From Dehalococcoidia bacterium (GTDB lineage: Bacteria > Chloroflexota > Dehalococcoidia > Lucifugimonadales > CBDFII01), in NCBI GenBank assembly GCA_965248115.1, contig CBDFII010000005.1, positions 154,551 through 218,550 of the forward strand: a stretch of 64,000 nucleotides of DNA. Reading direction: 5' to 3'. Under the pieces are notes generated by a model, which saw only the letters and a list, made by a program, of their open reading frames with translations, had not been told where the DNA came from and ran no database searches. Below are positions 1 through 64,000 of the stretch, one piece after another; position 1 is the stretch's first letter; every line of letters begins with the position of its first letter. The position numbers were made by a program, and so were the translations under genes.

Positions 1-875
1 GCGTAGCGCACCTTGACCACTACGCATCTGGCCCGCTTACCCTCCTGCCTCAACTCCGCCCCCACTCGCTCTGCTAGGTAGCGTAGTGTACCCAGCAAAA
101 AGGGACGGTCGGCCATGTCCTCCAGAAAGGTGGTCTCCCGGCTGATGGACTTCGGGGCCTTAGGTGCGGTAACGGGAGAGTGGTCCAGTCCGTTAGACCA
201 AAGGTAAAGCAGGTCACCCCATGCCCCGAAATTTCGATGTAGCACTGGGGCGGAGAGCTGAGCCAGCTCCCCCACGGTCCCGATGCCCAGCGTCCCCCGC
301 AGCGTTCGGGCCGTTTTCTCACCTACGCCAGGGAGCTGCTCTACAGGCAAGGGAGCGAGAAAACGAGCGTCTTCGCCCGGGGCTATCTCTACCAGTCCAT
401 CAGGCTTTCCGTAGTCCGAGGCCACCTTGGCCGCCACTTTAGACGATGCGATACCCACCGAGGCGATTACCTCAAGCTCACGCCGGACTCTATCCTTGAT
501 CTCCCTGGCAACATTGATGGGAGGCCCGTATAGGGACTCGAATCCCGTCATGTCCACGAAGGCCTCGTCCAGTCCCAGGGGCTCCAGAAAGGGACTGAAA
601 GAGCCAAGGATATCCTTGAATTGAGCTGCTACCCTCTCGTAGTGCTCGTATCGCCCCACCAGGAAGATGGCATGAGGGCATAGACGATAGGCCTGGGACA
701 GGGGCATGCCCGCCTTAAGACCGTACACCCGGGCCTCGTAAGAGGCGCATGCCACCACCCCCCGACTCCCCGGCTCACCTCCCACCGCCACCGGCTTACC
801 GATGAGGGAGGGGTTAAGCGCCCGCTCCACCGCCACAAAAAAGGCGTCCATGTCTATGTGAAAGATGCGCTCCAT
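1..875 (-). CDS. dinB: DNA polymerase IV (Y-family), partial; the C-terminus lies beyond the window edge
   Basis: My own translation from the ATG at 875 reads MERIFHIDMDAFFVAVERALNPSLIGKPVAVGG...LDEAFVDMTG...SVGIASSKVAAKVASDYGKPDG...LPGVGEKT. This is the canonical DinB/UmuC N-terminus and little-finger lead-in. It is absent from the ORF track because it runs off the window edge without a stop. Confidence 0.9.
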   Translation of the reverse strand, partial: MERIFHIDMDAFFVAVERALNPSLIGKPVAVGGEPGSRGVVACASYEARVYGLKAGMPLSQAYRLCPHAIFLVGRYEHYERVAAQFKDILGSFSPFLEPLGLDEAFVDMTGFESLYGPPINVAREIKDRVRRELEVIASVGIASSKVAAKVASDYGKPDGLVEIAPGEDARFLAPLPVEQLPGVGEKTARTLRGTLGIGTVGELAQLSAPVLHRNFGAWGDLLYLWSNGLDHSPVTAPKAPKSISRETTFLEDMADRPFLLGTLRYLAERVGAELRQEGKRARCVVVKVRY

Positions 876-876
876 A

Positions 877-888
877 GAACTATTGTTC
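877..888. promoter_or_regulatory. Cheo-box-type LexA (SOS) operator, GAAC-N4-GTTC
   Basis: The perfect palindrome GAACTATTGTTC starts 2 nt upstream of the dinB ATG. It matches the Gram-positive-type SOS box consensus GAACN4GTTC, and dinB is a classic SOS gene. Confidence 0.5.
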
Positions 889-1095
889 CATTTTAGTGAC
901 CCTTTTGGCCAGTTGTCAAGGGTCCTCCACAACCTACGTGATCCACGCCGTCGAAATGGAACGCATGTGAGAGTAAGCTGCCAAAATAGTTGCCACCGAC
1001 AGAGTTGACACCTGTTTATCATCCATGCTAGGATTCAATTACCAGAAGTTGGAATCTCAACTAGGTCCTTTGTGAAGAAAAGAAAGGAAGAGGGT

Positions 1096-1446
1096 ATGCT
1101 TGAGGTAACTCCCATAGCTGAGGAAAGACTGAAGGAAGTGCTGAAAGAGCAGAACGACAAGGAGGCCTGGCTTCGGGTCATCGCCGTTCCCGCAGGCGAA
1201 GGCGCCCAGTATATGTTGACCCTCGAGAAGGAGACCCAGGAGGACGATACCGAACTGAAACTGGACGGTTTGAGGTTTCTGATGGACTCCGATAGCCTCC
1301 CCTTCCTGGAAGATGCTACCATCGATTTCGTGGAAGACCTGACTCGAACGGGCTTTGTCATCAGCAACCCCAATTTCGCCTCGGGCGGGTGCGGCTCGGG
1401 CGGGTGCGCCTGCGGTGGCCAGGGCTGCGGTTGTGGGGCTCACTAG
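1096..1446 (+). CDS. HesB/IscA-like (A-type Fe-S carrier-like) protein with a Cys/Gly-rich tail
   Basis: The sequence MLEVTPIAEERLKEVL...LRV...F(V)ISNPN has an IscA/HesB-like layout. The C-terminal tail is GGCGSGGCACGGQGCGCGAH. An RBS (GGAAGAGGG) precedes the ATG at 1096; the track ORF begins at 1072. Confidence 0.7.
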   Translation: MLEVTPIAEERLKEVLKEQNDKEAWLRVIAVPAGEGAQYMLTLEKETQEDDTELKLDGLRFLMDSDSLPFLEDATIDFVEDLTRTGFVISNPNFASGGCGSGGCACGGQGCGCGAH

Positions 1447-1489
1447 GCGGCGGGCGTTCCCGACTAACTAGACCAACGGAAAAGAGAGC

Positions 1490-1524
1490 AAGAGGGTAGC
1501 TGTTAAGCTACCCTCTTATTTTTG
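1490..1524 (+). terminator. Rho-independent terminator
   Basis: An 11-bp stem AAGAGGGTAGC/GCTACCCTCTT with a 6-nt loop is followed by ATTTTTG, about 45 nt after the HesB-like stop. Confidence 0.6.
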
Positions 1525-1807
1525 TCTCTCATTACGCAGCTACAAGGATCCTCTAACCGCAAATAAACCTTCCGGCCATACATAAGCAATAACAAAGGCG
1601 CGCCGCTCCCGCAACGAGTCCGAGATTATTTGGGGGGCGCTGGGTTCCATCCTCTCCCCATCTCCACCAGGAACATGCTTACTCCTGGCGCTCAGGGGGT
1701 TCGATGGATTGACTGTGCATGTCAGGCTTTCAAACGATCGTGCGCGTCTCGGCTGCCCGAGCGTGGCACAGCTAGTCCTGGCAAGAGGCAAAGATCGGAG
1801 TGCTATC

Positions 1808-2812
1808 TCAACGAGGGGTCACTGTCGCACCCCAGAATCTCATCGAGATGAGATCCACGCCGAGGCTCTCGTGCAGCTCCTCTTTAAGAGGATCTATAAC
1901 CGTGTCTACGAAAATGTCACCTAACCGGAAATCCGCGTAAATAGATACATCGTACGGCTGTTCAAGCGTGGCAGCATCAAACCTTGCTCCAACAAGAAAT
2001 GTTGCTCGCTCCTGTGCATATGAAACAAAACTGGGGTAGTCCAGGGCATTCAGAGCAGCATCCAATGCTGGTTTGACGAGAGATTCACCATCGCGCGCTA
2101 CATCAAAGTAGCTGTCTCCCTTATCGAACCTGATATACACGTCGACTTCGTCTGCATTCACCGCGTATTTACTTGTGACGACTTGATAGTCCTTCAGTTG
2201 GACCACTATATGCCTCCTGAACCTATGTGCCTGCTCGACAAATGGCAACTTGATCGCTACGCGATCCCCGCGTTGGACGCGGACCACTACCTCGTCTCGT
2301 GTGATTATCAAGATGTCACGGTCGCTCCCGACGAGGACGGATTGACTCGCGATGAAACCTGCAACTGATAGCCCAACGCTCGCGGCAATCACCTGGGCCA
2401 ATTGCTTCTTCCTCGACTGTCGGCGAACGCGGCGTGAAGGGCGTACCACGAGCAATGCGATTGCTGCGCCCAGAACATCCCCGGCTGCCGGTGCCGAAAG
2501 ACGCGCGCGGGTTGCGATGACTGCCCCAATGATCCCTCCGGTTAGCCCTCCGATCAGTAAGCCCAGGGCGCCGATCAATAATATCCCATAGCCGTAGGCG
2601 TCCTGGCCCTGAAGTCCCCGGTCAACCAGGTATCCGACCGCCATCCCGACGAGCGTACCTGCCCCGGCGCCCAGAGCTGTAATGAGGAGGAACGTCAGAA
2701 CTCTGGCGAGGCATTGCCCCATACGTCCTGCAACGCTTTCTGCAGCAGGCCGCGGCGCATTCGTGCTGCGGCTGGAAGTGACTCCGAGGGCAGGCAAGCC
2801 CACGGCAAGCAC
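1808..2812 (-). CDS. Membrane protein with a soluble C-terminal domain; probably the 3' part of a gene split from ORF 2622..3101
   Basis: It has Gly-rich TM segments (GILLIGALGLLIGGLTGGIIGAVIA) followed by a ~200-aa soluble domain. I recognise no family. It overlaps the upstream same-strand ORF. Confidence 0.5.
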   Translation of the reverse strand: MLAVGLPALGVTSSRSTNAPRPAAESVAGRMGQCLARVLTFLLITALGAGAGTLVGMAVGYLVDRGLQGQDAYGYGILLIGALGLLIGGLTGGIIGAVIATRARLSAPAAGDVLGAAIALLVVRPSRRVRRQSRKKQLAQVIAASVGLSVAGFIASQSVLVGSDRDILIITRDEVVVRVQRGDRVAIKLPFVEQAHRFRRHIVVQLKDYQVVTSKYAVNADEVDVYIRFDKGDSYFDVARDGESLVKPALDAALNALDYPSFVSYAQERATFLVGARFDAATLEQPYDVSIYADFRLGDIFVDTVIDPLKEELHESLGVDLISMRFWGATVTPR

Positions 2813-3101
2813 CAGGGCGTAGCCCGAGAATACCTATCGGAGTCCAGAGCGAATAGAAGAAGAATTCCAATGCCATGATTGCGAGGAACATCGGTATGGC
2901 TCCAGTCGCTGTGAGAGCGCGTGACAGTCGAGGGGACCTCCCGCGCAATACGACACCTCCCAAGACAAGGGCCGCCGCCAATACGCCAAGTACTGGGGTG
3001 CCCCACCTACCGCCCAAGACCCAGCCAATATAGTAGAGGCCCAGCAATACTCCCAGTATCTCAGCGTGCCTTTGTGTCACCGCTCTGATGATTGCTGCCA
3101 T
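2622..3101 (-). CDS. Membrane protein N-terminal fragment (about the first 90 aa look real; the tail looks out of frame)
   Basis: The sequence MAAIIRAVTQRHAEILGVLLGLYYIGWVLGG...MFLAIMALEFFFYSLWTPIGILG is followed by an Arg/Cys/Pro-rich tail typical of a wrong frame. Removing one G at CCC 2823-2825 (+ strand coordinates) joins it to 1808..2812. Confidence 0.4.
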   Translation of the reverse strand: MAAIIRAVTQRHAEILGVLLGLYYIGWVLGGRWGTPVLGVLAAALVLGGVVLRGRSPRLSRALTATGAIPMFLAIMALEFFFYSLWTPIGILGLRPGACRGLACPRSHFQPQHECAAACCRKRCRTYGAMPRQSSDVPPHYSSGRRGRYARRDGGRIPG

Positions 3102-3298
3102 ATCGCACCTCGATAGACGGGTGGATTATGAAACCAACGAGCGAAGTGTACCACTGACTCTCTCCGCTGTTTCATAGGGCGAACAAGCTAGGGTTAGCAG
3201 TACGGATTGGCCCTGGGTCCCTGCCCATCAGGGCATGCACCCGGACTTGTCCTGAGGCGGACTATCGCCGCGCGTCGGGTGTTTCGCAAGGCTATGTG

Positions 3299-4417
3299 CT
3301 AAGCGCCATCAGAGGAGGGCTTTCGGAACGCCGGCATCACCTCCTGGGCAAAGAGACGTAGCTGCTCCAGCACCACTGCCTTGGGCTCCCCCATTGCTGT
3401 GGAGAGTAAAATCTGCTCCAGGCCAGGGTACCTGCTCTCCACCTCTTTCAGGTAGCCGATCAGCTCCTCTGGCGGGCCACACAGCCAGTCGCGCCGCTCG
3501 ACTAGGCTCTCGAAGGAGGTTCCTAGAGCGAGGCCCAGGCCCAAGGGGGCGGAGAACTTCTGGTTCTCTTCAAAGTAGGGCGTCGCCGCCTTTATGGCCT
3601 TCTCCCGAGTCTCGTCTACGTACCAACGAAAGCCCTGGATGATGTTCTCCCCCAATTGGAGCTCCTGCCCACTGCGGGCAGCGGCATCTTGGTACACGTG
3701 AATGGAGCGGTCGGCAGACTCCTCGCCAGTACCCGATATGACCCCCTTGATGCCGTTTTTGACCATGAAGTCGATGCCGCGGTCGCTGCCGGTCACGATA
3801 GGCTGCCACACTTCCACAGGTCGATTCACCGGACGTGGCACCAGGGTTATCTGCTCAAGCTCATATCCTCGATAGGGCACCCGAGGAGGGATGGTGTAGT
3901 GCTTGCCATGGTGGGAGAAGGAATCTTCGTTGAAAGCCTTGAAGATTATCTCCACCTGCTCCTCGAACAGCTCTCGGTTGGCATCTGCATCAAGCATAGG
4001 AGCACCGAAGCTCTCTACCTCTCGGGTATGGTAGCCACGACCCACACCGAAGATGACCCTCCCGTTGGTGAGGATGTCAGCCGTGGCGAAGTCCTCGGCC
4101 AATCGTAGAGGATGCCACATAGGGACGATGTTAAAGCCGCAGCCGAACTTGATCCGTTCAGTATGCTGAGCCAGATAGGTGCTGAGCATGAGAAGGTTAG
4201 GTGTGCACTCGTAGCCCTCGACTTGAAAGTGGTGCTCGGCCAGCCACAAACTATGGTAACCCAACTCCTCCATGATATGGGCCATCTCCAAGCAAGTGTC
4301 AAAGGCCTCGATCAGCCTTTCGTTCGGGTACCTGCGGTCGTTTGTCGGGGTACCTTCAATACCCAGGTTCTCCATGTCTATGTGGCCTGAGTAGAGAACG
4401 GAGAACTTCGTAATCAA
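3299..4417 (-). CDS. LLM-class (luciferase-like) flavin-dependent oxidoreductase
   Basis: The motifs LGYHSLWLAEHHF, GRVIFGVGRGY and the 372-aa length are typical of the bacterial luciferase-like monooxygenase family. Confidence 0.85.
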   Translation of the reverse strand: MITKFSVLYSGHIDMENLGIEGTPTNDRRYPNERLIEAFDTCLEMAHIMEELGYHSLWLAEHHFQVEGYECTPNLLMLSTYLAQHTERIKFGCGFNIVPMWHPLRLAEDFATADILTNGRVIFGVGRGYHTREVESFGAPMLDADANRELFEEQVEIIFKAFNEDSFSHHGKHYTIPPRVPYRGYELEQITLVPRPVNRPVEVWQPIVTGSDRGIDFMVKNGIKGVISGTGEESADRSIHVYQDAAARSGQELQLGENIIQGFRWYVDETREKAIKAATPYFEENQKFSAPLGLGLALGTSFESLVERRDWLCGPPEELIGYLKEVESRYPGLEQILLSTAMGEPKAVVLEQLRLFAQEVMPAFRKPSSDGA

Positions 4418-4546
4418 CGCCTCACCTCCATCGTTCTGTAGAACATATGCCTATCAGAAATGCTCAGGTTCATCCCACTGGCGGAACCTAAACCCGCAAT
4501 TTATAACTCGCTCGATAGCTCCTATACACAGTTGCACTATCCTATT

Positions 4547-5983
4547 TCAAGGCACTTGCGAAGGCAAGCTTTGTACCTTGGACTGGCCTGTGGGGCACAT
4601 CTCCAGAAGGCAGCACCCCTCACAAAGGGGCTCCTTTTTGCAGGTCTCCTTGGCGTGCCTATCCAGTAGCGCATGATACTCGTTGTAGAGAGAAGACTCA
4701 GGAGGCAGGGCCCCATGGAAGACCTCCTGGTAAGCACCGTAACTCCCCTCCTTTGGAGATAGCCCCAGCCTTTGGAGGATACGGCGGGTGTAAGCGTCTA
4801 TTACAAAAGAAGGCTGCTCGGCAGCATAAAGAACAATGTCATCGGCAGTCTCCTCTCCGATGCCGTAGATGGAAAGCAGCTCCTGCCGGAGTTCGTTGCC
4901 CTCTTTCGCCAGCAGCATGTCCAGCTCCCCTTCGTACTCCTCCCACAGGTGGTTTATGAATGCCTTGAGTTTCCTCGCCTTGGCGTTGAAATAGCCCGAA
5001 GGTCGCAGGAGGATAGCCAGCTCTTCTTCAGAGACCTCCAAAAGGGTTTTGGATGAGAAACAGTCGGCGGTCTTGAGGTTATTCAAGGCCCGCTCCACGT
5101 TGGCCCAGGCGGTGCCCTGGGTAAGGATTGCCCCAATCACAATCTCAAATGGGCTCTCCCCAGGCCACCAGTGCTGGGGCCCATACCATTGGAAGAGGCG
5201 ATGATATATCTCGATTAAGGGCTCAAAGCTCTCGGTTGGTGCCCTGCTGTCTTCCTTTGTTGCCGGCCTTCTCGCCATGGAACTTTTCCTTGATGACAGC
5301 CTCACAGATAGCCTTTCTGTCAGCCTTATCTCCTCTGTGGAGACCTTGCAGCGATAAGCGTACACCTCCACCCCTTGACCCACTGCGTAGCGAAGAGCAC
5401 CTCCAAAGTCAGGGTCAGCCTCATCGTTGGGTGCGAAGGCCGTGGCATCCTCCCGCTGAACGACGAAGACCACCGCCGCGCGATAGCCCTCGCTTATCGC
5501 CTTACACAGGCTGTAGAGATGCTTCACACCCCGTGTAGTAGGCGCATCGGGAAAGAGGGCCACGCCATCAACCACCAGGGTAACGGACTTGGTCTCCACG
5601 AAGCACTTGCCAACAGGCCCCTCCAGGATCATGTCCAGACGGCTCTCCCCGAAGGTGACCTCCCTCCGAACACTAGTATAGCCGGACAAAGGCGGGATAC
5701 CTTCCTTTCCCAGCGCCTCGTGAACCAGCACGTTGGGCAGGCGGGCGTCGGCTGAGCTAAGGTTGTGCCCTAGGTCCACCAATGCCAGGTCAAAAGATGT
5801 CTTGCGCCCATTCCTCGCAGCAGGCCGCAGCAACACCCGATTCCCCTCTACCAATAGCTCCCGCATTCGGCCCGAGTTGGCCACGTGCACTTCGGTCTCC
5901 ACACCCTCTAGCTCTACTACGGCAGCAAAGCGGTTGAGCCGCCGGATAAAGCGGGCCTCGACCAGGTTACTGTCCAGCCTCAA
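4547..5983 (-). CDS. SfsA-like domain fused to an endonuclease III-like HhH-GPD / [4Fe-4S] domain
   Basis: The N-terminal ~225 aa (RFIRRLNRFAAVVEL...VHVANSGRM...CFVETKSVTL...FPDAPTTRGVKHL) is SfsA-like. The C-terminal ~230 aa (WWPGESPFEIVIGAILTQGTAWANV...GIGEETADDIVLYA...CKKEPLCEGCCLLEMC) is endonuclease III-like with a Cys cluster. It is one uninterrupted 478-aa ORF with a TTG start after a GGAGG. Confidence 0.8.
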   Translation of the reverse strand: MRLDSNLVEARFIRRLNRFAAVVELEGVETEVHVANSGRMRELLVEGNRVLLRPAARNGRKTSFDLALVDLGHNLSSADARLPNVLVHEALGKEGIPPLSGYTSVRREVTFGESRLDMILEGPVGKCFVETKSVTLVVDGVALFPDAPTTRGVKHLYSLCKAISEGYRAAVVFVVQREDATAFAPNDEADPDFGGALRYAVGQGVEVYAYRCKVSTEEIRLTERLSVRLSSRKSSMARRPATKEDSRAPTESFEPLIEIYHRLFQWYGPQHWWPGESPFEIVIGAILTQGTAWANVERALNNLKTADCFSSKTLLEVSEEELAILLRPSGYFNAKARKLKAFINHLWEEYEGELDMLLAKEGNELRQELLSIYGIGEETADDIVLYAAEQPSFVIDAYTRRILQRLGLSPKEGSYGAYQEVFHGALPPESSLYNEYHALLDRHAKETCKKEPLCEGCCLLEMCPTGQSKVQSLPSQVP

Positions 5984-6090
5984 GGGGATTTGACCTCCTC
6001 TAGCTTAGCTAAAATCATACCCATTATACCCCCTGAGTCCTTTGCACACCTCTTCCTAAGCGAATCATGTATACTTTGCAGGGGAGTGAC

Positions 6091-6927
6091 ATGGCTACCT
6101 TCCTAGAACGATTAAACAGGGCGTGCCAGACGTATCGAAGTCTCCTTTGCGTGGGATTGGATCCCGATCCCTCCCTAATGCCAGTACAGGATGTGCTCCA
6201 GTTTAACCGCGCCATCATCGACGCCACCTCTGACCTGGTGTGCGCCTACAAGCCTAATCTGGCCTTCTACGAGGCCCAGGGCCTCGAGGGACTGAGTGCC
6301 CTGAAGCAAACGGTTGTGTACATCAAGCGGGTGGCCCCTGAGGTGCTGGTGATCGGCGATGGCAAGCGGGGCGACATCGACTCCAGCAGCCGCGCCTACG
6401 CTCGGGCCATGTTCCAGGTGTGGGGATTCGATGCCGTGACGGTGAATCCATATCTGGGCGGCGATTCTCTACAACCTTTCCTTGACTATACTGAGAAGGG
6501 AGTCTTTCTCCTCTGCCGTACCTCCAACCTCGGCGCCGTCGATCTTCAGGACCTCAAGGCTCCCGGTGGGGCAGGGGAGCTCCCGGTATACCAACACGTA
6601 GCCATGCGGGCCCAGGAGTGGAACACACATGGCAACGTAGGGCTGGTAGTGGGGGCCACCTATAGCGACGACCTCCGTCAGGTGCGTAAGCTCTGTCCCC
6701 AAATGCCCATCCTTGTGCCTGGCGTTGGCGCTCAGGGAGGCGATCTGGAGGCAGCGATACGTTATGGCACCGACGAAGAGGGCCGCCTGGCCATCATCAG
6801 CGCCTCACGCCAGATCACCTACGCTTCCAAAGGAGAGGACTTTCCCCAAGCGGCCCGCCGCGAAGCCACTAGGCTAAAAGAGGAGATCAACCGAATCCTG
6901 GAGGCAGAGGGGAAGGGATGGTCTTAG
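6091..6927 (+). CDS. pyrF: Orotidine 5'-phosphate decarboxylase (type 2)
   Basis: The motifs LCVGLDPD, AYKPNLAFYEA and GDGKRGDI are present. An RBS (GGGGAG) precedes the ATG at 6091; the track ORF begins at 6067. Confidence 0.9.
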   Translation: MATFLERLNRACQTYRSLLCVGLDPDPSLMPVQDVLQFNRAIIDATSDLVCAYKPNLAFYEAQGLEGLSALKQTVVYIKRVAPEVLVIGDGKRGDIDSSSRAYARAMFQVWGFDAVTVNPYLGGDSLQPFLDYTEKGVFLLCRTSNLGAVDLQDLKAPGGAGELPVYQHVAMRAQEWNTHGNVGLVVGATYSDDLRQVRKLCPQMPILVPGVGAQGGDLEAAIRYGTDEEGRLAIISASRQITYASKGEDFPQAARREATRLKEEINRILEAEGKGWS

Positions 6928-7133
6928 AGCTACGACTTGGCGATGTGCTCCGGCTAAAAAAGACCCACCCGTGCGGCAACAACCTGTGGGAGGTAGTCCG
7001 TCTGGGGGCCGATATCGGCGTGCGTTGCCGAAAATGCCAGCGGCGGGTTATGCTCCAGCGCTCCTATCTGGAGCGGCGCGTCAAGGGGGTGCTCCACCAA
7101 GAGGGTGAATTGGGCGGGGCCAGTAGCGACTAG
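6918..7133 (+). CDS. DUF951-like small zinc-ribbon protein
   Basis: The sequence LKKTHPCGNNLWEVVRLGADIGVRCRKCQRRVML matches the DUF951 pattern as I recall it. Its start overlaps the pyrF stop. Confidence 0.65.
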   Translation: MVLELRLGDVLRLKKTHPCGNNLWEVVRLGADIGVRCRKCQRRVMLQRSYLERRVKGVLHQEGELGGASSD

Positions 7134-7225
7134 ACTAAGGTTTTCGTTGACACTCTCGTCACTCACAGCTAGACTCCAACTGTAAGCAGTTCATCAAGCT
7201 TACCAGCATTATTCTCCCACAAACG

Positions 7226-8899
7226 GTGTCCCTGTTGGCATCTAAAGACAACATGAATAAGCCCAATGCAGAGGAGAAGAAGTGGCGGGAAGCTAACCGC
7301 TCCGCTCCACGCCGCAAGTCCGACTACCGAACCCTTTCTGACATCCCCATAGACGACCTATACACCTCAGAGCATCTTGAGGGGACGGACTACCTCCAGG
7401 ACATCGGCTTCCCCGGTGAGTACCCCTTCCTCCGGGGCGTACACGCCTCCGGTTACCGAGGGCGTCTGTGGACTATGCGTATGTTCGCAGGCTACGGCAC
7501 CGCTGAGGAGACCAACGCCCGCTTCAAATACCTCCTGGAGAACGGGCAAACGGGCCTCAGCGTGGCCTTCGACCTGCCCACCCTCTACGGCTACGACACA
7601 GACGATCCTTGGGCCGCTGGCGAGTTCGGCCGGTGCGGGGTAGCCATCTCCTCCTTGGCAGATATGGAGGTGCTCTTTGACGGCATTCCCCTCGATCAGA
7701 TAACCACCTCCATGACCATCAACAGCCCCGCAGCCATCATCTGGGCGATGTATATTGTAGTGGCCCAAAAGCAGGGTGTTGCCCTGGACAGAATAAGCGG
7801 CACCCTCCAGAACGACATCCTAAAGGAGTACATCGCCCAGAACGAGTACATCTTCCCCCTGGAACCCTCTCTGCGGCTGGTAGTGGACACCATCCAGCAC
7901 GCCTCTGCATCCATGCCTCGCTGGAATCCCATCAGCATCAGTGGGTATCACATACGGGAGGCGGGCTCCACCGCGGTACAGGAGCTGGCCTTCACCCTGG
8001 CCGACGGCTTTGAATACGTAAAGCGATGCCTGGATGGAGGCCTTGACGTCGATGAGTTCGCCCCCAGGTTGAGCTTCTTCTTCAACGCTCACAACGACTT
8101 TTTTGAGGAGATCGCCAAGTACCGAGCGGCACGGCGAATCTGGGCCCGAGAGATACGAGAGAGGTTTGGTGCCAAAGACCCCCTATCCTGGCGACTTCGC
8201 TTCCATGCCCAAACGGCAGGCTCCGCTCTCACTGCCCAGCAGCCCGAGAACAACACGGTAAGGGTATCCTTACAGGCCCTGGCTGCCATTCTAGGAGGGT
8301 GCCAGTCCCTCCACACCAACGCCATGGACGAAGCCTTCGCCCTCCCCTCAGAGCAGGCCGCTCTGCTAGCTCTGCGTACCCAGCAGGTCATCGCCCACGA
8401 GATGGGTGTGACCGACGTGGTAGACCCCGTGGGGGGAAGCTACTACCTGGAGAGCTTGACCAATCAGGTAGAAGAGCAGGCATACGATTACCTACGTCGG
8501 GTGGAGGATATGGGGGGTGTGGTGCCGGCCATCGAGGCGGGCTTTTTTCAAAGAGAGATCGCAGAAGCAGCCTATACCTACCAGCAGCAGATGGACCGCA
8601 ACGAGCAGATCACCGTAGGAGTCAATGCCTACGCCTCCGAGCTACCTGTCGAGATACCAATTTTGAAGGTGGATAAAACGGGGGAGAAGCACCAGATAAA
8701 GCGCCTCAACCAGATACGCCGCCAGCGGGACAATCGGGCATTAACCAGAACTTTGAGGGAACTGGAGCTGGCAGCCAGGGGCAGTGTCAACCTGATGCCG
8801 CCGATAATAGCAGCGGTACAGGCCTATGCCACCCTGGGCGAGATAATGGGTGTGCTGCGCCAGGTGTTTGGCGAATACCAGCCTTCCTGGGGTTACTAG
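7226..8899 (+). CDS. Methylmalonyl-CoA mutase-family (acyl-CoA mutase) large catalytic subunit without a B12-binding domain
   Basis: The motifs [40 protein letters not shown] and TSMTINSPA are present, and the 557-aa length fits a split-type mutase. No B12-binding small subunit is adjacent. Confidence 0.9.
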
Positions 8900-9063
8900 T
8901 ATGCCAGTAAAATTGACATGTCCTCCCGCCCCTGGTAGACTTAACGGCGTCATAGTTCTTTCCCTTCACATCGTTTACACAATCACACACCACAACCTGC
9001 AATCGTGCAAGCAATATTGCAGAGCCACACTTTGACTCGTAGAGAAAACTAAAGGAGGTTGCT

Positions 9064-10245
9064 ATGAAAATCACCATGTCCATTCTAAAAGCCGACGTTG
9101 GCTCCATTGGGGGCCACACCAAGCCATCACAGCAGATGATGGATTCCGTCAAAGAGGATGTTCAGAAAGCCATAGACAAGGATCTAGTCCTGGATGGCTT
9201 CGTATCCCACACTGGTGACGACATCGCTATTCTTGTCTCTCACGAAAGAGGTGCCGATAACACGGACATCCATCAGTTTGCCTGGAACACCTTCCTCAAG
9301 GCCACGTCCATAGCCCAGCAGTATGGACTTTACGGTGCTGGCCAAGACCTGTTGGTGGACGCCCCGTCGGGCAACATACGTGGCGCTGGCCCAGCCGTAG
9401 CTGAGGTGGAATTCAACCACGACCCTGCCAAGACCAATAAGGTACGCCCCGCCGAGTCATTCTTGATGCTGGCGGCCGACAAGTGCGGACCCGGCGCCTA
9501 CAATCTGCCTATGTTCTTGGGGTTCGCTGATCCGATGTATTGTGCCGGCCTAATGCTCCCCAATATGATGAAGGGCTTCACCTTCCACATCATCGACATG
9601 GATAACACAGGGGGAGACAGCATAATCGAGCTCAACGCCCCCGAGGACTACTATCACATCTCTGCTTTGCTGCGGGATAACGAGCGCTTCGGCATCGATG
9701 GTATCTACTCCCGCACCCATGGCGAGCGGGCGGTAGCAGTGTCGGCCCAGCGACTACACAACATCGCGGGAACGTACACGGGCAAGGACGACCCCGTAGC
9801 CCTGGTGCGCAACCAGGGCATATTCCCCGCCCCTGAAGAGCTCTGCTCTCCTTACGCCAAGGCTCACTACGTCGGTGGCGATGCCAGAGGGTCCCACGTT
9901 ATGCCTCTGATGCCCGTCCCTCTCAATACACCGGTGACGGGAATGTACTGTCTACCTCTAGTCTCCTGCGTGGGATTCTCCCTGGATGCTCGAGGCCACT
10001 TCTCCAGCTCCTATATTGATTTCTTCGACAATCCCGCCTGGGACGTGGTACGTGAGAAGGCCCAGAACAAGGCCATCGAGATGCGCAGCCAAGGCTGGTC
10101 GGGGGCTGCTATGCTTCCTTACTCCGAGCTGGAGTACAGCGGCTTCCGCAACACCGTCACCAACCTGGTAGATCGTTTCGCCTTCCGCGATGGGCACAAT
10201 GGGAAGGAGCCCACCCCCGTGCCAGAAAAGACCGCCACCTCCTAG
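9064..10245 (+). CDS. fbp: Fructose-1,6-bisphosphate aldolase/phosphatase (class V FBPase)
   Basis: The N-terminus MKITMSILKADVGSIGGHTKP and the ~390-aa length are characteristic. A strong RBS (AAAGGAGG) is present. Confidence 0.9.
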   Translation: MKITMSILKADVGSIGGHTKPSQQMMDSVKEDVQKAIDKDLVLDGFVSHTGDDIAILVSHERGADNTDIHQFAWNTFLKATSIAQQYGLYGAGQDLLVDAPSGNIRGAGPAVAEVEFNHDPAKTNKVRPAESFLMLAADKCGPGAYNLPMFLGFADPMYCAGLMLPNMMKGFTFHIIDMDNTGGDSIIELNAPEDYYHISALLRDNERFGIDGIYSRTHGERAVAVSAQRLHNIAGTYTGKDDPVALVRNQGIFPAPEELCSPYAKAHYVGGDARGSHVMPLMPVPLNTPVTGMYCLPLVSCVGFSLDARGHFSSSYIDFFDNPAWDVVREKAQNKAIEMRSQGWSGAAMLPYSELEYSGFRNTVTNLVDRFAFRDGHNGKEPTPVPEKTATS

Positions 10246-10293
10246 GTGATTAGCTACTTCACAACGGTGCTCGACCAAGGGTACTATTGAAGG

Positions 10294-10920
10294 GTGGATA
10301 CCCCACCTCTTCCAAAGTTGCTCCTGGCTACCAGGAACTCTGGAAAGGTACGAGAGTACCGAGAGCTCCTTAAGGACATCCCCTTTCAAATAGCTTCTCT
10401 GGAAATGGAAGCCATCAAGGAAGATATCCCCGAAACGGGAGACTCCTTCTACGAAAATGCCTGCCTGAAAGCCCGTGGATTCGCCTCCCTAAGCCGCCTC
10501 CTAACCTTGGCCGACGACTCAGGACTTGAAGTGGACGCTCTGGGTGGAGAGCCTGGAGTTAAGTCGGCACGTTACGGCAGCGATCCCTCCTATACTGATG
10601 AGGATAGGTTGCGCTTGTTGCTCCACAACCTGGAGCACATACCCTGGGAGCAGAGGGGGGCACGTTTCCAGTGCGTCATTGCCATCGCCTGGCCCTCTGG
10701 AGAGGTGAAGACGGTAGCGGGAACCGTAGAAGGTGTTATACAATACGAACCAAAGGGCGCTTACGGCTTCGGGTACGACCCCGTCTTCTACCTTCCCGAA
10801 ATGGGGATGACCACGGCCCAGCTCCCACCCGAGGAGAAGAACAGGCTTAGTCACAGAGGCCAGGCAGCGAGAAAGGCCGTAGCTCTACTGAAAAGGCTAG
10901 CACAGGACGCCAATGCTTAA
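10294..10920 (+). CDS. rdgB: Non-canonical purine NTP pyrophosphatase (RdgB/HAM1 family)
   Basis: The motifs LLLATRNSGKVREY, DDSGLEVDALGGEPGV.SARY, GFGYDPVF and SHRG are present. Confidence 0.85.
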   Translation: MDTPPLPKLLLATRNSGKVREYRELLKDIPFQIASLEMEAIKEDIPETGDSFYENACLKARGFASLSRLLTLADDSGLEVDALGGEPGVKSARYGSDPSYTDEDRLRLLLHNLEHIPWEQRGARFQCVIAIAWPSGEVKTVAGTVEGVIQYEPKGAYGFGYDPVFYLPEMGMTTAQLPPEEKNRLSHRGQAARKAVALLKRLAQDANA

Positions 10921-11938
10921 AACTCAGATCAACGTAACAGACACCATGGGCCGGCCGCTACGGGACCTCCGCATCTCGGTCACCGATCGATGCAATTTCC
11001 GATGCCCCTACTGTATGCCCGCTGAGGTCTATGGAGCCAGGTACAAGTTCCTTCCCAAGCCTGAATTGCTCACCTTCGAGGAGATTATCCGCCTCACAAA
11101 GCTGCTAGTTGAGCTGGGCATCAACAAGGTAAGGCTGACTGGGGGCGAGCCCCTGGTAAGAAACAACCTCGAAGAGCTGGTTGCGATGCTCTCCCAAATT
11201 AAGGGAATCAAGGACCTCACTTTAACAACCAACGGCTATCTCCTGGCCCAAAAGGCTCAGGTTCTCAAGGATGCCGGGCTTCAGCGGATAACGGTAAGCC
11301 TGGACTCGCTGGACGAAGAGGTATTCAAGCAGATGAACGGCCGGGGCTACGGAACTCGAAGAGTATTGGAGGGGATTCGCAGGGCGGAAGAGATGGGCCT
11401 TAGCCCCATAAAGATAAATGCGGTAGTGCAGCGAGGAGTCAACGACCACACCATCGTAGATCTCGCCCGGCACTTCAAGGGTTCGGGACACATCGTTCGT
11501 TTCATCGAGTACATGGATGTGGGTAACCTAAATGACTGGAATCTGGATCAGGTGGTCAGCGCCGACGACATCGCGGCCCGCATCAATGCCGAGCTCCCCA
11601 TCGAGCCCATTGAGGCCAACTACAGGGGAGAGGTAGCCCTGCGCTATCGCTACAAGGACGGTGGCGGGGAGATCGGCATCATCGCCTCCGTCACCAAGCC
11701 ATTCTGTGGCGACTGTACTCGCATAAGGCTTTCCACCGACGGGAAGATATACACCTGCCTTTTCGCCAGCGTAGGGACTGACCTGCGAGGCCCTATGAGA
11801 TCGGAGGCCTCCGACGATGAGCTCAGGGACATAATAACGCGCACCTGGGTACGCCGAACCGACCGATACTCGGAGGAGCGAGCCTCCATGACAGGGCCCC
11901 AGCCAAGAAAGGTCGAGATGTACCAGATTGGCGGCTAG
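10913..11938 (+). CDS. moaA: GTP 3',8-cyclase (radical SAM, molybdenum cofactor biosynthesis)
   Basis: The motifs LRISVTDRCNFRCPYCMP and C-terminal FCGDCTRIRLSTDGKIYTCLF are present. The start overlaps the rdgB stop. Confidence 0.9.
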   Translation: MLKTQINVTDTMGRPLRDLRISVTDRCNFRCPYCMPAEVYGARYKFLPKPELLTFEEIIRLTKLLVELGINKVRLTGGEPLVRNNLEELVAMLSQIKGIKDLTLTTNGYLLAQKAQVLKDAGLQRITVSLDSLDEEVFKQMNGRGYGTRRVLEGIRRAEEMGLSPIKINAVVQRGVNDHTIVDLARHFKGSGHIVRFIEYMDVGNLNDWNLDQVVSADDIAARINAELPIEPIEANYRGEVALRYRYKDGGGEIGIIASVTKPFCGDCTRIRLSTDGKIYTCLFASVGTDLRGPMRSEASDDELRDIITRTWVRRTDRYSEERASMTGPQPRKVEMYQIGG

Positions 11939-12010
11939 AAAGAAGGTAAAGGCTCCGTAGCGGGCGTGGCTACGTCCGCTTTTATTTTTAGCCAGGAGCA
12001 CCTATTAGCT

Positions 12011-12931
12011 ATGATCAACATCTACACTGATGGATCCTGCAAGGGAAACCCAGGCCCCGGCGGCTGGGCAGCCATCATCGAAGAGGATGGCACCAAGCGC
12101 AGCCTGGCCGGTCGAGAGGACGCTACCACCAATAACCGCATGGAGATGCTCGCGACTATTAAGGGGCTGGAGGCGATACCCGACCAGTCTGAGGTAACGG
12201 TCATCAGCGATAGCCGGTACGTGGTTAACACTATGACTCGAAACTGGAAACGGAAGGCGAACCAGGACCTTTGGGCAAGGCTGGACTCAGTGGTTAAGAG
12301 ACGTCGTGTTCATTGGGAGTGGGTTCGAGGCCATTCCGGCCATCCCGGTAACGAGGAAGCCGATGCCCTAGCTAACAGGCAGATAGGGCCGCCACCCAAG
12401 AGCCAGAGGAGCCAGCCTAAACCAAGGGGAAACGACATCAGAGGCCAGACTACCGAAAGCCTCCACCACCTGGACACCCAGGGACGTGCCCAGATGGTGG
12501 ACGTAGGCGGCAAGCCCGATACGGTGCGAGAGGCGGTGGCCCGCGGCTTTGTATTCATGAGCGCAGGCACCTTAAGACTTATCGTTGAGGGCAACATCGA
12601 GAAGGGGGACGTGCTCACCGTGGCCAGGCTCGCCGGGATTATGGGGGCCAAGCAGACTCCCCACCTTATTCCCCTGTGCCACCCCATCCCCCTCAACCGC
12701 GTCACTGTGGAGCTGGAGCCCGATGATGAAAGAAGCGGCATCCGTATAACCGCCACTGCCACCACCGAAGCCAAGACGGGAGTGGAGATGGAGGCCCTCA
12801 CCGCCGTCACCGTGGCAGCCCTCACCATCTACGACATGTGCAAGTCCCACGACCGGGCCATGCGCATCGAGGCGGTACGCCTGGTGAGTAAGCGCGGTGG
12901 CAAGAGTGGCGACATCATCTTGGAGGAGTAG
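12011..12931 (+). CDS. RNase HI domain fused to MoaC (cyclic pyranopterin monophosphate synthase)
   Basis: The N-terminal sequence [21 protein letters not shown]...NNRMEM...ISDSRYV...[12 protein letters not shown] carries the RNase H DEDD residues. A Pro/Gln/Ser-rich linker follows. The C-terminal sequence [13 protein letters not shown]...[10 protein letters not shown]...[23 protein letters not shown] is MoaC. The whole is one continuous frame. Confidence 0.8.
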
Positions 12932-12933
12932 CT

Positions 12934-13680
12934 TTGGAAGTTGTGGCCGGTGTCCACAAGGTAGACGGGACTATCGGGAGTAACGTTTACATCCTGATGG
13001 ATGAGCGCTCCCTGGCCCTGGTGGACACGGGCCTCCAAGGCAACGCGGGCAAGATAGAAAGATACATAGAAGGCCTTGGCAGGAAGGTATCAGACCTTCG
13101 ATGGATCATCCTCACCCACGGCCACCCAGACCACACCGGCACTATCACGGCACTTCGCCGCCACAGCGACTTCCAAGTCCTGGTCCACCACAACGACGTT
13201 AAGTGGGATAAGGTCGGCAAGCCGAGAGTCCATTACGTAAGCCAACCCCTGGCGCTGGAATGGGAGGTGCCCCTCTTCCAGAAAATCCTCGCCGACGAAC
13301 TGGTGGACGAGGGCTACACTTTGCCCATCCTGGGCGGTCTTCAGGTGCTCCACACGCCAGGCCACACCGCAGGAAGCATAAGTCCCTATCTACCCAGTTT
13401 GAAGTTGCTGTTCACTGGCGACACCCTCCTCAGCGATGGCAGACTGTTTACAAGGCCATTCCCCTTCCCCGGCACCGATAGCAAGCTTTACCGGCGCTCG
13501 GTGGAGCGGCTAGCGACCCTCAACTTTGAGGTGGCCTGCGTAGGCCACGGCCGTCCTCTGGTAGGAGGGGCTTCAGAAAAGCTGCAAGACATGATTCGCA
13601 ACTATTTCTGGTCTGGCACCGGCTGGAACCTGGTGCGCCGTCTATCCTCCTCCCTGTTCGCTGGCCAGCGCGAGCGGTAA
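12934..13680 (+). CDS. MBL-fold metallo-hydrolase
   Basis: The motifs LTHGHPDHTG, HTPGHTAGS and CVGHG are present. Confidence 0.8.
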   Translation: MEVVAGVHKVDGTIGSNVYILMDERSLALVDTGLQGNAGKIERYIEGLGRKVSDLRWIILTHGHPDHTGTITALRRHSDFQVLVHHNDVKWDKVGKPRVHYVSQPLALEWEVPLFQKILADELVDEGYTLPILGGLQVLHTPGHTAGSISPYLPSLKLLFTGDTLLSDGRLFTRPFPFPGTDSKLYRRSVERLATLNFEVACVGHGRPLVGGASEKLQDMIRNYFWSGTGWNLVRRLSSSLFAGQRER

Positions 13681-13685
13681 GCTGA

Positions 13686-13714
13686 TTGACAGTCCGATGG
13701 CTTGAAATTATATT
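13686..13714 (+). promoter_or_regulatory. Sigma-70-like promoter upstream of the tRNA
   Basis: TTGACA (13686-13691), a 17-nt spacer and TATATT (13709-13714) lie about 48 nt upstream of the tRNA 5' end. Confidence 0.45.
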
Positions 13715-13761
13715 GACTGTAATGGAAGTGCGCCTGGCGACTGGCCGGTGCCTTCTTGGGT

Positions 13762-13836
13762 GCCAAGGTAGCTCAGCGGCAGAGCGGGCGCTTCATAAGC
13801 GCTAGGTCATAGGTTCGAATCCTATCCTTGGCACCA
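13762..13836 (+). tRNA. tRNA-Met (anticodon CAT), CCA encoded
   Basis: I folded the cloverleaf by hand. The acceptor is GCCAAGG/CCTTGGC, the D arm GCTC/GAGC, the anticodon arm GGCGC-TTCATAA-GCGCT, and the T arm ATAGG-TTCGAAT-CCTAT, followed by ACCA. The G1-C72 pair and the lack of three G-C pairs in the anticodon stem argue for an elongator type. An Ile2 (lysidine) identity cannot be excluded. Confidence 0.9.
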
Positions 13837-14018
13837 TCGTTCATAGGTGGATCACTCTGTATACTGTTAACACTATTAGCTTGACCGTTAACAAAAGTGT
13901 TAACAAGATAGACGTACCGCTGGTACAAGTCCGGTCTCCAGCGCCTTTTTCCGTTCACCATGTAGCTCAGGTATGCGGGTGTGATTCCTAGTTCTTTAGC
14001 GATCTTTCTGAGTGACAT
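13773..14018 (-). CDS. Small XRE/Cro-like HTH protein; the ORF reads into the tRNA 3' end
   Basis: The sequence MSLRKIAKELGITPAYLSYMVNGKRRW is HTH-like. It is possibly the C-terminal half of a fusion with ORF 13996..14190 (see findings). Confidence 0.4.
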   Translation of the reverse strand: MSLRKIAKELGITPAYLSYMVNGKRRWRPDLYQRYVYLVNTFVNGQANSVNSIQSDPPMNDGAKDRIRTYDLALMKRPLCR

Positions 14019-14190
14019 TCTGATCCCCTTTCTCTCGTTCCAACTTCTCCTTTATCGCTTCCTCTAGCCACTTTCCAACCGTCATTCCGCTGGCCTTAGC
14101 TTGCTTTTTAGCCATGTGTAGGGCGTTTGGCTCCATTCGTATGGACAGAGTTGGCTTGTGGCCTGTAGCTGGACGACCAGTACGTGCCAT
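13996..14190 (-). CDS. Ribbon-helix-helix (CopG/Arc-like) protein
   Basis: The sequence KPTLSIRMEPNALHMAKKQAKASGMTVGKWLEEAIKEKLE fits a strand-helix-helix layout. Confidence 0.45.
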   Translation of the reverse strand: MARTGRPATGHKPTLSIRMEPNALHMAKKQAKASGMTVGKWLEEAIKEKLEREKGDQNVTQKDR

Positions 14191-14262
14191 ATGGATATTC
14201 TACTAAATGTACGACATAAAGTCAAGTGTTCACTGACATTCGAGGTTATGGCTTTCTTCCAA

Positions 14263-14654
14263 TTAGATGATCCAAATCAGTACCAGACCAACTACGGCCA
14301 ATACTATGGCAGCAGTTCCCCATCCATTGGCGTGAACATCGTCACCCCACCATTTGGGTCTTTGGGCAACGGGAATCGCCGCCAGTAGTGGAGAAAGCCA
14401 CAAGAACCTATATAGTAAAGCCACGACGCCAATAACTGCATAAACGACAGCTAGTACAGCTGATGCAGGAAGGGAAATGCCATTGAAGACGATGAAAACG
14501 AACATGGCGGCTATAATGAAACTAAGGGAAGTGGCACCAACTGTTCTACCTAAGTGAACCTTCACCTCCATATCTGAAGCATTACATGGGAGCATAGTGA
14601 GAATCCATCTGAAGAACCGCCACTCCCGACAAGCAGAAGCCAAAATTATTAGGA
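14263..14654 (-). pseudogene. 3' part of a small membrane-protein gene interrupted by the IS element
   Basis: The track ORF 14263..14760 reads out of the IS left end. Only 14263..14654 is host sequence. Joined to 16025..16076, it gives a 144-aa protein with about four TM segments. Confidence 0.75.
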
Positions 14655-16024
14655 GTAGAGTCCCAGGAAGTGGTGTAATAAGAGGGAGAGGGTCTGGAGA
14701 AAGAGAGACCACCGCGTCATCCTTAGCGAGCAAAGAAGAAAGCTCGAGAAAGGAGGACAACAGTGGTCAAGGAGAGGATGGACCTGCTGGAGCTATTGCG
14801 CAAGAGGGGAGTCGACGGTGACGTGGACTTTCTACGCGAGGCACTGAGAGTGCTGGTCGAGGAGATCATGGAGGCTGATGTGTCATCGAGGACCGGTGCT
14901 GGGTATGGAGAACGCAACCCTGAGCGGGTGACCCAGCGCAACGGGTACCGGTCTCGAGCATGGGACACTCGCGTAGGGACCATGGAGTTGCAGATACCCA
15001 AGCTGAGGGAGGGGAGCTACTTTCCGATCCTGCTGGAGCCACGGCGTCGCAGCGAGCGAGCTCTGCTGGCGGTGATCCAGCAGGCGTATGTGGAGGGTGT
15101 ATCGACGAGGCGAGTGGATGATCTGGTCAAGGCTCTTGGGTGCGAGGGTATCTCAAAGAGCCAAGTGTCGCGTATCTGCCAGGAGCTGGACGGGGTGGTG
15201 GAGAGCTTCCTGGGTCGGCCGCTAGATGGGGGACCCTACCCCTATCTGTGGCTGGACGCACTAACCCAGAAGGTCAGAGAGGCCGGTAGGATAGTCAACG
15301 TCAGCGTGGTGGTGGCGACGGCGGTCAATAGCGAGGGCAAGCGTGAGATCGTTGGGATGGACGTGGGTACCAGTGAAGACGGTGCATTCTGGCTGGCCTT
15401 CCTGCGCTCACTGTCGGCCAGAGGCCTCGGCGGGGTGGAGCTGGTGGTATCGGACGCTCATCAGGGACTCCGAGGCGCCATCGCCGCAGTCTTCGGCGGA
15501 GCCAGCTGGCAACGGTGCCGCACCCACTTCATGACCAACCTGCTCACTCGGGTCCCCAGGCGCGCCCAGCCATGGGTAGCCACCATGGTGCGCACCATCT
15601 ACCAGCAACCCTCCCCCGATGAGGTACACGCCCAGTTCGACAGGGTGACCGATCAACTCCAGAACCGGTTCCCTCAGGTCGCCTCTCTACTGGACGAGGC
15701 TGGACCCGACGTCCTGGCCTTCTCCAGCTTCCCCGTCGCCCACTGGAAGAAGATCTGGTTCAACAACCCCCTGGAGCGTCTCAACAAGGAGATACGGCGC
15801 CGCACCGATGTGGTGGGCATCTTCCCTAACCGCCCAGCTGTCCGTCGCCTGGTCGGCGCCGTCCTAGCTGAGCAGCACGACGAGTGGGCCGTCGGCCGTC
15901 GATACATCACACAGGAGGTAACCACCTCCAACGAAGCTCTACCCAGAGCCGAACTCGCAGAGGCAGCGGCCTAGACGATATCAACAGGATGACGTACTCT
16001 TACACCACTCTATGGGACGTGACC
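14655..16024 (+). mobile_element. IS256-family insertion sequence, 1370 bp, flanked by the 9-bp direct repeat TTATTAGGA
   Basis: The imperfect terminal inverted repeats are GTAGAGTCCCAGGAAGTGGTGTAA (left) and TTACACCACTCTATGGGACGTGACC (right). The target duplication lies at 14646-14654 and 16025-16033. A single IS256-type transposase gene sits inside. Confidence 0.85.
14763..15974 (+). CDS. IS256-family (Mutator-type) transposase
   Basis: The motifs ...RNGYRSRAWDTRVGTMELQIPKLREGSYFP...YLWLDA...VVSDAHQGL..A....F....WQRC..HF..N......NPLERLNKEIRRR are typical of IS256 transposases. Confidence 0.9.
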   Translation: MVKERMDLLELLRKRGVDGDVDFLREALRVLVEEIMEADVSSRTGAGYGERNPERVTQRNGYRSRAWDTRVGTMELQIPKLREGSYFPILLEPRRRSERALLAVIQQAYVEGVSTRRVDDLVKALGCEGISKSQVSRICQELDGVVESFLGRPLDGGPYPYLWLDALTQKVREAGRIVNVSVVVATAVNSEGKREIVGMDVGTSEDGAFWLAFLRSLSARGLGGVELVVSDAHQGLRGAIAAVFGGASWQRCRTHFMTNLLTRVPRRAQPWVATMVRTIYQQPSPDEVHAQFDRVTDQLQNRFPQVASLLDEAGPDVLAFSSFPVAHWKKIWFNNPLERLNKEIRRRTDVVGIFPNRPAVRRLVGAVLAEQHDEWAVGRRYITQEVTTSNEALPRAELAEAAA

Positions 16025-16076
16025 TTATTAGGACTGATATAGCAACTAGTATTGAACCTACTATGATACCCCACAT
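16025..16076 (-). pseudogene. 5' part (RBS plus the first 17 codons) of the IS-interrupted membrane-protein gene
   Basis: The reverse complement reads AAGGAGGTAGGT-ATG TGG GGT ATC ATA GTA GGT TCA ATA CTA GTT GCT ATA TCA GTC CTA ATA A. It continues in frame at 14645 (..TT TTG GCT TCT GCT TGT) once the IS and one repeat copy are removed. Confidence 0.75.
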
Positions 16077-16224
16077 ACCTACCTCCTTGGCTCCAGCTGT
16101 ATAGTCCGAAGATTAAACAAGTGAACTTGACAGGTCAATTCTGTAAGAAAAGCGTTCCCACTTTCCGACCCTTTCAGGAATGGGACGGTACTACCCGCCA
16201 TATTTATGCTTGTATGGAGCTTTA

Positions 16225-16761
16225 CTACTTAGCGTGCAAGAGCACGAGGTTATTGCACTTGTCGCACACTTCTTTGGGCACAAGCCGCCATCGCATTAGA
16301 TATCCAAACACAAAGCATCCCGTACAGAATCCAACGAAGGCTTCCAGGCTGGCAAAGAAGATCAGAATCCCTAGAACACTCTTGGCTGCCAATCCGAGGC
16401 CAAACCCGTAGTGAAGCACGAGGGCTGTAGTCGAGAACAGTAGTCCTACTGTCTGGGCGAATCGTTTGGGAGGGCCAGCGGCCTGCTTGTATAGATTAAG
16501 CCTAGGAGCGAGAACCCGTGTGGCTACAAGGCCCATGGGGCTTAGGGTTGGCCCCGTTAGAACCCGTGCTAAGAAGCCATAGCCCAATATGATCATTAGC
16601 CACGGCACGTCCAGCAGGATGATCACCAGAGTCAGTGCAACAACCATCGCCGCCACCATACGGGCTGCCATCTCGTTGACTGGGTGAGGGAAGCTGAAGA
16701 CTTCCTTAAATGTACGGTAGGCGATTATCGATAACCTATTACTATTGTTCCCCGAACTCAT
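16225..16761 (-). CDS. DUF4395-like membrane protein
   Basis: It has four predicted TM segments, the motif GPPKRFAQ, and the C-terminal motifs FCTGC and CDKC, as I recall for DUF4395. Confidence 0.7.
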   Translation of the reverse strand: MSSGNNSNRLSIIAYRTFKEVFSFPHPVNEMAARMVAAMVVALTLVIILLDVPWLMIILGYGFLARVLTGPTLSPMGLVATRVLAPRLNLYKQAAGPPKRFAQTVGLLFSTTALVLHYGFGLGLAAKSVLGILIFFASLEAFVGFCTGCFVFGYLMRWRLVPKEVCDKCNNLVLLHAK

Positions 16762-17019
16762 CCCAACTTCTCATTGAGCGACACATACAGAAGTGTAGTG
16801 CCAGCAAGTATACTCTCCTGCATTGCTCAGCGGGATCGCTGTTCCACTGATAGAAACGTGGGGATTTGCGAGCCTCCCTATTAGTATTATACTAGGCAAA
16901 CTCGCAATTGAACCGTAGAGGATCGGCATTTGTCATGAGTAGAATCACCAATCGGGACAGGATTGCCTTCGCGCTGATTGCCTTTGCTATAACAGTGCTC
17001 TTGTTGATTTTTCACGCCC

Positions 17020-17277
17020 GTGGTAATGGAAGCACTCGAAGAATGCCCATTAGTAGAAGGGAGATACTATGGTTGGCAGTCGGGGGTAAGCCCGTGTAAC
17101 CTAGAGCTTCTCCTGGGCCGAGTTTTTATAACGCTCACAGGATTAGCAATCGTCTTTGTGTTTATAGGAATCCTAGTCTTCCGGGGAATTAATAAGCACA
17201 TAGGGGCGGGTATTTTCGCTGGGCTACCAGTAGGTTATATCGGCGGACTTATCAGCATGAGCATAGTTACTATCTGA
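17020..17277 (+). CDS. Small hydrophobic protein (possibly continuous with ORF 16908..17099)
   Basis: The sequence has TM-like stretches LTGLAIVFVFIGILVF and GAGIFAGLPVGYIGGLISMSIV. I recognise no family. Confidence 0.3.
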   Translation: MVMEALEECPLVEGRYYGWQSGVSPCNLELLLGRVFITLTGLAIVFVFIGILVFRGINKHIGAGIFAGLPVGYIGGLISMSIVTI

Positions 17278-17427
17278 CGCCTGTTCAACGGTGGTCGGCT
17301 GAACAAAACCGTTCCCACTCGCACCGTTGGTTCAATGAACATAGGTACTGTGCCCGACCTTTGATCCCTGTACAACTACGAACTGAACGACCAATGCAAA
17401 TGAAGCGAGGGAACAGAGAGACGAACG

Positions 17428-17679
17428 CTATGCCCCTTCATTCACCTCGACGATGTCTTCTGCTACCAGACCGTGCGCCTCACAATGGACGGCAATAGCC
17501 GCCCCTTTACTGGGGGCGTCGACCAAACAGAACACCGTCCCGTCAGCCTCGTTGAACCAGTACTTCAAATAGTTCACGCCATAGTTGCCCTGAACCTCAA
17601 GGTCTCTCTGGTGTGCTCCTGCGACTGCCTCCGCAGTCAAGTCCTTTACATGCTTGTGAGTGTCCATGTACAGAGGCAT
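17428..17679 (-). CDS. DUF4242-like small protein
   Basis: The sequence MPLYMDTHKHV.DLTAEAVAGAHQRDLEVQ..YGVNYLKYWFNE.DGTVFCLVDAPSK.AA..VH.EAHG fits the DUF4242 pattern as I recall it. Confidence 0.65.
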   Translation of the reverse strand: MPLYMDTHKHVKDLTAEAVAGAHQRDLEVQGNYGVNYLKYWFNEADGTVFCLVDAPSKGAAIAVHCEAHGLVAEDIVEVNEGA

Positions 17680-18110
17680 CTGAGCGTCCTCCTCTGATCA
17701 ATGATCGGCGAGTATACTGGTCGCTTTAACCGTCGTCAACCTGGACAGGTTATCCCGCCACACCGCTGATCCACTGAACATACACATGTCCAGGGCTATC
17801 GGCTGCTTATTACGACCGTAAACGCAGTCCTGGCCTTATTCAGGAAAGCGCCTCAACTCCCTGCCAGGGCGACGAACCTAGAGCACCCCCTTTGAAAGGG
17901 CCAATTGTGAGTATATCGAACCCCTTCTGCTTATGGACAAATGGTTGACCTACGAGTATTACTTGAGACTGTGAGCCTGTTTTCTCCAACCTAACAAGCC
18001 TTCCCACTGGTTTGTGGCACTTGCATGGTACGCAACATACTAGGTAAGCTTCACCTTGTAAATCGAGCGGAAGTAATGTCAGAGATACACCAACGCCCCC
18101 AGGCAGGAAC

Positions 18111-19778
18111 GTGAAGAGGGCCTGGAGTCTTCCAGGTGCTCTTGTTGTTCTCGCGGTCCTGGCGACAGGCTGCACAGGATCTACTGCGACTCCCACTCCC
18201 ACCGCTACGGCAACTCCCACTGCGACCCCTGCGCCCGCGGCAACACCGAATGCGACGTCTGTGCTAATACTGAGACCCACGCCCACACCCACGCCCACAC
18301 CCACGCCCACCCCCTTTCCAACTCCTACCCGAACCGCCACACCAACACCTATACCTTCACCGACTCCAACCACTACTCAGACGCCAGCCCCCAACGCTAC
18401 GCATAGCCCGACACCGACACATACCTCGACACCTGGGGTGACTCCCACCGCTACGCCAACACCTACGCCAACTTCCATTCCGACACCCACACCCGCTTCT
18501 ACATCAACACCTACTCCAACTTCCACCCCGACATCCACACCCGCTCCTACGTCAACACCTACGCCAACTTCCATCCCAACATCCACACCCTCTCCTACTC
18601 CAACACCCCCACCAACCAACACACCAACACCGACAACGCCTCCAACTGCCACGCCAGAGGCTGCACCAACCCCAAAAGCTATTGATGAAACAGGATTTCA
18701 GCTAACCCTGCCGGATGGGTTCCGCATATCACCTTTCACCCCAAACTCTCTAGGCCCTGTACGCTTTATGGCCTTTTCACCCGATGGGATTTTATTTGTT
18801 AGCATGCCAAGTGCCACAGGACTCTATTCTGCAGACCTTAGAGGAGGCAAGATTATAGCACTCCCAGACCTTGACCAAGACGGTAAAGCAGATGAGGCGC
18901 GGGCCGTACTTACAGGATTCAATAATCTTCCTCACGGTATTGGGTTTTACAACGGTTATTTATACGTGGCAGAGGAACATAGAATCTCACGATATCCATA
19001 TCTAATGGATGGCAATGTGGGTGAACAGGAGGTTATCGTAGAAAATCTACCGACGGAGCCCGGTCGGGACGACCATGTTTCTCGTACCATAGGATTTAGC
19101 TCTGCCGGGAATATGTATGTATCGGTTGGTTCTTCCTGCAATGCGTGTGTAGAGCAAGACCGACGCCGTGCTGCAATTCTAGAGTTCAATTCCGATGGAT
19201 CGAATTACCGCCTTTTTGCAGAGGGAATTCGTAACGCAGTTGGCTTTGTCTTCCACCCTGTAACAGGAGAGATATGGGCCACTGAGAATGGTCGCGATTA
19301 CCTAGGCGAAGATCTGCCGCCTGATGAGATTAATATCCTCCAAGAAGGGAATCATTACGGCTGGCCCTATTGTTATGCGGAGCAGATTCCTGATCCTGAG
19401 TTTAACAACGCCAGTTTTTGTGCCACAACCAAACCCGGCGTTCATGACATCCAAGCACACTCCGCGCCATTAGGCCTTCGGTTTATTCAGAGCACCCAGT
19501 TCCCCGAAGAGTGGGATGGCGATCTATTAGTCGCATATCACGGCTCGTGGAACAGAAAAGAACCCACTGGGTATAAAATAGTCCGACTTGACGTTGAAGG
19601 TGATGAGATTATAGGAGAGGAAGACTTTATCTCTGGCTGGCTTAAGCGAGATGGGTCAGTATTAGGTCGACCTGTTGATCTCATATTTGATTCTGATGGT
19701 GCACTGTACATTTCAGATGACAAGTCCGGATTAATTTACCGGGTAGCGAAAATACAAGTTAATTTCCCAGAGACGTAG
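18111..19778 (+). CDS. Lipoprotein with a lipobox, a ~165-aa Pro/Thr linker and a PQQ-dependent sugar (glucose/sorbosone) dehydrogenase-like beta-propeller
   Basis: The signal peptide plus lipobox is [10 protein letters not shown]. The PT-rich region spans aa 22-188. The C-terminal domain carries [27 protein letters not shown] and [10 protein letters not shown]. Confidence 0.8.
18174..18674 (+). repeat. Low-complexity Pro/Thr-coding region containing about 2.5 tandem 48-bp units (18483-18530, 18531-18578, partial from 18579)
   Basis: I compared the units directly. ACACCCACACCCGCTTCTACATCAACACCTACTCCAACTTCCACCCCG and ACATCCACACCCGCTCCTACGTCAACACCTACGCCAACTTCCATCCCA are aligned and near-identical. 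Confidence 0.8.
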
Positions 19779-19996
19779 CACGCGGTTGAAAATCGTCACT
19801 TCGTATACTAGAGTCGGAAGCTTCCTACCGCTCTTCCTGTTCAACCAGTTTGGGGACTCCGAACTTGTATTTTAGTTGAAGTTCGACTGTCCACCTTCAA
19901 AGCCACGTATCGTAAGACTGAATTCGCGGATGATTCTCCAAGGTGATATCCTAGGCACTGTCGGGACGATCTCCAGCTTTCTGTGAAAGAGTAATT

Positions 19997-20878
19997 ATGA
20001 AGATCCACTTGATTGATGGAACCTATGAGCTGTTCAGGGCCTACTATGCCATGCCTTCAATCTACGCACCGGATGGTCGCCCGGTTGGGGCGGTAAGAGG
20101 CCTCATTCAGACGATATTGTCTCTACTGCGGCAAGAAGACGTCAGCCACTTGGGATGTGCCTTCGATCATGTCATTGAGTGCTTCAGAAACAAATTGTTT
20201 GCCGGATATAAGACCGGGGCGGGAATTCCAGCCGACCTGTTAGTCCAGTTTGATATGGCGGAGCGGGCGATTTTGTCTCTGGGCGTAGTCGTGTGGCCAA
20301 TGGTGGAATATGAAGCTGATGATGCTATCGCCACCGCCGCCTTCAGGTGGCAGGATAATCCACAGGTGGACCAGGTCGTTATATGTTCTCCGGATAAAGA
20401 CCTTACTCAGATGGTGCGGGGACAACACGTGGTGTGTCTGGACCGTAGAAAAAACGTGACTTATGACGAGGCTGGTGTACGGGAAAAGTTCGGAGTTTCG
20501 CCAGAGTCCATAACCGACTACCTTGGGTTGGTCGGGGATTCGGCCGACGGGATTCCCGGTATCCCAAGATGGGGGGCTAAGACCACTGCCAGTATATTGA
20601 GCCGCTACAACCACATCGAGGCCATTCCCTATGACCCATCTGAGTGGCAAGTGAAGTTGCGGGGCGCTGAAGAGATAGCATCCAGCCTAGCTGCACACCG
20701 TGAGGAAGCTCTGTTATATCGAGAGTTGGCGACCCTAAGGGTGGATGTGGAGTTGCCCGAGACGTTAGATAAGCTGAAATGGAATGGAGTCAGACGAAAC
20801 GACTTTCAGGAGTTGTGCGTTGAGTTTGGTTTTTCGACGCTATCCGTACGCCCTCACGAGTGGAGCGTCGATTCTTGA
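19997..20878 (+). CDS. 5'-3' exonuclease (FEN / Pol I N-terminal-domain family)
   Basis: The motifs MKIHLIDGTYELFRAYYA, EYEADDAIAT, SPDKDL.Q and GDSADGIPGIP are present. Confidence 0.85.
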   Translation: MKIHLIDGTYELFRAYYAMPSIYAPDGRPVGAVRGLIQTILSLLRQEDVSHLGCAFDHVIECFRNKLFAGYKTGAGIPADLLVQFDMAERAILSLGVVVWPMVEYEADDAIATAAFRWQDNPQVDQVVICSPDKDLTQMVRGQHVVCLDRRKNVTYDEAGVREKFGVSPESITDYLGLVGDSADGIPGIPRWGAKTTASILSRYNHIEAIPYDPSEWQVKLRGAEEIASSLAAHREEALLYRELATLRVDVELPETLDKLKWNGVRRNDFQELCVEFGFSTLSVRPHEWSVDS

Positions 20879-21131
20879 ACTGGTCGATTTACATTAGCTA
20901 GCAACTCTGCTGTGCCCTTGGTCCTGATTCTATCCCAGGACGCCACTATCAGAATAGCCAGCCCGTGTTTCACGTGTAGATCAACTCTCCCCTGTCTCTA
21001 CAGTTCGGAAGTAACAACGTTTGCCTGTCGGGGCTTAGCTTGGTCAGCCTGGGGAGTATTCCTTATCGTTCGGGTTGGTTAGCCTGGGGGCATCACTCAT
21101 ACCCTTGACCGTGACGCTAAATGCGCGTCGG

Positions 21132-22148
21132 TCATGCCCTCAGATTATAGAAGCGCAGAGCGTTGTCGTGAAGCCACTTCCGCTTGGTGCTCTCCGAGAG
21201 GTCTTCCCGTGCCTGGATCGTACTGACGGTGCGGGGCCAGTCAGCATCCCAGTGGGGGTAGTCGCTGGCAAATAGGAGACAATCGTCGCCGGTGGTGCGG
21301 ATAGCGTCGGACACAGTCTTTTCCCCGCATTCCGCCCCGAAGTAGCACCGTCCACTCAGTATGTATTCGCTGGGTTTGGCCTTGAGCCATGGTGCCTCCT
21401 GGTCACCCCGCTTTTCAATCTCCTCGTCCAGCCGATCCATCATGTACGGCACCCAGCCGATGCCGGACTCTAGGAATGCGAGGCGTAACCGAGGAAAGCG
21501 CTCCAGCACCCCGCCGACTACGGCACTGCACACCGATATCATCTGCTCCAAGGGATGATCGATAGTGTGAATGTTGATGAAGTTGTCAAAACGCGCATTT
21601 CCAACTGAGAACGGACCCGTAGTGGCGTGGTAGCTCAGTCCTACATCGAGGGCCTGAGCCTCCCCATAGATGGGATCGTAGTAGGAATTGCTCCAGTCGG
21701 GCCGCTGGGGGATGTAACTGGGCAGCATCGCCCCCACCGCTCCCAGTTCGGTCACCGCCCGCTTAAGCTCTCCCGCTGCCCCATCCACGTCCTGGGGTGC
21801 AATCAACGCCACGAACTTCAGGCGTTCGGGGTTGGGCTGGCAAAAGTTGTGTAGCCAGCTATTATAAGCCCCGGTCAGAGCAGTGGCGAATTCTGTTTCG
21901 CGGACCCCCCCAATCCTCAAGTAGTTGGTGGGATACATCACCATCACCTCTATCCCATCTTGATCCATGGCCGCCAATTGGTCCTGGGGACCTTCCGGAT
22001 TCTGCCCCAGCCTTCCCCCCAGATTACGATCCCAAAAATCGTATTCGGCCAACCTTCGCTGCTGCCAGCGTGGCTCCAGGTATTTTCGGATGCCCTCCAA
22101 GGATTCCAAAACATGTCCATCGGCATCGATGACGGAGTAATCAGCCAT
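21132..22148 (-). CDS. Amidohydrolase-2 (ACMSD-like) family metal-dependent hydrolase/decarboxylase
   Basis: The N-terminal VIDADGHVLE and C-terminal LFASDYPHWD motifs are present. Confidence 0.85.
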   Translation of the reverse strand: MADYSVIDADGHVLESLEGIRKYLEPRWQQRRLAEYDFWDRNLGGRLGQNPEGPQDQLAAMDQDGIEVMVMYPTNYLRIGGVRETEFATALTGAYNSWLHNFCQPNPERLKFVALIAPQDVDGAAGELKRAVTELGAVGAMLPSYIPQRPDWSNSYYDPIYGEAQALDVGLSYHATTGPFSVGNARFDNFINIHTIDHPLEQMISVCSAVVGGVLERFPRLRLAFLESGIGWVPYMMDRLDEEIEKRGDQEAPWLKAKPSEYILSGRCYFGAECGEKTVSDAIRTTGDDCLLFASDYPHWDADWPRTVSTIQAREDLSESTKRKWLHDNALRFYNLRA

Positions 22149-22379
22149 TGTCGGAGCCTCCTTTTACACTCGGAAATTATCTTCAGGATACTTCAACATC
22201 AGAGTGCCTCAACCAAGACCGCTACCATATGGAGTGGGGCCCACGATTCCGACAGCTTGAGGAGAGGACTAGGGGTGTCTACGCTTTGTTCAATACGAAC
22301 TACGGTAATCAGGGACCAATAAACGTCACTTACTCCTGGGCCTCTTGGGATGATTAGCGACAGCGTTGGTCAACATTAG

Positions 22380-23189
22380 TTATGTTCGCCTGAGTGCGAC
22401 GCCTCCTGGGCTCATGATCTCACCAGTAAGATGATTGGATGCTGCCGATACCAGGAAGAGGGCGATGGGTACATACCGCTCTGGCTCAACCCTACCCCCG
22501 GTGACAGGAGGCCAGTTCGGTTTAGCAGGCGGGGAATCGGGCAAGTCCCGGCCCTTGCTGCGCTGGAGCGCCCACCGTAGTTCAGAGCCAGGGGTCCTCA
22601 TGCCACTTACTGCCATGCAGTTCACCCATATTCCTCTATCTCCCCACTCTATCGCTAACGTCCTAGTTAAAATGTGTAACGCCGATTTAGCCACATTGTA
22701 GGGTACGATGCCCGCGTTAGGGTGAAAACCAGAACCAGAGCTTATGTTGAGAATCTTGCCTTTCCCTTGCTCCAGCATGACCTTGGCGACGGCCTGGCTG
22801 CACAGGAATGTGCTTTTCAAATTCGCGTTGATACTACGGTCCCACTCATCCTCAGGCCACTCCTCCGCCGGATAAAAATTGTCCGACGCCCCGACATTGT
22901 TCACCAGGATATCGATCTTTCCAAACTCATCGGAGGCCTTTTGTACCGCTGCATCCACCTGTCCCTTGACGGTGACATCACACTGGATAGGAAGGCATCG
23001 CCTTCCCTGCTCTCGGACTAGCGCAGCAGTCTCTTCCAACTTGTCAATCGATCGAGCCACGGTAACGATATCTGCCCCCGCCTCGGCGAACCCTACACAG
23101 ATTGCCCGGCCAAGACCTTGCCCTCCTCCTGTAACAAACGCCACTTGGTCAGTCAAAGCGAACAGGTCAAATATGCCGCTTTTGGCCAT
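22380..23189 (-). CDS. SDR-family oxidoreductase
   Basis: The motifs VAFVTGGGQGLGRAI, NNVG and Y..AK are present. Confidence 0.85.
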   Translation of the reverse strand: MAKSGIFDLFALTDQVAFVTGGGQGLGRAICVGFAEAGADIVTVARSIDKLEETAALVREQGRRCLPIQCDVTVKGQVDAAVQKASDEFGKIDILVNNVGASDNFYPAEEWPEDEWDRSINANLKSTFLCSQAVAKVMLEQGKGKILNISSGSGFHPNAGIVPYNVAKSALHILTRTLAIEWGDRGIWVNCMAVSGMRTPGSELRWALQRSKGRDLPDSPPAKPNWPPVTGGRVEPERYVPIALFLVSAASNHLTGEIMSPGGVALRRT

Positions 23190-23413
23190 TTATACCTCCC
23201 GGGATCAAAGCTGCAGTTGACGGCTAACTAGGAGTTGGTGTTTTCAGTTTACATGAATCCCTACGCCCATTCCAGGCTCGATTTAGGCCCTGAAGTCCTT
23301 CGTAGAATCGATTCGAGGAGTACTTTATGGGCGTTCGCTGATTGTAGATGAAATTATCAAGGAGCACCAGTACTATAATAGGCGGTGCTTGTTGATGAAG
23401 AACTTAAAACACT

Positions 23414-24643
23414 ATGGAGGGGAAAGTGAGTATTTCAGAGGACTTAGCGACTATAGCCGACTTCGAGGCCCACGCCAGGCAGGAGTCCCTGCCTATGGTG
23501 CTCTTCGACCGTCTGTTTGGCAGCTACGGCGATACTGGATGGGTTACCAATACCACCAACTTGACGGCATTCGAGGCTATAAAGCTCCGGCCCCGCGTCA
23601 TGGTGGATGTAAGCCACCGGGACCTGTCAACGGAGGTACTGGGACACAAGATCAGCTTCCCCGTAATTTGCTCCCCCGCCGGGCCTCAGCAACGGGCTCA
23701 CCCTGACGGTGAGCTGGCGACTGCCCGAGCTGCAGGGGCTACTGGGACCATCATGGGGATCAGCACCCTCTCCAGCTACAGCATCGAAGAGGTATCCCAG
23801 GTGGCCTCAGGGCCTATCTGGTTCCAGCTCTACTTCCTTAAGGACCAAGAATTAACAAAAAATCTGGTACAGCGCGCTGAGAAAGCTGGATATGCCGCTC
23901 TTGTGCTCACTGTGGACACTAAGCTGGAGGCCGGCCTTCCCGGGAGGGCTGGTTCAAAGGATCAAAAGTATCGCTATGACTACGCCCTTGAACCCGGCAG
24001 GAATGTGAAGAATTTCGACGGCATCGACCTACCCAACATCCCTACCATAGACAACTTCATGGAGAGCCGAGAGCCAGCCTTGAACTGGTCCCATCTGGAG
24101 TGGTTGAGATCCATCACGTCCATGCCATTAATCATCAAAGGGATCCAGACGGCTGAGGACGCATTGCTGTGCGTCGAGCATGGTGTAGACGGCCTCGTTG
24201 TCTCTAACCATGGCGGCTTTGCCCTTCAAGGCACTTTGGGCACCATCGACATGCTACCGGAGGTAGTGAATGTGGTAGAAGAGCGTTTAGAGGTATACCT
24301 GGACGGTGGCATTCGAAGAGGCAGTGATGTGCTAAAGGCGCTGGCCCTCGGAGCAAAAGCAGTTCTAATAGGTAGGGCCGTCTTCTGGGGGCTGGCAGTG
24401 GAGGGTGAAGTAGGAGTAACGAGGGTGCTGGATATATTGCGCGATGAACTGAAGGTGGCCATGGGCCTATGCGGCGTGCCAGGGGTGAGAGATGCTAGTC
24501 GGAGCTTGGTGACATTACCCAATGACAGAAGGCGCACAGGCGATGTGGTAAGCGAATTAGAGAGACTGGCCGGGCTCGTGGAAAGGGGTTATTTGACTCG
24601 AGAGGAATTTGAAACCCTGAAGTTAAATCTGCTAACGCCGTAG
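23414..24643 (+). CDS. FMN-dependent alpha-hydroxy-acid dehydrogenase/oxidase with a C-terminal SHOCT-like tail
   Basis: The motifs PIWFQLY, LVLTVDT, SNHGG and DGGIRRGSDVLKALALGA are present. The tail is VSELERLAGLVERGYLTREEFETLKLNLL. Confidence 0.85.
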   Translation: MEGKVSISEDLATIADFEAHARQESLPMVLFDRLFGSYGDTGWVTNTTNLTAFEAIKLRPRVMVDVSHRDLSTEVLGHKISFPVICSPAGPQQRAHPDGELATARAAGATGTIMGISTLSSYSIEEVSQVASGPIWFQLYFLKDQELTKNLVQRAEKAGYAALVLTVDTKLEAGLPGRAGSKDQKYRYDYALEPGRNVKNFDGIDLPNIPTIDNFMESREPALNWSHLEWLRSITSMPLIIKGIQTAEDALLCVEHGVDGLVVSNHGGFALQGTLGTIDMLPEVVNVVEERLEVYLDGGIRRGSDVLKALALGAKAVLIGRAVFWGLAVEGEVGVTRVLDILRDELKVAMGLCGVPGVRDASRSLVTLPNDRRRTGDVVSELERLAGLVERGYLTREEFETLKLNLLTP

Positions 24644-24684
24644 CGAAGTTTCGACCCTGCTACTTTACCAGGGAAGATCCACCG

Positions 24685-27012
24685 CTAGAGCGCCTGTTCC
24701 TTGCCCTTGATCCCCGCCAAGACCTTCTCCGCCGAGATAGGTAGGTCGGTGATTCGTACGCCCGCAGCATCGGCCACCGCGTTGGCGATGGCTGCGGCTA
24801 CCGGGCAGTTGCTGATCTCGCCGATGCCCTTGCCCTGGTAGGGTGTTGGGCCAGCAGGCTCCTCCAGAAGAACAACGGTCAGCTCGGGGATGTCCACCAC
24901 AGTCGGAATTTTGTAGTCCCCAAAGTGGCTTGTGGTCACCTGGCCCTCCTCCACCTTCATCTCCTCCATTAGAGTAAAGCCCAGGCCATGTGCTATTCCA
25001 CCTTCGATTTGACCACGGTGGGTCAACGGGTTGAGAACCGCACCCACATCGTGGACAGACACGAATCGTCGTACAACTACTTGTCCTGTCTCCGGGTCCA
25101 CCTCCACTTCGGCGACCTGGGCGCAAAAGGATGTAATCTCCGTGGGCCCTTCAGGGATGTATATCACTTGGGCCGAAGCAGGGTTCCCGGACTTTGCTGC
25201 TGCGGTGGCTACCTCAGAGAGAAGGAGGCTTCTCCTACTCTCTCTAGTGTCGGTGAATCGTCCGTTCTCAAGTCGGATCAACTCCGATGGAGTGCCCAGG
25301 AGCTCCGCTGCCACATCTATGAGAAGCTGGCGCATCTGCTGAGAGGCTTGCAATGTAGCCTGACCTGCGGCATGCGTTATCCGGCTCGCGGCGACTCCAT
25401 AGTCGAAGGGGCCAGAGTCGGTGTCAGTGATGGTCACGTTGATGGCACTCAAAGGCAAAGTGAGTTCCTCGGCAATGATCTGCCGCAGAACGGTATGGGT
25501 TCCGGTACCTACGTCGAAGGTAGTACTGCGCAAGGTCACAGTTCCATCGGACTGAGCTATGACAGTTGCACTGCTCTCGCGACCCCCCGTGGGCCGGTCA
25601 TACAAGGCTATGCCCCTGCCCACCCATTTCTCTTGCTTAGGGCTGCCCCAACCTATTGTCTTGGCAGCGGCATCCAAGGTCTCCAGAGCCCGCACCTTGC
25701 TAAGCGTCTCCCCCGCTGCCGTTGTATCGCCCTCCTGCAGGGCATTGCGTCGCCGCAATTCCAGGGGATCAATGCCCAACTCCTGGGCAATCATGTCCAT
25801 GTGGGATTCCACAGCAAATACCGCCTGGGCCGCTCCCGGGCCTCGCATGTAGCCGCATGGAATAGTATTTGTGTAAACGATGTCAGCTTCGATATGTACA
25901 TGAGGAATACGGTAAGACCCTTCCAAGCGGGAGGTCCCTGGCAAGTTCACATCCGGACTTGGTTTAAAGGCCCCATAGGCACCACTGTTGAACATTGCCC
26001 TTGCTTCCCAGGCCACGATCGTTCCATCCCTCTTAACACCTGATCGGATGGTGATCACACCGGGATGACGTGGGTTTCCCGCTATGAGCTCTTCCGAATA
26101 GGTCATAACCATTTTCACTGGGCGCCCCGTAGTCTTGGCAAGGAAATAAGCTAGCGGCACATCCATGGAGTCTCCCTTGCCACCAAAGTCACCGCCTATG
26201 TAGCTGGCATTGATACATATCTGGTCTGGGTCTAGACCGACGACGGCGGCAGTCTGATTTCTCAGGGGAAAGGGGGCCTTGCTATTCACCCAAACCTGTA
26301 CACGGCCCACATCGTCGATCTGGACCAAGCAGGCATGGGGCTCCAGGTAGGCTTGGTGAGACCGTGGAGTAGTGAAGGTGTGCTCAAACACCAGGTCGGC
26401 CTCGGCAAATCCTTGCTGCACGTCTCCCTTGGTCCAGATATTGTGAATGAAACGGTTGGTAGGTTCCACGACGGGCTCTGGGAGACCCTGGTAACTGTTG
26501 ATATTGTCATGGAGTATAGGAGCACCCGGCTGCATCGCCTCTAGGGGATCAAATACGGCGGGGATCTCTTCGTACTCCACTTCGATAAACGTCAAGGCCT
26601 CCTCTGCGACGTCTTGGTCCTCGGCAGTCACAGCGGCCACCCTCTCACCGATGAACCTGACCTTGTCCCGGGCCAGGACGGGCATATCGAACAACCGACG
26701 TCCCACTCGCCGGTCGGGCAGGTCATCACCAGTTAGGACAGCATGCACCCCTGGCATGCGCCGTGCTCGAGAAGCGTCAATACGTGTGATTCGAGCGTGG
26801 GGTAAGGGACTTCTCAGGGCCTTCCCCCAAAGTGTTCCGGGAATCAGCACGTCCGCCGGGTAACGAGCCTGGCCAGACACCTTTAAGGGACCATCAGCCA
26901 GCGGGACGGGCTTTCCAATGGTCTTGTAATTGCTCAAAGATAGCTCCCGTTCAGCGCCCAGGGGATGCAGCCTGTTGACTAGTGCTCTAATTTGAGGATG
27001 AAGAAGCGGCAC
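24685..27012 (-). CDS. Xanthine dehydrogenase/aldehyde oxidase-family molybdopterin-binding large subunit
   Basis: The 775-aa ORF begins with GKPVPLADGPLKVSGQARYPADV and carries GGDFGGKG and GAAQ..FA.ES motifs. No adjacent 2Fe-2S or FAD subunit genes are present. Confidence 0.9.
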   Translation of the reverse strand: MPLLHPQIRALVNRLHPLGAERELSLSNYKTIGKPVPLADGPLKVSGQARYPADVLIPGTLWGKALRSPLPHARITRIDASRARRMPGVHAVLTGDDLPDRRVGRRLFDMPVLARDKVRFIGERVAAVTAEDQDVAEEALTFIEVEYEEIPAVFDPLEAMQPGAPILHDNINSYQGLPEPVVEPTNRFIHNIWTKGDVQQGFAEADLVFEHTFTTPRSHQAYLEPHACLVQIDDVGRVQVWVNSKAPFPLRNQTAAVVGLDPDQICINASYIGGDFGGKGDSMDVPLAYFLAKTTGRPVKMVMTYSEELIAGNPRHPGVITIRSGVKRDGTIVAWEARAMFNSGAYGAFKPSPDVNLPGTSRLEGSYRIPHVHIEADIVYTNTIPCGYMRGPGAAQAVFAVESHMDMIAQELGIDPLELRRRNALQEGDTTAAGETLSKVRALETLDAAAKTIGWGSPKQEKWVGRGIALYDRPTGGRESSATVIAQSDGTVTLRSTTFDVGTGTHTVLRQIIAEELTLPLSAINVTITDTDSGPFDYGVAASRITHAAGQATLQASQQMRQLLIDVAAELLGTPSELIRLENGRFTDTRESRRSLLLSEVATAAAKSGNPASAQVIYIPEGPTEITSFCAQVAEVEVDPETGQVVVRRFVSVHDVGAVLNPLTHRGQIEGGIAHGLGFTLMEEMKVEEGQVTTSHFGDYKIPTVVDIPELTVVLLEEPAGPTPYQGKGIGEISNCPVAAAIANAVADAAGVRITDLPISAEKVLAGIKGKEQAL

Positions 27013-27415
27013 CCAAAAGGAAAGAACCTAACCCAAGTAAATCTCACGGTAGCAGCTTAAGTTGCAGTCCCATCGGTGTCAATTGCATACTGGTCGCGCT
27101 CTTTCTAACGTGCTGTAACCAATTTCGCTTTCGCCCTTAGCAGGACCGTTGACCTGATTGCTCTTCGACGATAGGCCAACTTCATAATATTAATCAGGCT
27201 AAAGACCGAGCGAATAGGATAAGGATGGTGCAGCTCCATCTCAGGCTGTTGCATGGTAGTTGTCGGATTCTTGCTTGAGGTGTATCGGCGTCTAAATCGA
27301 TTACATCACCTACTTTCGTTTCAGTCGTACCATTGGTACAATCCTGATGTCCTGAAAAGGTAACTATTACCAGGCTGATTTGTTAGATCCTTTTGCTCAG
27401 CATAAAGGAGAGGTC

Positions 27416-27847
27416 ATGAGGCCGCGCCTAATTCTCGGACTGCTGGCGCTACTAGCTGCTATTGGTATAGCCTGTACCCAGTCTAACGCTACTCCTACAT
27501 TGACATCCTCAGCAGCTTCCACTCAAGAGGTGGAAGAAAATACATTAGCTAATTTCGAAGATATCCTGGTTCGCGCATGGACCGGCACTTCCAAGAGCCA
27601 CTCTGCCAGTCTTGTCGTAGAGACCAAGACCAGTGTTGTTTGTACGTGGGCCTATGAACCCACAATGGACTACGGCCACGTAACCACTCACACAGATGCA
27701 ACCATGTCTATGCCCCATATGATCCACAGCGTGGAGCTGACAGGTCTAAAGCCGGACACCCTTTACCATTACAGGTTTTTTGCCGTAGGCGAGAACGGGA
27801 GTCTCTTCCGTAGTGGGGACTTCACCTTTCGGACATTACTTGAGTGA
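27416..27847 (+). CDS. Small lipoprotein with an FN3 / purple-acid-phosphatase-N-like domain
   Basis: An RBS (AAAGGAGAGG) precedes the start. The signal plus lipobox is LLALLAAIGIAC. The motif LTGLKPDTLYHYRF is typical of FN3/PAP-N domains. Confidence 0.55.
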   Translation: MRPRLILGLLALLAAIGIACTQSNATPTLTSSAASTQEVEENTLANFEDILVRAWTGTSKSHSASLVVETKTSVVCTWAYEPTMDYGHVTTHTDATMSMPHMIHSVELTGLKPDTLYHYRFFAVGENGSLFRSGDFTFRTLLE

Positions 27848-27983
27848 AGAGACCATCGCACGGGAAACGGAATTCCATCACCTATAGTTTCAGATAGAGA
27901 TTGCCCAAATCCGCTCCCTCAAGTTCGATCGTATCAAATCCCCATCTCCAACGTCGAGGGGGCATTCGGTAGGTTACTTAAAC

Positions 27984-28011
27984 CAACCCCCCGAACTAAG
28001 TCGGGGGGTTG
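27984..28011. terminator. Hairpin between convergent genes (possible bidirectional terminator)
   Basis: A perfect 11-bp stem CAACCCCCCGA/TCGGGGGGTTG with a 6-nt loop is present. A weak T-tract is seen only on the minus strand. Confidence 0.45.
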
Positions 28012-28042
28012 ATACATTCGCGAATGTGTGCTGGGAATTACT

Positions 28043-28708
28043 CTACTTCATCGCCTGAATCTCTCTGCGAGTGATCAAGACACCCATTGCCAGGGCCCAG
28101 AGGCTGGTCAACCCCGCCGGGACAGCGAAAACAATCTCGCGGGCCTGGGTTGGATCCGTGAAGAACCTGGGGATCCCAATGCCAACGAGAGCAACACCGA
28201 GGACTAGAATCACCCAGCCTAGCCATTTGGGATAGACGTCGCTGAGCACTATGCCAATGCCCAAAAGTATAAAAGCCAGCCAATTAACGACAATTACGAC
28301 ATCGAACATCTTGGCCCCAATTGCATAGAGGGAAGCGGCGATGGTGTACTGAACTGAGCCTATTACGGAGCCTGCTGCTACCCAGTCTACAGCCACGTCT
28401 GTCGTTGCCAGCAGAGCCGCCAAGCTAACTGTAGCAACTGTGGTGCCCACAACGACACCGTAGAAGCCCACTCTCGCCCAGGCGGCTGCCGCACCTGTCG
28501 ACAGGGAGCGGTACACTCCAACCGCACCCGCCATTATGGCCCAGAAGCCGAGGAGGGCACCCAAGGAAGCGATTAGCGTCCGTGTCTCGTTCCCGCCGAA
28601 CTTGGTCAATACCTCGGCTACATTACTCGGATCGTCGGTGCGAGGGAATAGAGAATTGGCGACCAACGTAGCGATGGCCCCAATCAATAATGAATGCAAT
28701 TCCCGCAA
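28043..28708 (-). CDS. Polytopic membrane protein (DUF4386-like?); the 5' end is probably mis-framed
   Basis: It has about six TM segments. A better start (GGAGGAATT-ATG at 28748, MEQGVTKGNALLKIAGIAFII) lies in another frame and merges with this ORF if one C of CCCC 28678-28681 is removed. Confidence 0.55.
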   Translation of the reverse strand: MRELHSLLIGAIATLVANSLFPRTDDPSNVAEVLTKFGGNETRTLIASLGALLGFWAIMAGAVGVYRSLSTGAAAAWARVGFYGVVVGTTVATVSLAALLATTDVAVDWVAAGSVIGSVQYTIAASLYAIGAKMFDVVIVVNWLAFILLGIGIVLSDVYPKWLGWVILVLGVALVGIGIPRFFTDPTQAREIVFAVPAGLTSLWALAMGVLITRREIQAMK

Positions 28709-28833
28709 TCTTTAGAAGAGCGTTACCTTTCGTGACTCCCTGTTCCATAATTCCTCCTGATCAAAGAAAAAAGAATAAAACGCCATTAGTCTAATCAGGT
28801 GTCAAAGGGAACATCAACAAGTTTGAGTACGAT

Positions 28834-29823
28834 TTAATGTGTCTTTGGTGTGGGTGCTTCGCTAGAAATTAGCCCTTCGCGCCGCAGGTCGTCCCAGTAT
28901 TCCGGAGGAATGGGATACTGCATCAAGCGGATGTTCTCTTTAGCCTCTCGCACTGAGCGAGCTCCCGGGATGGTCGAGGCTACAGCCGGGTGGGCGCAGA
29001 CAAACTGGAGTGCAGCTGCCCCAACGGGGACCCGGTATCGGTCACATACAGCCCAGATACGGCGTACTCGCTCCTCAGTCCCAGGTGGTGGAGGACTGCT
29101 ATCCGGTGATACATGATCGGGACCCAACAAGTAGCCACCAGTAAAGGGTGTGCCTATAACGATGCTTACATCTTTCTCCAGACACAGTGGAAGTACCTCT
29201 GAAAGGGCCGACTGGTCCAGCAGGGTGTACTTATAGGGTATTAGAAAACAGTCGAAGTCCCCCTCTCTGATAAACCTTGCAATCAATTTCAGATCGCTCA
29301 TACCTGCACCGATGGCTTTCACCACCCCCTGAGAGCGCAGCTCTGCCAGGGTGGGGTAGGCCTCCTCTATCGCCTGCCGGTAGTGCTCTTCTGGAACGAC
29401 ATGAAGATATAGGATTTCCACCTTATCAAGACGTAGACGCTGGAGACTCTGCTCAAAGCAACGCAGCACGCCGTCCCGACTGAAATCAAAGTACCGTGTA
29501 ACCTCAGGCAGGTTTCTCAGAGGGATGCGCCCCAAATCTATATTGCCTGTGGCTCTTAGCGGATAGCCGACTTTGGTAGATATGACGTAGGAATCCCTAG
29601 GAACGCTTGCCAGAGCCGACCCCAAGCGAAGCTCGCTGCGGAGATTACCATAGCCAGGGGATGTGTCCACATACCCTATCCCTAGGGCCAAGGCGCGGCG
29701 CACAGTGGCCACCGCCTGTCGGTCAGTAGCCCGCTCGATCAAGCCCAAGGGACCGCCTCCAAGGCCTAGCCGTGTAACCTTCAGCCCTGTTTTGCCTATC
29801 TCCAACTTTTGGAAGGGGTCCAT
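28834..29823 (-). CDS. Aldo/keto reductase
   Basis: The sequence MDPFQKLEIGKTGLKVTRLGLGG is followed by AKR core motifs. An RBS (GGAGGAG) precedes the ATG at 29823; the track ORF extends to 29913. Confidence 0.85.
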   Translation of the reverse strand: MDPFQKLEIGKTGLKVTRLGLGGGPLGLIERATDRQAVATVRRALALGIGYVDTSPGYGNLRSELRLGSALASVPRDSYVISTKVGYPLRATGNIDLGRIPLRNLPEVTRYFDFSRDGVLRCFEQSLQRLRLDKVEILYLHVVPEEHYRQAIEEAYPTLAELRSQGVVKAIGAGMSDLKLIARFIREGDFDCFLIPYKYTLLDQSALSEVLPLCLEKDVSIVIGTPFTGGYLLGPDHVSPDSSPPPPGTEERVRRIWAVCDRYRVPVGAAALQFVCAHPAVASTIPGARSVREAKENIRLMQYPIPPEYWDDLRREGLISSEAPTPKTH

Positions 29824-30025
29824 TTTCTCCTCCATCAGTTCGCTATGTTTGTAGAGGGCAGGAAGATGAGGATGCTCTCTAACTCTTATGGGAGAGCTAA
29901 ACCATCTTAGCACAGGGTACTCACCTGTCCTACTGGATGTCTATCTCAAAGTATTTGACATCAAGGTCCAACTCAGTTATGTTCCCTACGCAAAGCAAGG
30001 GAACGCAGCTAGAATGAGGAGAGAA

Positions 30026-30613
30026 ATGCCCCCACAATCAGAGCGATGGCTGGAGATTTTCGAGCCTGTGGTAGCGTATCAGGACACCAGGGCCGTCCAG
30101 ATATCCCCATCGCCTAGGCCCACCAACCTGGAAGGCAAGCGGGTAGTCTTTATTGCCAACTTTAAGCCCCGATCGCTGCCCTTCATGGAGGTAGTGGCTA
30201 CAACGGCATCTCAGCAGATCCATCTGGGAGAGGCTGTCACTAAACAACCCACCTGGCCCTTCACCCACGCAGACCGCCTAAAGGAGATCGAGCCCCAGGT
30301 GGAGGTGCTGGCTAAAACGTGCGACGCAATGGTGACCGGGATAGGGGACTGAGGGGCCTGCACGCTGTGGAGTGTCCACGCAGCGACCAGCTTCGAGAGG
30401 CATGGCATCCCTTCGGTGATAATCGCCACCGACCTGTTCTTGGCTCACGCCCGCCGTCTGCTGGCCAGTCTTGGTTGCGCCCACACCCCCGTAGTGGTGA
30501 CTCCCAACCCCATCGTGTACTTAAATGCGAAGGAAGTTCAGCAACGTGCCGAGGCCCTTGTTCCTGAGATATCTCGGAGTATCACCACCCAGGGAAGACA
30601 GGTCGGAAGCTAG
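30026..30613 (+). CDS. Candidate selenoprotein (U-G-A-C motif); TGA at 30350-30352 read as Sec
   Basis: Track ORFs 29888..30352 and 30416..30613 are in the same frame with only this TGA between them. The translation across it is ...CDAMVTGIGD-U-GACTLWSVHAATSFERHGIPSVIIATD.... It aligns end to end with the paralogue at 49562..50107. An RBS (GAGGAG) precedes the ATG at 30026. Confidence 0.6.
30363..30385 (+). promoter_or_regulatory. SECIS-like hairpin downstream of the in-frame TGA
   Basis: The sequence CGC-T-GTGGA GTG TCCAC-G-CA-GCG forms a 5-bp apical stem plus a G.U pair plus 3 bp. The loop is GUG, and 19 nt separate the TGA from the loop. Confidence 0.35.
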
Positions 30614-30641
30614 TAACCAAAGGGCGATACACAGGAGGGTT

Positions 30642-31703
30642 ATGGTCAATAGAATCAAGATACAGGTGGACTCGGAAGAGGACGCCTCCGCCGATTTCTT
30701 TGACACCGCCTGTGATCGGGGCTGGACCGATGGTCTGCCAGTGATCCCGCCAACCCCCGAACGGGTGGAGGGCATGCTAGCCACAGTAGAGCGAGACCCC
30801 CAAGAGGTGGTCGCCATTCTGCCGCCTCGACAGGGTCCCGCCACTGTCGAAAGCCTGGCCGTTAATGCGGTGATGGCGGGTTGCCGACCCGAGTACTTCC
30901 CGGTGGTGGTGGCGGCAGTGGAGGCCATAGGTGACCCTCGGTTCCCTCGACGCACGCTATCTGGCCACACCCTTGAGACCCCATTCCTGCTCATCAATGG
31001 CCCCATCAGAAGAGAGATCAACATCAACTGTGAGACAGCATGTCTGGGACCCGGACGGCGGGCCAACGCTACCATCGGTCGAGCCCTTCAGCTTATCATG
31101 ATCAACGTAGGAGGAGGCATACCTGATGGGGTGATCAGCACCAATATGTCCTCGCCTCTCCATTACACCTTTTGCGCAGGGGAAAACGAGGAAGAAAGCC
31201 CCTGGGAACCCTTCCATATGGAGCATGGTTACAAGAAAGAGCAGAGCGTGGTCACCGCCTTTCGGGCCACCTCCTACATCGCCCTACTTGCCCCTTTGGA
31301 CTATTGGGACGAATCAGTAGAAGGCATCCTAAGCCATACCGCCGGTTCCATGGTCTCCCCTGATCAAACCGCATTGTATGGGGGAAACCTGTGCGCCTTG
31401 TTGCTGGTAACCCCCGAACGGGCCCAGTTCTTTGCCCAGGAGGGACTATCTAAAGCGGACGTCAAGGCGAGGCTTTGCGAGAAAGCATCGCTACCTCTCT
31501 CTGTTTTTCGCCCGGGAGTGAGGCAGACTTTGGAGGAACTGGGGCGGGTAAAGAGCGATAAAGTTACGATGTTTGACAGACCCGATGAGATTCATATCGT
31601 TGTCATGGGCGGGCCAGGGATCTACTCCATCTTCATCCCTGGCTTCTCTCACGAGGTAGTCCCCACTGCCCCAGTAGGCAAGCTAATCTCCACAGGGATG
31701 TAG
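30642..31703 (+). CDS. Uncharacterised conserved protein (GWTDGLPVxPPT / AVNAVMAGC / RANATxGRA motifs), partner of the TGA-containing gene
   Basis: An RBS (AGGAGGG) precedes the ATG at 30642, 28 nt after the upstream stop. The 353-aa protein is a clear paralogue of 50139..51182. I recognise no family. Confidence 0.7.
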   Translation: MVNRIKIQVDSEEDASADFFDTACDRGWTDGLPVIPPTPERVEGMLATVERDPQEVVAILPPRQGPATVESLAVNAVMAGCRPEYFPVVVAAVEAIGDPRFPRRTLSGHTLETPFLLINGPIRREININCETACLGPGRRANATIGRALQLIMINVGGGIPDGVISTNMSSPLHYTFCAGENEEESPWEPFHMEHGYKKEQSVVTAFRATSYIALLAPLDYWDESVEGILSHTAGSMVSPDQTALYGGNLCALLLVTPERAQFFAQEGLSKADVKARLCEKASLPLSVFRPGVRQTLEELGRVKSDKVTMFDRPDEIHIVVMGGPGIYSIFIPGFSHEVVPTAPVGKLISTGM

Positions 31704-31833
31704 TAGTATAGTAAAATACTTGGCAGATTAGACAGCACCGACAACATACTCAATACGTTCGGTGTCATGCTCGGCCGGTTCCGGGCGATCTGTATTTCAT
31801 GTTCTTAGACTATATGACGTAGAAAGGAGCTTT

Positions 31834-32142
31834 ATGTATCTCGTTAGACGAGTGTGGAAAGTGAAGCCAGGGACTGCACGCAAGGCAGCGACAATAATAG
31901 CCCAGATAGGGAAGGTGTACGAGGAAGCGGGGCAGCGCTCCCCAACAAGGGTCTATACGAGCGGTGGTAGTGTTCCAGGGCCAGCCAACACCGTCTATAT
32001 GGACTGGACTGAGGAGGAGTTGCGATCCCCTTATCGCTCTGGAAACAAATCACCCAATGAGACTTCGGCACTTGCGGCGCAGCTTAGCGAATTCCAGGAG
32101 GAGAATTACATCGAGTTCTACGAGCTGTTTACTCCTGCCTGA
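31834..32142 (+). CDS. Hypothetical 102-aa protein
   Basis: An RBS (AAAGGAG) precedes the ATG at 31834. The sequence MYLVRRVWKVKPGTARKAATIIAQIGKVYEE...ENYIEFYELF looks compatible with a small alpha+beta fold. I recognise no family. Confidence 0.5.
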   Translation: MYLVRRVWKVKPGTARKAATIIAQIGKVYEEAGQRSPTRVYTSGGSVPGPANTVYMDWTEEELRSPYRSGNKSPNETSALAAQLSEFQEENYIEFYELFTPA

Positions 32143-32171
32143 CCACCTAAGGATGTCCCCCAAAAAGCCGT

Positions 32172-32969
32172 TTAGAGCAAACGAACTAGGTCCTCCATCG
32201 CAAAAACCGGGCCAACCGACAGGCTGATCTCGGGCCGTGCGTATAGTTCAGGAGGCACGCCAATATCGGCGAGGTAAAGTTCGCCCACGTGAGGCATAGC
32301 GGTCGGTGTCCGGAGCCCCGTCTTAGGCAGAGCTAAGGATAAGGTAGCTGTCGCCATAATAGCGAGTTGTTGGACGGCTCCAGTGGTTGCGTCTACACCA
32401 CTAGGCACATCGAGGGAAAGGATCGGGGAGGCATGGTCGTTGGCAACACGAATGAGTTCGGCAGCAGCACCTTTGGGAGGGCCTTTCAAGCTATATCCGA
32501 TGATCGCATCTACAATAAGATCGGCGGCAGGTACCTCGATACCACCTAAACCATGGCTGACGGAGATGTCCAGTCGCTGCACGATACCTAGCTGCTCTGA
32601 GGGCACCCCGTGGAATACTGAGGGAGGTGCTGTGGTAATAATCTGCACCTTTGCACCCCAGTTGTGAAGGTGCCTTGCGCAGACCAGACCGCCACCTCCA
32701 TTGCCACCTGTCCCAGCCAGCACCAGAACCTGACGTTTACGCGGATCACCACTTAGAAATCGAGAGCGAGCCAGGTGGGCTAAGTTACGGCCTGCGTTTT
32801 CCATCATCTGAACGAGCAGTATGCCGTACTGTTGCTCCATAACCCGGTCCACCTCACGCATCTGATCAGCGGTAACGAAGGGGACATTTAACTTGCTAAT
32901 ACCTGATGGCATAGGTAAAACTCCGTCTGTGTGGTCATCCGAAACTACTGCAGGAATTTTATATCTCAA
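32172..32969 (-). CDS. NAD(P)H-hydrate epimerase (YjeF N-terminal domain)
   Basis: The motif VLVLAGTGGNGGGGLVCARHLHNWG and the ~230-260-aa length fit. The true start may be the internal Met at 32912. Confidence 0.8.
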   Translation of the reverse strand: MRYKIPAVVSDDHTDGVLPMPSGISKLNVPFVTADQMREVDRVMEQQYGILLVQMMENAGRNLAHLARSRFLSGDPRKRQVLVLAGTGGNGGGGLVCARHLHNWGAKVQIITTAPPSVFHGVPSEQLGIVQRLDISVSHGLGGIEVPAADLIVDAIIGYSLKGPPKGAAAELIRVANDHASPILSLDVPSGVDATTGAVQQLAIMATATLSLALPKTGLRTPTAMPHVGELYLADIGVPPELYARPEISLSVGPVFAMEDLVRLL

Positions 32970-33038
32970 GATCAGTTATGTGGCAGCAGCCAAGGCAGAG
33001 TAGCCCGTCCATATGACGTGGCCGGCTTACTGTCGCTC

Positions 33039-34852
33039 CTAACCCATGCCAGACTCCCTGGCGGCCAGGATATGCCCAATGTGAGTAAACGCCTGGGGAA
33101 AGTTGCCCAAGGCGGCTCCTGTTCGGGGATCAAACATCTCTGAAAAGAGTCCCAGGTGATTAGCACAGCCCAGAAGCTCTTGGAATAGTCGCCGCGCCTC
33201 TTCCACCTCTCCCATGCGGGCCAGAACCTGGACCAGCCAGAAGCTGCATAGAGTGAAGGCCCCTTCGCCCCCAGTTATCCCGTCGTCCGACTCCTCGGTG
33301 AGGTAGCGTTGCAAAAAGGGCCCATACCCCAGCTCTTCTCGGATGCGCTTTACCGTAGAGACTATCCGTGGATCGTCGAAGGGAAGAAACCCCATCAGCG
33401 GTAGGAGCAGATTGCTGGCATCCATAGCGTCGGTGTCATAATGCTGGACGAAGGCCTGTTTCCTCTGGCTCCACCCCCGTTTTAGCACCTCCTCCTTGAT
33501 GGTCTGGACTGTACGCTCCCACTCCTCGCTCTCGGATCCAGTACGGCCTGTATGCCTGGCTAGAGCCACTGCCCGGTCGAGGGCAACCCAACACATGACC
33601 TTGGAGTAAACAAAGTGGTATGGGCCGCTACGGACCTCCCATATACCGCTATCGGGCTCCTGCCAGCGGGCTCGGCTTGATTGGCTAACTCTCGCAAAAG
33701 CTCCCATTGAGTGTCGTTGATAGATTCACCGCTGGTGGCGAGTAGGTGCGCGCTGGCCAGCACCTCGCCGTAGACGTCGTGTTGTACCTGGTCAGAGGCG
33801 TCGTTGCCGATACGAACGGGCTCAGAGCGGCAGTACCCTTCCAGATGAGAAAGAGTCTCCTCTGCCATGTCCGTGCTACCGTCCACTCTGGAGACGATTT
33901 GGATGTGGTCTTGTCCTATACACTCTGTACATACCTCGTCAAGCCACCGGAAGAAAGATAAGGCCTCATCTCGGTGGCCCAACGTCAGCAAAGCCTGGAT
34001 GGTGAAAGCAGCATCCCTCAACCAGGTATATCTATAGTCCCAGTTTCGCACTCCTCCAATCTTCTCTGGTAAGGAGGTAGTAGGAGCGGCTACAATTCCC
34101 CCAGTGGATCGGTACGTTAGCAGGTGGAGGACCAGATATGAACGAACCACGTGGGTGCGCAACGGACCCTCACAGTCCACCTCTTCCGCCTTTCTCCCCC
34201 AATAATCGTGGGTGCGCTCTAACCGCTCCTGAGGGGTTAGCCCATCCTTCTCCTCAGGGGTTGTAGCATCTCTATAAGAGAGGACGAACACCACCCCCTC
34301 CCCTTCTCGAAGGGTGAACACTCCTTGGGCCTCGTCGCCCACGACCTCCAGGGGCACGGGAGAACGTAATATCATAGATCTTTCCTGATCCGACCAAATG
34401 ACAGCGTCCCCCTGATTTGACAGATTAGCCGAGACACGAGCGTAATCTGGCCGCGGAGTGTAGATTATTTGGAAGGCCACTGTCCCTTTCTGACATTGGA
34501 TGTAACGGATGATCTGGTGAAGCTCCACAAGGGTGCCATCTTGTTTCTCATACAGAGGCATGCAATCGGTAACGGTCGCGACACCATCGGCCATAACGAA
34601 CTCCGTCTCTAGGACATTGGTATCGCCTACATAGCGCTGAGTAGATGTATACTCCTCCCGGGGCGTGATGGAGAACTGGCCTCCCTTTTTAGCGTCCAAG
34701 ATAGCAGCGAATACACTTGGTGAGTCGAAGCGAGGGAAGCAGCACCAGTCGATAGAACCATCAATACCAACCAGGGCCGCCGAACGACGGTTGCCGATGA
34801 GCCCGTAGTCGCTGATGGGCTTGTAAGCCGCCTTTTGCCGGCTGGAACTCAC
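33039..34852 (-). pseudogene. Glycoside hydrolase family 15 (glucoamylase/trehalase-like), split into two overlapping frames
   Basis: The N-terminal ORF 33560..34852 (YKPISDYGLIGN...WCCFPRFDSPSVFA...NWDYRYTWLRDA) and the C-terminal ORF 33039..33707 (RWQEPDSGIWEVR...SKVMCWVALDR) together make about 600 aa. The junction is at GGG 33668-33670. Confidence 0.75.
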
Positions 34853-35586
34853 ACGCCTACACCTTCAATCCGGGCTGCTACCGCTTTGGTGAGGAACCAG
34901 TGAACGTTCTCCGACACTGGACACACCAGTGCAGCGGGAGGCAGCGGGTTACCGGATGGGGAGTGAAGAACCTTTTTTAGTGCATCTGCCTTGGACCCAT
35001 CGGTCGCAAGGAAAGCAACGGCGCGGGCTGCGTTGATCAATGGCAGCGTAAAGGTCACCCGAAAAGCGTGAAGGTGGGGTATCCAGTTGGCCACTATCAG
35101 CCGTTGCCTTTCATAAAGAGCATCTGTCCCTGGAAACAGGGAGGCGGTGTGGCCATCCTCACCCATACCCAATAAGATCAGGTCAAAGATAGGAGTGTCA
35201 GTCAAGAATCCTCGACGCAACTCCCGCTCGTATTCCTCCGAGGCGTCTTGGGGATTGGTTTCGCCACGTATGCGATGTATTTGATCCGAGGGGATCTGCA
35301 CCCCGTCCAAGAAAGCCTCTTTAGCCATACGATAATTGCTGTCCTTATGGTATGGGGGAACGCAACGCTCATCGCCCCAGAAGAGATGCCACCGCTCCCA
35401 AGCAATACGTTTTTTATAGGCCGGCGAGGCGAGCACCTGGTACAGTCTCCGAGGAGTGGAGCCTCCTGCAAGGGCTATAGTGAATCGGCCTTGAGTATGG
35501 CCCTGTTTTTCGGCGAGGGATGCGACAAACTCAGCAGCGGCCTGGACAGTCGCCTCAGGCGTGGGTAGGATATGAAGTTCAGGCAT
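34849..35586 (-). CDS. pgl: 6-phosphogluconolactonase
   Basis: The motifs [23 protein letters not shown] and [13 protein letters not shown] are present. The start overlaps the zwf stop (ATGCCTGA). Confidence 0.85.
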
Positions 35587-37060
35587 GGTCCTCGTCATGG
35601 CCACCACACACATTTAGCCATCCACGCCCGTCCCCAGCAAGAAGGGCATCAGCAGCATCGGGCCCCCACGAGCCCGCCTCATAGATGTGTATCGGGTAGG
35701 CCTTCTCAAGTTCATCTCCTTGCAGCAGCAGATCAACAATGCGCCAGGCCTCCTCGATATGGTCGCTGCGCATAAAGAGAGAGGAGTCTCCCTCCAGGGC
35801 ATCCTCTAGCAGACGCTCGTACGCTTCAGGGATCACGTGGCTCCCAAAAGCGGTGTCATAGTGGAACTCCATGTCAACTGACCTCATGCTCATTCCTTGA
35901 TCAGGGACCTTGGCCTGGAACTTCAGGTGCGCTCCTTCGTCGGGCTGGAGACAAATGGACAGAATGTTGGGGGTTAGGTCCTGGCCGGGTCCCAGCGAGA
36001 ACATCAGGTGAGGTGGACATTGAAACTGGATAACTATCTCCGAGGCCTTCCGTACCATGGACTTGCCTGTGCGCAGGTAAAAGGGCACTCCCTGCCAGCG
36101 CCAGTTGTCCACGTACAGGCGTAGAGCTGCGAAGGTAGCAGTTGTGGACTCGTGAGAGACACCCTTTTCCCCCAGGTAACCCCGATATTGGCCCAATAAG
36201 ACATTCTTAGCAACATCTTCGGGGGTCCACCGCCGAATAGCCTTGAGCACATCTACTTTTCTATTCCGCAGGGAGTCGGAGTCCATGGCGCTGGGCGGCT
36301 CCATAGCGACCATAGTGAGCAACTGAAGCAGATGATTCTGCACCATGTCTCGAATCACGCCCGAGTGATCGTAATAACCCGCCCGATCACCTACTCCGAC
36401 ATCCTCGGCCACGGTGATTTGCACATTATCCACGTAGTTACGATTCCACACTGGCTCGAATATTGCGTTGGCGAAGCGGAACACCAGGAGGTTCTGCACT
36501 GTCTCCTTGCCAAGGTAGTGGTCGATGCGGTAGACCTGGGTCTCGTCGAAGTACCGGTGTATAAGCTGATTCAGAGACTGGGCTGACCCGACATCGCTCC
36601 CGAAGGGCTTCTCTATGACAATTCGGCGCCAGCCCGAATCCTCCTTCGCCAGACTAGAGGCTCCCAGGTTTTGAATCGCCTTTTCATATAGGTTGGGGGC
36701 AATCGAGAGGTAGAACAGCCGATTGGCAGGGCGTCTCTCACCTTCCAAACTCTTCAATTGTTCCTCCAGGCGAGCGAGGTGATCCAGTTCCCCCAGGTCT
36801 CCGACAACGTAGTGAATGTCCTGAGCAAACAGCTCCCACTCTTCTCTGGGCACCGCCAGCTCACCGAACTCCTGCACACCCTTCCACATAACCTCCCGGA
36901 ACTGATCGTCCGAGTGGTCGGAACGGGCAAAACCGACGATTTGCAGACCTTCTGGGAGCCGCCCCTTGCACCGCAAGTTGAAAAGCGCTGGTACCAGCTT
37001 CCGCCGAGTCAGGTCACCGGTGGCACCCAGTATAACGATGGTTGTGATGCCGTCTGACAT
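35579..37060 (-). CDS. zwf: Glucose-6-phosphate dehydrogenase
   Basis: The motifs [25 protein letters not shown] and EKP are present in a 493-aa ORF. Confidence 0.95.
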
Positions 37061-37968
37061 TACTCAACCTTTTTGACGGCATGGCCGCCAAACTGATTTC
37101 GCATGGCCGCCAGTACTTTGCCACCGAATGGCTGGTCCTGGCGGGAGCGGAAGCGCGCCTGAAGGGACTGAGTGATCACTGGCGCTGGCACCGCTAGCTC
37201 GATGGACTCCTGTACCGTCCAGCGGCCTTCGCCAGAGTCTTCAACATACGACTGTAGGCTTTCTAGCTCGGGGTCTTCATGAAGGGCTGAGGCCGTCAGG
37301 TCCAGCAGCCAGGATCGCACTACGCTCCCATATCGCCAGATTTCGGCAATCTGGGCCAGATCCAGACCAAACTCCCCCTTCGCCTGCATCAACTCAAATC
37401 CCTCTGCGTAGGCCTCCATTAGGCCATACTCGATGCCGTTGTGTATCATCTTAACGAAGTGGCCTGCCCCGGCAGGGCCAACGTGGCCGTACCCCTTATC
37501 TGGCCCAGGGGCCAACGTCTGTAATATGGGCTCTACTCGGCGGAATGCTTCCAGGTCGCCCCCCACCATGAGGCTGTAGCCCTCTTTAAGGCCCCACACA
37601 CCACCGCTAGTACCGGCATCCAGAAAGAAGAGGCCATGCTCCTTGAGGGCCGTCGCTCGACGTATGCTATCCTTGTAGTAGGAGTTACCACCATCGATGA
37701 TGGTGTCACCTGAAGATAGCGCCCCGGCCAGGGTGTCGATAGTGCTCTCCGTTGGCTCGCCCGATGGCACCATTACCCACACCGCTCGCGGGGAGGCAAG
37801 CTGTACTACCAGGTCGGCAATGGCAGAGGCGCTTACAGCTCCTTGCTGGACAAGGACTTGAACCGCTTCCGCACTTGGATCGTAGACCACCACCCGGTGT
37901 CCTCCGTGGAGTAAGCGCTGGGTCATATTACCCCCCATACGGCCCAGACCTATCATTCCTATTTCCAC
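37060..37968 (-). CDS. gnd: 6-phosphogluconate dehydrogenase (decarboxylating), short ~300-aa form
   Basis: The motifs [21 protein letters not shown] and HF.KM.HNGIEYG are present. The stop overlaps the zwf start (TAATG). Confidence 0.85.
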
Positions 37969-38031
37969 GATACACTCCTCTCCAACAAGCTATCTTCCGT
38001 GAGACGGGTTTGAGCGGGTCTCGGTCTCAAC

Positions 38032-39015
38032 CTAGACGGCCTTCGCTCCTGATCGTGCCTTTGTAAACAGCTTGTAGAATCCATGATATCCACTGGCCAC
38101 CCAGTTTACGGCTTCATCACGGGAGATTTTACCCTCCTTGTGGTTTACCAAGGGTTGCCAGAACACCGTTCGCCCTACGGCAAAACCGATGACCCCTTCT
38201 GTCTGTGCACCAATGGTGAGCCATGTGCCAACTCGTTGCTCATCCTCTCCCCTTCCCAGAACAATAATTCCTACATCTTTCCTTCCATCGGCACGAGCCT
38301 GCGCCACCAGGTCGCGGGCTGCCTTGCCATCGTCTGTTCCCTCCAGTTTCCAGACATCTGGCTCAACCCCGGCTGCTTGCAACTCAGCCATAGCCTGCAC
38401 AGTGAAGCCAGGTCTTAGACGCAGGTCATAGACCCCCGAGTCCTGCCCCACCGATTCCAGTTGAGCCGTGGTTGCCGGTACCAGCATCTCGAACATGAAC
38501 TTGTACCCCACTGAGTGAACGTGGTCGGAAAGCACCTTCAGTCGCCGCCGCTGGTTCCCATTTACCTGAGCGTCGGCATCTGGATTGTAGCGGACTAGCA
38601 CTTTAGCGAATGTTGGATTCGCTTCCGCAAATACCCTTCCGAAGTCTTCACCGTACTCAAAGTCGAACTCTGCCTGACCGCTTTTTCCCACAGGCACACA
38701 GGTTATAATGCCCCGCTTAGCTGCGTCATCAAGAATCTCCCGCCCATAGGTCTGATCAACCAAGATGGCAGCAGTCTCTTGGGGAACGCCCTGCTTCAGG
38801 GCCAGTAAGAACCCATCGTAGACGATGCGCTTGAACCCTGCTAGGTTTTCCTTTTCATGGGCCTCGGGCTCTCTGCCGCGGATCCCCAGGAGTCCCGCTT
38901 CGAAGGATGACCGATGATCGAAGGGTAGCACAAAAAGCTCTTTTCTAAACCCTAGCTGTACGGCGTTCATTTCTTGGCTCTCCCTCCCATCCCTCGTTGT
39001 CGAGTTTTGCGCCAT
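38032..39015 (-). CDS. Class I aldolase-like protein (LacD/DeoC-like; DUF2090-like)
   Basis: The motifs FVLPFDHRSSF and VWKLEG fit the layout I recall for 2-deoxy-5-keto-D-gluconate-6-phosphate aldolase-domain proteins. The assignment comes from memory of motifs only. Confidence 0.55.
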   Translation of the reverse strand: MAQNSTTRDGRESQEMNAVQLGFRKELFVLPFDHRSSFEAGLLGIRGREPEAHEKENLAGFKRIVYDGFLLALKQGVPQETAAILVDQTYGREILDDAAKRGIITCVPVGKSGQAEFDFEYGEDFGRVFAEANPTFAKVLVRYNPDADAQVNGNQRRRLKVLSDHVHSVGYKFMFEMLVPATTAQLESVGQDSGVYDLRLRPGFTVQAMAELQAAGVEPDVWKLEGTDDGKAARDLVAQARADGRKDVGIIVLGRGEDEQRVGTWLTIGAQTEGVIGFAVGRTVFWQPLVNHKEGKISRDEAVNWVASGYHGFYKLFTKARSGAKAV

Positions 39016-39048
39016 TCAGTGGGCCATCCGGTTGTGTTCTTGTATTCG

Positions 39049-39828
39049 TCACTGTACAACATCCAGTAAATCGTGCTGGTCATGGACAATCCAGGCATGT
39101 TCCAACACCTGGTTGGTGTGAAGGCCCATTGTGGTAAATGGCGTCGCTAGGCCAATGACGTTAGCACCAGCGGCAACTCCTGCACGGACGCCGGCGATAG
39201 AGTCTTCCAGAACCAGGCAGTCCTCCGGAGCCACCTTCAGTTTTTTTGCTGCCAGCAGATATATCTCCGGGTCAGGCTTAGGTTTCTCCACATCTTCACG
39301 TGTCAGCACCACGTCGAGAGACTGTTCTATATCTAGAGCATGCAGAACGTGCAACGCCTCTTGGCGATAAGACATGGTTGCCAGGGCCGTCCGGCAAAGG
39401 GTCTCTTTGGCGAGGCGTAGCAGGCCAATGGTGTGGGGCCACTGGTTGTTTCGGAGCACCTGGGGATCGGCCACCATCTCGTCGTATATGACCTTCCTCA
39501 TAGCGGAGAGCACTCCCACAGGCTCCGACGCCTCATACTCGGACAATAGTGGTCGAAGGTGTTCCTCCAGTCCGAGGCTTTTCATGATATGACGGGAGGC
39601 CGCTTCTCTGGATGCACCCACTATCTCCCGGTAAGCTTCAATGGCTCGTGAATCAGGCTCTGGGAGTCCCTGTATGCGCTGGGCAGCGATGGCATAGGAG
39701 AGAGCCTTCAGCTTCTCCGTCTCCACCAGGGTACCGTCCAGATCGAACATGATGGCTTGTATCACGATTATCCTCGACTGCTTGATCTCATCAGCAACCC
39801 TCTGGCTATCAACCTTGAAGCGCCCCAA
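39049..39828 (-). CDS. HAD-family hydrolase (beta-phosphoglucomutase-like subfamily)
   Basis: The motifs MFDLDGTLVETE and a C-terminal LEDS..G..AG are present. Confidence 0.8.
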   Translation of the reverse strand: MGRFKVDSQRVADEIKQSRIIVIQAIMFDLDGTLVETEKLKALSYAIAAQRIQGLPEPDSRAIEAYREIVGASREAASRHIMKSLGLEEHLRPLLSEYEASEPVGVLSAMRKVIYDEMVADPQVLRNNQWPHTIGLLRLAKETLCRTALATMSYRQEALHVLHALDIEQSLDVVLTREDVEKPKPDPEIYLLAAKKLKVAPEDCLVLEDSIAGVRAGVAAGANVIGLATPFTTMGLHTNQVLEHAWIVHDQHDLLDVVQ

Positions 39829-41173
39829 AGGCCCGCTGGACTACCTCTGGGAGGGCTGGATGCACGTAGATGGACTGGCTTATCGCATCGGTAGTTAGGC
39901 CCATTCGCATGGCGTTTACCGCCTCCTGGATGAGTATGGAGGCATCGGTGCCAATGATGTGGCAACCGAGGATCTCTCCGGTCTCAGAGTGGGCCAGCAC
40001 CTTGACAAAGCCGTCTCGGTCCTCAATGGAGGATCCATAGGCGGTGTTGTAGTAGTCGTAGGTGCCCGCAATGTAAGGAATGGCGTCATCCTTTGCGGTT
40101 TGCTCGGTTATTCCTACACTGGCAACCTGGGGCGAAGCAAAAATGGCATGGGGCATAGCACGGTAGTTCACCGCTACCTTGTGCTCCTGGTTGAAGATAT
40201 TGTTGGCCACATAGGCTGCCTCCAGGTTGGCGCTGTGCTTTAGCAGGTACTTCCCGACGATGTCTCCCAGAGCCCAGATGCCCGGCACCCTAGTCTCCAG
40301 GTACTCATCGGTCTTGATGAACCCTTGCTGATCAGTCTCGACTCCGCTTCTAGCTACCTCCAACAGGTCCGTGTTGGGGACCCGACCGGTAGCAATAAGA
40401 AGAGCATCGGCAGCGACGGTCGCTGTGTTCCCATCTACCGACACATCCACCGTAATCTCATCCCCGTGGCGAGAGACGGAGGCGACATGAGAGTTCAGGA
40501 GAAGATTGAGCTTACGCTGGTACACCTCGGTAAAACGACGAGCGATATCTTCATCTTCGTTTCGAAGCAGGATGGATCGCCGGTGCACTATGGTAACCTC
40601 TGTGTCCAAAGAGCTGAAGAAATGGGCCATCTCGGCAGCGATGTATCCCCCACCAACAATGACGAGTCGCTTGGGCTGCTCCGGTAGTCGCAATGCCTCG
40701 TCGGAGGTAATATATAGGGTATCCCCCAGGCCTGGTATCTCCGGAATCGAAGGGCGGGTGCCCGCCGCAATAACTACGGTCTCGGCGCTGATGTGCTCTC
40801 CATTGACTTCCAGGGTCTTTCCCTCCACAAATCGGCCGATGCCCTTATAGACCGTGGTGTTGGGAGCTTCTCGGTTACCCTTCTCGATGGCCTGGGCGTC
40901 GCCGTCGATTTCGTCAAATGCGCGCCGGATGATGAAGGACCAGTCCACCCCTTCTACCTTGGCCTTGATGCCGAAAAGCTCTGCCCTATGGATGGTCTCC
41001 ATCACATCGGCACAATGGATTAGCATTTTGGAAGGGATGCAACCCCGGTTCAGGCAAGTCCCGCCAAAGGGCCCTTGCTCCACCACAGCCACCGACAGCC
41101 CTCGAGCTGCAGCTTCTGAAGAGACCTCTAATCCTGAGCCCGAACCAATCACGATTAGGTCGAAGCTCCTCAC
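39809..41173 (-). CDS. Class I pyridine nucleotide-disulfide oxidoreductase (dihydrolipoyl dehydrogenase / mycothione-glutathione reductase-like)
   Basis: The motifs DLIVIGSGSG, the redox disulfide GGTCLNRGCIPSK, and C-terminal HPALPE are present. Confidence 0.85.
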   Translation of the reverse strand: MRSFDLIVIGSGSGLEVSSEAAARGLSVAVVEQGPFGGTCLNRGCIPSKMLIHCADVMETIHRAELFGIKAKVEGVDWSFIIRRAFDEIDGDAQAIEKGNREAPNTTVYKGIGRFVEGKTLEVNGEHISAETVVIAAGTRPSIPEIPGLGDTLYITSDEALRLPEQPKRLVIVGGGYIAAEMAHFFSSLDTEVTIVHRRSILLRNEDEDIARRFTEVYQRKLNLLLNSHVASVSRHGDEITVDVSVDGNTATVAADALLIATGRVPNTDLLEVARSGVETDQQGFIKTDEYLETRVPGIWALGDIVGKYLLKHSANLEAAYVANNIFNQEHKVAVNYRAMPHAIFASPQVASVGITEQTAKDDAIPYIAGTYDYYNTAYGSSIEDRDGFVKVLAHSETGEILGCHIIGTDASILIQEAVNAMRMGLTTDAISQSIYVHPALPEVVQRAFGALQG

Positions 41174-41222
41174 GAGACCTCTCTTGTAGGGAGAAGTTCA
41201 AAGTGCATAGTTATCCTTCCCA

Positions 41223-43985
41223 TTAGGGCAGGTTCCTGGCCAACTGCCCGATCTCTGACTCGCCATCCCGTGCCACGTGGATTTTTGCAGTGGGTCGGCC
41301 TAGATCCTGCAAAGTTCGCAGGTCTCCCAGGGCCTGAGCCTCGGCCAGCATGCCGAAGGTATACGGCTCTCCAGGGATGCGTAGGTCCGTCTCATGGTTC
41401 CCAGTTACCTGAAGGAACAGGCCTGTGGCTGGGCCTCCTTTGTGAAGCTGGCCTGTAGAGTGTAGAAATCGTGGACCGTAACCCAAAGTGGTGGCGATAT
41501 GGTACCGCTGCATGACCTTCTCCCGGAGATCTGCTAGAGCTCGGTCTACACCTGCCGTTTGCGGTAGGTATGTCATAATGGCCAGGTAATCGCCACGCCT
41601 AGCTTCAGACAGCAGGTCCTGAAGGGAGTCCTTGGTCGTCATCTCCGGAAGCCGACCGGATGTTTGGTATTCCTGCAACATCCTCGCCGTCAGGTCTTTG
41701 GCATGTTGCACGTTGGGCTGGTCAAAGGGGTGAATACCTAGAATAGCCCCCGCTACTGCGGTTGCCAACTCCCAGCGGAAGAACTCAGCGCCAAGGTCGT
41801 ACAGGTCTCGCAAGTCCAGACGCACCACAGGCTGCCCGGAAGCTTCCATGCTCTCAATGGTGGCGTCGGTATCGACATTATCGTCGCCCTCAAGTCTCAA
41901 ATAGACAAACAGCCGGTCAGCGCCGCAGTATGATGGGTCTATTAAGGGCTCACCCACAACAGGTATGATGCCCTTTCCATCCTTTCCGGTGCTCTCGGCG
42001 ATGAGCTGCTCCACCCAGAGCCCAAAGGAGCCAATAGATGGCGAAGAGACCAGGGTGAGCTTGTCAAGGCCTCTTAGAGCAAGTGAGCCCATGGCTGCTC
42101 CAAGCCAAGCACCAGGGTTTTCATTGAGGGGCACGCAAGAGGTGCAGCCTTCACGCATACAGTCTGCACGGTTGAGCAACTCTGCGATGTCTATTCCAGT
42201 GAGGACCGCAGGGACCAGTCCGAAATAGGAGAGTACTGAGTAGCGCCCTCCAATATCAGGGGGGGTCAGAAAGAGACGACGGAACCCGTGTTCCTGTGCC
42301 AGCCTTTCGAGAGATGTTCCAGGGTCAGTGATAGCCACGAAGTTCCTGCCGACCTCTGCATTTCTAACTACCCCTTTTACTAACGCTCTGAAGTGCTGGT
42401 AAAGGGACAAAGTCTCGATAGTGCCGCCTGACTTGGAGGAGACGAGGAACAGGGTCTTCGTTGGGTCAATGCTCGCCGTCACAGCATGCACCGCTTCAGG
42501 CACTGTGGAGTCTAGGACGATGAGCTCAGGATACCCAGCGCTGTTTCCGAATGCCTGTCGAAGTACCTCTGGCCCAAGGCTACTCCCACCCATGCCCAGC
42601 AACACAACATAGCGATAGCCATCTTCCCTCACCTCCTGAGCGAAAGCTTCTAAAGCGGGGACCTTCTCGCACATCAGATCGGTAACAGTAAGCCACCCCA
42701 AGCGGTTGGTGATTTCCGTAGGATCAGATTTCCAGACAGTGTGGTCTTTACGCCAGATACGACCCACCACATCCCGTTTTTGTAAGTCGGCGACAGTTGT
42801 CTCCACATCTTGTAGCATTTTGCCCAGGCTGACACCAAAGGGACCACGCTCTCGCGCCAACAGCCGCCCCTTCTTCTCCTCGATATTGGCCATCAGTTTG
42901 TCGAAGGAGTCGGCAAAGCTCTTCACTCCATCGGACAGAAGCTTCGTCGTGACCTCGTCCATGCTTATACCTGTTGCTGCGAGGGACTCCGTCGTCTGGT
43001 GGGCTTCTGTCACGTCCTGCTCCAGGGTCGCCTCCACGCAGCCGTGCTCCAAAAAGGCCGTGAGCGTGGGGGGTGGCACCGTATTTACGGTGTCCGGACC
43101 AACCAGCGACTCCACGTACAGCAAGTCACTATAGGCGGGGTTCTTCGTGCCGGTGCTGGCCCAAAGGGGACGCTGCACTCGAGCGCCTTTATCCCGTAGG
43201 ACTGCGAAACGCTCGTCGGCAAAGGTGTCCGTGAAGGCCTCATAGGCCAATTTGGCGTTGGCAATGGCAGCCTTGCCCATGAGAGTTGTAAGCTCTTTCT
43301 CTCCCTGACGGATACGCTCCTCCAGTAGACCATCCACAACTGCATCCACTCGGCTTACGAAGAAAGACGCTACCGACGCCACTCCGCCTAAGTCTCGGCC
43401 AGACTGGGCCAGATCCTCCAGCCCACTAATATAGGCCTCCATCACCTGACTATATACATCTAAGGAAAAAATGAGAGTGACATTAACATTGATGCCTTCA
43501 CCTATGAGGGAACGGATAGCGGGGATACCCTCGGGAGTAGCTGGCACCTTGACCATTACGTTGGGTCGGTCCAGGGTAGTGAACAGGCGCCTGGCATCGC
43601 TGATGGTGCCCTCCGTGTCATGGGCCAGTGCCGGACTCACCTCCAGGCAGGCATAGCCGTCGGCTCCATCTGTACGGTTATAGACGGTTCTCAGTAGGTC
43701 TGCAGCATCACGAATGTCTGCTACCACCAGCGCCTCATATATTTCTTCGGTGCTCTTGCCCGATTGAGCCAAGGATATGAGCACCTCATCGTAGTCGGTG
43801 CTTCCGGCAATGGCCTTTTCAAAGATGGTTGGATTGGAGGTCACGCCAGATACCCCCTGCTCTATGAGCCGATTAAGCTCCCCGGAGGTAAGCAGCCCTC
43901 GACGCATATTGTCATACCAGATAGCCTGGCCTAGGCGCTGGGCCTCCTGGATAGCATCGGCCCTGACATTACTTCTCGTACTCAT
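41223..43985 (-). CDS. Bifunctional transaldolase / glucose-6-phosphate isomerase
   Basis: The N-terminus (GQAIWYDNMRR...TSNPTIF...VKVPAT) is transaldolase. The C-terminal ~550 aa is PGI-like. The ATG at 43985 shares one base with the rpiB stop. Confidence 0.9.
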   Translation of the reverse strand: MSTRSNVRADAIQEAQRLGQAIWYDNMRRGLLTSGELNRLIEQGVSGVTSNPTIFEKAIAGSTDYDEVLISLAQSGKSTEEIYEALVVADIRDAADLLRTVYNRTDGADGYACLEVSPALAHDTEGTISDARRLFTTLDRPNVMVKVPATPEGIPAIRSLIGEGINVNVTLIFSLDVYSQVMEAYISGLEDLAQSGRDLGGVASVASFFVSRVDAVVDGLLEERIRQGEKELTTLMGKAAIANAKLAYEAFTDTFADERFAVLRDKGARVQRPLWASTGTKNPAYSDLLYVESLVGPDTVNTVPPPTLTAFLEHGCVEATLEQDVTEAHQTTESLAATGISMDEVTTKLLSDGVKSFADSFDKLMANIEEKKGRLLARERGPFGVSLGKMLQDVETTVADLQKRDVVGRIWRKDHTVWKSDPTEITNRLGWLTVTDLMCEKVPALEAFAQEVREDGYRYVVLLGMGGSSLGPEVLRQAFGNSAGYPELIVLDSTVPEAVHAVTASIDPTKTLFLVSSKSGGTIETLSLYQHFRALVKGVVRNAEVGRNFVAITDPGTSLERLAQEHGFRRLFLTPPDIGGRYSVLSYFGLVPAVLTGIDIAELLNRADCMREGCTSCVPLNENPGAWLGAAMGSLALRGLDKLTLVSSPSIGSFGLWVEQLIAESTGKDGKGIIPVVGEPLIDPSYCGADRLFVYLRLEGDDNVDTDATIESMEASGQPVVRLDLRDLYDLGAEFFRWELATAVAGAILGIHPFDQPNVQHAKDLTARMLQEYQTSGRLPEMTTKDSLQDLLSEARRGDYLAIMTYLPQTAGVDRALADLREKVMQRYHIATTLGYGPRFLHSTGQLHKGGPATGLFLQVTGNHETDLRIPGEPYTFGMLAEAQALGDLRTLQDLGRPTAKIHVARDGESEIGQLARNLP

Positions 43986-44455
43986 TATGACCCCCCTTGA
44001 ACAGCCTTGTGCTCGATGGCCTGCACCTTTTGAAGGCGACGGCAATGTCGCTCCTCTCCGCTAAAACGGGCATGGAGAAAGGCTATTATCAGCTCCTTGG
44101 CCAAATCCATCCCAACGACTCGGGTCCCCAGGCAGAGGATGTTCATATCGTCGTGCTCCACTCCCTGGCGGGCCGAATAGGTGTCATGACATAGGCCAGC
44201 CCGAGCACCGTTCACCTTGTTAGCAGCGATGGAGGCACCTACACCGCTGCCACACAGCACTATGCCACGCTGTGCTTCATCTGAAACCACTACTTGAGCC
44301 ACCGCTTCCGCAAAATCTGGATAGTCGTCAGAGGGATCCAGGGAGTGGGCACCCAGGTTTAACACCTGGTATCCCTGATCTTGCAGCCACGATAGCAGAT
44401 CGGCCTTCAATGGAAAGCCCCAATGGTCAGCGCCCAGGGCAACGAGCAGCCTCAT
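43985..44455 (-). CDS. rpiB: Ribose-5-phosphate isomerase B
   Basis: The motifs [22 protein letters not shown] and C-terminal RH.RR are present. Its start overlaps the tkt stop (ATGA). Confidence 0.9.
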
Positions 44456-46470
44456 ACCCTTGCCTCTTGTAACAGTCCCATGGCCTCATCTATGACCCGC
44501 TGCGCTGTCAGGCCCAACTGCTGGTAGAGCACTTCGCCTGGGGCTGACGCGCCAAAGCGGGACAGTCCCACGACTACGCCGTCCAGTCCCACATACCGCT
44601 CCCAACCTAGAGAGCTGGCCGCTTCTATAGAGACCCTTGCCCGTACCTCCGTGGGCAAAACGCTGTTACGATACTCTTCTGGCTGGCTATCGAACAGCTC
44701 CCAGGAGGGCAGTGAGACAACGCGGGCGGAGATTCCCCTCTCCTGAAGACCCTTTCCCGCCTCAAGGGCGATGTGAACCTCGGAGCCGGTAGCAATGAGA
44801 ATGATATCAAAGTGTGTCGCAGCTTCCCATAGCACATATCCGCCCCGTCGCAAGCCCCTAGTAGAAGCCACATCCGTCCGCTCTAGTACAGGCAAGTTCT
44901 GACGGCTAAGCACAAGGACAGTTGGGCCGTGTGTCCGCTCCAGTGCTACTCTCCACGCCTCAACTGTCTCAGTCGCATCTGCGGGTCGGATTACTACCAG
45001 GTTTGGTACAGCTCTAAGACCCATGAGTTGCTCTATAGGCTGATGGGTGGAACCATCCTCACCGAGACCGATGGAGTCGTGAGTGAAGACATAAATAACA
45101 CGCAACTTCATGAGAGCCGCCAGGCGCATGGGAGGGCGCATATAGTCGGAAAAGATGAAAAAAGTGGCAGTATAAGGGATGATACCTCCATGAAGCGCCA
45201 TACCATTGGCAATGGCACCCATGGCGTGCTCCCGAACCCCAAAGTGCATGTTGTGGCCGCAATACTCCTCAAACCCGTAATGCCCGTGGTCTTTGAGGGT
45301 GGTCTTGGTAGAGGGCGACAAATCGGCTGAGCCTCCAGTGAAGGCATGAACTCTATTAGCGATATCGTTCATCACCTGACCTGAGGCCTCCCTGGTGGAG
45401 ATGGACTTGTCCACCCCTCTAAACTGGTCCTCAAGATCACGGTCCCAGCCGTTAGGCAGCTCTCCGCGCAGGGCCTCTTCTAGCTGCTGGGCCTCTTCCG
45501 AGTAGGCCTGACGGTAAGCCTCTAACCTGACCAGCCACTCCTCCTGGTAGAGCTTGCCCCGCTCCTGAGCCTGACGAAAGTAGTCTAGAGCCTCAGGGGG
45601 CACGCTGAAAGGCTCTTGGTAGGACCACCCCAGGCGCTCTTTGGCAAGACCTACTTCCGCTTCTCCTAGAGGCTCGCCATGGGCAGCCGCAGTGCCTGCC
45701 AGGTTAGGACTTCCATAGCCTATTATAGTGCGGCAGATGATGAGGCTAGGGCGGGTGGTCTCTTGCTGGGCCATACGGATGGCCGAGTCCACAGAAGCGA
45801 TATCCATTCCGTCTACAGGGCCGATTACATGCCAGCCGTAGGCCTGGAATCGCTGGGCTACGTTCTCTGCAAAGGCGATGTCGGTATTGCCCTCAATGGA
45901 GATGTCGTTGTCGTCGTATAAGTAGATGAGCTTGCCGAGACGCAACGTACCTGCCAGCGAGGCCGCTTCAGAGGCGACACCTTCCTGGAGGTCACCATCG
46001 GAGACGATGGCGTAGGTGTAGTGGTTGACTATCTCGTGATCCGGCCGGTTGTAATGCTCTGCCAGCCACCTCTCCGCTATGGCCATACCCACACCATGGG
46101 CGAATCCCTGGCCGAGAGGGCCCGTGGTCATCTCCACACCGGGAGTAAGCCCATATTCTGGGTGGCCTGGCGTCTTGCTTCCCCACTGCCGAAAACGTTT
46201 CAACTCCTCCAGTGGCAGGTCGTACCCGGTGAGATAAAGAAGGGCGTATAGCATACCTGAGGCATGACCTGGCGAGAGGATAAAGCGATCCCTGTCTGGC
46301 CACGTCGTGTGGTTGGGGCTATGTTTGAGGAAGCGGTCCCACAATACAAAGGCCATCGGAGCCGCACCCATGGGAGTACCTGGGTGGCCAGAGTTCGCCC
46401 GCTGCACGGCATCTACAGCTAAAAACCGGATGGTGTTAATGCACAGTTGCTCAAGCCCAGGGTCGGCCAT
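44452..46470 (-). CDS. tkt: Transketolase
   Basis: The motifs [20 protein letters not shown] and GDG.L.EG are present. A strong RBS (AAGGAGG) precedes the ATG at 46470; the track ORF extends to 46527. Confidence 0.95.
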
Positions 46471-46931
46471 TGGTGCCTCCTTGCGTAGTCTGCCACGCCC
46501 GTTGGCCACTATGAGCGCAATAGTCATTAAGGGCGCCGTAGGGATGGCGTTGCCTCTCTATTACCTTTTGATGCGCTGAATCCCCCTTAAGGTTTGCCTC
46601 ATTTGCTTCCACACGCTCTTTTACTCTAATCATTTCCGCCCCTGCAGTCCAGGGAAGTCTTGTCCCGCGCTCTAAACCATTCTTCACTCCCAAAATACCG
46701 TTTCATAGCAGCATTAATCGCTTCCATTCGCTCTACGAGCACCGCAGAGTCCATTGAACCTATGGCTTGCTTTGAGGATGCTCCTTAGTCAAGAAGCTTC
46801 ATGTGAATCATCCATTATCTCCTTCTATGTGCCTACCAACTATGCTCTGCGTCGCGAAGTGGCACAATGTGTCAAGAGGGAAGTAAAGTACTAGAGGTAT
46901 AATGGGAGAAATTGTTACACAGACTCGTGGG

Positions 46932-46966
46932 AATAGCGTGGGCCGTGCCAAAGAGCCCACGCTATT
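46932..46966 (+). promoter_or_regulatory. Perfect 12-bp hairpin in the leader of the MFS transporter gene
   Basis: AATAGCGTGGGC, an 11-nt loop and GCCCACGCTATT lie 29 nt after a perfect TATAAT (46898-46903) and 33 nt before the ATG at 46999. Confidence 0.4.
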
Positions 46967-46998
46967 TCTGATGAAGAAGATCTCTACTGTCCGCTTGT

Positions 46999-48264
46999 AT
47001 GGCAAGGCACATGTCCTCTGAGGAACTAAAACCTAAGCGCTCAGCACTAGTCGCCTGGATCATCTACGACGTAGGCAACACCCTATTCTTTACGGGGATA
47101 GTGGGTCTTTTCTTTCCTCTTTGGATAACTCGCGAGATGTCAGGAGACGATGCCACCTTAGGGTACACCCTCTCGGCAGCCATGGCCCTAATGCTACTGG
47201 TGGCGCCTATCGTTGGTGCCTTCTCTGATCAGACCCGAAGAAGGATGCCCTTCCTGGTCGTAACCACACTAACTTGCTCCTCAGCAACCCTTCTGTTAGG
47301 AGGCGACAACCTAACTTTGGCCTTGAGCCTCTTCGCCCTAGCGGTCGTTGCTTTGAATATGGCAGACATCTTTTACAATGCCATGCTAGCCGAAGTCAGC
47401 ACGGAGAATACAAGGGGCACTATTGGAGGCTTGGGTGTTGGCATAGGCTATTTAGGTGCCATCACGGCGGTGGCTATAGGCCTAATCTTTGTCGAGTCTC
47501 GGGGCTACGTATTCGGCTTTCGAGCCGTGGGTATCCTGTTTCTCCTGCTTTCACTACCCCTTCTTGTACTGCTGAAGGAACATCCTCGGCCTACCCTGAA
47601 CCTAACGGTGGCCGAGAGAACAGGGAAAACCTTGACCCAGCTAAAGACGACACTGACCAATATTCAACGTTTCCCAGGCCTGCTTCAATTTCTAATAGCC
47701 CGTTTCTGGTACACCTGGGCAGTCAACACCGCCTCCACTTTTGGCGTACTCTACGCCACAGGTAGTGTGGGTCTGGATGAGCGCGAGGTACAACTAGTGC
47801 TCCTGGTAGGTATTCTCGTGGCCATACCCAGCGGGATTCTTTGGGGCATCGGTGTGGACCGAGTTGGGCCAAATCGAGCCCTTAGAATCGTTCTCTTGGG
47901 CTGGATTTTAGTCCTTTTACTGGCGGTGGGAATTCCTTGGCTGGGGCTGCCTTCCCATTTATGGTGGGCAGTGGGGGTTATCAGCGGAGTACTGATAGCG
48001 GGGATTTGGGCAACTGATCGGCCTTACATGCTTAGGCTGACATCGCCCAGGTACTTGGGAGAATTCTTTGGCCTTCGCAACATGACGGGTAGGTTATCAG
48101 CCATCGCTGGCCCTTTTACATGGGGTTATTTGTCAGTGACCCTGAACCTGGGACAGACGGCCGCCGTGTTGAGCCTCGTAGCCTGTGTAGTCATCTCCTA
48201 TGTGCTGATCCAGGGAGTCAGCGACAAGGTTCACACGTGGTCAAATGAGCTTGGTGACTATTAG
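46999..48264 (+). CDS. MFS transporter (UMF1/Atg22-like subfamily)
   Basis: It has about 12 TM segments. The N-terminal motif is ALVAWIIYDVGNTLFFTGIVGLFFPLW. Confidence 0.8.
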   Translation: MARHMSSEELKPKRSALVAWIIYDVGNTLFFTGIVGLFFPLWITREMSGDDATLGYTLSAAMALMLLVAPIVGAFSDQTRRRMPFLVVTTLTCSSATLLLGGDNLTLALSLFALAVVALNMADIFYNAMLAEVSTENTRGTIGGLGVGIGYLGAITAVAIGLIFVESRGYVFGFRAVGILFLLLSLPLLVLLKEHPRPTLNLTVAERTGKTLTQLKTTLTNIQRFPGLLQFLIARFWYTWAVNTASTFGVLYATGSVGLDEREVQLVLLVGILVAIPSGILWGIGVDRVGPNRALRIVLLGWILVLLLAVGIPWLGLPSHLWWAVGVISGVLIAGIWATDRPYMLRLTSPRYLGEFFGLRNMTGRLSAIAGPFTWGYLSVTLNLGQTAAVLSLVACVVISYVLIQGVSDKVHTWSNELGDY

Positions 48265-48357
48265 AGATTTGAATGCATCGACACGGGCCATCCTGTGAGA
48301 TCGGTGCATCTTGGGCTGCGCCTCTGTCCGCTGAGGTCAGAAGGAGACTTGCAAACC

Positions 48358-49377
48358 TTACAGGTTAAACTGGGGGTCGACGTAATCCTGATCTTTGATG
48401 TAGACCTGTAGTCGACCCCGCTGACAATCAGCTACTATAATTCGGCTCTCAGCCTCGTCAAAGGCCACGGCGGCGGGATAGTAGAACCGCCATTCCGGTT
48501 CCAGACTCTTGACCCTACGCCGCGCCTTAATCATATCCGGATTGGCTTCCAGCCGTAGCCGAGCCCACTTGGAGATCTCCTGGGCATCTCCAATGAGTGA
48601 GGTGATAACATCTCCATCGGGCCCAAAGATCTGGATACGATTGTTAGCCCAATCGCACACGTATATGTCACCTTCTCCGTCAACGGCCACGTCGGAAGGA
48701 TGGTTTAGCTCTCCTGCTCCTGTCCCAAAGGTGCCAAATATAGCCAAAAAAGTGCCGTCGGGGGAGAACTTCTGCACCCGATGGTTTTTCCAATCGGCAA
48801 CGTAAATGTCCCCTTGATTGTCGATGGTGATGCCCCAAGGGAAGTTGAACTGGCCCTCACCGGTGCCCCCTTCCCCAAATTTGGCTAAAAAGGTGCCGTC
48901 CTTGGTGAACTTCTGGACGCGATTGTTGGCGCTATCGACGACGTAGAGGTTATCCTCCCTGTCAAAGACCATACCTGAAGGGCGATTAAATTCCCCGTCC
49001 CTTTGCCCCGGCATACCCCATGTGTCCAGGAAATTGCCATCTTTATCGAATATGGAGATACTATGTGGCCACTCGTCGGAGACGTAGACGTTGCCTTCCC
49101 TGTCCAGGGCCACAGAGGTGGGCCACGTAGTTTGCCCATCTCTCTCGCCGTACTGGCCAAACTCACATATGAATTCTTCCTCTCCAGGTCCTCCGATGGT
49201 GATCTTGCTCACTCGAGTAAAAAAGGCGGTTTCGCTGCCCCGGCTAACCACATACACCACTCCACCTTGACCTATTGCCAAAGCCGTTGGCACGTGAAAT
49301 CCGTTGCCCGTGCCCCTGACTGTTCCCACCACATGGCTAAAGTTATACACTCGCCCTGATGCTATGGTCGTGAGCAT
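48358..49377 (-). CDS. NHL-repeat six-bladed beta-propeller protein
   Basis: It has repeated units of the form G.F..P.G.A.D..GN.YV.D..N.R.Q.F...G.F. Confidence 0.8.
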   Translation of the reverse strand: MLTTIASGRVYNFSHVVGTVRGTGNGFHVPTALAIGQGGVVYVVSRGSETAFFTRVSKITIGGPGEEEFICEFGQYGERDGQTTWPTSVALDREGNVYVSDEWPHSISIFDKDGNFLDTWGMPGQRDGEFNRPSGMVFDREDNLYVVDSANNRVQKFTKDGTFLAKFGEGGTGEGQFNFPWGITIDNQGDIYVADWKNHRVQKFSPDGTFLAIFGTFGTGAGELNHPSDVAVDGEGDIYVCDWANNRIQIFGPDGDVITSLIGDAQEISKWARLRLEANPDMIKARRRVKSLEPEWRFYYPAAVAFDEAESRIIVADCQRGRLQVYIKDQDYVDPQFNL

Positions 49378-49561
49378 CTTGCGCTCCCCATTTGTGAAGT
49401 CTAGACAGGCGAAAATAGTGGCTGATAGCCACGTTTGTATCGCTTTGAAAGCGGGCCCCCAGTGTTCTCAGGAACAGTACAACGCCGGAGCGAGCTCTCT
49501 TCAGCGGAGGTATTACCTACCCGATCTCCAGGGAGCCTTAACTCTCTTATAGAAGGGGCCC

Positions 49562-50107
49562 TTACCCCTTGCCCATCAGCAGTTGCAGCACCTGGGGCAG
49601 TGCCTGACGGGCCCGATCCCACAACTGCTCTTCGGTTAGGGCGGTGATGGGGTGGGGCAGCACAACATAGGGGTAATCGGGTATGCCCTGGATCTGCGCC
49701 GTCATGTTGGCAGTTGGAATAAAGGGCTCGGTGCAGATGACCGCTGCGGGTTTACCCTGCTTCTCGATGGTGATGCCGTCGTGCACACTGCACGAACTGC
49801 AGGACCCTCAATCCCCTGTGGCAGTCACCACCATGTCACACTGGCTTAGCAGCTCTTGAAGAAGATCATCGGGGCAGGGACGGCTGGCGTTGCCCTTGTC
49901 GCGGGCAACGACCCCCTGTATCTGGTAGTGCTCCGCTATAAGGACACTTACATAGTCCAACAGCTTGTCGGCATTTCGTTTGCCATTGGAAAGTAGGCCC
50001 ACAGTCTTGCCGTTAAGGGATTCGGGCCTTGGCGCCATGTCTCCATGGGCTGGCATGGGCGGTACGGTGGGATTCAAAACGGTAAACTTGTCAGTTTGAA
50101 CTACCAT
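49562..50107 (-). CDS. Candidate selenoprotein (U-G-S-C motif); TGA at 49808-49810 read as Sec
   Basis: Track ORFs 49808..50107 and 49562..49786 are in the same frame with only this TGA between them. The translation across it is ...CDMVVTATGD-U-GSCSSCSVHDGITIEKQGKPAAVICTE.... A strong RBS (TAAGGAGG) precedes the ATG at 50107. Confidence 0.65.
49779..49795 (-). promoter_or_regulatory. SECIS-like hairpin downstream of the in-frame TGA
   Basis: On the minus strand, TCGTGCA GTG TGCACGA forms a 7-bp stem with a GUG loop. Again 19 nt separate the TGA from the loop. Confidence 0.35.
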
Positions 50108-50138
50108 GCGTTACCTCCTTACCTACTTTATGGGATTG

Positions 50139-51182
50139 TCAAATTTGACTTGTATCGATCTCCATAATAACGGAGCGTGACCCAATGCCGCCACCCCATA
50201 AGGGGATAACAGAGGCGAAGGCTCCAGCCTCTCCACCGGCGGTTATGAGGGTGATAGATTCGGGACTGAGGCAAATGGGAACCTTCTCCTTCTCCTTGGC
50301 AGGATCCGCTAAAGGCTCGGACCTGCTTGCCCGGGCCAGATCTCCGGCGGTACGTTGGGCGTCCTCAAAGAGGAACTGCCTCACTTGGGCCTTGGTCCAC
50401 CCAGCCTCCTTGATAGGGATCGTTAGCTCAGGAGAGATCACGACGATGATCTCGCCCTGGCCTGGGCCAGCAGCCCGGATAATATCGCTTATGCTGACCA
50501 GAATCCCCTCGGGGGTGTTGCCAACAACATTGGTTACCTGCCAGGGTGCAAGGGAAGCAAAGACAGTAACAGCACTTCGCTCTCGTGAGATTCCTCGTTC
50601 CACATGCAGGGGCTCCCAGGGGCTAGACTCCTCGTATTCGGCGAAGCAGAAGGAATATTTGCCAGGATGGCCCAGGGTGGACTTATCCAGTACCCCGGGG
50701 ATGGTACCGCACACGTTCATCAAGACCAAGCGCATGGCCCGGCCTACTGTGGCATTGGCCCGCCAGCCGGAGCCGAGGGCGTTAACGCCGCTGTTGAATC
50801 CCAGTTGATACCGTACAGGGCCGTTGACTACTACAAGTACAGTGGAGCCCTGGGTGCTAAGGGCACAGCTGTGGAGGTTAAAAGGGTCTTGGCAGATTGC
50901 ACGGACGGCAGCGGCTACCACTGGCATATATTCGGGCAGGCATCCGGCCATAACAGCGTTGATGGCCACCTTTTCAGCAGTGACCACACGTCCGCGGCCC
51001 GGCACCACGCCCAGAACATCGGAAGGAGCTAAGCCAGCCCTTTCCAGCGCCGCCACGACCTTAGCCTCAGTAGGTGGAACCACGGGCAACCCATCAGTCC
51101 AGCCCTGACTATAATAGAGCTCTATAGCTTCTTCTTGATCGGCAACCTGGATACGCTCGGAAATAACAGGCGACGTGCTCAT
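50139..51182 (-). CDS. Uncharacterised conserved protein, paralogue of 30642..31703, partner of the TGA-containing gene
   Basis: An RBS (GGAGGG) precedes the ATG at 51182. It shares the motifs GWTDGLPVVPPT, AINAVMAGCLPEYMPVVAAAV, GWRANATVGRA and EESSPWEPLH. It ends 31 nt before the downstream gene. Confidence 0.7.
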   Translation of the reverse strand: MSTSPVISERIQVADQEEAIELYYSQGWTDGLPVVPPTEAKVVAALERAGLAPSDVLGVVPGRGRVVTAEKVAINAVMAGCLPEYMPVVAAAVRAICQDPFNLHSCALSTQGSTVLVVVNGPVRYQLGFNSGVNALGSGWRANATVGRAMRLVLMNVCGTIPGVLDKSTLGHPGKYSFCFAEYEESSPWEPLHVERGISRERSAVTVFASLAPWQVTNVVGNTPEGILVSISDIIRAAGPGQGEIIVVISPELTIPIKEAGWTKAQVRQFLFEDAQRTAGDLARASRSEPLADPAKEKEKVPICLSPESITLITAGGEAGAFASVIPLWGGGIGSRSVIMEIDTSQI

Positions 51183-51442
51183 GGTGATCCCTCCGAGAAA
51201 GAACCTCATTATACGTACCACTGTGGTAAGAATCAACCAATCAATGAGGAGAGGAGCTTCCATAAGTTAGCCACTGGGGGTGGTAATCATATCCCGTAAG
51301 ACGATTGACATAGAAACCTAAGTCGGTTATGTTGCCCTGGGTAGGGACTAAATCGCCAGTCATCTCCTCGAAATTACTCCTTGAACCCGCACTTCAGATA
51401 GAGTTTTGTGCTTAAATACAGTAGTGGAGGAGGGCATCTACA

Positions 51443-52270
51443 ATGAAGCGAGCCTATGCTGATACGCCCGAGGGGCAGGTACACTACGTCACCGAAGGGT
51501 CTGGGGAACCCCTGCTTCTCCTCCACGAGACTCCCCGGTCCTGGGCTTCCTACGCCAAAGTGATCCCGCTTCTGGCGAAGACCCATCGAGTGATAGCTAT
51601 CGACACTCCCGGATTTGGAAACTCCGACCCCCCTCCACGGCCATTTGAGATAGAGGATTATGCCGCTAGCGTCACCCAGTTCCTTGATTCCTTGGGCATC
51701 TCCAAAACCAATGTCATGGGCGACCATACAGGGTCGTGTATAGCAGTAGAACTGGCGGTCAGGTGGCCAGAGCGGGTTCTACGACTGATATTAGCGGGTT
51801 TGCCATTTTGGCATAGTACAGAAGAACGCCTAACACGACTAAAACAGGTAGAGGAGGGAACCGCCGGAGCAGAAGAGGTAGACGGTTCCCATTGCACCAG
51901 CATTTGGCAATCCATCCTGGAGGCGATACCGGGAAGCGACAAAGGTGAGATTCCCCAAGAGGACTTAGAGTATGTGGCTCGATACACTCTGGAGACTCTC
52001 AACGCCGGGCGGCAATTCAAGGAGTTGCACATGGCCGTGTTTCGCTACGACCCAGAGCCCCGTTTGCCGCTAATTCAGGCACCAACTCTGTCTGTAGGTA
52101 TAAAAAACGACAGTCCTCCTAGATACACCGATCGTCCCCATGAGGTGAAGGCACTTATCCCGCGGAGCAGCGTTGCTGTATTCGAGAATGCCGATACACG
52201 GTATAAAATCCTCAAGGCAGAAGAAGTCGCCGAAAGGATTCTTCGCTTTTTGGAAACCCCCATACCCTGA
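51443..52270 (+). CDS. Alpha/beta-fold hydrolase
   Basis: The sequence has LLLLHE.P.S, a nucleophile-elbow-like GDHTGS, and the typical ~275-aa length. Confidence 0.85.
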   Translation: MKRAYADTPEGQVHYVTEGSGEPLLLLHETPRSWASYAKVIPLLAKTHRVIAIDTPGFGNSDPPPRPFEIEDYAASVTQFLDSLGISKTNVMGDHTGSCIAVELAVRWPERVLRLILAGLPFWHSTEERLTRLKQVEEGTAGAEEVDGSHCTSIWQSILEAIPGSDKGEIPQEDLEYVARYTLETLNAGRQFKELHMAVFRYDPEPRLPLIQAPTLSVGIKNDSPPRYTDRPHEVKALIPRSSVAVFENADTRYKILKAEEVAERILRFLETPIP

Positions 52271-52321
52271 AATCGCGGGCTTTCGGTTATAGTACGTGCA
52301 ATCGCAATGCTGCCATTGTCG

Positions 52322-52350
52322 TTGACCTGTTACTCGCTAGACTATATACT
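52322..52350 (+). promoter_or_regulatory. Sigma-70-like promoter upstream of the first RdhA/QueG-like gene
   Basis: TTGACC (52322-52327), a 17-nt spacer and TATACT (52345-52350) lie 30 nt upstream of the ATG at 52380. Confidence 0.4.
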
Positions 52351-52379
52351 TTGGATTGTTGTCTAAAGGGGAGGTAAGG

Positions 52380-53639
52380 ATGCTTAAGATAGGCCATTAT
52401 GTTGAACGCCCCGGGTTGAAGCCAAAGGATGCTCCTGTAACCATCCCTGTAGCCGAAGAGCTTGAGAGCGTCCCAGGAATCCCCCAAAACCCTGCGGACG
52501 TCGACTGGTACAGCCGGGAGTATCCCGAAGAGACTCAGCAGGTGGAATACACCGCCGACCGGGAATGGGCCAACACGGTGCTTACACCTGAGGCCAAGGA
52601 GTTCAAGGAATTACACGAAAAGGTAATGGAACCTATCTACAAGCGCATCAGGGTCTCGGGGGATATCGAGCCCACAGCCCAGCCCACCGGCGAGGACGTG
52701 ACGGAGAAGATCAAGGCCAAGGCCCAAGAGTTGGGCTACCGTGAGGTGGGCATCGTCAAGTACGACCACCGTTATACATATAAGAGCGTGAAGCACTTCG
52801 TAAAGTACGAGCACGCCATCTGCCTGATGATGGAGCAAGATTACGAGCAGACCCAATCGGCTCCTAGCATGGATGCCGAGCACGGCCACTTCGGCACCTA
52901 CGAGATGCAAGGAATCGCTGGGCAGCGTCTCGCCGACTACGTCCGCTCCTTGGGCTACCATGCCCAAATACACGGCCCCAGCAACCACAACGCCGTAACC
53001 ATCCCCATGTTTGTTGAGGCAGGGCTGGGCCAATTGGGGGCTAACGGTCAGCTTCTCTCACCCCACTTCGGCTCCCGTGGCAGGCTCCAGCTCATTACCA
53101 CCGACGCCAAGGTAACCTACGACAAGCCGGTGGACTACGGGATCCACCGCTTTTGCCAGGTCTGCCAGGTGTGTGTCAATCGCTGTCCTGGGCGGGCCCT
53201 TCAGCGGGAGAAGGTGTGGTGGCGAGGCGTAGAGAAGAACAAGCTGACATACAAGCGCTGTGCCCCCGTGATGTTCCGCTATGAGGGGTGTGCCGTGTGC
53301 ATGAGGGTGTGCCCCATTCAGAAGTACGGAATGAAGGCCGTGATGGAGCACTACGTGGACACTGGGGAGGTGCTGGGCAAGGGCACCCACGAGCTGGAGG
53401 GCTACGAGATGCGGGGCAAGGGATATTTCGGCCCCGGCCAGCTTCCCACCTTTGACAACCAGTTCTTCCAGATCCCCCATGGCCGCACCGAGGACATGCT
53501 CTTTGAGGATTTCAAAGCTGAGCTCATCGACGGCGAGCTTCCCTCGGGCTCAGATGGGATCCGCATACTGGAGGAGTTCAAGGCCAATGTTAAGCACGCC
53601 TTGGACGAAGCCGCCCGGGCCACCAACCCTATGGACTAG
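52380..53639 (+). CDS. Reductive dehalogenase / epoxyqueuosine reductase (RdhA/QueG)-superfamily-like Fe-S protein, no signal peptide
   Basis: The core EAGLGQLGANGQLLSPHFGSRGRLQLITTD is followed by CQVCQVCVNRCP (C-x2-C-x2-C-x3-CP) and C-x10-CAVCMRVCP. An RBS (GGGGAGG) precedes the ATG at 52380. Confidence 0.65.
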   Translation: MLKIGHYVERPGLKPKDAPVTIPVAEELESVPGIPQNPADVDWYSREYPEETQQVEYTADREWANTVLTPEAKEFKELHEKVMEPIYKRIRVSGDIEPTAQPTGEDVTEKIKAKAQELGYREVGIVKYDHRYTYKSVKHFVKYEHAICLMMEQDYEQTQSAPSMDAEHGHFGTYEMQGIAGQRLADYVRSLGYHAQIHGPSNHNAVTIPMFVEAGLGQLGANGQLLSPHFGSRGRLQLITTDAKVTYDKPVDYGIHRFCQVCQVCVNRCPGRALQREKVWWRGVEKNKLTYKRCAPVMFRYEGCAVCMRVCPIQKYGMKAVMEHYVDTGEVLGKGTHELEGYEMRGKGYFGPGQLPTFDNQFFQIPHGRTEDMLFEDFKAELIDGELPSGSDGIRILEEFKANVKHALDEAARATNPMD

Positions 53640-53840
53640 GGGGTCTTCCATCTCCCAAAGGCCTCGCTCAGAAGTTTCCACGGGAAAGTTGGTTCGATAT
53701 CAACCAAGAAGCGTAAATAGAGGAAGTCGGCTGCACAGTGCAGTGAAGGGTATAGCAATGGTCCACATTTCAATTGACGCTCTGCCCTTAAGCCTGGAGA
53801 ACCCAAGTGGTCTTTATCTCAATCAAAGAGGAGGTAAGAG

Positions 53841-55127
53841 ATGCTTAAGATAGGTCATTACGTTGAACGTCCCGGTAGAAAGGCAAAGGACCCATCTGTC
53901 AACATCCCTGTAGCCGAAGAACTGGAAACGATCCCAGGCATCCCCATCCATCATCAGGACGTGGAGTTCTACTCCCGTGAGTATCCCCTGGAGTTCATCA
54001 ACATTGTCGAGCGTGCGCCTCAGGACTGGGCCAACCAGCTTGAAGACTCCAATCCAGACACTCGGGAGATCCATAACGAGCACAGACGCCTTAACAAGCC
54101 ACTAATCGAGGCGGCCCGTCGCACCGGGGATATAGAGCCTACGGATATGCCCACGGGCGAAGACGTCACTGATAAGATCAAGGCCAAGGCTCGCCAGCTA
54201 GGCTTCGGCGAGGTGGGGATCACCAAGTACGATCATCACTATACTTACGAGAGCAAAAAGAGCTGGGTCAAGAAGTACCCCCATGCCATCTGTCTGGCTT
54301 ACGAGCAATCCTACGAGTCCACCCAGTCAATCCCTAGCGTGGCAGCGGAGATTGTCCACTCCAGTACCTACAGAACCGAGGGTGCTGTCAGCCTAGACCT
54401 GGCTGATTACATTCGCACTCTGGGGTATCACGCCCAGGTACACAACCCCAACGACAACACCGGTGCTTACATACCCGTGTTCGTGCAGGCTGGGCTAGGC
54501 CAATTGGGAGCCAACGGTCAGCTTCTCTCCCCCCACTTTGGCTCCCGGTCCAGGATAATGCTCATCACTACCGATGCTAAGGTGACACACGACCAGCCTG
54601 TGGACTATGGCATCCATCGCTTCTGCCAGATATGCCAGGTGTGCGTCAACCGCTGTCCCGGGCGGGCACTGATGCGGGAAAAGATATGGTGGCGGGGCGC
54701 AGAGAAGAACAAGCTGATCTATAAGCGCTGCCGCCCGGTAATGGCCCGCTACCTTGGCTGCGGTGTCTGCATCAAGGTGTGCCCTGTCCAGAAGTATGGT
54801 ATGAAGGCCGTGATGGACCATTACGTGGCCACGGGGCAGGTGTTGGGCAAGGGCACACACGAGTTGGAGGCATATTCCATGGAGGGCAAGGGCTATTTCG
54901 GACCCGGTCAGCTTCCGTCATTCGACGCCGAGTTCTTCAATATGCCCCACGGCACTGCTGAGAATCACGTGCTGGAGCAGTTCAAGGAAAAGTTCCAGGA
55001 GGTCGACGATATTGACTCATCTGAGGGTGAAGCCCTGTTCGAGCAGTTCAAAACCACCCTGGTAACGGCTTTTGGGCTAAGCCCCAACTACGACCCCCAA
55101 GAGCAGGAGGATACCCCAAACTTCTAA
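53841..55127 (+). CDS. RdhA/QueG-superfamily-like Fe-S protein, tandem paralogue of 52380..53639
   Basis: The two proteins share the first 12 residues (MLKIGHYVERPG), the same core and the same two Cys motifs (CQICQVCVNRCP; C-x10-CGVCIKVCP). Confidence 0.65.
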   Translation: MLKIGHYVERPGRKAKDPSVNIPVAEELETIPGIPIHHQDVEFYSREYPLEFINIVERAPQDWANQLEDSNPDTREIHNEHRRLNKPLIEAARRTGDIEPTDMPTGEDVTDKIKAKARQLGFGEVGITKYDHHYTYESKKSWVKKYPHAICLAYEQSYESTQSIPSVAAEIVHSSTYRTEGAVSLDLADYIRTLGYHAQVHNPNDNTGAYIPVFVQAGLGQLGANGQLLSPHFGSRSRIMLITTDAKVTHDQPVDYGIHRFCQICQVCVNRCPGRALMREKIWWRGAEKNKLIYKRCRPVMARYLGCGVCIKVCPVQKYGMKAVMDHYVATGQVLGKGTHELEAYSMEGKGYFGPGQLPSFDAEFFNMPHGTAENHVLEQFKEKFQEVDDIDSSEGEALFEQFKTTLVTAFGLSPNYDPQEQEDTPNF

Positions 55128-55483
55128 GAGCCTCCACCCACTTAGGCATCGCACAAATTTGCCGCCCGTACCGTACAAAAGGAGAAGAGCCAATAGGGGG
55201 CTGAAGCTCTCACCATAGGTGGGAGTATCGGCCCCCTCGATGTGCCAACCGCCGTCTGACAACGTTGACATCGCAGTCCTTCGTGTTATCAGGCTGCTTC
55301 TTACGCTTTGACTTGAAGAAGAACGAAGTAAGGGTCTCGATTGGTCAGCCATACCCTCGCAGCGGGGTGGTGATATAATCCTGGAGCTTCAGCCCTTTCA
55401 TAGAAGCACTTCTCCATAGGGCAAGCAGTCCAAAACTACCGAAATCCATCCGTCTCTCCCATCCATCGACAGGAGGAACAGCA

Positions 55484-56380
55484 ATGAAGCTGGGCTTTAT
55501 TGGCATGGGTAACATGGGCAACCCCATGGCCTCCAATCTGATCAAGGCAGGCCACCAACTCACCATCCACGACTTACGCAGTGAAACAGCCGCCAATCTT
55601 CTGGAGATGGGGGCCATCTGGGCCAACTCCCCCAAGGCGGCCACCGAGGGCAACGAAGTGGTGTTCACCTCCCTTCCTGGGCCGAGAGAGGTGGAAGCAG
55701 TGGCCCTGGGTGAGCAGGGAATAGGGGAGGGGGTAAGCCCAGGCTCTATTTATGTGGACCTCTCCACTAACTCTCCCACTGTTATCCGGCGTATCCATCA
55801 GCGCCTCCAAGAGCAGGGGGCAATGGTGCTAGACGCGCCCGTCAGTGGGGGTCCATACGGAGCGGTTGCCGGCACTTTGGCCATTATGGTAGGAGGTGAC
55901 GAGGCAATATATCGAAGGATAAAGCCTGTGCTTGAGGCTATCGGCCCAAACGTGCTCTACTGCGGCCCCATAGGAAATGGCATGGCGTGTAAGATATGCA
56001 ACAATCTGCTGAGCATGGGCATCGCCATCCTGCTGGCCGAATCTCTGACTTTGGGCATTAAATCGGGGGTTGATCTGAAGGTACTGGCGGACGTTATCGG
56101 CAAAAGCTCAGGCAGCAGCCGTCGCCTCGAGGAGCGCTTCCCACGCTTCCTGTTTAAGGGCAATTTTCAGCCAGGTTTCGCTACAGCCCTGGCCGCCAAG
56201 GACGTTCGGCTAGCTACGGACCTGGGCAGGGAGTTTGGATTCCCCATGGAATTGTCCAACCTCGTCGACCAGATATATTTAGAGGCGCTGTCCCGAGGCT
56301 GGGGAGACAAGGACATGGACATCATCGCCGCCCTTCAGGAGGAGAAGACGGGCATCCAGCTACGCATTCCCGAGGACTGA
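55484..56380 (+). CDS. NAD(P)-dependent 3-hydroxyisobutyrate dehydrogenase-family oxidoreductase
   Basis: The motif [19 protein letters not shown] and the 6PGDH-like C-terminal domain are present. Confidence 0.85.
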
Positions 56381-56575
56381 GACACTATCCTCTGTTTCCT
56401 TTAGTACCATCCCGGTGTGTGGATAGCTCCGATTTGCTGCATCATTCCAAGCTATTCCACCTCCTGCCACATCTCTGCAATTTTCTATCCGACAGCCACT
56501 CTTTACACCTTTTAGGTGGCTTTCTATAGTGCATCCGTTACCACGCAGATTAGGCGATCCCTAAGGAGGTCAAGC

Positions 56576-56767
56576 ATGGCAGACCCTAAAGTCAAAGTGG
56601 GCAACGTGGAGATAATCTCTATATCCGATGCCGACAAGAAGTTCCCCAACAACTTTGGGTGCTTCGCCGTCCGCGAGTCGAACCACGGTGCGGATGGTAT
56701 CATGCAGAGAGACGAAGGGCGATCTCAAAAGTTCTTGCTTCTGTACGGTATGGCCCACCAGTGCTAA
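56576..56767 (+). CDS. 63-aa ORF with a strong RBS; possibly an N-terminal remnant of a longer gene
   Basis: A TAAGGAGGT and 5-nt spacer precede the ATG. The sequence MADPKVKVGNVEIISISDA resembles the start of some MBL-fold hydrolases but then diverges. Confidence 0.3.
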   Translation: MADPKVKVGNVEIISISDADKKFPNNFGCFAVRESNHGADGIMQRDEGRSQKFLLLYGMAHQC

Positions 56768-56874
56768 CATTTGCGAAAGTCTTGCGAGCAGCGCTTAGAT
56801 TTTAAGACCCCCGGGTAGTACAGTGGCGTCAGGTCAACAGAGGACAGCCGAACCTTCGAAGTGAATGAATACTA

Positions 56875-57846
56875 ATGAAAGCGATTGTATACACAAAATA
56901 CGGACCACCGGATGTTCTTCAGCTCAAAGAGGTAGAAAAACCTACTCCCAAGAACAATGAAGTACTCATAAAAATACATGCTACAACAGTAAATCGAACA
57001 GACTGCGGCTTCAGAAAGCCTAACCCGTTTTTTATAAGATTTTTTAGTGGCCTCGTGAGACCAAAAAGAACGATACTAGGGAGTGAGCTAGCCGGGGAGA
57101 TTGAAGCAGTCGGCAAAGATGTCAAATTATTCGAAAAAGGTGACCAAGTTTTTGGATTGAGTGGCGACAGTTTTGGTGCCTATGCCGAGTACATATGCCT
57201 GCCCGAAGAAGGGTCGGTGACAACAAAACCGGCCAATATGACCTATGAGGAAGCTGCCGTTGTCTGCGACGGGGCAATGCTCGCATTGTCTTGCCTTAGA
57301 AAAGTAAATATTCAGAAGCGAAAAATAATCCTTATCAATGGTGCCTCTGGATCCATAGGTACTGCAGCGGTACAGCTTGCCAAGTATTACGGAGCAAAAA
57401 TTACAGCGGTTTGTAATACCAAAAATATAGAAATAGTGAAGTCTCTGGGAGCAGATGAAGTAATTGATTACACCAAAGATGATTTTACTAAGAACGGCCA
57501 AACTTATGACATTGTTTTTGACGCGGTCGGCAAGAGTTCATTTTCATATTGTAAAAGCTCCCTAAAGCAAGGCGGACTCTATATTGCAACTGATTTGGGT
57601 TTTTTATACCAGAACGTATTTTATGCGTTGTGGACTGCAAAATTTGGCAGCAAAAAATGTATCTTTGCAATTCCAAAACACAGTAAAGAAGATATAGTCT
57701 TTTTCAAAGAGCTTATCGAGGCGGGAAAGTTAACACCGGTCATAGATAGACGCTATCCGTTGGAACAAATTCCCGAGGCTCACAGGTATGTCGAAAAAGG
57801 GCAAAAAACGGGAAATGTAGTCATAACTGTGCGAGGTGAAGTCTAA
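56875..57846 (+). CDS. Medium-chain dehydrogenase/reductase (quinone oxidoreductase / Zn-independent ADH-like)
   Basis: The sequence [23 protein letters not shown] and the motif [17 protein letters not shown] are present. The gene is visibly AT-richer than its surroundings. Confidence 0.85.
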
Positions 57847-57962
57847 AGGGAAAGGGTGCAAAAGGCTCCGGCTACTGTACGGTCGAGCCGGGTTCGAACC
57901 GGCTGTGTGGTGAACAGAGGCAACGCGGTCTCAAACGTTAAGTGGACCAAGAGGAGGACATC

Positions 57963-58575
57963 ATGGCAACCGATTCCACTTACCCTGTCTCAGTCGAAGG
58001 AGAGCTGGATCCCGCACTGGGCCGGTGGCTCTGGCTGGTCAAGTGGCTCCTGGTCATTCCGCACCTGATCATCCTGCTTTTTCTCTGGGTTGCCTTCGTC
58101 GTTTTGACCGTGGTAGCCCTGTTCGCTATCATTTTCAAGGGCAAGTATCCCAGGGGGATCTTTGACTTCAATGTGGGCGTGCTGAGGTGGACCTGGCGAG
58201 TTGGCTACTACAGTTTCAGCGCTTTTGCCACCGACCGATACCCGCCCTTTAGCCTCTACAGCAGAGACTACCCGGCGAATCTGGAAGTCGAGTACCCCGA
58301 GCGGCTTTCACGAGGTCTGGTGCTGATCAAGTGGTGGCTCCTGGCCATTCCGCACTACCTGGGTGGTCAGCCTTCTTGAAGGGGGCGGAGGTGAGCCTGT
58401 ACCTGGTCTGGTCACCCTGCTGGCCCTGTTCGGGGCCGTAGGGCTGCTTTTCAATAGGCGGTACCCCAGGGACATTTTCGAGCTTGTGATGGGATTCAAT
58501 AGATGGAATCTCAGAGTTGTGGCGTACGCTGCTCTAATGACCGACGAATACCCGCCGTTCCGGCTCGCGCCGTAG
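57963..58575 (+). pseudogene. DUF4389-like membrane protein (two repeats), split between the repeats
   Basis: The repeats are ...KWLLVIPHLIIL...KGKYPRGIFDF..G.LRW..RV.YY....TD.YPPF and ...LLAIPHYL / ...NRRYPRDIFELVMGFNRWNLRVVAYAALMTDEYPPF. Removing one G of GGG 58361-58363 joins the frames. Confidence 0.65.
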
Positions 58576-58820
58576 TGCGGCAAGGGCCAAATCGAACCAC
58601 ATGGCAGTACATAGCCAGCACGTTCAGTTGGAGATGCAACACAGACCCCAGGACGTAACGTCGTTCCAAAGATTATGTGCATTGTTCCCAGTGCTCCACT
58701 TCTGTAACGTGCTATACGGTTAGTGAGAGCCTCAGCTCAAATGGGGGCAGATTTTTCCGTATTGTCCACGAGGGTCCAGCCGACGAGATTCGAACACTTC
58801 AGCCGCCTAGAAATAATGCA

Positions 58821-58842
58821 GAGCATGTCTTTCGACAAGCTC
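58821..58842 (-). terminator. Possible terminator hairpin downstream of ORF 58921..59340
   Basis: On the minus strand, GAGCTTGTC-GAAA-GACATGCTC forms a 9-bp stem with one U.U mismatch and a GNRA loop, followed by TGCATTATTTCT. Confidence 0.3.
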
Positions 58843-58920
58843 TCCAAGCGGAACAAGGAGGCATCGCGCCCCGGTGGCGGGCGCGTCTATGCTGACATAG
58901 GGAAATTACGCCGCACTACC

Positions 58921-59340
58921 TTACTGCACCTTCTGTTGCCCCTGGTCGCCGCTTTTCGCCCTCTTTTTGTAGAAGAGATGGAGAAGGTTCCTGCGGTGGG
59001 CCCAGTTGTGGGCCCGCTTTAACACAGGGATGGGTATTTCTTGCCCCTTGTTGGTTATCTTTACCGTCTCATAGCTCTGCCCTACCGGTGTAGGCCCTGC
59101 GGCAATGTGCAGAACCTCGCAGCCCTGGGATGTCAGGAACAGCTTTAGGGCCTCATAGCCCCTAATCTTGCTATTAGGGTGTCTGTAAATGGAGAACTCG
59201 GAGCTGCCTATCAGGTCTTCAAAGTGCTCGCTGGCCCCACCGCCAGCACCCTCTCGTATCTCCCTTCGGGTGAATCCGTACTTTTTTACATCCATATCAT
59301 GCTCCAAGTGCTCAACCTCATGGTTCGACATGCTCGCCAT
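58921..59340 (-). CDS. Hypothetical 139-aa protein
   Basis: This is an isolated ORF with coding-like composition. I recognise no family. Confidence 0.45.
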   Translation of the reverse strand: MASMSNHEVEHLEHDMDVKKYGFTRREIREGAGGGASEHFEDLIGSSEFSIYRHPNSKIRGYEALKLFLTSQGCEVLHIAAGPTPVGQSYETVKITNKGQEIPIPVLKRAHNWAHRRNLLHLFYKKRAKSGDQGQQKVQ

Positions 59341-59413
59341 GAGCGTAGTATCAATTCACCGCTGACGTCGAGACATGCCTAAAGGTGAACAGCCCTTTTT
59401 AACGAAATGCATC

Positions 59414-62314
59414 TTACTTGAGGGCATCTTGTAGCACCTCCACTAGGTGGAGGGCCTTTTTGCCCGTGCCATGCTCTATCTGCTCGCGGCAGGAAACACC
59501 CATCACAGCTACCTCCCAGGCTCCATCCTTAGCCTCCACCGCTGGGAAGAGGCGCTGCTCCCCGATGGCCATAGATACGTCGTAGTGCTCCCGCTCGTAG
59601 CCGAAGGCTCCCGCCATGCCGCAACAACCTGCATCCACCTCCTCCACCTCAAAGCCGGGGGGCAGCCTCAGCACCTCCAAGGCGTGTCTCGTGCCCACCA
59701 GGGCCTTCTGGTGGCAGTGGCCATGGAAGAGCACTTTTTTGGCAATCCCGCTCCATTCCAAGTCCAGCTCGCCCCTGTGGTGGAGTCTGGCAAGGAACTC
59801 GTCTATCAAGTAGCTATTGGCCGCCACGTTTCTGGCTTTGTCGTCCCCTAGAAGGTCGGGGTATTCGTCGCGCAGGGTGAGGAGACAGCTAGGTTCACAC
59901 CCTACGATGGGGAATCCCTGCTCAACATAGGGGTAGAGAAGGTCCACGTTGTATCGGGCATGCTCTTTGGCCCTCTCAAGAAGGCCCTTGGATATCATAG
60001 GCCGAGCACAGCATTTGGCATTGGCCAGCACCACTTCAAATCCAGCCCTTTCCAGAAGCTCAACAGCGGCAGTGCCCACCGAGGGATAGTTGTAGTTCAT
60101 GAAAGTATCGTTGAAGAGCACCACCGTTCCTTTAGGAGTGGACCTGGTCTTCTTGCGACGGCTAAACCGGGAGGGGAACGGTACACGCTCCAGGAGGGGC
60201 AACTTTCGCTTCCTATGGATGCCCAGAAAATGGTGGAGCATGAACCTGACGAGAGGGTTCCGCACACTCCAGTTGGCGAGAGGTGCTATATGGCAGCCCA
60301 ACCTGCTCAGTGGGTTAATGTGCGCGAAGATTCGGGCTCGGAGAGGCACGCCATGAGCCTGGTGGAAACGCTCCAGGAACTCGTACTTCAGCTTGGCCAT
60401 GTCCACTCCGGAGGGGCACTCCGACTTGCAGGCCTTGCACTCCAGGCAGAGGTCCAGGGCCTGATATAGGCGGCTGCTGGTCATGGCGTGATGAGGCAGA
60501 GTCCCCGAAAGAACAGCCCGCAAGAGGTTGGCCCGGCCGCGGGTAGAGTGCTCCTCCTCCCTGGTGACCAAGCAGGAGGGCACCATGTGTCCCTCCTGCT
60601 TGGGACATGCTCCCAAACCATTACACATCTCCACGGCGCCGTCGTAGCCGTGGTCGGTGGTGAAGTCCAAGTAAGTGTCCAGTGAAGGGGTGCGGTAGTT
60701 AGGGCCGTAGCGAAGGTTTTCGGTCAATGGGGGGCAGTCGATGATCTTGCCCGGATTCATGATGCCCTTAGGGTCGAAGGCCTTCTTCACATCTCTAAAG
60801 GCCTGGTAGAGCTTGGTGCCAAACATCTTCTCCGTCCACACTCCCCTCACTATGCCGTCTCCATGCTCGCCGCTGAGGGAGCCGCCGAACTCTGCCACCA
60901 AGTCAGCAATTTCTGAGGCAATGGCTACCATCCTGTCGATGCCATCGCTACCCTTGAGATTCACCAAAGGACGGATGTGGAGGCAGCCTACGCTGGCGTG
61001 GCCGTAGTAGGCCGCATGGGTGCCGTGGTTCCGAACGATCTCGTCAAAGCGCTTCACGTATGCTGCCAGTTGGGAGGGGTCTACCGCTGTATCTTCCACA
61101 AAAGGAATGGGTTTGGCGTCGCCACGTATGCTCATCGCCAGACCCAGAGCGGCCTTTCGCACCGCCCATACGTTGTCCTGAGCCTGCGGGTCCGTTAGAG
61201 TCACGCAGTGGTACCCCAGGCCTTTTCTCTCCATGTCGGCCTTTAGGGACCTTATTCTACTCTCCACCTCCTCTTCCGACTCGCCGTACACCTCCACCAG
61301 AAGCAGGGCGCCTGGGTCGCCCTCCAGAAAGGTCATGCGGGAAGCGAAGCCTAAGGAGCTTCGGCATCGGTCTAGAAGCATCTTGTCCACCAGTTCCACC
61401 GCTGTCGGGTCGTGTTTCAGCACTTCCCAGGTAGCCTCGCAGGCCTCAACCAGGTGGCGGAAGTGAAGGACAGCAAGGCCCTTGAAACTGGCTCGGGGAA
61501 CCAGATTAACCTTGGCTTCAGTAACAACGCATAACGTACCCTCGGAGCCCACCACCATGCGGGCCAGATTAAAGGGCCCTTCAGTAACAAACTCGTCCAG
61601 GTTGTAGCCGCTGACCCGACGCATGATCTTGGGATAGCGTCGCTCTATTTCATCCCGATGCTCCCTCGAGACGCATCTCACCTGCCGGTATATCTCTGAC
61701 TCCAAGGTGTCGGCGGCCAGCTTGACCTCTAGCTCCCGGTCGGCCAAGGGACCGAAGTGGGCCTGGCTGGCGTCGGACAGAACCGCATCCAGCTCCAGCA
61801 CATGGTCGAGAGTTTTACCATAGATGACCGAGTGTGAGCCACAGCTGTTGTTGCCAATGGACCCTCCGACACAAGATCGGTTGGAGGTGGTGGGATCAGG
61901 AGCGTATTGGAGGCCGTATGAAGCCAAGCTCTTATTGAGCTGGTCCAGCACCATCCCCGGCTCCACTCTTGCCCAGCGCTCCTCGGGGTTCACCTCCAGC
62001 AGGCGATCCATGTACTTGCTAAAGTCGATGACGATGGCGTGGTTGACCACCTGACCAGCTAGGCTGGTACCACCGCAGCGGGGGAGCACGGGGACACCGT
62101 GTCGAGCGGCCATCTCCACCACCGCCACTACGTCATCCCTGTCCCTGGGGATAACCACTCCCACAGGCTCCATCTGGTAGATGCTGGCATCGGTGCTGTA
62201 GAGAGCCTTGGAAAAATCGTCGAAGCGCACCTCTCCGCGCACCACTTTCCCCAGCTCATGGGCTAATTCTTCGCTCTCCCTAACGACGCTTCTGATGCCT
62301 GCTGCCGTAGCCAT
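59414..62314 (-). CDS. FAD-binding (GlcD/D-lactate dehydrogenase-like) and Fe-S/CCG-domain fusion oxidoreductase (YdiJ-like architecture)
   Basis: The N-terminus is an FAD-PCMH domain (PRCGGTSLAGQ). A central 4Fe-4S motif CLECKACKSECP is present. C-terminal Cys-rich CCG-like repeats (CCGMAG) follow. The ORF is 966 aa. Confidence 0.9.
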   Translation of the reverse strand: MATAAGIRSVVRESEELAHELGKVVRGEVRFDDFSKALYSTDASIYQMEPVGVVIPRDRDDVVAVVEMAARHGVPVLPRCGGTSLAGQVVNHAIVIDFSKYMDRLLEVNPEERWARVEPGMVLDQLNKSLASYGLQYAPDPTTSNRSCVGGSIGNNSCGSHSVIYGKTLDHVLELDAVLSDASQAHFGPLADRELEVKLAADTLESEIYRQVRCVSREHRDEIERRYPKIMRRVSGYNLDEFVTEGPFNLARMVVGSEGTLCVVTEAKVNLVPRASFKGLAVLHFRHLVEACEATWEVLKHDPTAVELVDKMLLDRCRSSLGFASRMTFLEGDPGALLLVEVYGESEEEVESRIRSLKADMERKGLGYHCVTLTDPQAQDNVWAVRKAALGLAMSIRGDAKPIPFVEDTAVDPSQLAAYVKRFDEIVRNHGTHAAYYGHASVGCLHIRPLVNLKGSDGIDRMVAIASEIADLVAEFGGSLSGEHGDGIVRGVWTEKMFGTKLYQAFRDVKKAFDPKGIMNPGKIIDCPPLTENLRYGPNYRTPSLDTYLDFTTDHGYDGAVEMCNGLGACPKQEGHMVPSCLVTREEEHSTRGRANLLRAVLSGTLPHHAMTSSRLYQALDLCLECKACKSECPSGVDMAKLKYEFLERFHQAHGVPLRARIFAHINPLSRLGCHIAPLANWSVRNPLVRFMLHHFLGIHRKRKLPLLERVPFPSRFSRRKKTRSTPKGTVVLFNDTFMNYNYPSVGTAAVELLERAGFEVVLANAKCCARPMISKGLLERAKEHARYNVDLLYPYVEQGFPIVGCEPSCLLTLRDEYPDLLGDDKARNVAANSYLIDEFLARLHHRGELDLEWSGIAKKVLFHGHCHQKALVGTRHALEVLRLPPGFEVEEVDAGCCGMAGAFGYEREHYDVSMAIGEQRLFPAVEAKDGAWEVAVMGVSCREQIEHGTGKKALHLVEVLQDALK

Positions 62315-62449
62315 TTACCTGTCCAAATCCTCCATCGCAGAGGCTACTTTAACCTATAAAGAGCGACGGATTCAACAAAGCTGTCCTTTGGACACACCCC
62401 AGAGCATTGATGTGCATCCAACACATCACCATGGTATCCTAAAAAGGCT

Positions 62450-62968
62450 ATGATTAAGGAAGCCAAGTTCTGCCCCCAATGTGCTGCGTCCCTGCATATA
62501 AAAGAGGTGGATGGTAGGAAGCGACCAATATGCACCCACTGCGGCCACATTGTCTACTACGACCCCAAGCTAGCGGCCATCTTGGTGATACATCGGGACG
62601 GCCAAGTTCTAATGGTTCGCCACGCCTTGGAGCCAGGCCGATGGAGATGGAGTCTGCCAGGGGGATACGTGGACCAAGGCGAGGTGGTAGAGGGAGCGGC
62701 GATGCGAGAGGCACTGGAGGAGACAGGGTTGGAGGTGAAAATTACCGGTTTAGTCGGTCTCTTCTCCGAGCCAGGACACCCAGTAGTAGTAGCAGTATTC
62801 GACAGCCAAACGATGGGGGGTGAGTTGGCCCCTGGGCCAGAGGTGTTAGACGTAGGCTTCTTCTCCCTAGACAGCTTACCCCCGCTGGCCTTTCCCCGGG
62901 ACAGCCAGATCCTAGAGAGATGGCAAAGGTCGAAAAGCGAGTTGGGCCAGGACGTTAAACCCCTGTAA
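62450..62968 (+). CDS. NUDIX hydrolase with an N-terminal zinc ribbon
   Basis: The zinc ribbon is CPQCAASL...CTHCGH. The Nudix box is GGYVDQGEVVEGAAMREALEETGL. Confidence 0.85.
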   Translation: MIKEAKFCPQCAASLHIKEVDGRKRPICTHCGHIVYYDPKLAAILVIHRDGQVLMVRHALEPGRWRWSLPGGYVDQGEVVEGAAMREALEETGLEVKITGLVGLFSEPGHPVVVAVFDSQTMGGELAPGPEVLDVGFFSLDSLPPLAFPRDSQILERWQRSKSELGQDVKPL

Positions 62969-63072
62969 ATTACCTTACTTGAGTAGTGGCCTCCCTCGTG
63001 GGAAGCTCCCAAGTCACCTACTCTCCACATCTGTTTTCAATTGAACTTTTCGGTAATGTGCTGGAGGGGAAA

Positions 63073-63969
63073 ATGGCTCCCCAAATCGGCTTTATCGGAC
63101 TGGGCATTATGGGTAAGCCTATGGCCAGAAATCTGCTCAAGGCCGGCTATCCCCTCACGGTCCACAGCCGGAGTCCGGGGCCGGTAGAGGAGCTGCTCAG
63201 CGATGGGGCCACCATGGCCTCCTCTTCCAGAGAGGTAGCCGAGAGGACTGAGATAATTATCACCATGCTGCCCGACTCCGCTGACTCGGAGCTGGTGATA
63301 CTAGGTACAGATGGGGTCTTGAACGGGACCCGCCCCGGATCCGTCATCATCGACATGAGCTCTATAGCCCCCTTGGTGTCTATGAGGATAGCCGCCGAGG
63401 CTGCCCAGAATGGGGTGGAGATGCTGGACGCTCCCGTAAGCGGGGGAGAGACCGCAGCCATTGCTGGCACTCTCGCCATCATGGTAGGGGGCAAGAGAGA
63501 GGTCTTCGACCGGTGCCAGGACGTCCTTAAGGCGATGGGCAAGAGCGTGGTGTTGGTGGGAGACCTCGGTGCCGGGGGTATAACCAAGCTAGCCAATCAG
63601 ATCATCGTGGCGGCCAACATAGAGGCCATCGGTGAAGCCTTTGTGCTGGCTCAAAAGGCGGGAATGGACCCAGAGCTAGTGTACCAAGCTATTCGGAGTG
63701 GTCTGGCCGGAAGCAACGCCCTGGAGGCCAAGATTCCTATGATCACGGATCGCAACTTTAAGCCTGGCTTTCGCATCCGGCTGCACCAGAAGGACCTGCA
63801 CAACGCCCTTCTTACGGGCAAAGAGTTGGGGGTGCCACTACCTGTCACCAGCCTGGTGCAGCAGATGCTAGGGGCCCTAATCAACGAAGGCAAAGGGGAC
63901 AGCGACCACTCGGCAATCGTCACCTTCATCGAAAACCTGGCAAAGACAGAAGTTAGGAGAGGTAGCTAA
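63073..63969 (+). CDS. 2-hydroxy-3-oxopropionate reductase / 3-hydroxyisobutyrate dehydrogenase-family oxidoreductase
   Basis: An RBS (GGAGGGG) precedes the start. The sequence begins MAPQIGFIGLGIMGKPMARNL. The track ORF begins at 62986. Confidence 0.85.
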   Translation: MAPQIGFIGLGIMGKPMARNLLKAGYPLTVHSRSPGPVEELLSDGATMASSSREVAERTEIIITMLPDSADSELVILGTDGVLNGTRPGSVIIDMSSIAPLVSMRIAAEAAQNGVEMLDAPVSGGETAAIAGTLAIMVGGKREVFDRCQDVLKAMGKSVVLVGDLGAGGITKLANQIIVAANIEAIGEAFVLAQKAGMDPELVYQAIRSGLAGSNALEAKIPMITDRNFKPGFRIRLHQKDLHNALLTGKELGVPLPVTSLVQQMLGALINEGKGDSDHSAIVTFIENLAKTEVRRGS

Positions 63970-64000
63970 GGCCTCTTTTACTTGTATGGCTATAGCGGGA

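Follow-up and report, generated by a model that had tools for sequence, protein, structure and literature searches.

The window, meaning the whole 64-kb stretch of DNA analysed here, carries two UGSC-family selenoprotein genes, each beside a gene on its own strand. Copy 1 occupies 30026..30613 on the forward strand and is recognised by its match to the Pfam family PF24696, its single in-frame TGA and a layout shared with its orthologues. Its start is the ATG at 30026, which has GGAGAG ahead of it and is backed by N-terminal fragments of orthologues, likewise of 108 residues; its stop codon is the TAG at 30611-30613, and the product has 195 residues including Sec109. The sole in-frame stop before that end is the TGA at 30350-30352, read as selenocysteine, which lies in the motif GD-U-G-A-C and aligns with TGA or Cys in homologues. 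The peptide around it reads ...MVTGIGD-[TGA]-GACTLWSVHAA..., with 86 more codons until the TAG. The first-pass annotation had described two same-frame open reading frames split only by one TGA, and this was borne out: 29888..30352 and 30416..30613 have a common frame, the intervening 63 nt are free of any further stop, and the frame is open across 30026..30613. The adjoining gene (partner 1, 30642..31703, forward strand) begins 28 nt downstream of copy 1 and encodes a protein of 353 residues that belongs to an unnamed family and carries the motif GWTDGLPVIPPT.

Copy 2, at 49562..50107 on the reverse strand, is a UGSC-family selenoprotein gene of the typical kind; it encodes 181 residues, carries the motif GD-U-GSCSSC, and matches both PF24696 and the NCBIfam model NF041046. 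Its in-frame TGA is at 49808-49810 on the same strand. A tblastn comparison within the window aligned the two copies with 45/162 identical residues (28%, E = 2e-17) and placed their TGA codons in one column, in agreement with the earlier claim that the codon holds an equal position in two diverged paralogues. Partner 2 (50139..51182, reverse strand; 347 residues, orphan family) precedes copy 2 on that strand, with 31 nt between the two genes, and is 35% identical to partner 1. The gene order therefore differs between the two loci, copy 1 being upstream of its partner gene and copy 2 downstream of its own. A six-frame scan of the window for TGA-split reading frames returned 70 mechanical candidates, of which only copies 1 and 2 are conserved on both sides of the codon, so that the pattern is no common chance feature of the window. 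The public protein collections list both UGSC genes in truncated form only, with entries of 154 and 99 residues; annotation as full-length selenoproteins is warranted instead.

The UGSC-containing selenoprotein family has been known since 2007-2008 (Zhang & Gladyshev 2007/2008). In the GOS data, as reported in PMC2398784, its Sec forms number 255 and its Cys forms 21, and Figure S1 of that paper includes an 'Unknown_1' domain fused to UGSC. Copy 1 matches PF24696 with 122.3 bits (E = 3e-35, cut-off 25) over profile positions 2-171 of 172, and copy 2 with 197.7 bits. The name 'UGSC family (seleno)protein', which the first-pass annotation had put forward as a RefSeq name, is genuine and belongs to NF041046; copy 2 passes the cut-off of this model (160.2 bits against 125), whereas copy 1, at 93.6 bits, falls under the same equivalog cut-off. 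Copy 1 is a member of the UGSC family by Pfam and lies outside NCBI's equivalog boundary.

The U-x-x-C redox motif attributed earlier to copy 1 is kept as UxxC, but the literal family motif UGSC reads UGAC there. Across 27 UGSC members the G, D, U/C, G and C of the motif are invariant (27/27); the clade of copy 1 does not keep the literal S and has G or A in its place. This divergent 'U-G-[AG]-C-T-x-W' clade is small, comprising about 10 clusters at 50% identity among 1.84 billion representatives.

Homologues on both sides of the Sec/Cys divide support recoding at this column. The codon is TGA in 80/80 related genomic loci of the main UGSC family, from Dehalococcoidia/SAR202 MAGs. Within the copy-1 clade, the closest relative (L001, 70% identical to copy 1) has TGA in the same column with the frame continuing, as do five further sequences, and the count for all Sec-form sequences of the clade (copy 1 of the window, L001 and L082-L087) is 8/8. 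Cys forms occur both in the main family (P0008 and P0028) and in the copy-1 clade, where the C-terminal part of P0152 is 45% identical to the post-TGA sequence of copy 1 (E = 2e-25). A search for Cys or TGA homologues at the column, suggested previously, was thereby answered positively, with both flanks conserved. The frame remains open for 81-90 codons past the TGA in the four orthologues whose contigs reach the stop, and up to the end of the short contigs of L001 and L083. Past the TGA, copy 1 differs from these orthologues chiefly in third codon positions, as in the comparison with L001 (7/3/23 by codon position). Both observations bear out the predicted protein-level conservation past the codon and coding constraint over 30353-30613.

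A hairpin lies directly past the UGA. In copy 1 the putative SECIS spans 30365..30381 on the forward strand (nt +16..+32, counting from the first base of UGA), with a core stem pairing 30366-30371 with 30375-30380 and an apical loop GUG at 30372-30374. It is supported by a covariance model, R1, for which no sequence of the window was used. R1 matches 30350-30397 of copy 1 with 32.3 bits (E = 4.4e-6) and copy 2 with 71.1 bits (E = 2.5e-15), the hairpin of the latter, UCGUGCA-GUG-UGCACGA at 49779..49795 on the reverse strand, having a 7-bp stem and a GUG loop. Over the 64 kb the model finds only the two TGA sites, the next match scoring 12.8 bits. In the family the stem allows hardly any synonymous variation: Ser+5 is TCG in 72/73, Cys+6 TGC in 76/76, Ser+7 AGT in 76/76, Val+8 GTG in 67/67 and His+9 CAC in 73/74, and six different codons are in use at the adjoining Ser+4. 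The family hairpin has 99.1% of its cells paired and compensatory changes at two pairs, values reached by 0/500 shuffles; columns 21/27 are G-C in copy 1 and C-G in the main family. The three Cys forms have a degraded hairpin or an altered loop. This comparative evidence supports a SECIS after the TGA, for which the first-pass annotation had proposed a check.

The evidence for a SECIS is weaker for copy 1 alone than for the family. Single-sequence folding of its post-UGA region was no better than shuffles (z = 0.18 and 0.51), and folding energy was therefore dropped as evidence in favour of comparative data. Covariation inside the seven-sequence copy-1 clade was not significant, being reached by 70/500 shuffles. 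RNAalifold, applied to that clade, prefers another hairpin (columns 4-28). This was rejected as the family SECIS, only 62% of its cells being paired across the family, and is a possible SECIS of copy 1 alone. No SECIS family of Rfam matches the whole window at gathering thresholds or positions 30300-30450 at E ≤ 10.

In light of the family match, the TGA/Cys column, the hairpin and the coding constraint, it was concluded that selenocysteine recoding at 30350-30352 is supported and, with a probability of about 0.9, that 30026..30613 is a genuine, intact Sec-encoding UGSC gene; we infer that selenocysteine is actually inserted by translation in this organism. A genuine stop at the TGA would leave the locus with a 108-residue N-terminal product, perhaps accompanied by a 65-residue reading frame from the GTG at 30416, or would make it a pseudogene produced by nonsense mutation or sequencing error. 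Public gene callers do treat this TGA as the end of the protein (P0001 and many entries of 99 to 110 residues), and selA, selB, selD and tRNA-Sec were not found within the 64-kb window. Against termination stand the constancy of TGA in the main-family loci and in the Sec-form sequences of the copy-1 clade, the full length of the Cys homologues, and the coding conservation (GACTLWSVHAA...) of the 63-nt stretch that separates the two reading frames, in a frame kept under purifying selection to a common C-terminus; nor is a nonsense mutation expected by chance to recur at one column in paralogues 28% identical. Termination is consequently held to be very improbable. Reassignment of TGA to Trp or Gly (genetic code 4 or 25), which would leave a residue other than Sec, is more improbable still. 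Two homologues in the databases, P0007 and P0014, show W in this column, but that W is a TGA translated under another code table, and the record does not match the query under table 11. Moreover, an ordinary TGA stop ends 12/41 large reading frames of the window, conservation across a TGA is confined to the two UGSC genes, and homologues have Cys at the column rather than Trp or Gly. A tRNA-Sec adjoins the UGSC gene in relatives, lying 0.1-3 kb from it in five related MAG loci. In L045 and L051 the genes next to this tRNA are not selA, selB or selD; they encode an arginase, an AdoMet decarboxylase and an aminotransferase of class V. A literature search on SAR202 together with selenocysteine found nothing relevant. 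The understanding of selenocysteine recoding itself is unaltered by these results.

The two partner genes belong to a wider pattern. Wherever downstream flank was available for a UGSC gene of the copy-1 clade, the gene that directly follows it encodes a protein like partner 1 (57-68% identical), and a homologue of partner 2 is present in 75/80 related loci, mostly immediately upstream and on the same strand. Each UGSC subtype is paired with its own subtype of the roughly 350-residue partner, and this association of UGSC with a subtype-matched partner is newly described here. Matches to partner 2 come from at least 7990 protein clusters, and Pfam recognises no domain in any of them; the partners of the window have no Pfam or NCBIfam match, and across 42 members of the partner family nothing consistent appeared even at E = 1. 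The AlphaFold2 model of partner 2 has a pLDDT of 91. The only Foldseek matches of the partner, to class I fumarate hydratase, cyanuric acid hydrolase and SelD/PurM-like proteins, have a TM of 0.2-0.28 and were not taken as homology, and sequence searches of the PDB gave no significant match for UGSC or partner. In one entry, P0023, partner and UGSC seem to be fused, but a frameshift in the gene call is the likelier cause. No conserved third gene was found at the UGSC-partner loci. Genes for tricarboxylate transporters, amidase, asparaginase and MmgE/PrpD are among the neighbours at copy-1-clade loci.

The fold of UGSC is predicted to be flavodoxin-like and not thioredoxin-like, which is new here. 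For the Cys homologue P0008, standing in for copy 1, the AlphaFold2 model has a pLDDT of 92.8 and five alternating beta-alpha units, and its Foldseek matches are flavodoxin-, lumazine-synthase- and GTPase-like, with a TM of at most 0.51; the flavodoxin/Rossmann-like reading derives from the order of secondary structure and the kinds of match, not from coordinates. Comparison of 27 UGSC members with NCBIfam gave matches to TIGR01917 in 24/27 (best E = 1.2e-7), to TIGR01918 in 21/27 and to PrdB in 14/27, the GrdB similarity extending over about 75 residues that surround Sec. PrdB is listed as UxxC in Table 2 of PMC2398784. Copies 1 and 2 themselves score 12-19 bits over about 50-90 residues against the selenoprotein B models, whose cut-offs are 65.45 (TIGR01918) and 602 (TIGR01917). 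This weak, consistent similarity to GrdB/PrdB, likewise new here, fits remote homology of one region as judged from profile scores, not membership. UGSC might instead be, as the literature suggests, a free-standing thioredoxin-fold thiol/selenol-disulfide oxidoreductase, in which case it would be a general antioxidant and the adjacent gene a mere neighbour; proteins of this kind typically carry UxxC. That reading appears unlikely: the five beta-alpha units of the P0008 model are accompanied by no thioredoxin-fold protein among the 50 Foldseek matches listed, the weak similarity is to GrdB/PrdB and not to thioredoxins, and the partner is adjacent in nearly all of the related loci, with UGSC subtypes keeping their matching partner subtypes.

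A mechanism can be outlined for copy 1 on the reading of a selenoprotein with a dedicated partner. The UGA at 30350-30352 would be decoded as selenocysteine, with an mRNA hairpin that starts about 13-16 nt past the UGA and presents a G-U apical loop at 19 nt acting as the SECIS that recruits SelB together with Sec-tRNA(Sec) to the ribosome. The product would be a protein of about 195 residues with a predicted flavodoxin-like alpha/beta domain, in which Sec would lie where strand 3 gives way to helix 3, within a U-x-x-C that may cycle between selenol/thiol and selenenylsulfide. Copy 1 would be co-transcribed with the partner gene at 30642..31703, and the two proteins may pair physically as a two-component selenium-dependent reductase. 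In such a reductase the catalytic or redox role would fall to UGSC, as the subunit that carries Sec and a distant relative of the 'selenoprotein B' Sec region in glycine/sarcosine/betaine/proline reductase, and substrate binding would fall to the partner protein. This two-component scheme, drawn from synteny and from HMM matches far below family thresholds, is put forward tentatively. The fuller proposal is a shade more doubtful still: that UGSC and its orphan partner form an unrecognised two-subunit selenium-dependent reductase, very widespread in marine SAR202/Dehalococcoidia, in which the Sec subunit would be an offshoot of the GrdB/PrdB Sec domain and the partner a new fold binding a small organic substrate, the two paralogous modules here (UGSC->partner and partner->UGSC) perhaps serving different substrates. 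A small organic molecule is suggested as substrate because of the transporter, amidase, asparaginase and MmgE/PrpD genes that neighbour copy-1-clade loci. The subtype-matched partner family, the GrdB/PrdB similarity, the non-thioredoxin fold and the adjacency of tRNA-Sec in some SAR202 genomes provide handles for finding the function of UGSC.

Copy 1 resembles the UGSC family as described in being a small protein of about 180-195 residues with U-G-x-C after a conserved G-D, in having a SECIS hairpin directly past the UGA, and in its aquatic or marine bacterial source. It departs from typical members in reading U-G-A-C-T-L-W for U-G-S-C-S-S-C, with loss of the third Cys, and N-F-K-P-R where they have N-G-K-R-N, and in preceding its partner gene instead of following it. 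In the bacterial SECIS of the E. coli fdhF type, a hairpin inside the coding region follows the UGA directly, and its apical loop, about 19-20 nt past that codon, carries G-U. The UGSC hairpin is similarly placed within the gene directly 3' of the UGA, with a G-U apical loop about 19-20 nt past it, but differs from that of fdhF in its stem of 6-7 bp and its three-base loop GUG (five-base AGUUG in some copy-1-clade members), and no bulged U is evident. With GrdB, GrdF, GrdH and PrdB (TIGR01917/TIGR01918/TIGR04483) UGSC has in common a Sec in UxxC and a gene next to that of a second subunit or partner. UGSC is much the smaller protein, at about 180 residues versus about 430, and no GrdA, GrdC/D or pyruvoyl proprotein (GrdE/PrdA) gene was found near UGSC genes. 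The hosts differ as well, UGSC occurring in bacteria of the SAR202/Dehalococcoidia type and selenoprotein B in Stickland-fermenting clostridia.

The UGSC-family gene at 30026..30613 on the forward strand (copy 1) forms one reading frame whose sole interruption is a TGA at 30350-30352, followed by 86 codons before the terminal TAG. As the first-pass annotation had claimed, the ORF is continuous but for this single TGA, and the mechanical ORFs 29888..30352 and 30416..30613 share a frame, the 63 nt between them being free of any further stop; at the TGA the peptide reads ...AKTCDAMVTGIGD-[TGA]-GACTLWSVHAATSFERHGIPSVIIATD.... With the read-through product as the tblastn query, the sole other locus matched in the window is copy 2 (49562..50107, reverse strand; TGA at 49808-49810). 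The two are 28% identical (45/162, E = 2e-17) and both TGA codons fall in one alignment column, which bears out the earlier claim that the TGA holds an equal position in two paralogues. A six-frame scan of the window for TGA-split ORFs yielded 70 mechanical candidates, protein-like sequence continuing across the TGA only in copy 1 and copy 2.

For the family searches, Cys was substituted for Sec in copy 1. Its match to Pfam PF24696 'UGSC family' spans the profile from end to end (122.3 bits, E = 3e-35, cut-off 25) and makes it a UGSC member by the Pfam criterion; against NCBIfam NF041046 'UGSC family (seleno)protein' it scores 93.6 bits, under the equivalog cut-off of 125. Copy 2 exceeds both cut-offs, at 197.7 and 160.2 bits, respectively. 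The RefSeq family name that the first-pass annotation had suggested is therefore real, existing as NF041046.

Close relatives of copy 1 are very few: apart from its own truncated gene call, a search of 5.8 billion proteins returned a single entry (P0002), and an exhaustive HMMER search in which the N-terminal 108 residues were compared with 1.84 billion cluster representatives gave 12 matches. Most of these have lengths of 105-110 residues and stop at the Sec column in ...G-V-G/A-D (...A-Y in two), being gene calls truncated at the same TGA. The DNA of six matches (loci L001 and L082-L087) has TGA at the Sec column in every case, the frame going on as G-[AG]-C-T/M-x-W-S.... On the four contigs that reach a stop, 81-90 codons run from the TGA to a common end, and in L001 and L083 the frame is open up to the end of the short contig. 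Differences between copy 1 and L001 are dominated by third codon positions (7/3/23); 21 codons differ only synonymously, and 8 change the amino acid. A full-length member of the same clade, P0152, has Cys at the column (GD-C-GGCTLWSV) and is 45% identical to the post-TGA sequence of copy 1 (E = 2e-25). Protein-level conservation past the TGA, as originally proposed, is thus borne out by the length of the orthologous frames and the excess of third-position changes, and the homologues, with TGA or Cys at the column, are conserved on both sides of it.

Database homologues of copy 2 are mostly 99-residue truncations ending ...TGD, P0008 and P0028 being full-length Cys forms. Two further entries, P0007 and P0014, record 'W' at the Sec column; the DNA of P0007 (L093, L094) has TGA at this codon, and the 'W' comes from translation with a different code table, an artefact that can hide selenoproteins in public protein entries. 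A genome scan, one per GTDB species, confirmed 139 UGSC loci, and the best 80 of the 139 were analysed. These 80 are nearly all from Dehalococcoidia, SAR202 or Chloroflexota MAGs, and all 80 have TGA at the Sec column, followed by conserved GSCSSCSVHDGI.... At the Cys-form locus of P0008 (L090/L091 455..2922), the partner and UGSC genes are separated by IS elements (rve and HTH_Tnp_1 transposases), and a peptidase M20 gene comes after. In the 296-residue entry P0023 the C-terminal half of a partner protein is followed by the N-terminal UGSC fragment; a frameshift close to the stop of the partner gene, not a genuine fusion, is the probable cause.

Reassignment of TGA in this organism is ruled out, since TGA terminates 12 of the window's 41 large ORFs. 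A single TGA column shared by two 28%-identical paralogues and over 85 independent sequences cannot be put down to a sequencing error, a nonsense mutation or a stop; the first reading of the gene had likewise argued against a stop codon and a random nonsense mutation. The decoding apparatus was sought nearby: the 64-kb window contains no tRNA-Sec, its only tRNA gene being tRNA-Met (13762-13836), and no obvious sel genes were seen among its ORFs. About 0.9 kb downstream of the tRNA-Met lies a Mutator-family transposase gene (14763..15974, forward strand; PF00872, E = 3.9e-134). Five related loci from SAR202/Dehalococcoidia MAGs carry a tRNA-Sec gene at a distance of 0.1-3 kb from UGSC (L031 3988-4085, L041 3564-3661, L045 7270-7367, L051 6641-6738 and L068 9112-9209), each with anticodon TCA by ARAGORN and scoring 62-72 bits against Rfam RF01852 (gathering score 47). 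Hence Sec is decoded in this lineage. The tRNA-Sec genes of L045 and L051 have class-V aminotransferase, arginase and AdoMet decarboxylase genes as neighbours, and the aminotransferase might be of the cysteine desulfurase or selenocysteine lyase type.

Selenocysteine recoding of copy 1 is supported by the TGA and Cys homologues and the post-TGA coding constraint, together with a comparatively defined hairpin. In the main family of copy-2-like sequences the mRNA reads, from the UGA, UGA GGN UCN UGY NNN UCG UGC AGU GUG CAC GAC, with the hairpin UCGUGCA-GUG-UGCACGA at nt +16 to +32. Synonymous sites within the stem are frozen (Ser+5 TCG 72/73, Cys+6 TGC 76/76, Ser+7 AGT 76/76, Val+8 GTG 67/67, His+9 CAC 73/74), and just outside it Ser+4 uses six different codons and Cys+3 both of its codons. 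In a 65-sequence alignment 99.1% of cells are paired and two pairs show compensatory double changes; the observed values were reached in 0/500 shuffles, pairing collapses when the 3' partners are slid along, and RNAalifold independently gives the same helix. At column 21/27, C-G in the main family becomes G-C in copy 1 and L001 through Cys UGC to Trp UGG with a synonymous Val GUG to GUC; in L053, Ser UCG to UCC is matched by His CAC to Gln CAG. A covariance model of 62 family sequences, with every window sequence and L001 excluded, was run unfiltered on both strands of the window and picked out exactly the TGA of copy 2 (71.1 bits, E = 2.5e-15) and that of copy 1 (32.3 bits, E = 4.4e-6), the next match scoring 12.8 bits; single-sequence folding energies of the region are unremarkable, and no Rfam family matches the post-UGA region of copy 1. 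The three Cys forms, which serve as a control, have a degraded hairpin or an altered loop (4/7 pairs, 5/7 pairs, and 6/7 pairs with loop GCG). The loop starts 19 nt past the UGA and bears G-U, a position and sequence that resemble the SECIS geometry of E. coli fdhF.

Within the copy-1 clade, the small divergent subgroup with U-G-[AG]-C-T-x-W, five core pairs are 100% paired, one being compensated in L084, and covariation among the seven sequences is not significant (70/500 shuffles reach it). There RNAalifold prefers an alternative hairpin at 30353..30377 (A7 columns 4-28), which starts 1 nt past the UGA and shows some covariation at columns 6/26; family-wide only 62% of its cells are paired, and the main family does not conserve it.

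Each copy lies beside a gene for an orphan-family protein of about 350 residues, partner 1 (30642..31703, forward strand) downstream of copy 1 and partner 2 (50139..51182, reverse strand) upstream of copy 2, on the same strand as its UGSC gene and across a gap of 28-31 nt. The partners are 35% identical and share the motif GWTDGLPV(I/V)PPT. A partner homologue occurs in 75 of the best 80 of 139 loci, mostly immediately upstream on the same strand, and no other neighbour gene is conserved across the family loci. At every copy-1-clade locus with sufficient flanking sequence, the gene directly downstream of UGSC encodes a protein of the partner-1 type (57-68% identity to partner 1), so that each subtype of UGSC is accompanied by a partner subtype of its own. 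With at least 7990 clusters at 90% identity, all named only 'hypothetical protein', the partner family is very large; it is matched by no Pfam or NCBIfam model and has two invariant cysteines; its AlphaFold2 model is confident (pLDDT 91, pTM 0.92), with no convincing PDB match (TM <=0.28). The metagenomic contig L084 (3001..6100) bears two UGSC-plus-partner modules in tandem, UGSC 3001-3573 with partner 3791-4840, then UGSC from 4997 with another partner-like gene. Elsewhere in the window, 52356..53639 and 53841..55127 (both forward) are tandem paralogues of 427 and 428 residues, both starting MLKIGHYVERPG... and matching no Pfam family at E ≤ 1e-5.

The UGSC fold was modelled with AlphaFold2 on the natural Cys homologue P0008 rather than on copy 1. 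The model (pLDDT 92.8) has five alternating beta-alpha units with the Sec/Cys at the strand 3/helix 3 junction, and draws only generic flavodoxin- or Rossmann-like Foldseek matches, with no thioredoxins among the 50 listed; the prediction is at odds with the 'likely Trx-like fold' put forward in 2008. When 27 family members were scanned against NCBIfam, sub-threshold matches to reductase selenoprotein B models recurred: GrdB (TIGR01917) in 24/27 (best E 1.2e-7), TIGR01918 in 21/27 (2.4e-6), GrdH in 18/27 (8e-5), GrdF in 15/27 (1.5e-6) and PrdB, likewise a UxxC selenoprotein (PMC2398784), in 14/27 (0.0016). Those of copies 1 and 2 span about 50-90 residues around the Sec site. The preferred mechanism, at somewhat short of even odds, is that UGSC and its partner make up a two-subunit selenium-dependent reductase. 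Substrate binding would fall to the partner, and the redox or nucleophilic Sec/Cys centre, akin to the one in selenoprotein B, would be contributed by UGSC. Small organic acids or amides are hinted at, but no more than that, by the genes neighbouring copy-1-clade loci (TctABC transporter, amidase, asparaginase, MmgE/PrpD, LysR, MFS).

The 'UGSC-containing protein' was described in 2007 as a selenoprotein of unknown function (PMC1976440), is sometimes fused to an 'Unknown_1' domain (PMC2398784), and was still listed as uncharacterised in 2022 and 2026 reviews. The value of copy 1 lies in the correction of its annotation and in functional leads, namely the subtype-matched orphan partner, the GrdB/PrdB similarity and the non-thioredoxin fold. 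Copy 1 may work in a manner similar to GrdB/PrdB; as a member of that family it was rejected, being one-third as long, without GrdE/PrdA, and scoring far under the cut-offs. From typical UGSC proteins it differs in its U-G-A-C-T-L-W motif, reversed gene order, small clade and score below the NCBI equivalog cut-off, and it extends a known selenoprotein family by one divergent member rather than constituting a new kind of system.

Follow-up and report, generated by a model that had tools for sequence, protein, structure and literature searches.

The window analyzed here (a 64,000-nucleotide stretch of DNA from a Dehalococcoidia bacterium) contains two copies of a two-gene module, each consisting of a UGSC-family selenoprotein gene and a gene for an uncharacterized protein of ~350 amino acids (referred to here as the large protein). 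Given that the two genes are adjacent or fused almost everywhere, we consider that their products probably constitute one selenium-dependent enzyme; that they form a complex is inferred. The signals for selenocysteine (Sec) decoding, the near-obligate pairing of the two genes, their fusions, and a remote homology of UGSC to the selenoproteins GrdB and PrdB were all demonstrated.

Table 1. Positions of the two modules and associated features within the window
Feature	Positions	Strand	Basis or remark
UGSC-family selenoprotein gene, subtype B	30026..30613	+	Pfam PF24696, E 2.8e-35
In-frame TGA read as Sec (predicted), motif GD-U-GAC	30350..30352	+	Conserved UGSC-family sequence past the TGA
SECIS-like hairpin, core GUGGA-GUG-UCCAC	30363..30383	+	Begins 13 nt past the U of UGA
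Large partner gene, 353 aa, subtype B	30642..31703	+	ATG start; RBS AGGAGG upstream
Gene for an NHL-repeat six-bladed beta-propeller, located downstream of the 50-kb UGSC gene	48358..49377	-	Pfam NHL, E 4.6e-44
UGSC-family selenoprotein gene, subtype A	49562..50107	-	Pfam PF24696, E 2e-58
SECIS-like hairpin UCGUGCA-GUG-UGCACGA	49777..49797	-	Single-sequence fold and family covariation
In-frame TGA read as Sec (predicted), motif GD-U-GSC	49808..49810	-	50-kb translation and homologues
Large partner gene, 347 aa, subtype A	50139..51182	-	ATG at 51182; RBS GGAGG

An earlier note on this DNA had described the two large open reading frames (ORFs) as paralogues, and their alignment (35% identity over ~336 residues; E value, 3e-58) confirmed this. 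All four sequence blocks that it quoted as shared were found in the large proteins, and the 30-kb protein retains the Asp of GWTDGLP, MAGC, R.NAT.GRA, E.E, and the His. Its description of the gene arrangement was also accurate: each gene has its own ribosome-binding site (RBS), the UGSC and large genes are separated by 28 nt (30-kb module) or 31 nt (50-kb module), and the order is small-large at 30 kb and large-small at 50 kb. The 30-kb UGSC gene starts at ATG 30026 after AGGAG (ATG 30014 is an alternative start) and stops at TAG, and the 50-kb UGSC gene has the RBS AAGGAGG and stops at TAA.

On the basis of profile matches, both small genes are members of the UGSC (seleno)protein family (PF24696, NF041046). 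The full-length UGSC product matched PF24696 from end to end, with scores (50-kb copy, 197.7 bits; 30-kb copy, 122.4 bits) far above the 25-bit cutoff, and both copies fulfill the U-G-S-C criterion with a TGA-encoded U (GSC and GAC, respectively). Regarding NF041046, the 50-kb copy (160.2 bits) exceeded the 125-bit cutoff, and the 30-kb copy (93.7 bits) did not; thus, the latter is a divergent member with a UGAC motif. The UGSC family has been predicted since about 2005, without a known function (PMC2398784, PMC1976440), and was still uncharacterized in a 2026 review (PMC13188914). One reported carrier is Hyphomonas neptunium (PMC1976440). The suggestion of a possible new selenoenzyme system therefore stands for the partner and the pairing only, because the small gene belongs to an already-named family.

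The TGA codon of the UGSC genes is, as judged from comparative sequence evidence, a real Sec codon, as the earlier note had supposed. It occupies the U position of U-G-[SAG]-C in 76 of 78 UGSC homologues (the other two encode Cys), and the reading frame and sequence are conserved across it in 76 homologues from many phyla. Furthermore, a SECIS hairpin occupies columns 14 to 34 past the UGA in the family, with the loop nucleotides G23 and U24 invariant, compensatory changes in three core pairs, and a covariation of 0.136 versus 0.054 for shuffles (0/500); it is present in both UGSC copies of the window. Reassignment of TGA in this organism was ruled out because TGA serves as an ordinary stop for 12 of the window's 41 long ORFs. 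No tRNA-Sec was found within the window, where an Rfam scan detected only a tRNA. Gene callers split UGSC genes at the TGA (e.g., into ORFs 49808..50107 and 49562..49786). The ratio of Sec to Cys forms was 76:2 among our homologues and is 255:21 in GOS (PMC2398784), an excess that fits, by inference, selenium-requiring chemistry rather than plain thiol-disulfide exchange.

The pairing of the two genes was assessed in both directions. Of the 78 large genes flanked by 700 nt or more on each side, 69 were adjoined by a same-strand UGSC gene. UGSC genes were sampled independently as metagenome loci with a DNA pattern of UGA plus SECIS (120/120 were UGSC genes), and a large gene adjoined 56 of the 59 whose flanks both reached at least 500 nt. 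The linkage was thus 88 to 95% in both directions, while 8 of the 78 large genes had no UGSC gene within 10 kb. Fused genes were found in both orders, namely, UGSC-large (P0266, P0274, P0279, P0308, and P0321) and large-UGSC cut at the Sec codon (P0250 and P0265), and in P0253 and P0258, a large domain is fused to a UGSC fragment from past the Sec residue. The natural UGSC-large fusion P0274 was predicted by AF2 as one compact model (pTM, 0.85). In the fusions P0262 and P0287, both redox residues of the UGSC domain are lost and MAGC is kept, indicating that the two redox sites are not strictly interdependent. The adjacency counts and the fusions substantiate the functional coupling that had been inferred from the two copies alone.

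The opposite gene orders had been interpreted as a rearrangement between the copies, and this interpretation did not hold. Gene order tracked subtype across 172 pairs, which rules out a recent inversion. In subtype A, the large gene precedes a UGSC gene with the motif U-G-S-C-S-S-C, and in subtype B, the large gene follows a UGSC gene with Trp at U+6. The two orders thus mark two old subtypes, each with a fixed order, and the window holds one of each. Two to three modules per locus were present at seven loci. The host lineages are mostly aerobic or environmental (Chloroflexota/SAR202, Methylomirabilota, Binatia, Burkholderiales, and Acidobacteriota).

The large proteins, which the earlier note could not place, lie outside any characterized family according to the reference sets searched (Pfam-A 2025, NCBIfam 20.0, and PDB), and they are labeled only "hypothetical protein" in the sources. 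Neither of the two window proteins had a Pfam or NCBIfam match at an E value of ≤0.01, 56 aligned members of the family had no consistent match even at ≤10, and a PDB profile search yielded only noise (best, HisF; E value, 0.078; 50 residues). The AF2 model of the 50-kb large protein (pLDDT, 92.8; pTM, 0.92) had no close fold in a Foldseek search of PDB (TMq, ≤0.28; root mean square deviation [rmsd], 14 to 18 Å), and the large subunit may accordingly be described, at the level of this model, as a novel fold, i.e., one without a close solved counterpart. The best match was the Leishmania class I fumarate hydratase (E value, 6e-4; probability, 0.8; TMq, 0.26; rmsd, 17 Å), followed by weaker matches to 5hy4 and 6dhj. 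Fumarate hydratase and the Toblerone-fold cyclic amide hydrolases, which act on small carboxylates or amides, exhibit a local 3Di likeness to the large protein and no sequence similarity. Moreover, class I fumarate hydratase has three Cys ligands for its [4Fe-4S] cluster, whereas the large protein has one invariant Cys. Given matches this weak (TMq, ≤0.28), we rejected homology to either group. At 50% identity, the family falls into about 7,800 clusters; it is absent from Pfam and NCBIfam and therefore merits its own family definition. For annotation, the motifs GWTDGLP and NAVMAGC in a ~350-aa "hypothetical" gene indicate that a selenoprotein gene, split by callers at its TGA, lies next to it.

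Conserved polar residues of the large protein (50-kb numbering) are D30, N75, C81, R141, N143, R148, N156, E182, E184, and H193, of which D30, C81, R148, and E182 were invariant or nearly so in 152 family members. The earlier note had asked whether the Cys of AVNAVMAGC (C81) is universally conserved. It was nearly so but not in all members, being present in 147 of the 152 collected and, among the best library representatives, in 146 of 155 domains; C179 was present in 137 of 152, leaving C81 as the only invariant Cys. Five large genes without C81 have UGSC partners that retain Sec, and orphan large genes without UGSC retain C81. With no simple pattern of co-loss, C81 was rejected as an obligate redox partner of Sec.

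The earlier note had offered, as inference only, an analogy with selenoprotein B of the glycine and proline reductases. This was supported by the matches of UGSC sequences to the selenoprotein B models (TIGR01917, TIGR01918, and TIGR04483): 13 of 24 UGSC sequences matched TIGR01917 (GrdB) across the Sec region (best E value, 6e-6), with further matches to GrdF (8), TIGR01918 (7), GrdH (6), and PrdB (6), and no other family recurred in more than 3 of the 24. These matches were below the threshold; the best selenoprotein B score of a window UGSC was 19 bits versus a 602-bit cutoff, covering only positions 325 to 396 of 431. On this weak but consistent evidence, UGSC appears to be a remote relative of the Sec region of GrdB/PrdB, not a member of that family, and a reductase function remains inferred.

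Among the genes near the modules, thioredoxin reductase (TrxR)-like genes may supply electrons. P0387 is a fusion of a large protein and a TrxR-like protein and carries CAVC, L064 and the Candidimonas nitroreducens operon (L065) each contain a Pyr_redox_2 gene, and a TrxR-like ORF was present in six metagenome loci, directly beside UGSC where the coordinates resolve its position (e.g., L091, L125, and L126). Recurrent catabolic neighbors were family III CoA-transferase, SDR, LLM oxidoreductase, amidase, and NHL propeller. TrxR-like and CoA-transferase neighbors were present at only about 5% of loci. NHL-propeller homologues recurred at 17 of 83 loci, in many cases as the next gene after UGSC, and the propeller could be a third component of the subtype-A modules. 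C. nitroreducens SC-089 has a natural Cys form of UGSC, in an operon ordered large-UGSC-CoA-transferase-TrxR-like.

We favor, at slightly better than an even chance, the interpretation that the module encodes a two-subunit Sec-dependent oxidoreductase or reductase of unknown substrate. The ~350-aa protein would be the substrate-binding or catalytic subunit, on which the UGSC protein would dock to supply its Sec-x-x-Cys pair (the distance between Sec and C81 is undetermined). While bound to the large subunit, the substrate or an adduct of it would be attacked by the selenolate, and the neighboring Cys would resolve the intermediate to a selenenylsulfide, which could be re-reduced with NAD(P)H via the thioredoxin system or a dedicated TrxR-like flavoprotein. 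The enzyme would operate on the same principle as "protein B" of the glycine, betaine, and D-proline reductases, although its large subunit is unrelated to theirs. A small compound bearing a carboxylate is the probable substrate; the substrate class, like the physical complex, the reductase chemistry, and the electron route, is inferred. Enzyme-like features of the modules are the invariant or nearly invariant D30, C81, R148, and E182, the two to three modules at single loci, and the catabolic character of the neighbors. To our knowledge, no biochemical data exist for UGSC or the large family. Several observations count against a reductase: no relation of the large protein to GrdE, GrdG, GrdI, PrdA, or any known enzyme could be detected, five large genes lack C81, P0262 and P0287 have lost their redox residues, TrxR-like genes are rare (~5%), and 8 of 78 large genes are orphans.

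UGSC could instead be a mere redox recycler. In this case, Cys81 of the large protein would serve as the nucleophile, as in Msr, ArsC, or Prx enzymes, and UGSC would only re-reduce its oxidized form (sulfenic acid or a mixed disulfide), in the role of thioredoxin. The conservation of C81 (147/152), the TrxR-like fusions and neighbors, the UxxC motif, which is classic for thiol/selenol-disulfide exchange, and the grouping of UGSC with thiol oxidoreductases (PMC2398784) are all consistent with such a role. However, a plain disulfide shuttle rarely requires Sec, yet Sec forms outnumber Cys forms by 76 to 2, and the five large genes without C81 keep a Sec-containing partner. The modeled UGSC fold is also flavodoxin-like rather than thioredoxin-like, and in the related GrdB/PrdB, Sec acts on the substrate, while the presence of several diversified modules per genome looks catabolic, not protective. 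We thus regard the recycler as unlikely, although it deserves consideration.

It seems still less probable that the pair performs no redox chemistry, with the large protein acting as a hydrolase, lyase, isomerase, or metal/cofactor handler and UGSC having a structural or regulatory role in which its Sec/Cys binds metal or senses redox state. Sec at one exact position with a costly SECIS in 76 of 78 homologues, the homology of UGSC to protein B reductases around their catalytic Sec, and the TrxR-like gene fused or in the same operon all count against this, even though P0262 and P0287 kept the large-domain motifs after losing both redox residues, eight large genes have no nearby UGSC, and E182, E184, H193, and D30 could bind metal. 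The weak fold matches that point to hydro-lyases and hydrolases (class I fumarate hydratase, cyclic amide hydrolase, and MmgE/PrpD) carry little weight because of their low TM scores (≤0.28) and high rmsd (>14 Å). Finally, callers do split genes at TGA, and some fusion proteins are cut exactly at the Sec position, as would be expected if the small genes were defective, or else ordinary short genes with TGA as their stop, and their linkage incidental. This has practically no chance of being correct, being contradicted by the frame and sequence conserved across the TGA in 76 homologues of many phyla, the Cys at the TGA codon in two homologues, the covarying hairpin after it, the end-to-end PF24696 match, and the linkage of 88 to 95% both ways.

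Returning to the Sec-dependent two-subunit enzyme, we advance a broader proposal only tentatively, as its chances are well short of even: that large protein and UGSC represent a widespread, unrecognized class of selenium-dependent reductive-cleavage enzymes, a cousin of protein B with a catalytic subunit of new fold, in mostly aerobic bacteria of soils, groundwater, and the sea (SAR202 and other Chloroflexota, Methylomirabilota, Binatia, and Burkholderiales), and that its many paralogues act on different abundant small molecules (e.g., osmolytes and refractory organic acids). If true, this would account for the abundance of UGSC among the selenoproteins of environmental metagenomes. For about twenty years, UGSC has been listed among the most abundant of the selenoproteins predicted from ocean and freshwater metagenomes, yet no function has been assigned to it (PMC2398784; PMC13188914). 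The near-obligate partner, the kinship with GrdB/PrdB, and the occasional TrxR-like gene turn this unknown selenoprotein into a testable two-subunit enzyme, for which the Cys-form operon of C. nitroreducens SC-089 and the natural single-chain fusions offer tractable material.

In the literature, UGSC is a stand-alone protein of unknown function, whereas here it has a near-obligate partner gene. Zhang and Gladyshev placed it among thiol oxidoreductases and proposed a thioredoxin-like fold (PMC2398784). In contrast, UGSC (~180 aa) modeled here as a flavodoxin-like fold, with two subtypes of fixed gene order: the UGSC domain in the AF2 model of P0274 matched flavodoxin, TIR, lumazine synthase, and azoreductase, and no thioredoxin fold was among its top 50 Foldseek matches. 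The 2008 GOS paper reported a "UGSC/Unknown_1" fusion (PMC2398784). "Unknown_1" is probably the large family described here, although this is unproven.

A further close comparison is with the Grd/Prd reductases. GrdE, GrdG, GrdI, and PrdA belong to one family (PF09338), in which GrdE, GrdG, and PrdA form a pyruvoyl group; no similarity to these proteins was detected in 56 large-family members by Pfam/NCBIfam, even at an E value of ≤10. UGSC does not reach half the length of GrdB, and GrdA, GrdC, and GrdD, which belong to the Grd/Prd systems, were not noticed near UGSC (recurrent neighbor clusters only). The hosts also differ, being amino-acid-fermenting anaerobes for Grd/Prd and mostly aerobic or environmental lineages for the UGSC modules. 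Grd operons carry trxB and trxA, and a TrxR-like gene is sometimes adjacent to or fused with UGSC modules. In both systems, Sec forms dominate Cys forms, and the U-G-S-C/U-G-A-C motif of UGSC falls inside the region aligned to GrdB and PrdB. As for GrdB, GrdF, GrdH, and PrdB, a UxxC selenoprotein subunit is encoded alongside a larger subunit; the partner is substrate specific in Grd/Prd, and the large protein holds the corresponding position in the UGSC module.

The two large proteins of the window are paralogues (35% identity over ~336 residues; BLASTP E value, 3e-58). Both of their genes have an ATG start after a Shine-Dalgarno-like sequence (AGGAGG ahead of position 30642 and GGAGG ahead of position 51182), and they are separated from a small TGA-containing gene by 31 nt at 50 kb, where the large gene comes first, and by 28 nt at 30 kb, where the small gene does. 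The earlier note had described two paralogous large genes, each near such a small gene and with its own ribosome-binding site, and this description was accurate. The 126-aa ORF immediately 3' of the 30-kb large gene had no Pfam match and no counterpart in other loci and may not be a gene. The tandem ~427-aa paralogues, which the earlier note labelled RdhA/QueG-like, gave only sub-threshold Fer4_16 and Fer4_7 matches (E ~1e-4, below gathering), had no Pfam assignment for their N-terminal ~260 residues, and matched nothing except each other among 83 clustered loci.

Features of the window and of selected comparison loci
Feature	Coordinates	Strand	Remarks
UGSC gene, 30-kb copy	30026..30613	+	single in-frame TGA 30350..30352; motif GD-U-GAC; stop TAG
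Halves from ORF calling, 30-kb UGSC gene	29888..30352; 30416..30613	+	split at TGA
Large gene, 30-kb copy	30642..31703	+
126-aa ORF	31762..32142	+
NHL-repeat beta-propeller gene	48358..49377	-
UGSC gene, 50-kb copy	49562..50107	-	single in-frame TGA 49808..49810; motif GD-U-GSC; stop TAA
Halves from ORF calling, 50-kb UGSC gene	49808..50107; 49562..49786	-	split at TGA
Large gene, 50-kb copy	50139..51182	-
Tandem ~427-aa paralogues	52356..53639; 53841..55127	+
L065 operon	9998..14036		Candidimonas nitroreducens SC-089
L064 locus	10130..15038		Actinomycetota MAG
L017 large gene	5707..6732		lacks C81
L019 large gene	2940..3953		lacks C81
L027 large gene	5627..6661		lacks C81
L011 large genes	1..2152		three in tandem on a single short contig

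The small subunit belongs to an already known family. Once Cys had been substituted for Sec, both small proteins gave full-length matches to Pfam PF24696 ("UGSC family"; E values, 2e-58 and 2.8e-35); against NCBIfam NF041046 ("UGSC family (seleno)protein"; cutoff, 125 bits), the 50-kb copy scored 160 bits, and the 30-kb copy, a divergent member, scored 93.7 bits. UGSC, a family predicted in metagenomes of the Sargasso Sea and GOS, with 255 Sec versus 21 Cys forms in GOS, is one of the most abundant environmental selenoproteins (PMC2398784). A 2026 review still gives its function as unknown (PMC13188914).

Four results support decoding of the TGA as Sec and bear out the read-through assumed in the earlier note. 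Among 78 UGSC homologues located beside large genes, 76 contained exactly one TGA, at the U of [GA][DE]-U-G-[SAG]-C, and 2 had Cys at that position. In-frame protein conservation persisted past the TGA. A SECIS-like hairpin 3' of the UGA (columns 14 to 34; loop G23 and U24 invariant), present in both window copies, exhibited compensatory changes in three core pairs across 60 sequences; its covariation (0.136 versus 0.054 when shuffled) was reached by 0 of 500 shuffles and collapsed once the partner columns were slid. Finally, TGA is the ordinary stop of 12 of the 41 long ORFs in the window. Mechanical ORF calling cuts each selenoprotein gene in half at this codon, and the same artefact yields truncated "fusion" proteins ending or beginning at the Sec position in public protein sets; database counts for the UGSC family are distorted because callers split the genes in this way.

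The large subunit, which the earlier note could not place, belongs to no curated family. Pfam and NCBIfam scans of 56 members up to an E value of 10 gave no consistent match, and a PDB sequence search returned only noise. Each window paralogue recovered at least 7,990 clusters (90% identity), all unnamed or "hypothetical protein" and none with a Pfam domain, and among 1.84 billion representatives, a profile search detected 7,789 proteins at E values of ≤1e-3 (2,559 at ≤1e-30). Hosts include Dehalococcoidia, SAR202, other Chloroflexota, Methylomirabilota/Rokubacteria, Binatia, Acidobacteriota, Burkholderiales, Alphaproteobacteria, Actinomycetota, Poribacteria, and Entotheonella; Candidimonas nitroreducens SC-089 is among the cultured carriers. 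The AF2 model, built from a 56-sequence alignment, was confident (pLDDT, 92.8; pTM, 0.92), and its best Foldseek PDB matches (class I fumarate hydratase, Toblerone-fold cyclic amide hydrolases, and RidA, IspF, and SelD-like domains) were all weak (TMq, ≤0.28; rmsd, >11 Å). Judging from this model, we treat the predicted fold as lacking a close solved relative.

Over 152 members, D30, A79, G80, G147, R148, and E182 (numbering of the 50-kb copy) were invariant, followed by N156 (148), C81 and N143 (147 each), R141 (142), C179 (137), E184 (130), and H193 (115). The Cys of AVNAVMAGC (C81), for which the earlier note raised universal conservation, is thus nearly but not strictly universal: Ala or Gly replaces it in five large genes. 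Three of these (L017, L019, and L027), each in the second of two modules at its locus, adjoin a UGSC gene confirmed to retain its Sec codon; the other two (L130 and L144) were recovered via the UGA and SECIS DNA pattern. Large-family genes also occur in tandem (L011), as do large-large proteins of ~710 aa (including P0241 to P0247), some of whose second halves lack the MAGC motif; these arrangements hint at a homo- or heterodimeric large subunit.

Whichever family is taken as the starting point, the other is almost always its neighbor, which agrees with the functional coupling claimed earlier. We fetched 80 genome loci via the large protein and searched six-frame translations, with TGA read through, for UGSC. 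A same-strand UGSC gene lay within 800 nt of 69 of the 78 (88%) full-length large genes flanked by ≥700 nt on each side (median gap, ~50 to 75 nt); eight large genes had no UGSC within 10 kb and retained every conserved residue. In the reverse direction, a DNA pattern built solely from the UGA and SECIS region retrieved 120 metagenome loci, all 120 of which were true UGSC genes. A same-strand large gene was adjacent at 56 of the 59 loci (95%) flanked by ≥500 nt on each side and at 38 of the 39 flanked by ≥1,000 nt.

Natural fusions with UGSC ahead of the large protein in one chain (528 to 563 aa) also occur, and one of them, P0274, was modeled by AF2 as a single compact object (pLDDT, 84.4; pTM, 0.85). 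Large-UGSC chains are terminated by gene callers precisely at the Sec position, and other chains start just past it. A "UGSC/Unknown_1 fusion" was reported in 2008 (PMC2398784); Unknown_1 is probably the large family. In two UGSC-large fusions, P0262 and P0287, neither UGSC redox residue is left (GWSGVY and EIGGSL replace GDCGSC), and the large domain retains all its conserved motifs; they may be non-redox derivatives.

The opposite gene orders in the window were real, but their reading as a rearrangement between the copies was not upheld. Among 172 pairs, Cys, Gly, or Ser occupied Sec+6 in 128 of the 130 large-first modules (typical motif, U-G-S-C-S-S-C), and Trp occupied it in 37 of the 42 UGSC-first modules. 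The orders therefore mark two old subtypes, one of each in the window, and recent rearrangement was rejected because order tracks this residue. UGSC-large fusions carry the Trp form, consistent with the rule, and several loci contain two or three modules.

Clues to mechanism came from remote homology and neighboring genes. Of 24 diverse UGSC sequences, 13 matched TIGR01917 (GrdB, selenoprotein B of glycine reductase; best E value, 6e-6), with fewer matches to GrdF (8), TIGR01918 (7), GrdH (6), and PrdB (6) and 3 to the next most frequent family. Scores were far below the GrdB and PrdB cutoffs, and UGSC is a remote relative of these families rather than a member; its relation to the selenoprotein B Sec region is weak but specific. 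The earlier analogy to selenoprotein B held in this respect for the small subunit but not for the large one, which had no detectable link to the partner proteins GrdE, GrdI, and PrdA. The UGSC domain was modeled as a flavodoxin-like alpha/beta fold, not a thioredoxin fold.

A large protein fused with a low-Mr thioredoxin-reductase-like domain (P0387) carries CAVC. The L065 operon encodes, in this order, the large protein, Cys-form UGSC, a family III CoA-transferase, a Pyr_redox_2 flavoprotein, and a periplasmic binding protein; homologues of its CoA-transferase and TrxR-like genes lie downstream of Cys-form UGSC in L064, from a different phylum. These are the sole Cys-form genes among the 78 homologues. 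A TrxR-like ORF was found in six metagenome loci, directly adjoining UGSC where coordinates resolve (e.g., L091, L125, and L126). An NHL-repeat beta-propeller gene was present in 17 of 83 loci, often immediately 3' of UGSC. The remaining neighbors (SDR, LLM oxidoreductase, amidase, CoA-transferase III, enoyl-CoA hydratase, and thiolase) are catabolic, as is typical for these lineages. Sec dominance among bacterial selenoproteins is typical of selenium-requiring chemistry, as in Grd and Prd, and the 76:2 ratio of Sec to Cys forms would fit such chemistry in UGSC.

On balance, we lean toward the module encoding a Sec-dependent reductase of two subunits. The signals for Sec decoding, the pairing, the fusions, the remote homology of the small subunit, and occasional TrxR linkage are observed; formation of a complex, the reductase chemistry, and the class of substrate are inferred. 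Counted against this reading were the large protein's lack of a detectable link to GrdE, GrdI, or PrdA and the rarity of TrxR-like and CoA-transferase neighbors (~5% of loci). The five C81-less large genes with Sec partners were also counted against it, and the same residue is central to an unlikely but not negligible reading, in which UGSC is the dedicated re-reductant of a Cys81-based enzyme. Some fusions, lacking both UGSC redox residues, weigh against the reductase as well; that the enzyme is non-redox and UGSC a structural, metal-binding, or sensing subunit nevertheless seems improbable. Broken genes or chance linkage, contradicted by both the Sec-decoding evidence and the two-way linkage, can hardly be entertained.

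In the literature naming UGSC with selenoproteins, we found neither the near-obligate pairing nor the two subtypes described, and nothing on the relation of UGSC to GrdB/PrdB or on the TrxR link; the sole related remark is the 2008 fusion note (PMC2398784). The module may, tentatively, represent a new class of reductive-cleavage enzymes that is widespread among aerobic environmental bacteria. The function is not established, and the long-open question of what UGSC does is now directly testable with tractable material: L065 is suited to experiments because the organism is cultured and its Cys form needs no Sec machinery.

If the module is a two-subunit reductase, the substrate site would lie in the large protein, and the conserved arginines and CoA-transferase neighbors suggest a carboxylate substrate. 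UGSC would deliver the Sec/Cys pair, left as a selenenylsulfide at the end of the cycle and re-reduced by the thioredoxin system or a dedicated TrxR-like flavoprotein. The proposed cycle is that of protein B in glycine, betaine, and proline reductases, with the difference that the large subunit of the module is unrelated.

Follow-up and report, generated by a model that had tools for sequence, protein, structure and literature searches.

UGSC entered the literature as the 'UGSC-containing protein', a selenoprotein to which no function was assigned (Zhang and Gladyshev, PMC1976440). In the Global Ocean Sampling it was among the most abundant selenoprotein families, with 255 Sec forms and 21 Cys forms, and its structure was described as 'likely a Trx-like fold' (PMC2398784). 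The same 2008 paper mentions a fusion of UGSC with an undefined domain called 'Unknown_1' (PMC2398784). A 2026 review still lists UGSC as uncharacterised (PMC13188914).

Two kinds of described selenoprotein come close to UGSC. In GrdB, GrdF, GrdH and PrdB of the glycine/sarcosine/betaine and D-proline reductases, as in UGSC, a hydrophobic strand leads into U-x-x-C-x-x-C, and E..G-I/K-P and PHP motifs come after it; for GrdB, the UxxCxxC is described in PMC13188914. GrdB works together with a separate substrate-binding protein, and for UGSC such a pairing is proposed below. The N-terminal 270 residues of GrdB, however, are missing from UGSC, and the hosts differ: GrdB and PrdB belong to Stickland fermenters, whereas UGSC is found in Dehalococcoidia/SAR202 and in numerous Proteobacteria and Actinobacteria with an aerobic life. 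The thioredoxin-fold UxxC/CxxU selenoproteins (Prx-like, Trx-like, SelW-like, DsbA-like) resemble UGSC in having a redox dyad with Sec at the N-terminus of a helix, Cys homologues, and a bacterial SECIS right downstream of the UGA. Their oxidoreductase fold is a mixed four-stranded sheet with the CxxC on helix 1, while the UGSC model consists of five parallel beta-alpha units.

The window analysed here, a stretch of 64,000 nucleotides from a Dehalococcoidia bacterium, holds two UGSC genes, of which the second (copy 2) is our main subject. With U read as C, its product matches NCBIfam NF041046, "UGSC family (seleno)protein", with 160.2 bits against a cut-off of 125 (profile positions 2-146 of 147) and Pfam PF24696, "UGSC", with 197.7 bits against a cut-off of 25 (positions 2-171 of 172). 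It is equal in length to the family and carries the family motif GD-[UC]-G-[SA]-C as GD-U-GSC. In the family as it is known, Sec and Cys forms coexist and are abundant in aquatic metagenomes, and copy 2 differs from this in nothing essential; judged by its profile matches, it is an ordinary member of the known UGSC family. Since that family has been on record since 2007-2008 and is already named and curated (NF041046, PF24696; PMC1976440, PMC2398784), copy 2 is not a discovery. It also carries little weight as a selenoprotein call, because the model used by the NCBI annotation pipeline already names UGSC, and its main value as a call is to show the public record truncating the gene at the UGA. 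What goes beyond PMC1976440 and PMC2398784 is the prediction of a flavodoxin-like fold, the definition of a putative SECIS for the Dehalococcoidia clade, and a partner family with fusion counts. The more interesting residue of the analysis is the hypothesis that UGSC and this partner form one enzyme, not the selenoprotein call.

The reading frame of the UGSC gene

The frame runs on the minus strand and opens with the ATG at 50107; after it come 99 sense codons, a TGA at 49810..49808, 81 further sense codons and a TAA ending at 49562. The frame and the NF041046 and PF24696 matches together define a UGSC coding sequence at 49562..50107, with 181 codons plus TAA and one UGA read through. The joined product of 181 residues reads ...CDMVVTATGD-U-GSCSSCSVHDGITIEK..., with the motif GD-U-GSCSSC. 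A ribosome-binding site, AAGGAGG, is read directly from the sequence at 50120..50114, 6 nt 5' of the ATG. The sequence-only reading of this DNA had joined two listed open reading frames, lying in one frame and split by the TGA plus 21 nt, into a 181-residue product behind a strong ribosome-binding site; all of these coordinates are confirmed. The 21 nt between the TGA and the second listed frame (49786..49562, 74 codons, same frame) are the seven codons GSCSSCS.

The public record of the gene stops at the UGA, the sole exact database match being a 99-residue product (P0001). By chance alone, an open frame of 81 codons would follow a stop with a probability of roughly 2%, or (61/64)^81. We looked at orthologues, using the N-terminal alignment as the query in a scan of one genome per species; this gave 80 loci, nearly all from Dehalococcoidia, Chloroflexota or SAR202 MAGs. 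The TGA is kept at this codon in 80/80 of them and is followed in each by 80-83 sense codons starting GSCSSCS[VM]HD, which puts the downstream frame of copy 2 far beyond chance. The part after the TGA is conserved more strongly than the part before it, with a median identity to the copy 2 protein of 61% against 54% over the 80 orthologues.

Copy 2 has as neighbours genes for an NHL-repeat protein, an MFS transporter, an alpha/beta hydrolase and Fer4 proteins. The second instance of the arrangement that had been pointed out elsewhere in the window does exist. This gene, copy 1, lies on the plus strand at about 30014..30616 (its start is uncertain), has its TGA at 30353..30355 within the motif GD-U-GACTLWSVH, and matches NF041046, which places it in one family with copy 2. 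The two proteins are 28% identical.

The in-frame UGA as a selenocysteine codon

The UGA at codon 100 (49808..49810, minus strand) occupies the first position of U100-x-x-C103-x-x-C106. An alignment with database homologues had been suggested as a check on whether U or C is invariant in this column, and in 120 full-length homologues the column proves to be an almost invariant Cys: 118 have Cys there, and the 2 with W stem from gene calling under a code in which TGA means Trp. C103 is invariant in the 122/122 aligned sequences and the third Cys, at position 106, is present in 112/122. A genome-wide reassignment of TGA is excluded, since TGA serves as an ordinary stop for 8/32 genes in the window, including the gene directly upstream of copy 2. 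Database proteins that end at the TGA do occur, but this is an artefact of gene calling, because the DNA runs on in frame and is conserved; the selenoprotein claim stands in spite of them.

Just downstream of the UGA, the sequence at 49779..49795 (minus strand; codons 105-110, S-C-S-V-H-D) can form the hairpin UCGUGCA-GUG-UGCACGA, with 7 bp and a GUN loop. The hairpin begins 13 nt past the UGA and its apical loop lies 20 nt past it. All seven pairs form in 72/72 distinct orthologous sequences. Across these 72 sequences there are three G-U wobbles and two double compensatory events, each seen in one sequence: a change from G-C to C-G in L022, which turns the Ser codon UCG into UCC and also replaces a His by Gln, and a change from C-G to U-A in L080. 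Third codon positions have an entropy of 0-0.21 bit in the stem against 0.6-1.9 bit in the flanking codons, and the Ser codons of the stem are frozen (UCG in 71/72, AGU in 72/72), while the Ser codon just 5' of it uses all six codons. Among the orthologues, the loop always begins with GU. Copy 1 has a hairpin of 7 bp with a 9-nt loop at the same distance from its UGA as in copy 2, and the three Cys-type homologues that were checked have no hairpin at the equivalent position. Rfam gave no match to the hairpin. When copy 2 was folded as a single sequence, the free energy did not differ significantly from that of shuffled sequences (z -1.4), so the evidence for the hairpin is comparative. On this evidence we regard it as a putative bacterial SECIS, which would bind SelB and direct Sec insertion.

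Within the 64-kb window there is no selA, selB, selD or tRNA-Sec gene. A tRNA-Sec gene does lie 0.4-3 kb from the UGSC orthologue in 7/80 related loci, and the three of these seven that were checked score 62-72 bits with Rfam RF01852. The presence of tRNA-Sec beside the orthologue in seven relatives indicates that the clade decodes Sec, and from these relatives we infer the same capacity for the source organism. No selA, selB or selD was found beside the tRNA-Sec genes of the relatives; the genes seen there are just a class-V aminotransferase, an agmatinase and an AdoMet decarboxylase.

Were the TGA a true stop, the locus would consist of a 99-residue gene and a separate 74-residue gene, or of a pseudogene. 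Gene callers did produce 99-residue products for copy 2 and for about 20 related sequences, and the lack of Sec machinery in the 64-kb window also fits termination. Yet a stop at this point would split one alpha/beta domain between strand 3 and helix 3, and the second open reading frame would have as its only start a GTG inside the conserved motif, with a ribosome-binding site absent. The TGA recurs together with the conserved downstream frame and the hairpin in 80/80 orthologues, and the Cys homologues are continuous. Termination at codon 100 has a negligible probability in our judgement, and the comparative data have effectively refuted it. The proposal of a selenoprotein with an in-frame TGA, made from the letters of this DNA, is borne out by the Cys column of the homologues, the TGA of the orthologues and a covarying hairpin at SECIS distance: UGA codon 100 almost certainly encodes Sec.

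Predicted fold and relation to selenoprotein B

For the fold we relied on an AlphaFold model of a Cys homologue (P0003, 49% identical to copy 2, 124-sequence alignment), which stands in for the copy 2 protein. The model (pLDDT 94.9) is a single five-stranded parallel beta-alpha domain, flavodoxin-like, that takes up the whole protein. A Rossmann/flavodoxin-like N-terminal half had been read from the sequence; the flavodoxin-like character agrees with the model, but its restriction to the N-terminal half does not. The Sec-equivalent Cys of P0003 is located between strand 3 and the N-terminus of helix 3, in keeping with the earlier view that the putative Sec sits just after a hydrophobic strand. 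The next Cys follows one helical turn on, so the model also places U and the Cys three residues later in the manner of a redox pair, as had been anticipated.

A Foldseek search of the PDB with the P0003 model returned flavodoxin, WrbA, lumazine synthase, RpiB and PTS IIB, with TM-scores of 0.4-0.5, and no thioredoxin fold was among the matches. By sequence, the PDB contains no match for UGSC, for the UGSC profile or for the partner protein described below. According to the model, the UGSC fold is flavodoxin-like and not thioredoxin-like, and the 'Trx-like' label of the literature is unsupported.

The only NCBIfam matches of UGSC outside its own family are weak ones to TIGR01917, TIGR01918 and GrdH, and they are centred on the Sec region. 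Copy 2 scores 19 bits against TIGR01917 (cut-off 602) and 15.4 bits against TIGR01918 (cut-off 65), and it has no match to PF07355. We examined the relationship by profile comparison with 55 GrdB sequences, whose genes were drawn from metagenomes by a pattern encoding U-G-T-C-T-R-C-G-A. The hhalign comparison of the UGSC profile with these sequences gave an E-value of 4.3e-5 and a probability of 69%, against an E-value of 0.29 for the reversed control. It places Sec on Sec and aligns the UxxCxxC, E..G.P and PHP motifs. The alignment spans 86-164 columns, the upper figure being obtained at -mact 0.05 and corresponding to roughly the C-terminal 200 residues of GrdB. The UGSC domain is probably a distant homologue of the Sec domain of GrdB, which does not make it a member of the GrdB family. 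None of grdA, grdE, grdC, grdD and prdA is found near copy 2.

A partner gene and a proposed redox role

The gene upstream of copy 2 (50139..51182, minus strand; longest open reading frame to 51263) encodes an enzyme-like protein of 347 residues, has a TGA stop, and ends 31 nt upstream of the UGSC start. A database protein, P0025, is 100% identical to it and starts at M28 of the longest open reading frame. The family of this partner is large, with 7,420 cluster representatives at E <= 1e-3 in a library of 1.84 billion, but the partner itself has no Pfam, NCBIfam or PDB sequence match, and a Pfam scan of 121 members at E-values up to 1 revealed no consistent family. Conserved residues include W28, D30-G-L-P, P36-P-T, A-G-C81, E84-Y85, R141-x-N143-x-T145-x-G-R148, C179-x-x-E182, P188-W189 and G316-G317. 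The AlphaFold model of the partner has a pLDDT of 91.6, and Foldseek finds for it weak multi-domain matches with TM-scores of 0.25-0.36, among them class I fumarate hydratase (0.3), Toblerone-fold amide hydrolases and PurM-like proteins. These matches are too weak to assign the partner to any of the three. Nor did it qualify as a 4Fe-4S enzyme, its conserved Cys numbering just two, each with one exception. Equivalence to GrdE, PrdA or the N-terminal part of GrdB was likewise rejected, as hhalign detected no similarity to any of them.

The partner gene lies directly upstream of UGSC on the same strand in 63/80 Dehalococcoidia loci, with a median gap of about 38 nt. In 9/80 it is elsewhere within 6 kb; the remaining 8/80 have none in that range, which means that the two genes need not be adjacent. 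Apart from one antisense ORF, no other neighbour of UGSC is conserved in >14 of the 80 loci. Copy 1 has its own partner gene at 30642..31703 (plus strand), placed downstream of its UGSC in the reverse order, with a start inferred from AGGAGGG followed by ATG; the two partners of the window are 35% identical (E 2e-57). The pairing is also found with Cys-type UGSC, where a partner homologue of 39-48% identity adjoins in 7/7 loci. These come from Saccharopolyspora, Nocardioides, Janthinobacterium, Bauldia, Luminiphilus, a Steroidobacteraceae MAG and a Chloroflexi-like metagenome contig, the named groups being Actinobacteria and alpha-, beta- and gamma-proteobacteria. On the Chloroflexi-like contig, UGSC and partner are parted only by inserted IS elements.

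A consensus scan located a promoter-like TTGATT-17-TATAAT 5' of the partner gene (51208..51236, minus strand) and a terminator-like hairpin about 130 nt past the UGSC stop (49418..49432, minus strand). Promoter-like sites are no commoner here than in shuffled sequence, so the former is simply consistent with an operon, and the latter occurs at the frequency of chance.

An opposite-strand ORF overlaps the UGSC gene in 50/80 loci. In our view this antisense ORF is spurious.

Fusions tie the two families together more closely. In the best 150 of the 7,420 partner-family representatives, UGSC is part of the same polypeptide as the partner in 36, and both orders occur. Nine of the 36 are complete fusions of a Cys-type UGSC with the partner; 22 start just past the Sec position and represent Sec-type fusions cut at the UGA by gene callers; four have the order partner-UGSC and end in ...GD, likewise cut at the UGA; and one has a partial UGSC match outside these three patterns. 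Five of the best 150 have, instead of UGSC, an N-terminal AhpC/TSA-Redoxin domain with a CxxC. A NifU-like CxxC domain is attached to the partner in three others of the 150, and seven contain tandem partners. One protein, P0018, was rejected as a natural fusion, since it resembles a read-through of the partner 3' end after a frameshift. Fusion in both orders implies that UGSC and partner work together, and the exchange of UGSC for an unrelated thiol-redox domain indicates that redox chemistry is what UGSC contributes. This suggests that UGSC is the redox module of the partner family. The replacement by AhpC/TSA-Redoxin also suggests a function analogous to that of the thioredoxin-fold selenoproteins, without homology. 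Possibly the partner and the 'Unknown_1' domain of PMC2398784 are one and the same.

We consider it likely that the two genes form an operon in which UGA100 is read as Sec with the aid of the hairpin, and that UGSC serves as a dedicated redox module of the partner enzyme. The reading frame, the family, the equivalence of Cys and Sec, the covariation of the hairpin, the fold of a homologue and the pairing and fusion of the genes are the observations from which we reason to SelB binding, a redox cycle and a complex. The partner and UGSC genes are probably co-transcribed, being on one strand with a 31-nt gap and flanked by promoter- and terminator-like sites, the latter two of chance frequency. 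Translation would start from the ATG at 50107, and at codon 100 the ribosome would insert Sec rather than terminate, with SelB and its Sec-tRNA(Sec) bound to the 7-bp GUN-loop hairpin 13 nt downstream. The product would be a single flavodoxin-like domain in which Sec100 caps the N-terminus of helix 3 and is followed after one turn by Cys103 and after two by Cys106.

These first steps draw on sequence and comparison; the chemistry that would follow is suggested by the motif together with the geometry of the model, and by the relationship to GrdB and the pattern of fusions. The UGSC domain of 181 residues would dock on the partner, to which it is fused in some other species, and Sec100 could attack either a partner-bound substrate or an oxidised Cys of the partner (C81 or C179). 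Cys103 would then resolve the adduct, leaving a selenenylsulfide that a thioredoxin-type system could reduce again, so that Sec100 and Cys103 would cycle between selenol/thiol and selenenylsulfide. UGSC would in this way act as nucleophile or reductant for the partner, as the Sec domain of GrdB/PrdB does for its substrate-binding subunit.

Two other functions could be proposed for the same residues. UGSC could be a stand-alone thioredoxin-like thiol/selenol oxidoreductase that acts on general cellular disulfides or peroxides, which is the view of PMC2398784 and agrees with a UxxC at the N-terminus of a helix, as in thioredoxin-fold selenoproteins, and with the 8/80 loci that lack the partner within 6 kb. 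Against it stand the pervasive pairing and fusion with the partner and the P0003 model, which is parallel, five-stranded and flavodoxin-like, with PDB matches that do not include thioredoxin; we regard independent action as improbable. The U/C-x-x-C-x-x-C could also supply metal or iron-sulfur ligands, with UGSC holding or delivering a metal centre where it meets the partner, which would be a metalloenzyme. Its spacing equals that of the ferredoxin CxxCxxC motif, some family members (P0145, P0274) are fused to a NifU-like CxxC domain, and the best, albeit weak, structural matches of the partner are the class I (4Fe-4S) fumarate hydratases. Those matches, however, reach TM-scores of just 0.25-0.36, and the two conserved Cys of the partner each have an exception. 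About 8% of family members lack the third Cys of the motif, among them copy 1, with W in its place, and the modelled P0003, with Y. The peroxiredoxin-like CxxC domain that replaces UGSC in some fusions points to thiol chemistry. We rate a metal site slightly lower still than a stand-alone oxidoreductase, and favour the reading of UGSC as a redox module of the partner.

Extending the redox-module reading, we tentatively advance a broader hypothesis, which we hold to be a real possibility although the odds are somewhat against it. UGSC and the 347-residue partner could be two parts of an unrecognised and very widespread selenol- or thiol-dependent enzyme, the partner family alone having about 7,400 clusters at 50% identity and no Pfam or NCBIfam model. 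Its redox module would share an ancestor with the Sec domain of GrdB/PrdB and be swappable for a peroxiredoxin-like domain, and the enzyme would carry out a reduction, both in marine SAR202/Dehalococcoidia and in numerous aerobic Proteobacteria and Actinobacteria. We did not find this hypothesis stated in the accessible literature, save for the 2008 note on the 'Unknown_1' fusion. If true, such an enzyme would explain the abundance of UGSC among the selenoproteins of aquatic metagenomes. The function of UGSC becomes testable through a named partner family, Rosetta-stone fusions, the peroxiredoxin-like replacement and the link to the GrdB/PrdB Sec domain. The Cys-type pairs of Saccharopolyspora mangrovi, Nocardioides and Luminiphilus syltensis NOR5-1B, which the database lists by organism name, look the most accessible for genetics and biochemistry.

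The neighbourhoods of the Cys-type genes in their hosts are often catabolic, in an inconsistent manner, and contain genes for acyl-CoA ligase/dehydrogenase, aldehyde dehydrogenase, luciferase-like monooxygenase and amidohydrolase.

tRNA-Sec genes beside UGSC orthologues

Of the 80 related Dehalococcoidia/SAR202 genomes, seven have a tRNA-Sec gene, with the anticodon TCA, that follows the orthologue of UGSC, the selenoprotein family under study, at a distance of 0.4-3 kb downstream. These genes are located at positions 3988-4085 of locus L029, 7270-7367 of L043, 3564-3661 of L054, 9112-9209 of L062, 7415-7512 of L068, 6641-6738 of L076, and 8749-8845 of L080. This frequency is far above expectation for a single-copy gene in a 12-kb locus. 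Beyond the tRNA-Sec gene, the two loci examined, L043 and L054, encode an agmatinase, an AdoMet decarboxylase, and a class-V aminotransferase that is of either the cysteine desulfurase or the selenocysteine lyase type.

Arrangement of UGSC and its partner

The window contains a second UGSC-partner pair, in which the gene order is reversed: UGSC copy 1 (30014-30616, + strand) comes first and is followed by the gene for the partner, an uncharacterised enzyme-like protein (30642-31703, + strand). The copy 1 motif, GD-U-GACTLW, is missing the third Cys, and the same variant is seen in P0362 and P0365, which are natural fusions of UGSC and partner. The copy 1 hairpin pairs over 7 bp and closes a 9-nt loop.

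The placement of the partner varies among the related loci. In seven of them (L025, L028, L061, L064, L065, L067, and L069) it lies apart from UGSC, 2-3.5 kb upstream and in the opposite orientation. In eight others no partner was found within 6 kb of UGSC; one of these is L001, where a partner (P0029) is encoded elsewhere on the contig.

A small NifU-like CxxC domain is present at the C-terminus of P0145, a UGSC homologue with Cys at the Sec column, and at the N-terminus of P0274 and two other partner proteins. These fusions hint at a third component of the UGSC-partner system. At the Janthinobacterium locus (L205), an 86-aa ORF (4552-4812) follows UGSC.

Other genes of the window

Two genes in tandem (52356-53639 and 53841-55127, both + strand) encode paralogous proteins, one of 427 aa and the other of 428 aa, whose sole match, below threshold, is to 4Fe-4S dicluster domains (Fer4_16). 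The pair may belong with reductive-dehalogenase-like or QueG-like proteins that lack a signal peptide. Two stop-to-stop frames each join domains that have no relation to one another. The frame at 11939-12928 (+ strand) combines RNase H (residues 26-148) and MoaC (186-321); in the other, at 4550-6004 (- strand), SfsA is joined to a DNA glycosylase domain of the HhH-GPD type. Both could be true fusions or neighbouring genes sharing one frame.

A tRNA-Met gene (13762-13836, + strand) is followed, ~900 nt downstream, by a Mutator-family (IS256-like) transposase gene (14727-15971, + strand). A compact pentose-phosphate cluster occupies 35582-46527 (- strand). Pfam confirmed two of its genes, one for a pyridine-nucleotide disulfide oxidoreductase and one for glucose-6-phosphate dehydrogenase; three others, named by translation alone, would encode RpiB, transketolase, and a 940-aa fusion of transaldolase with glucose-6-phosphate isomerase.
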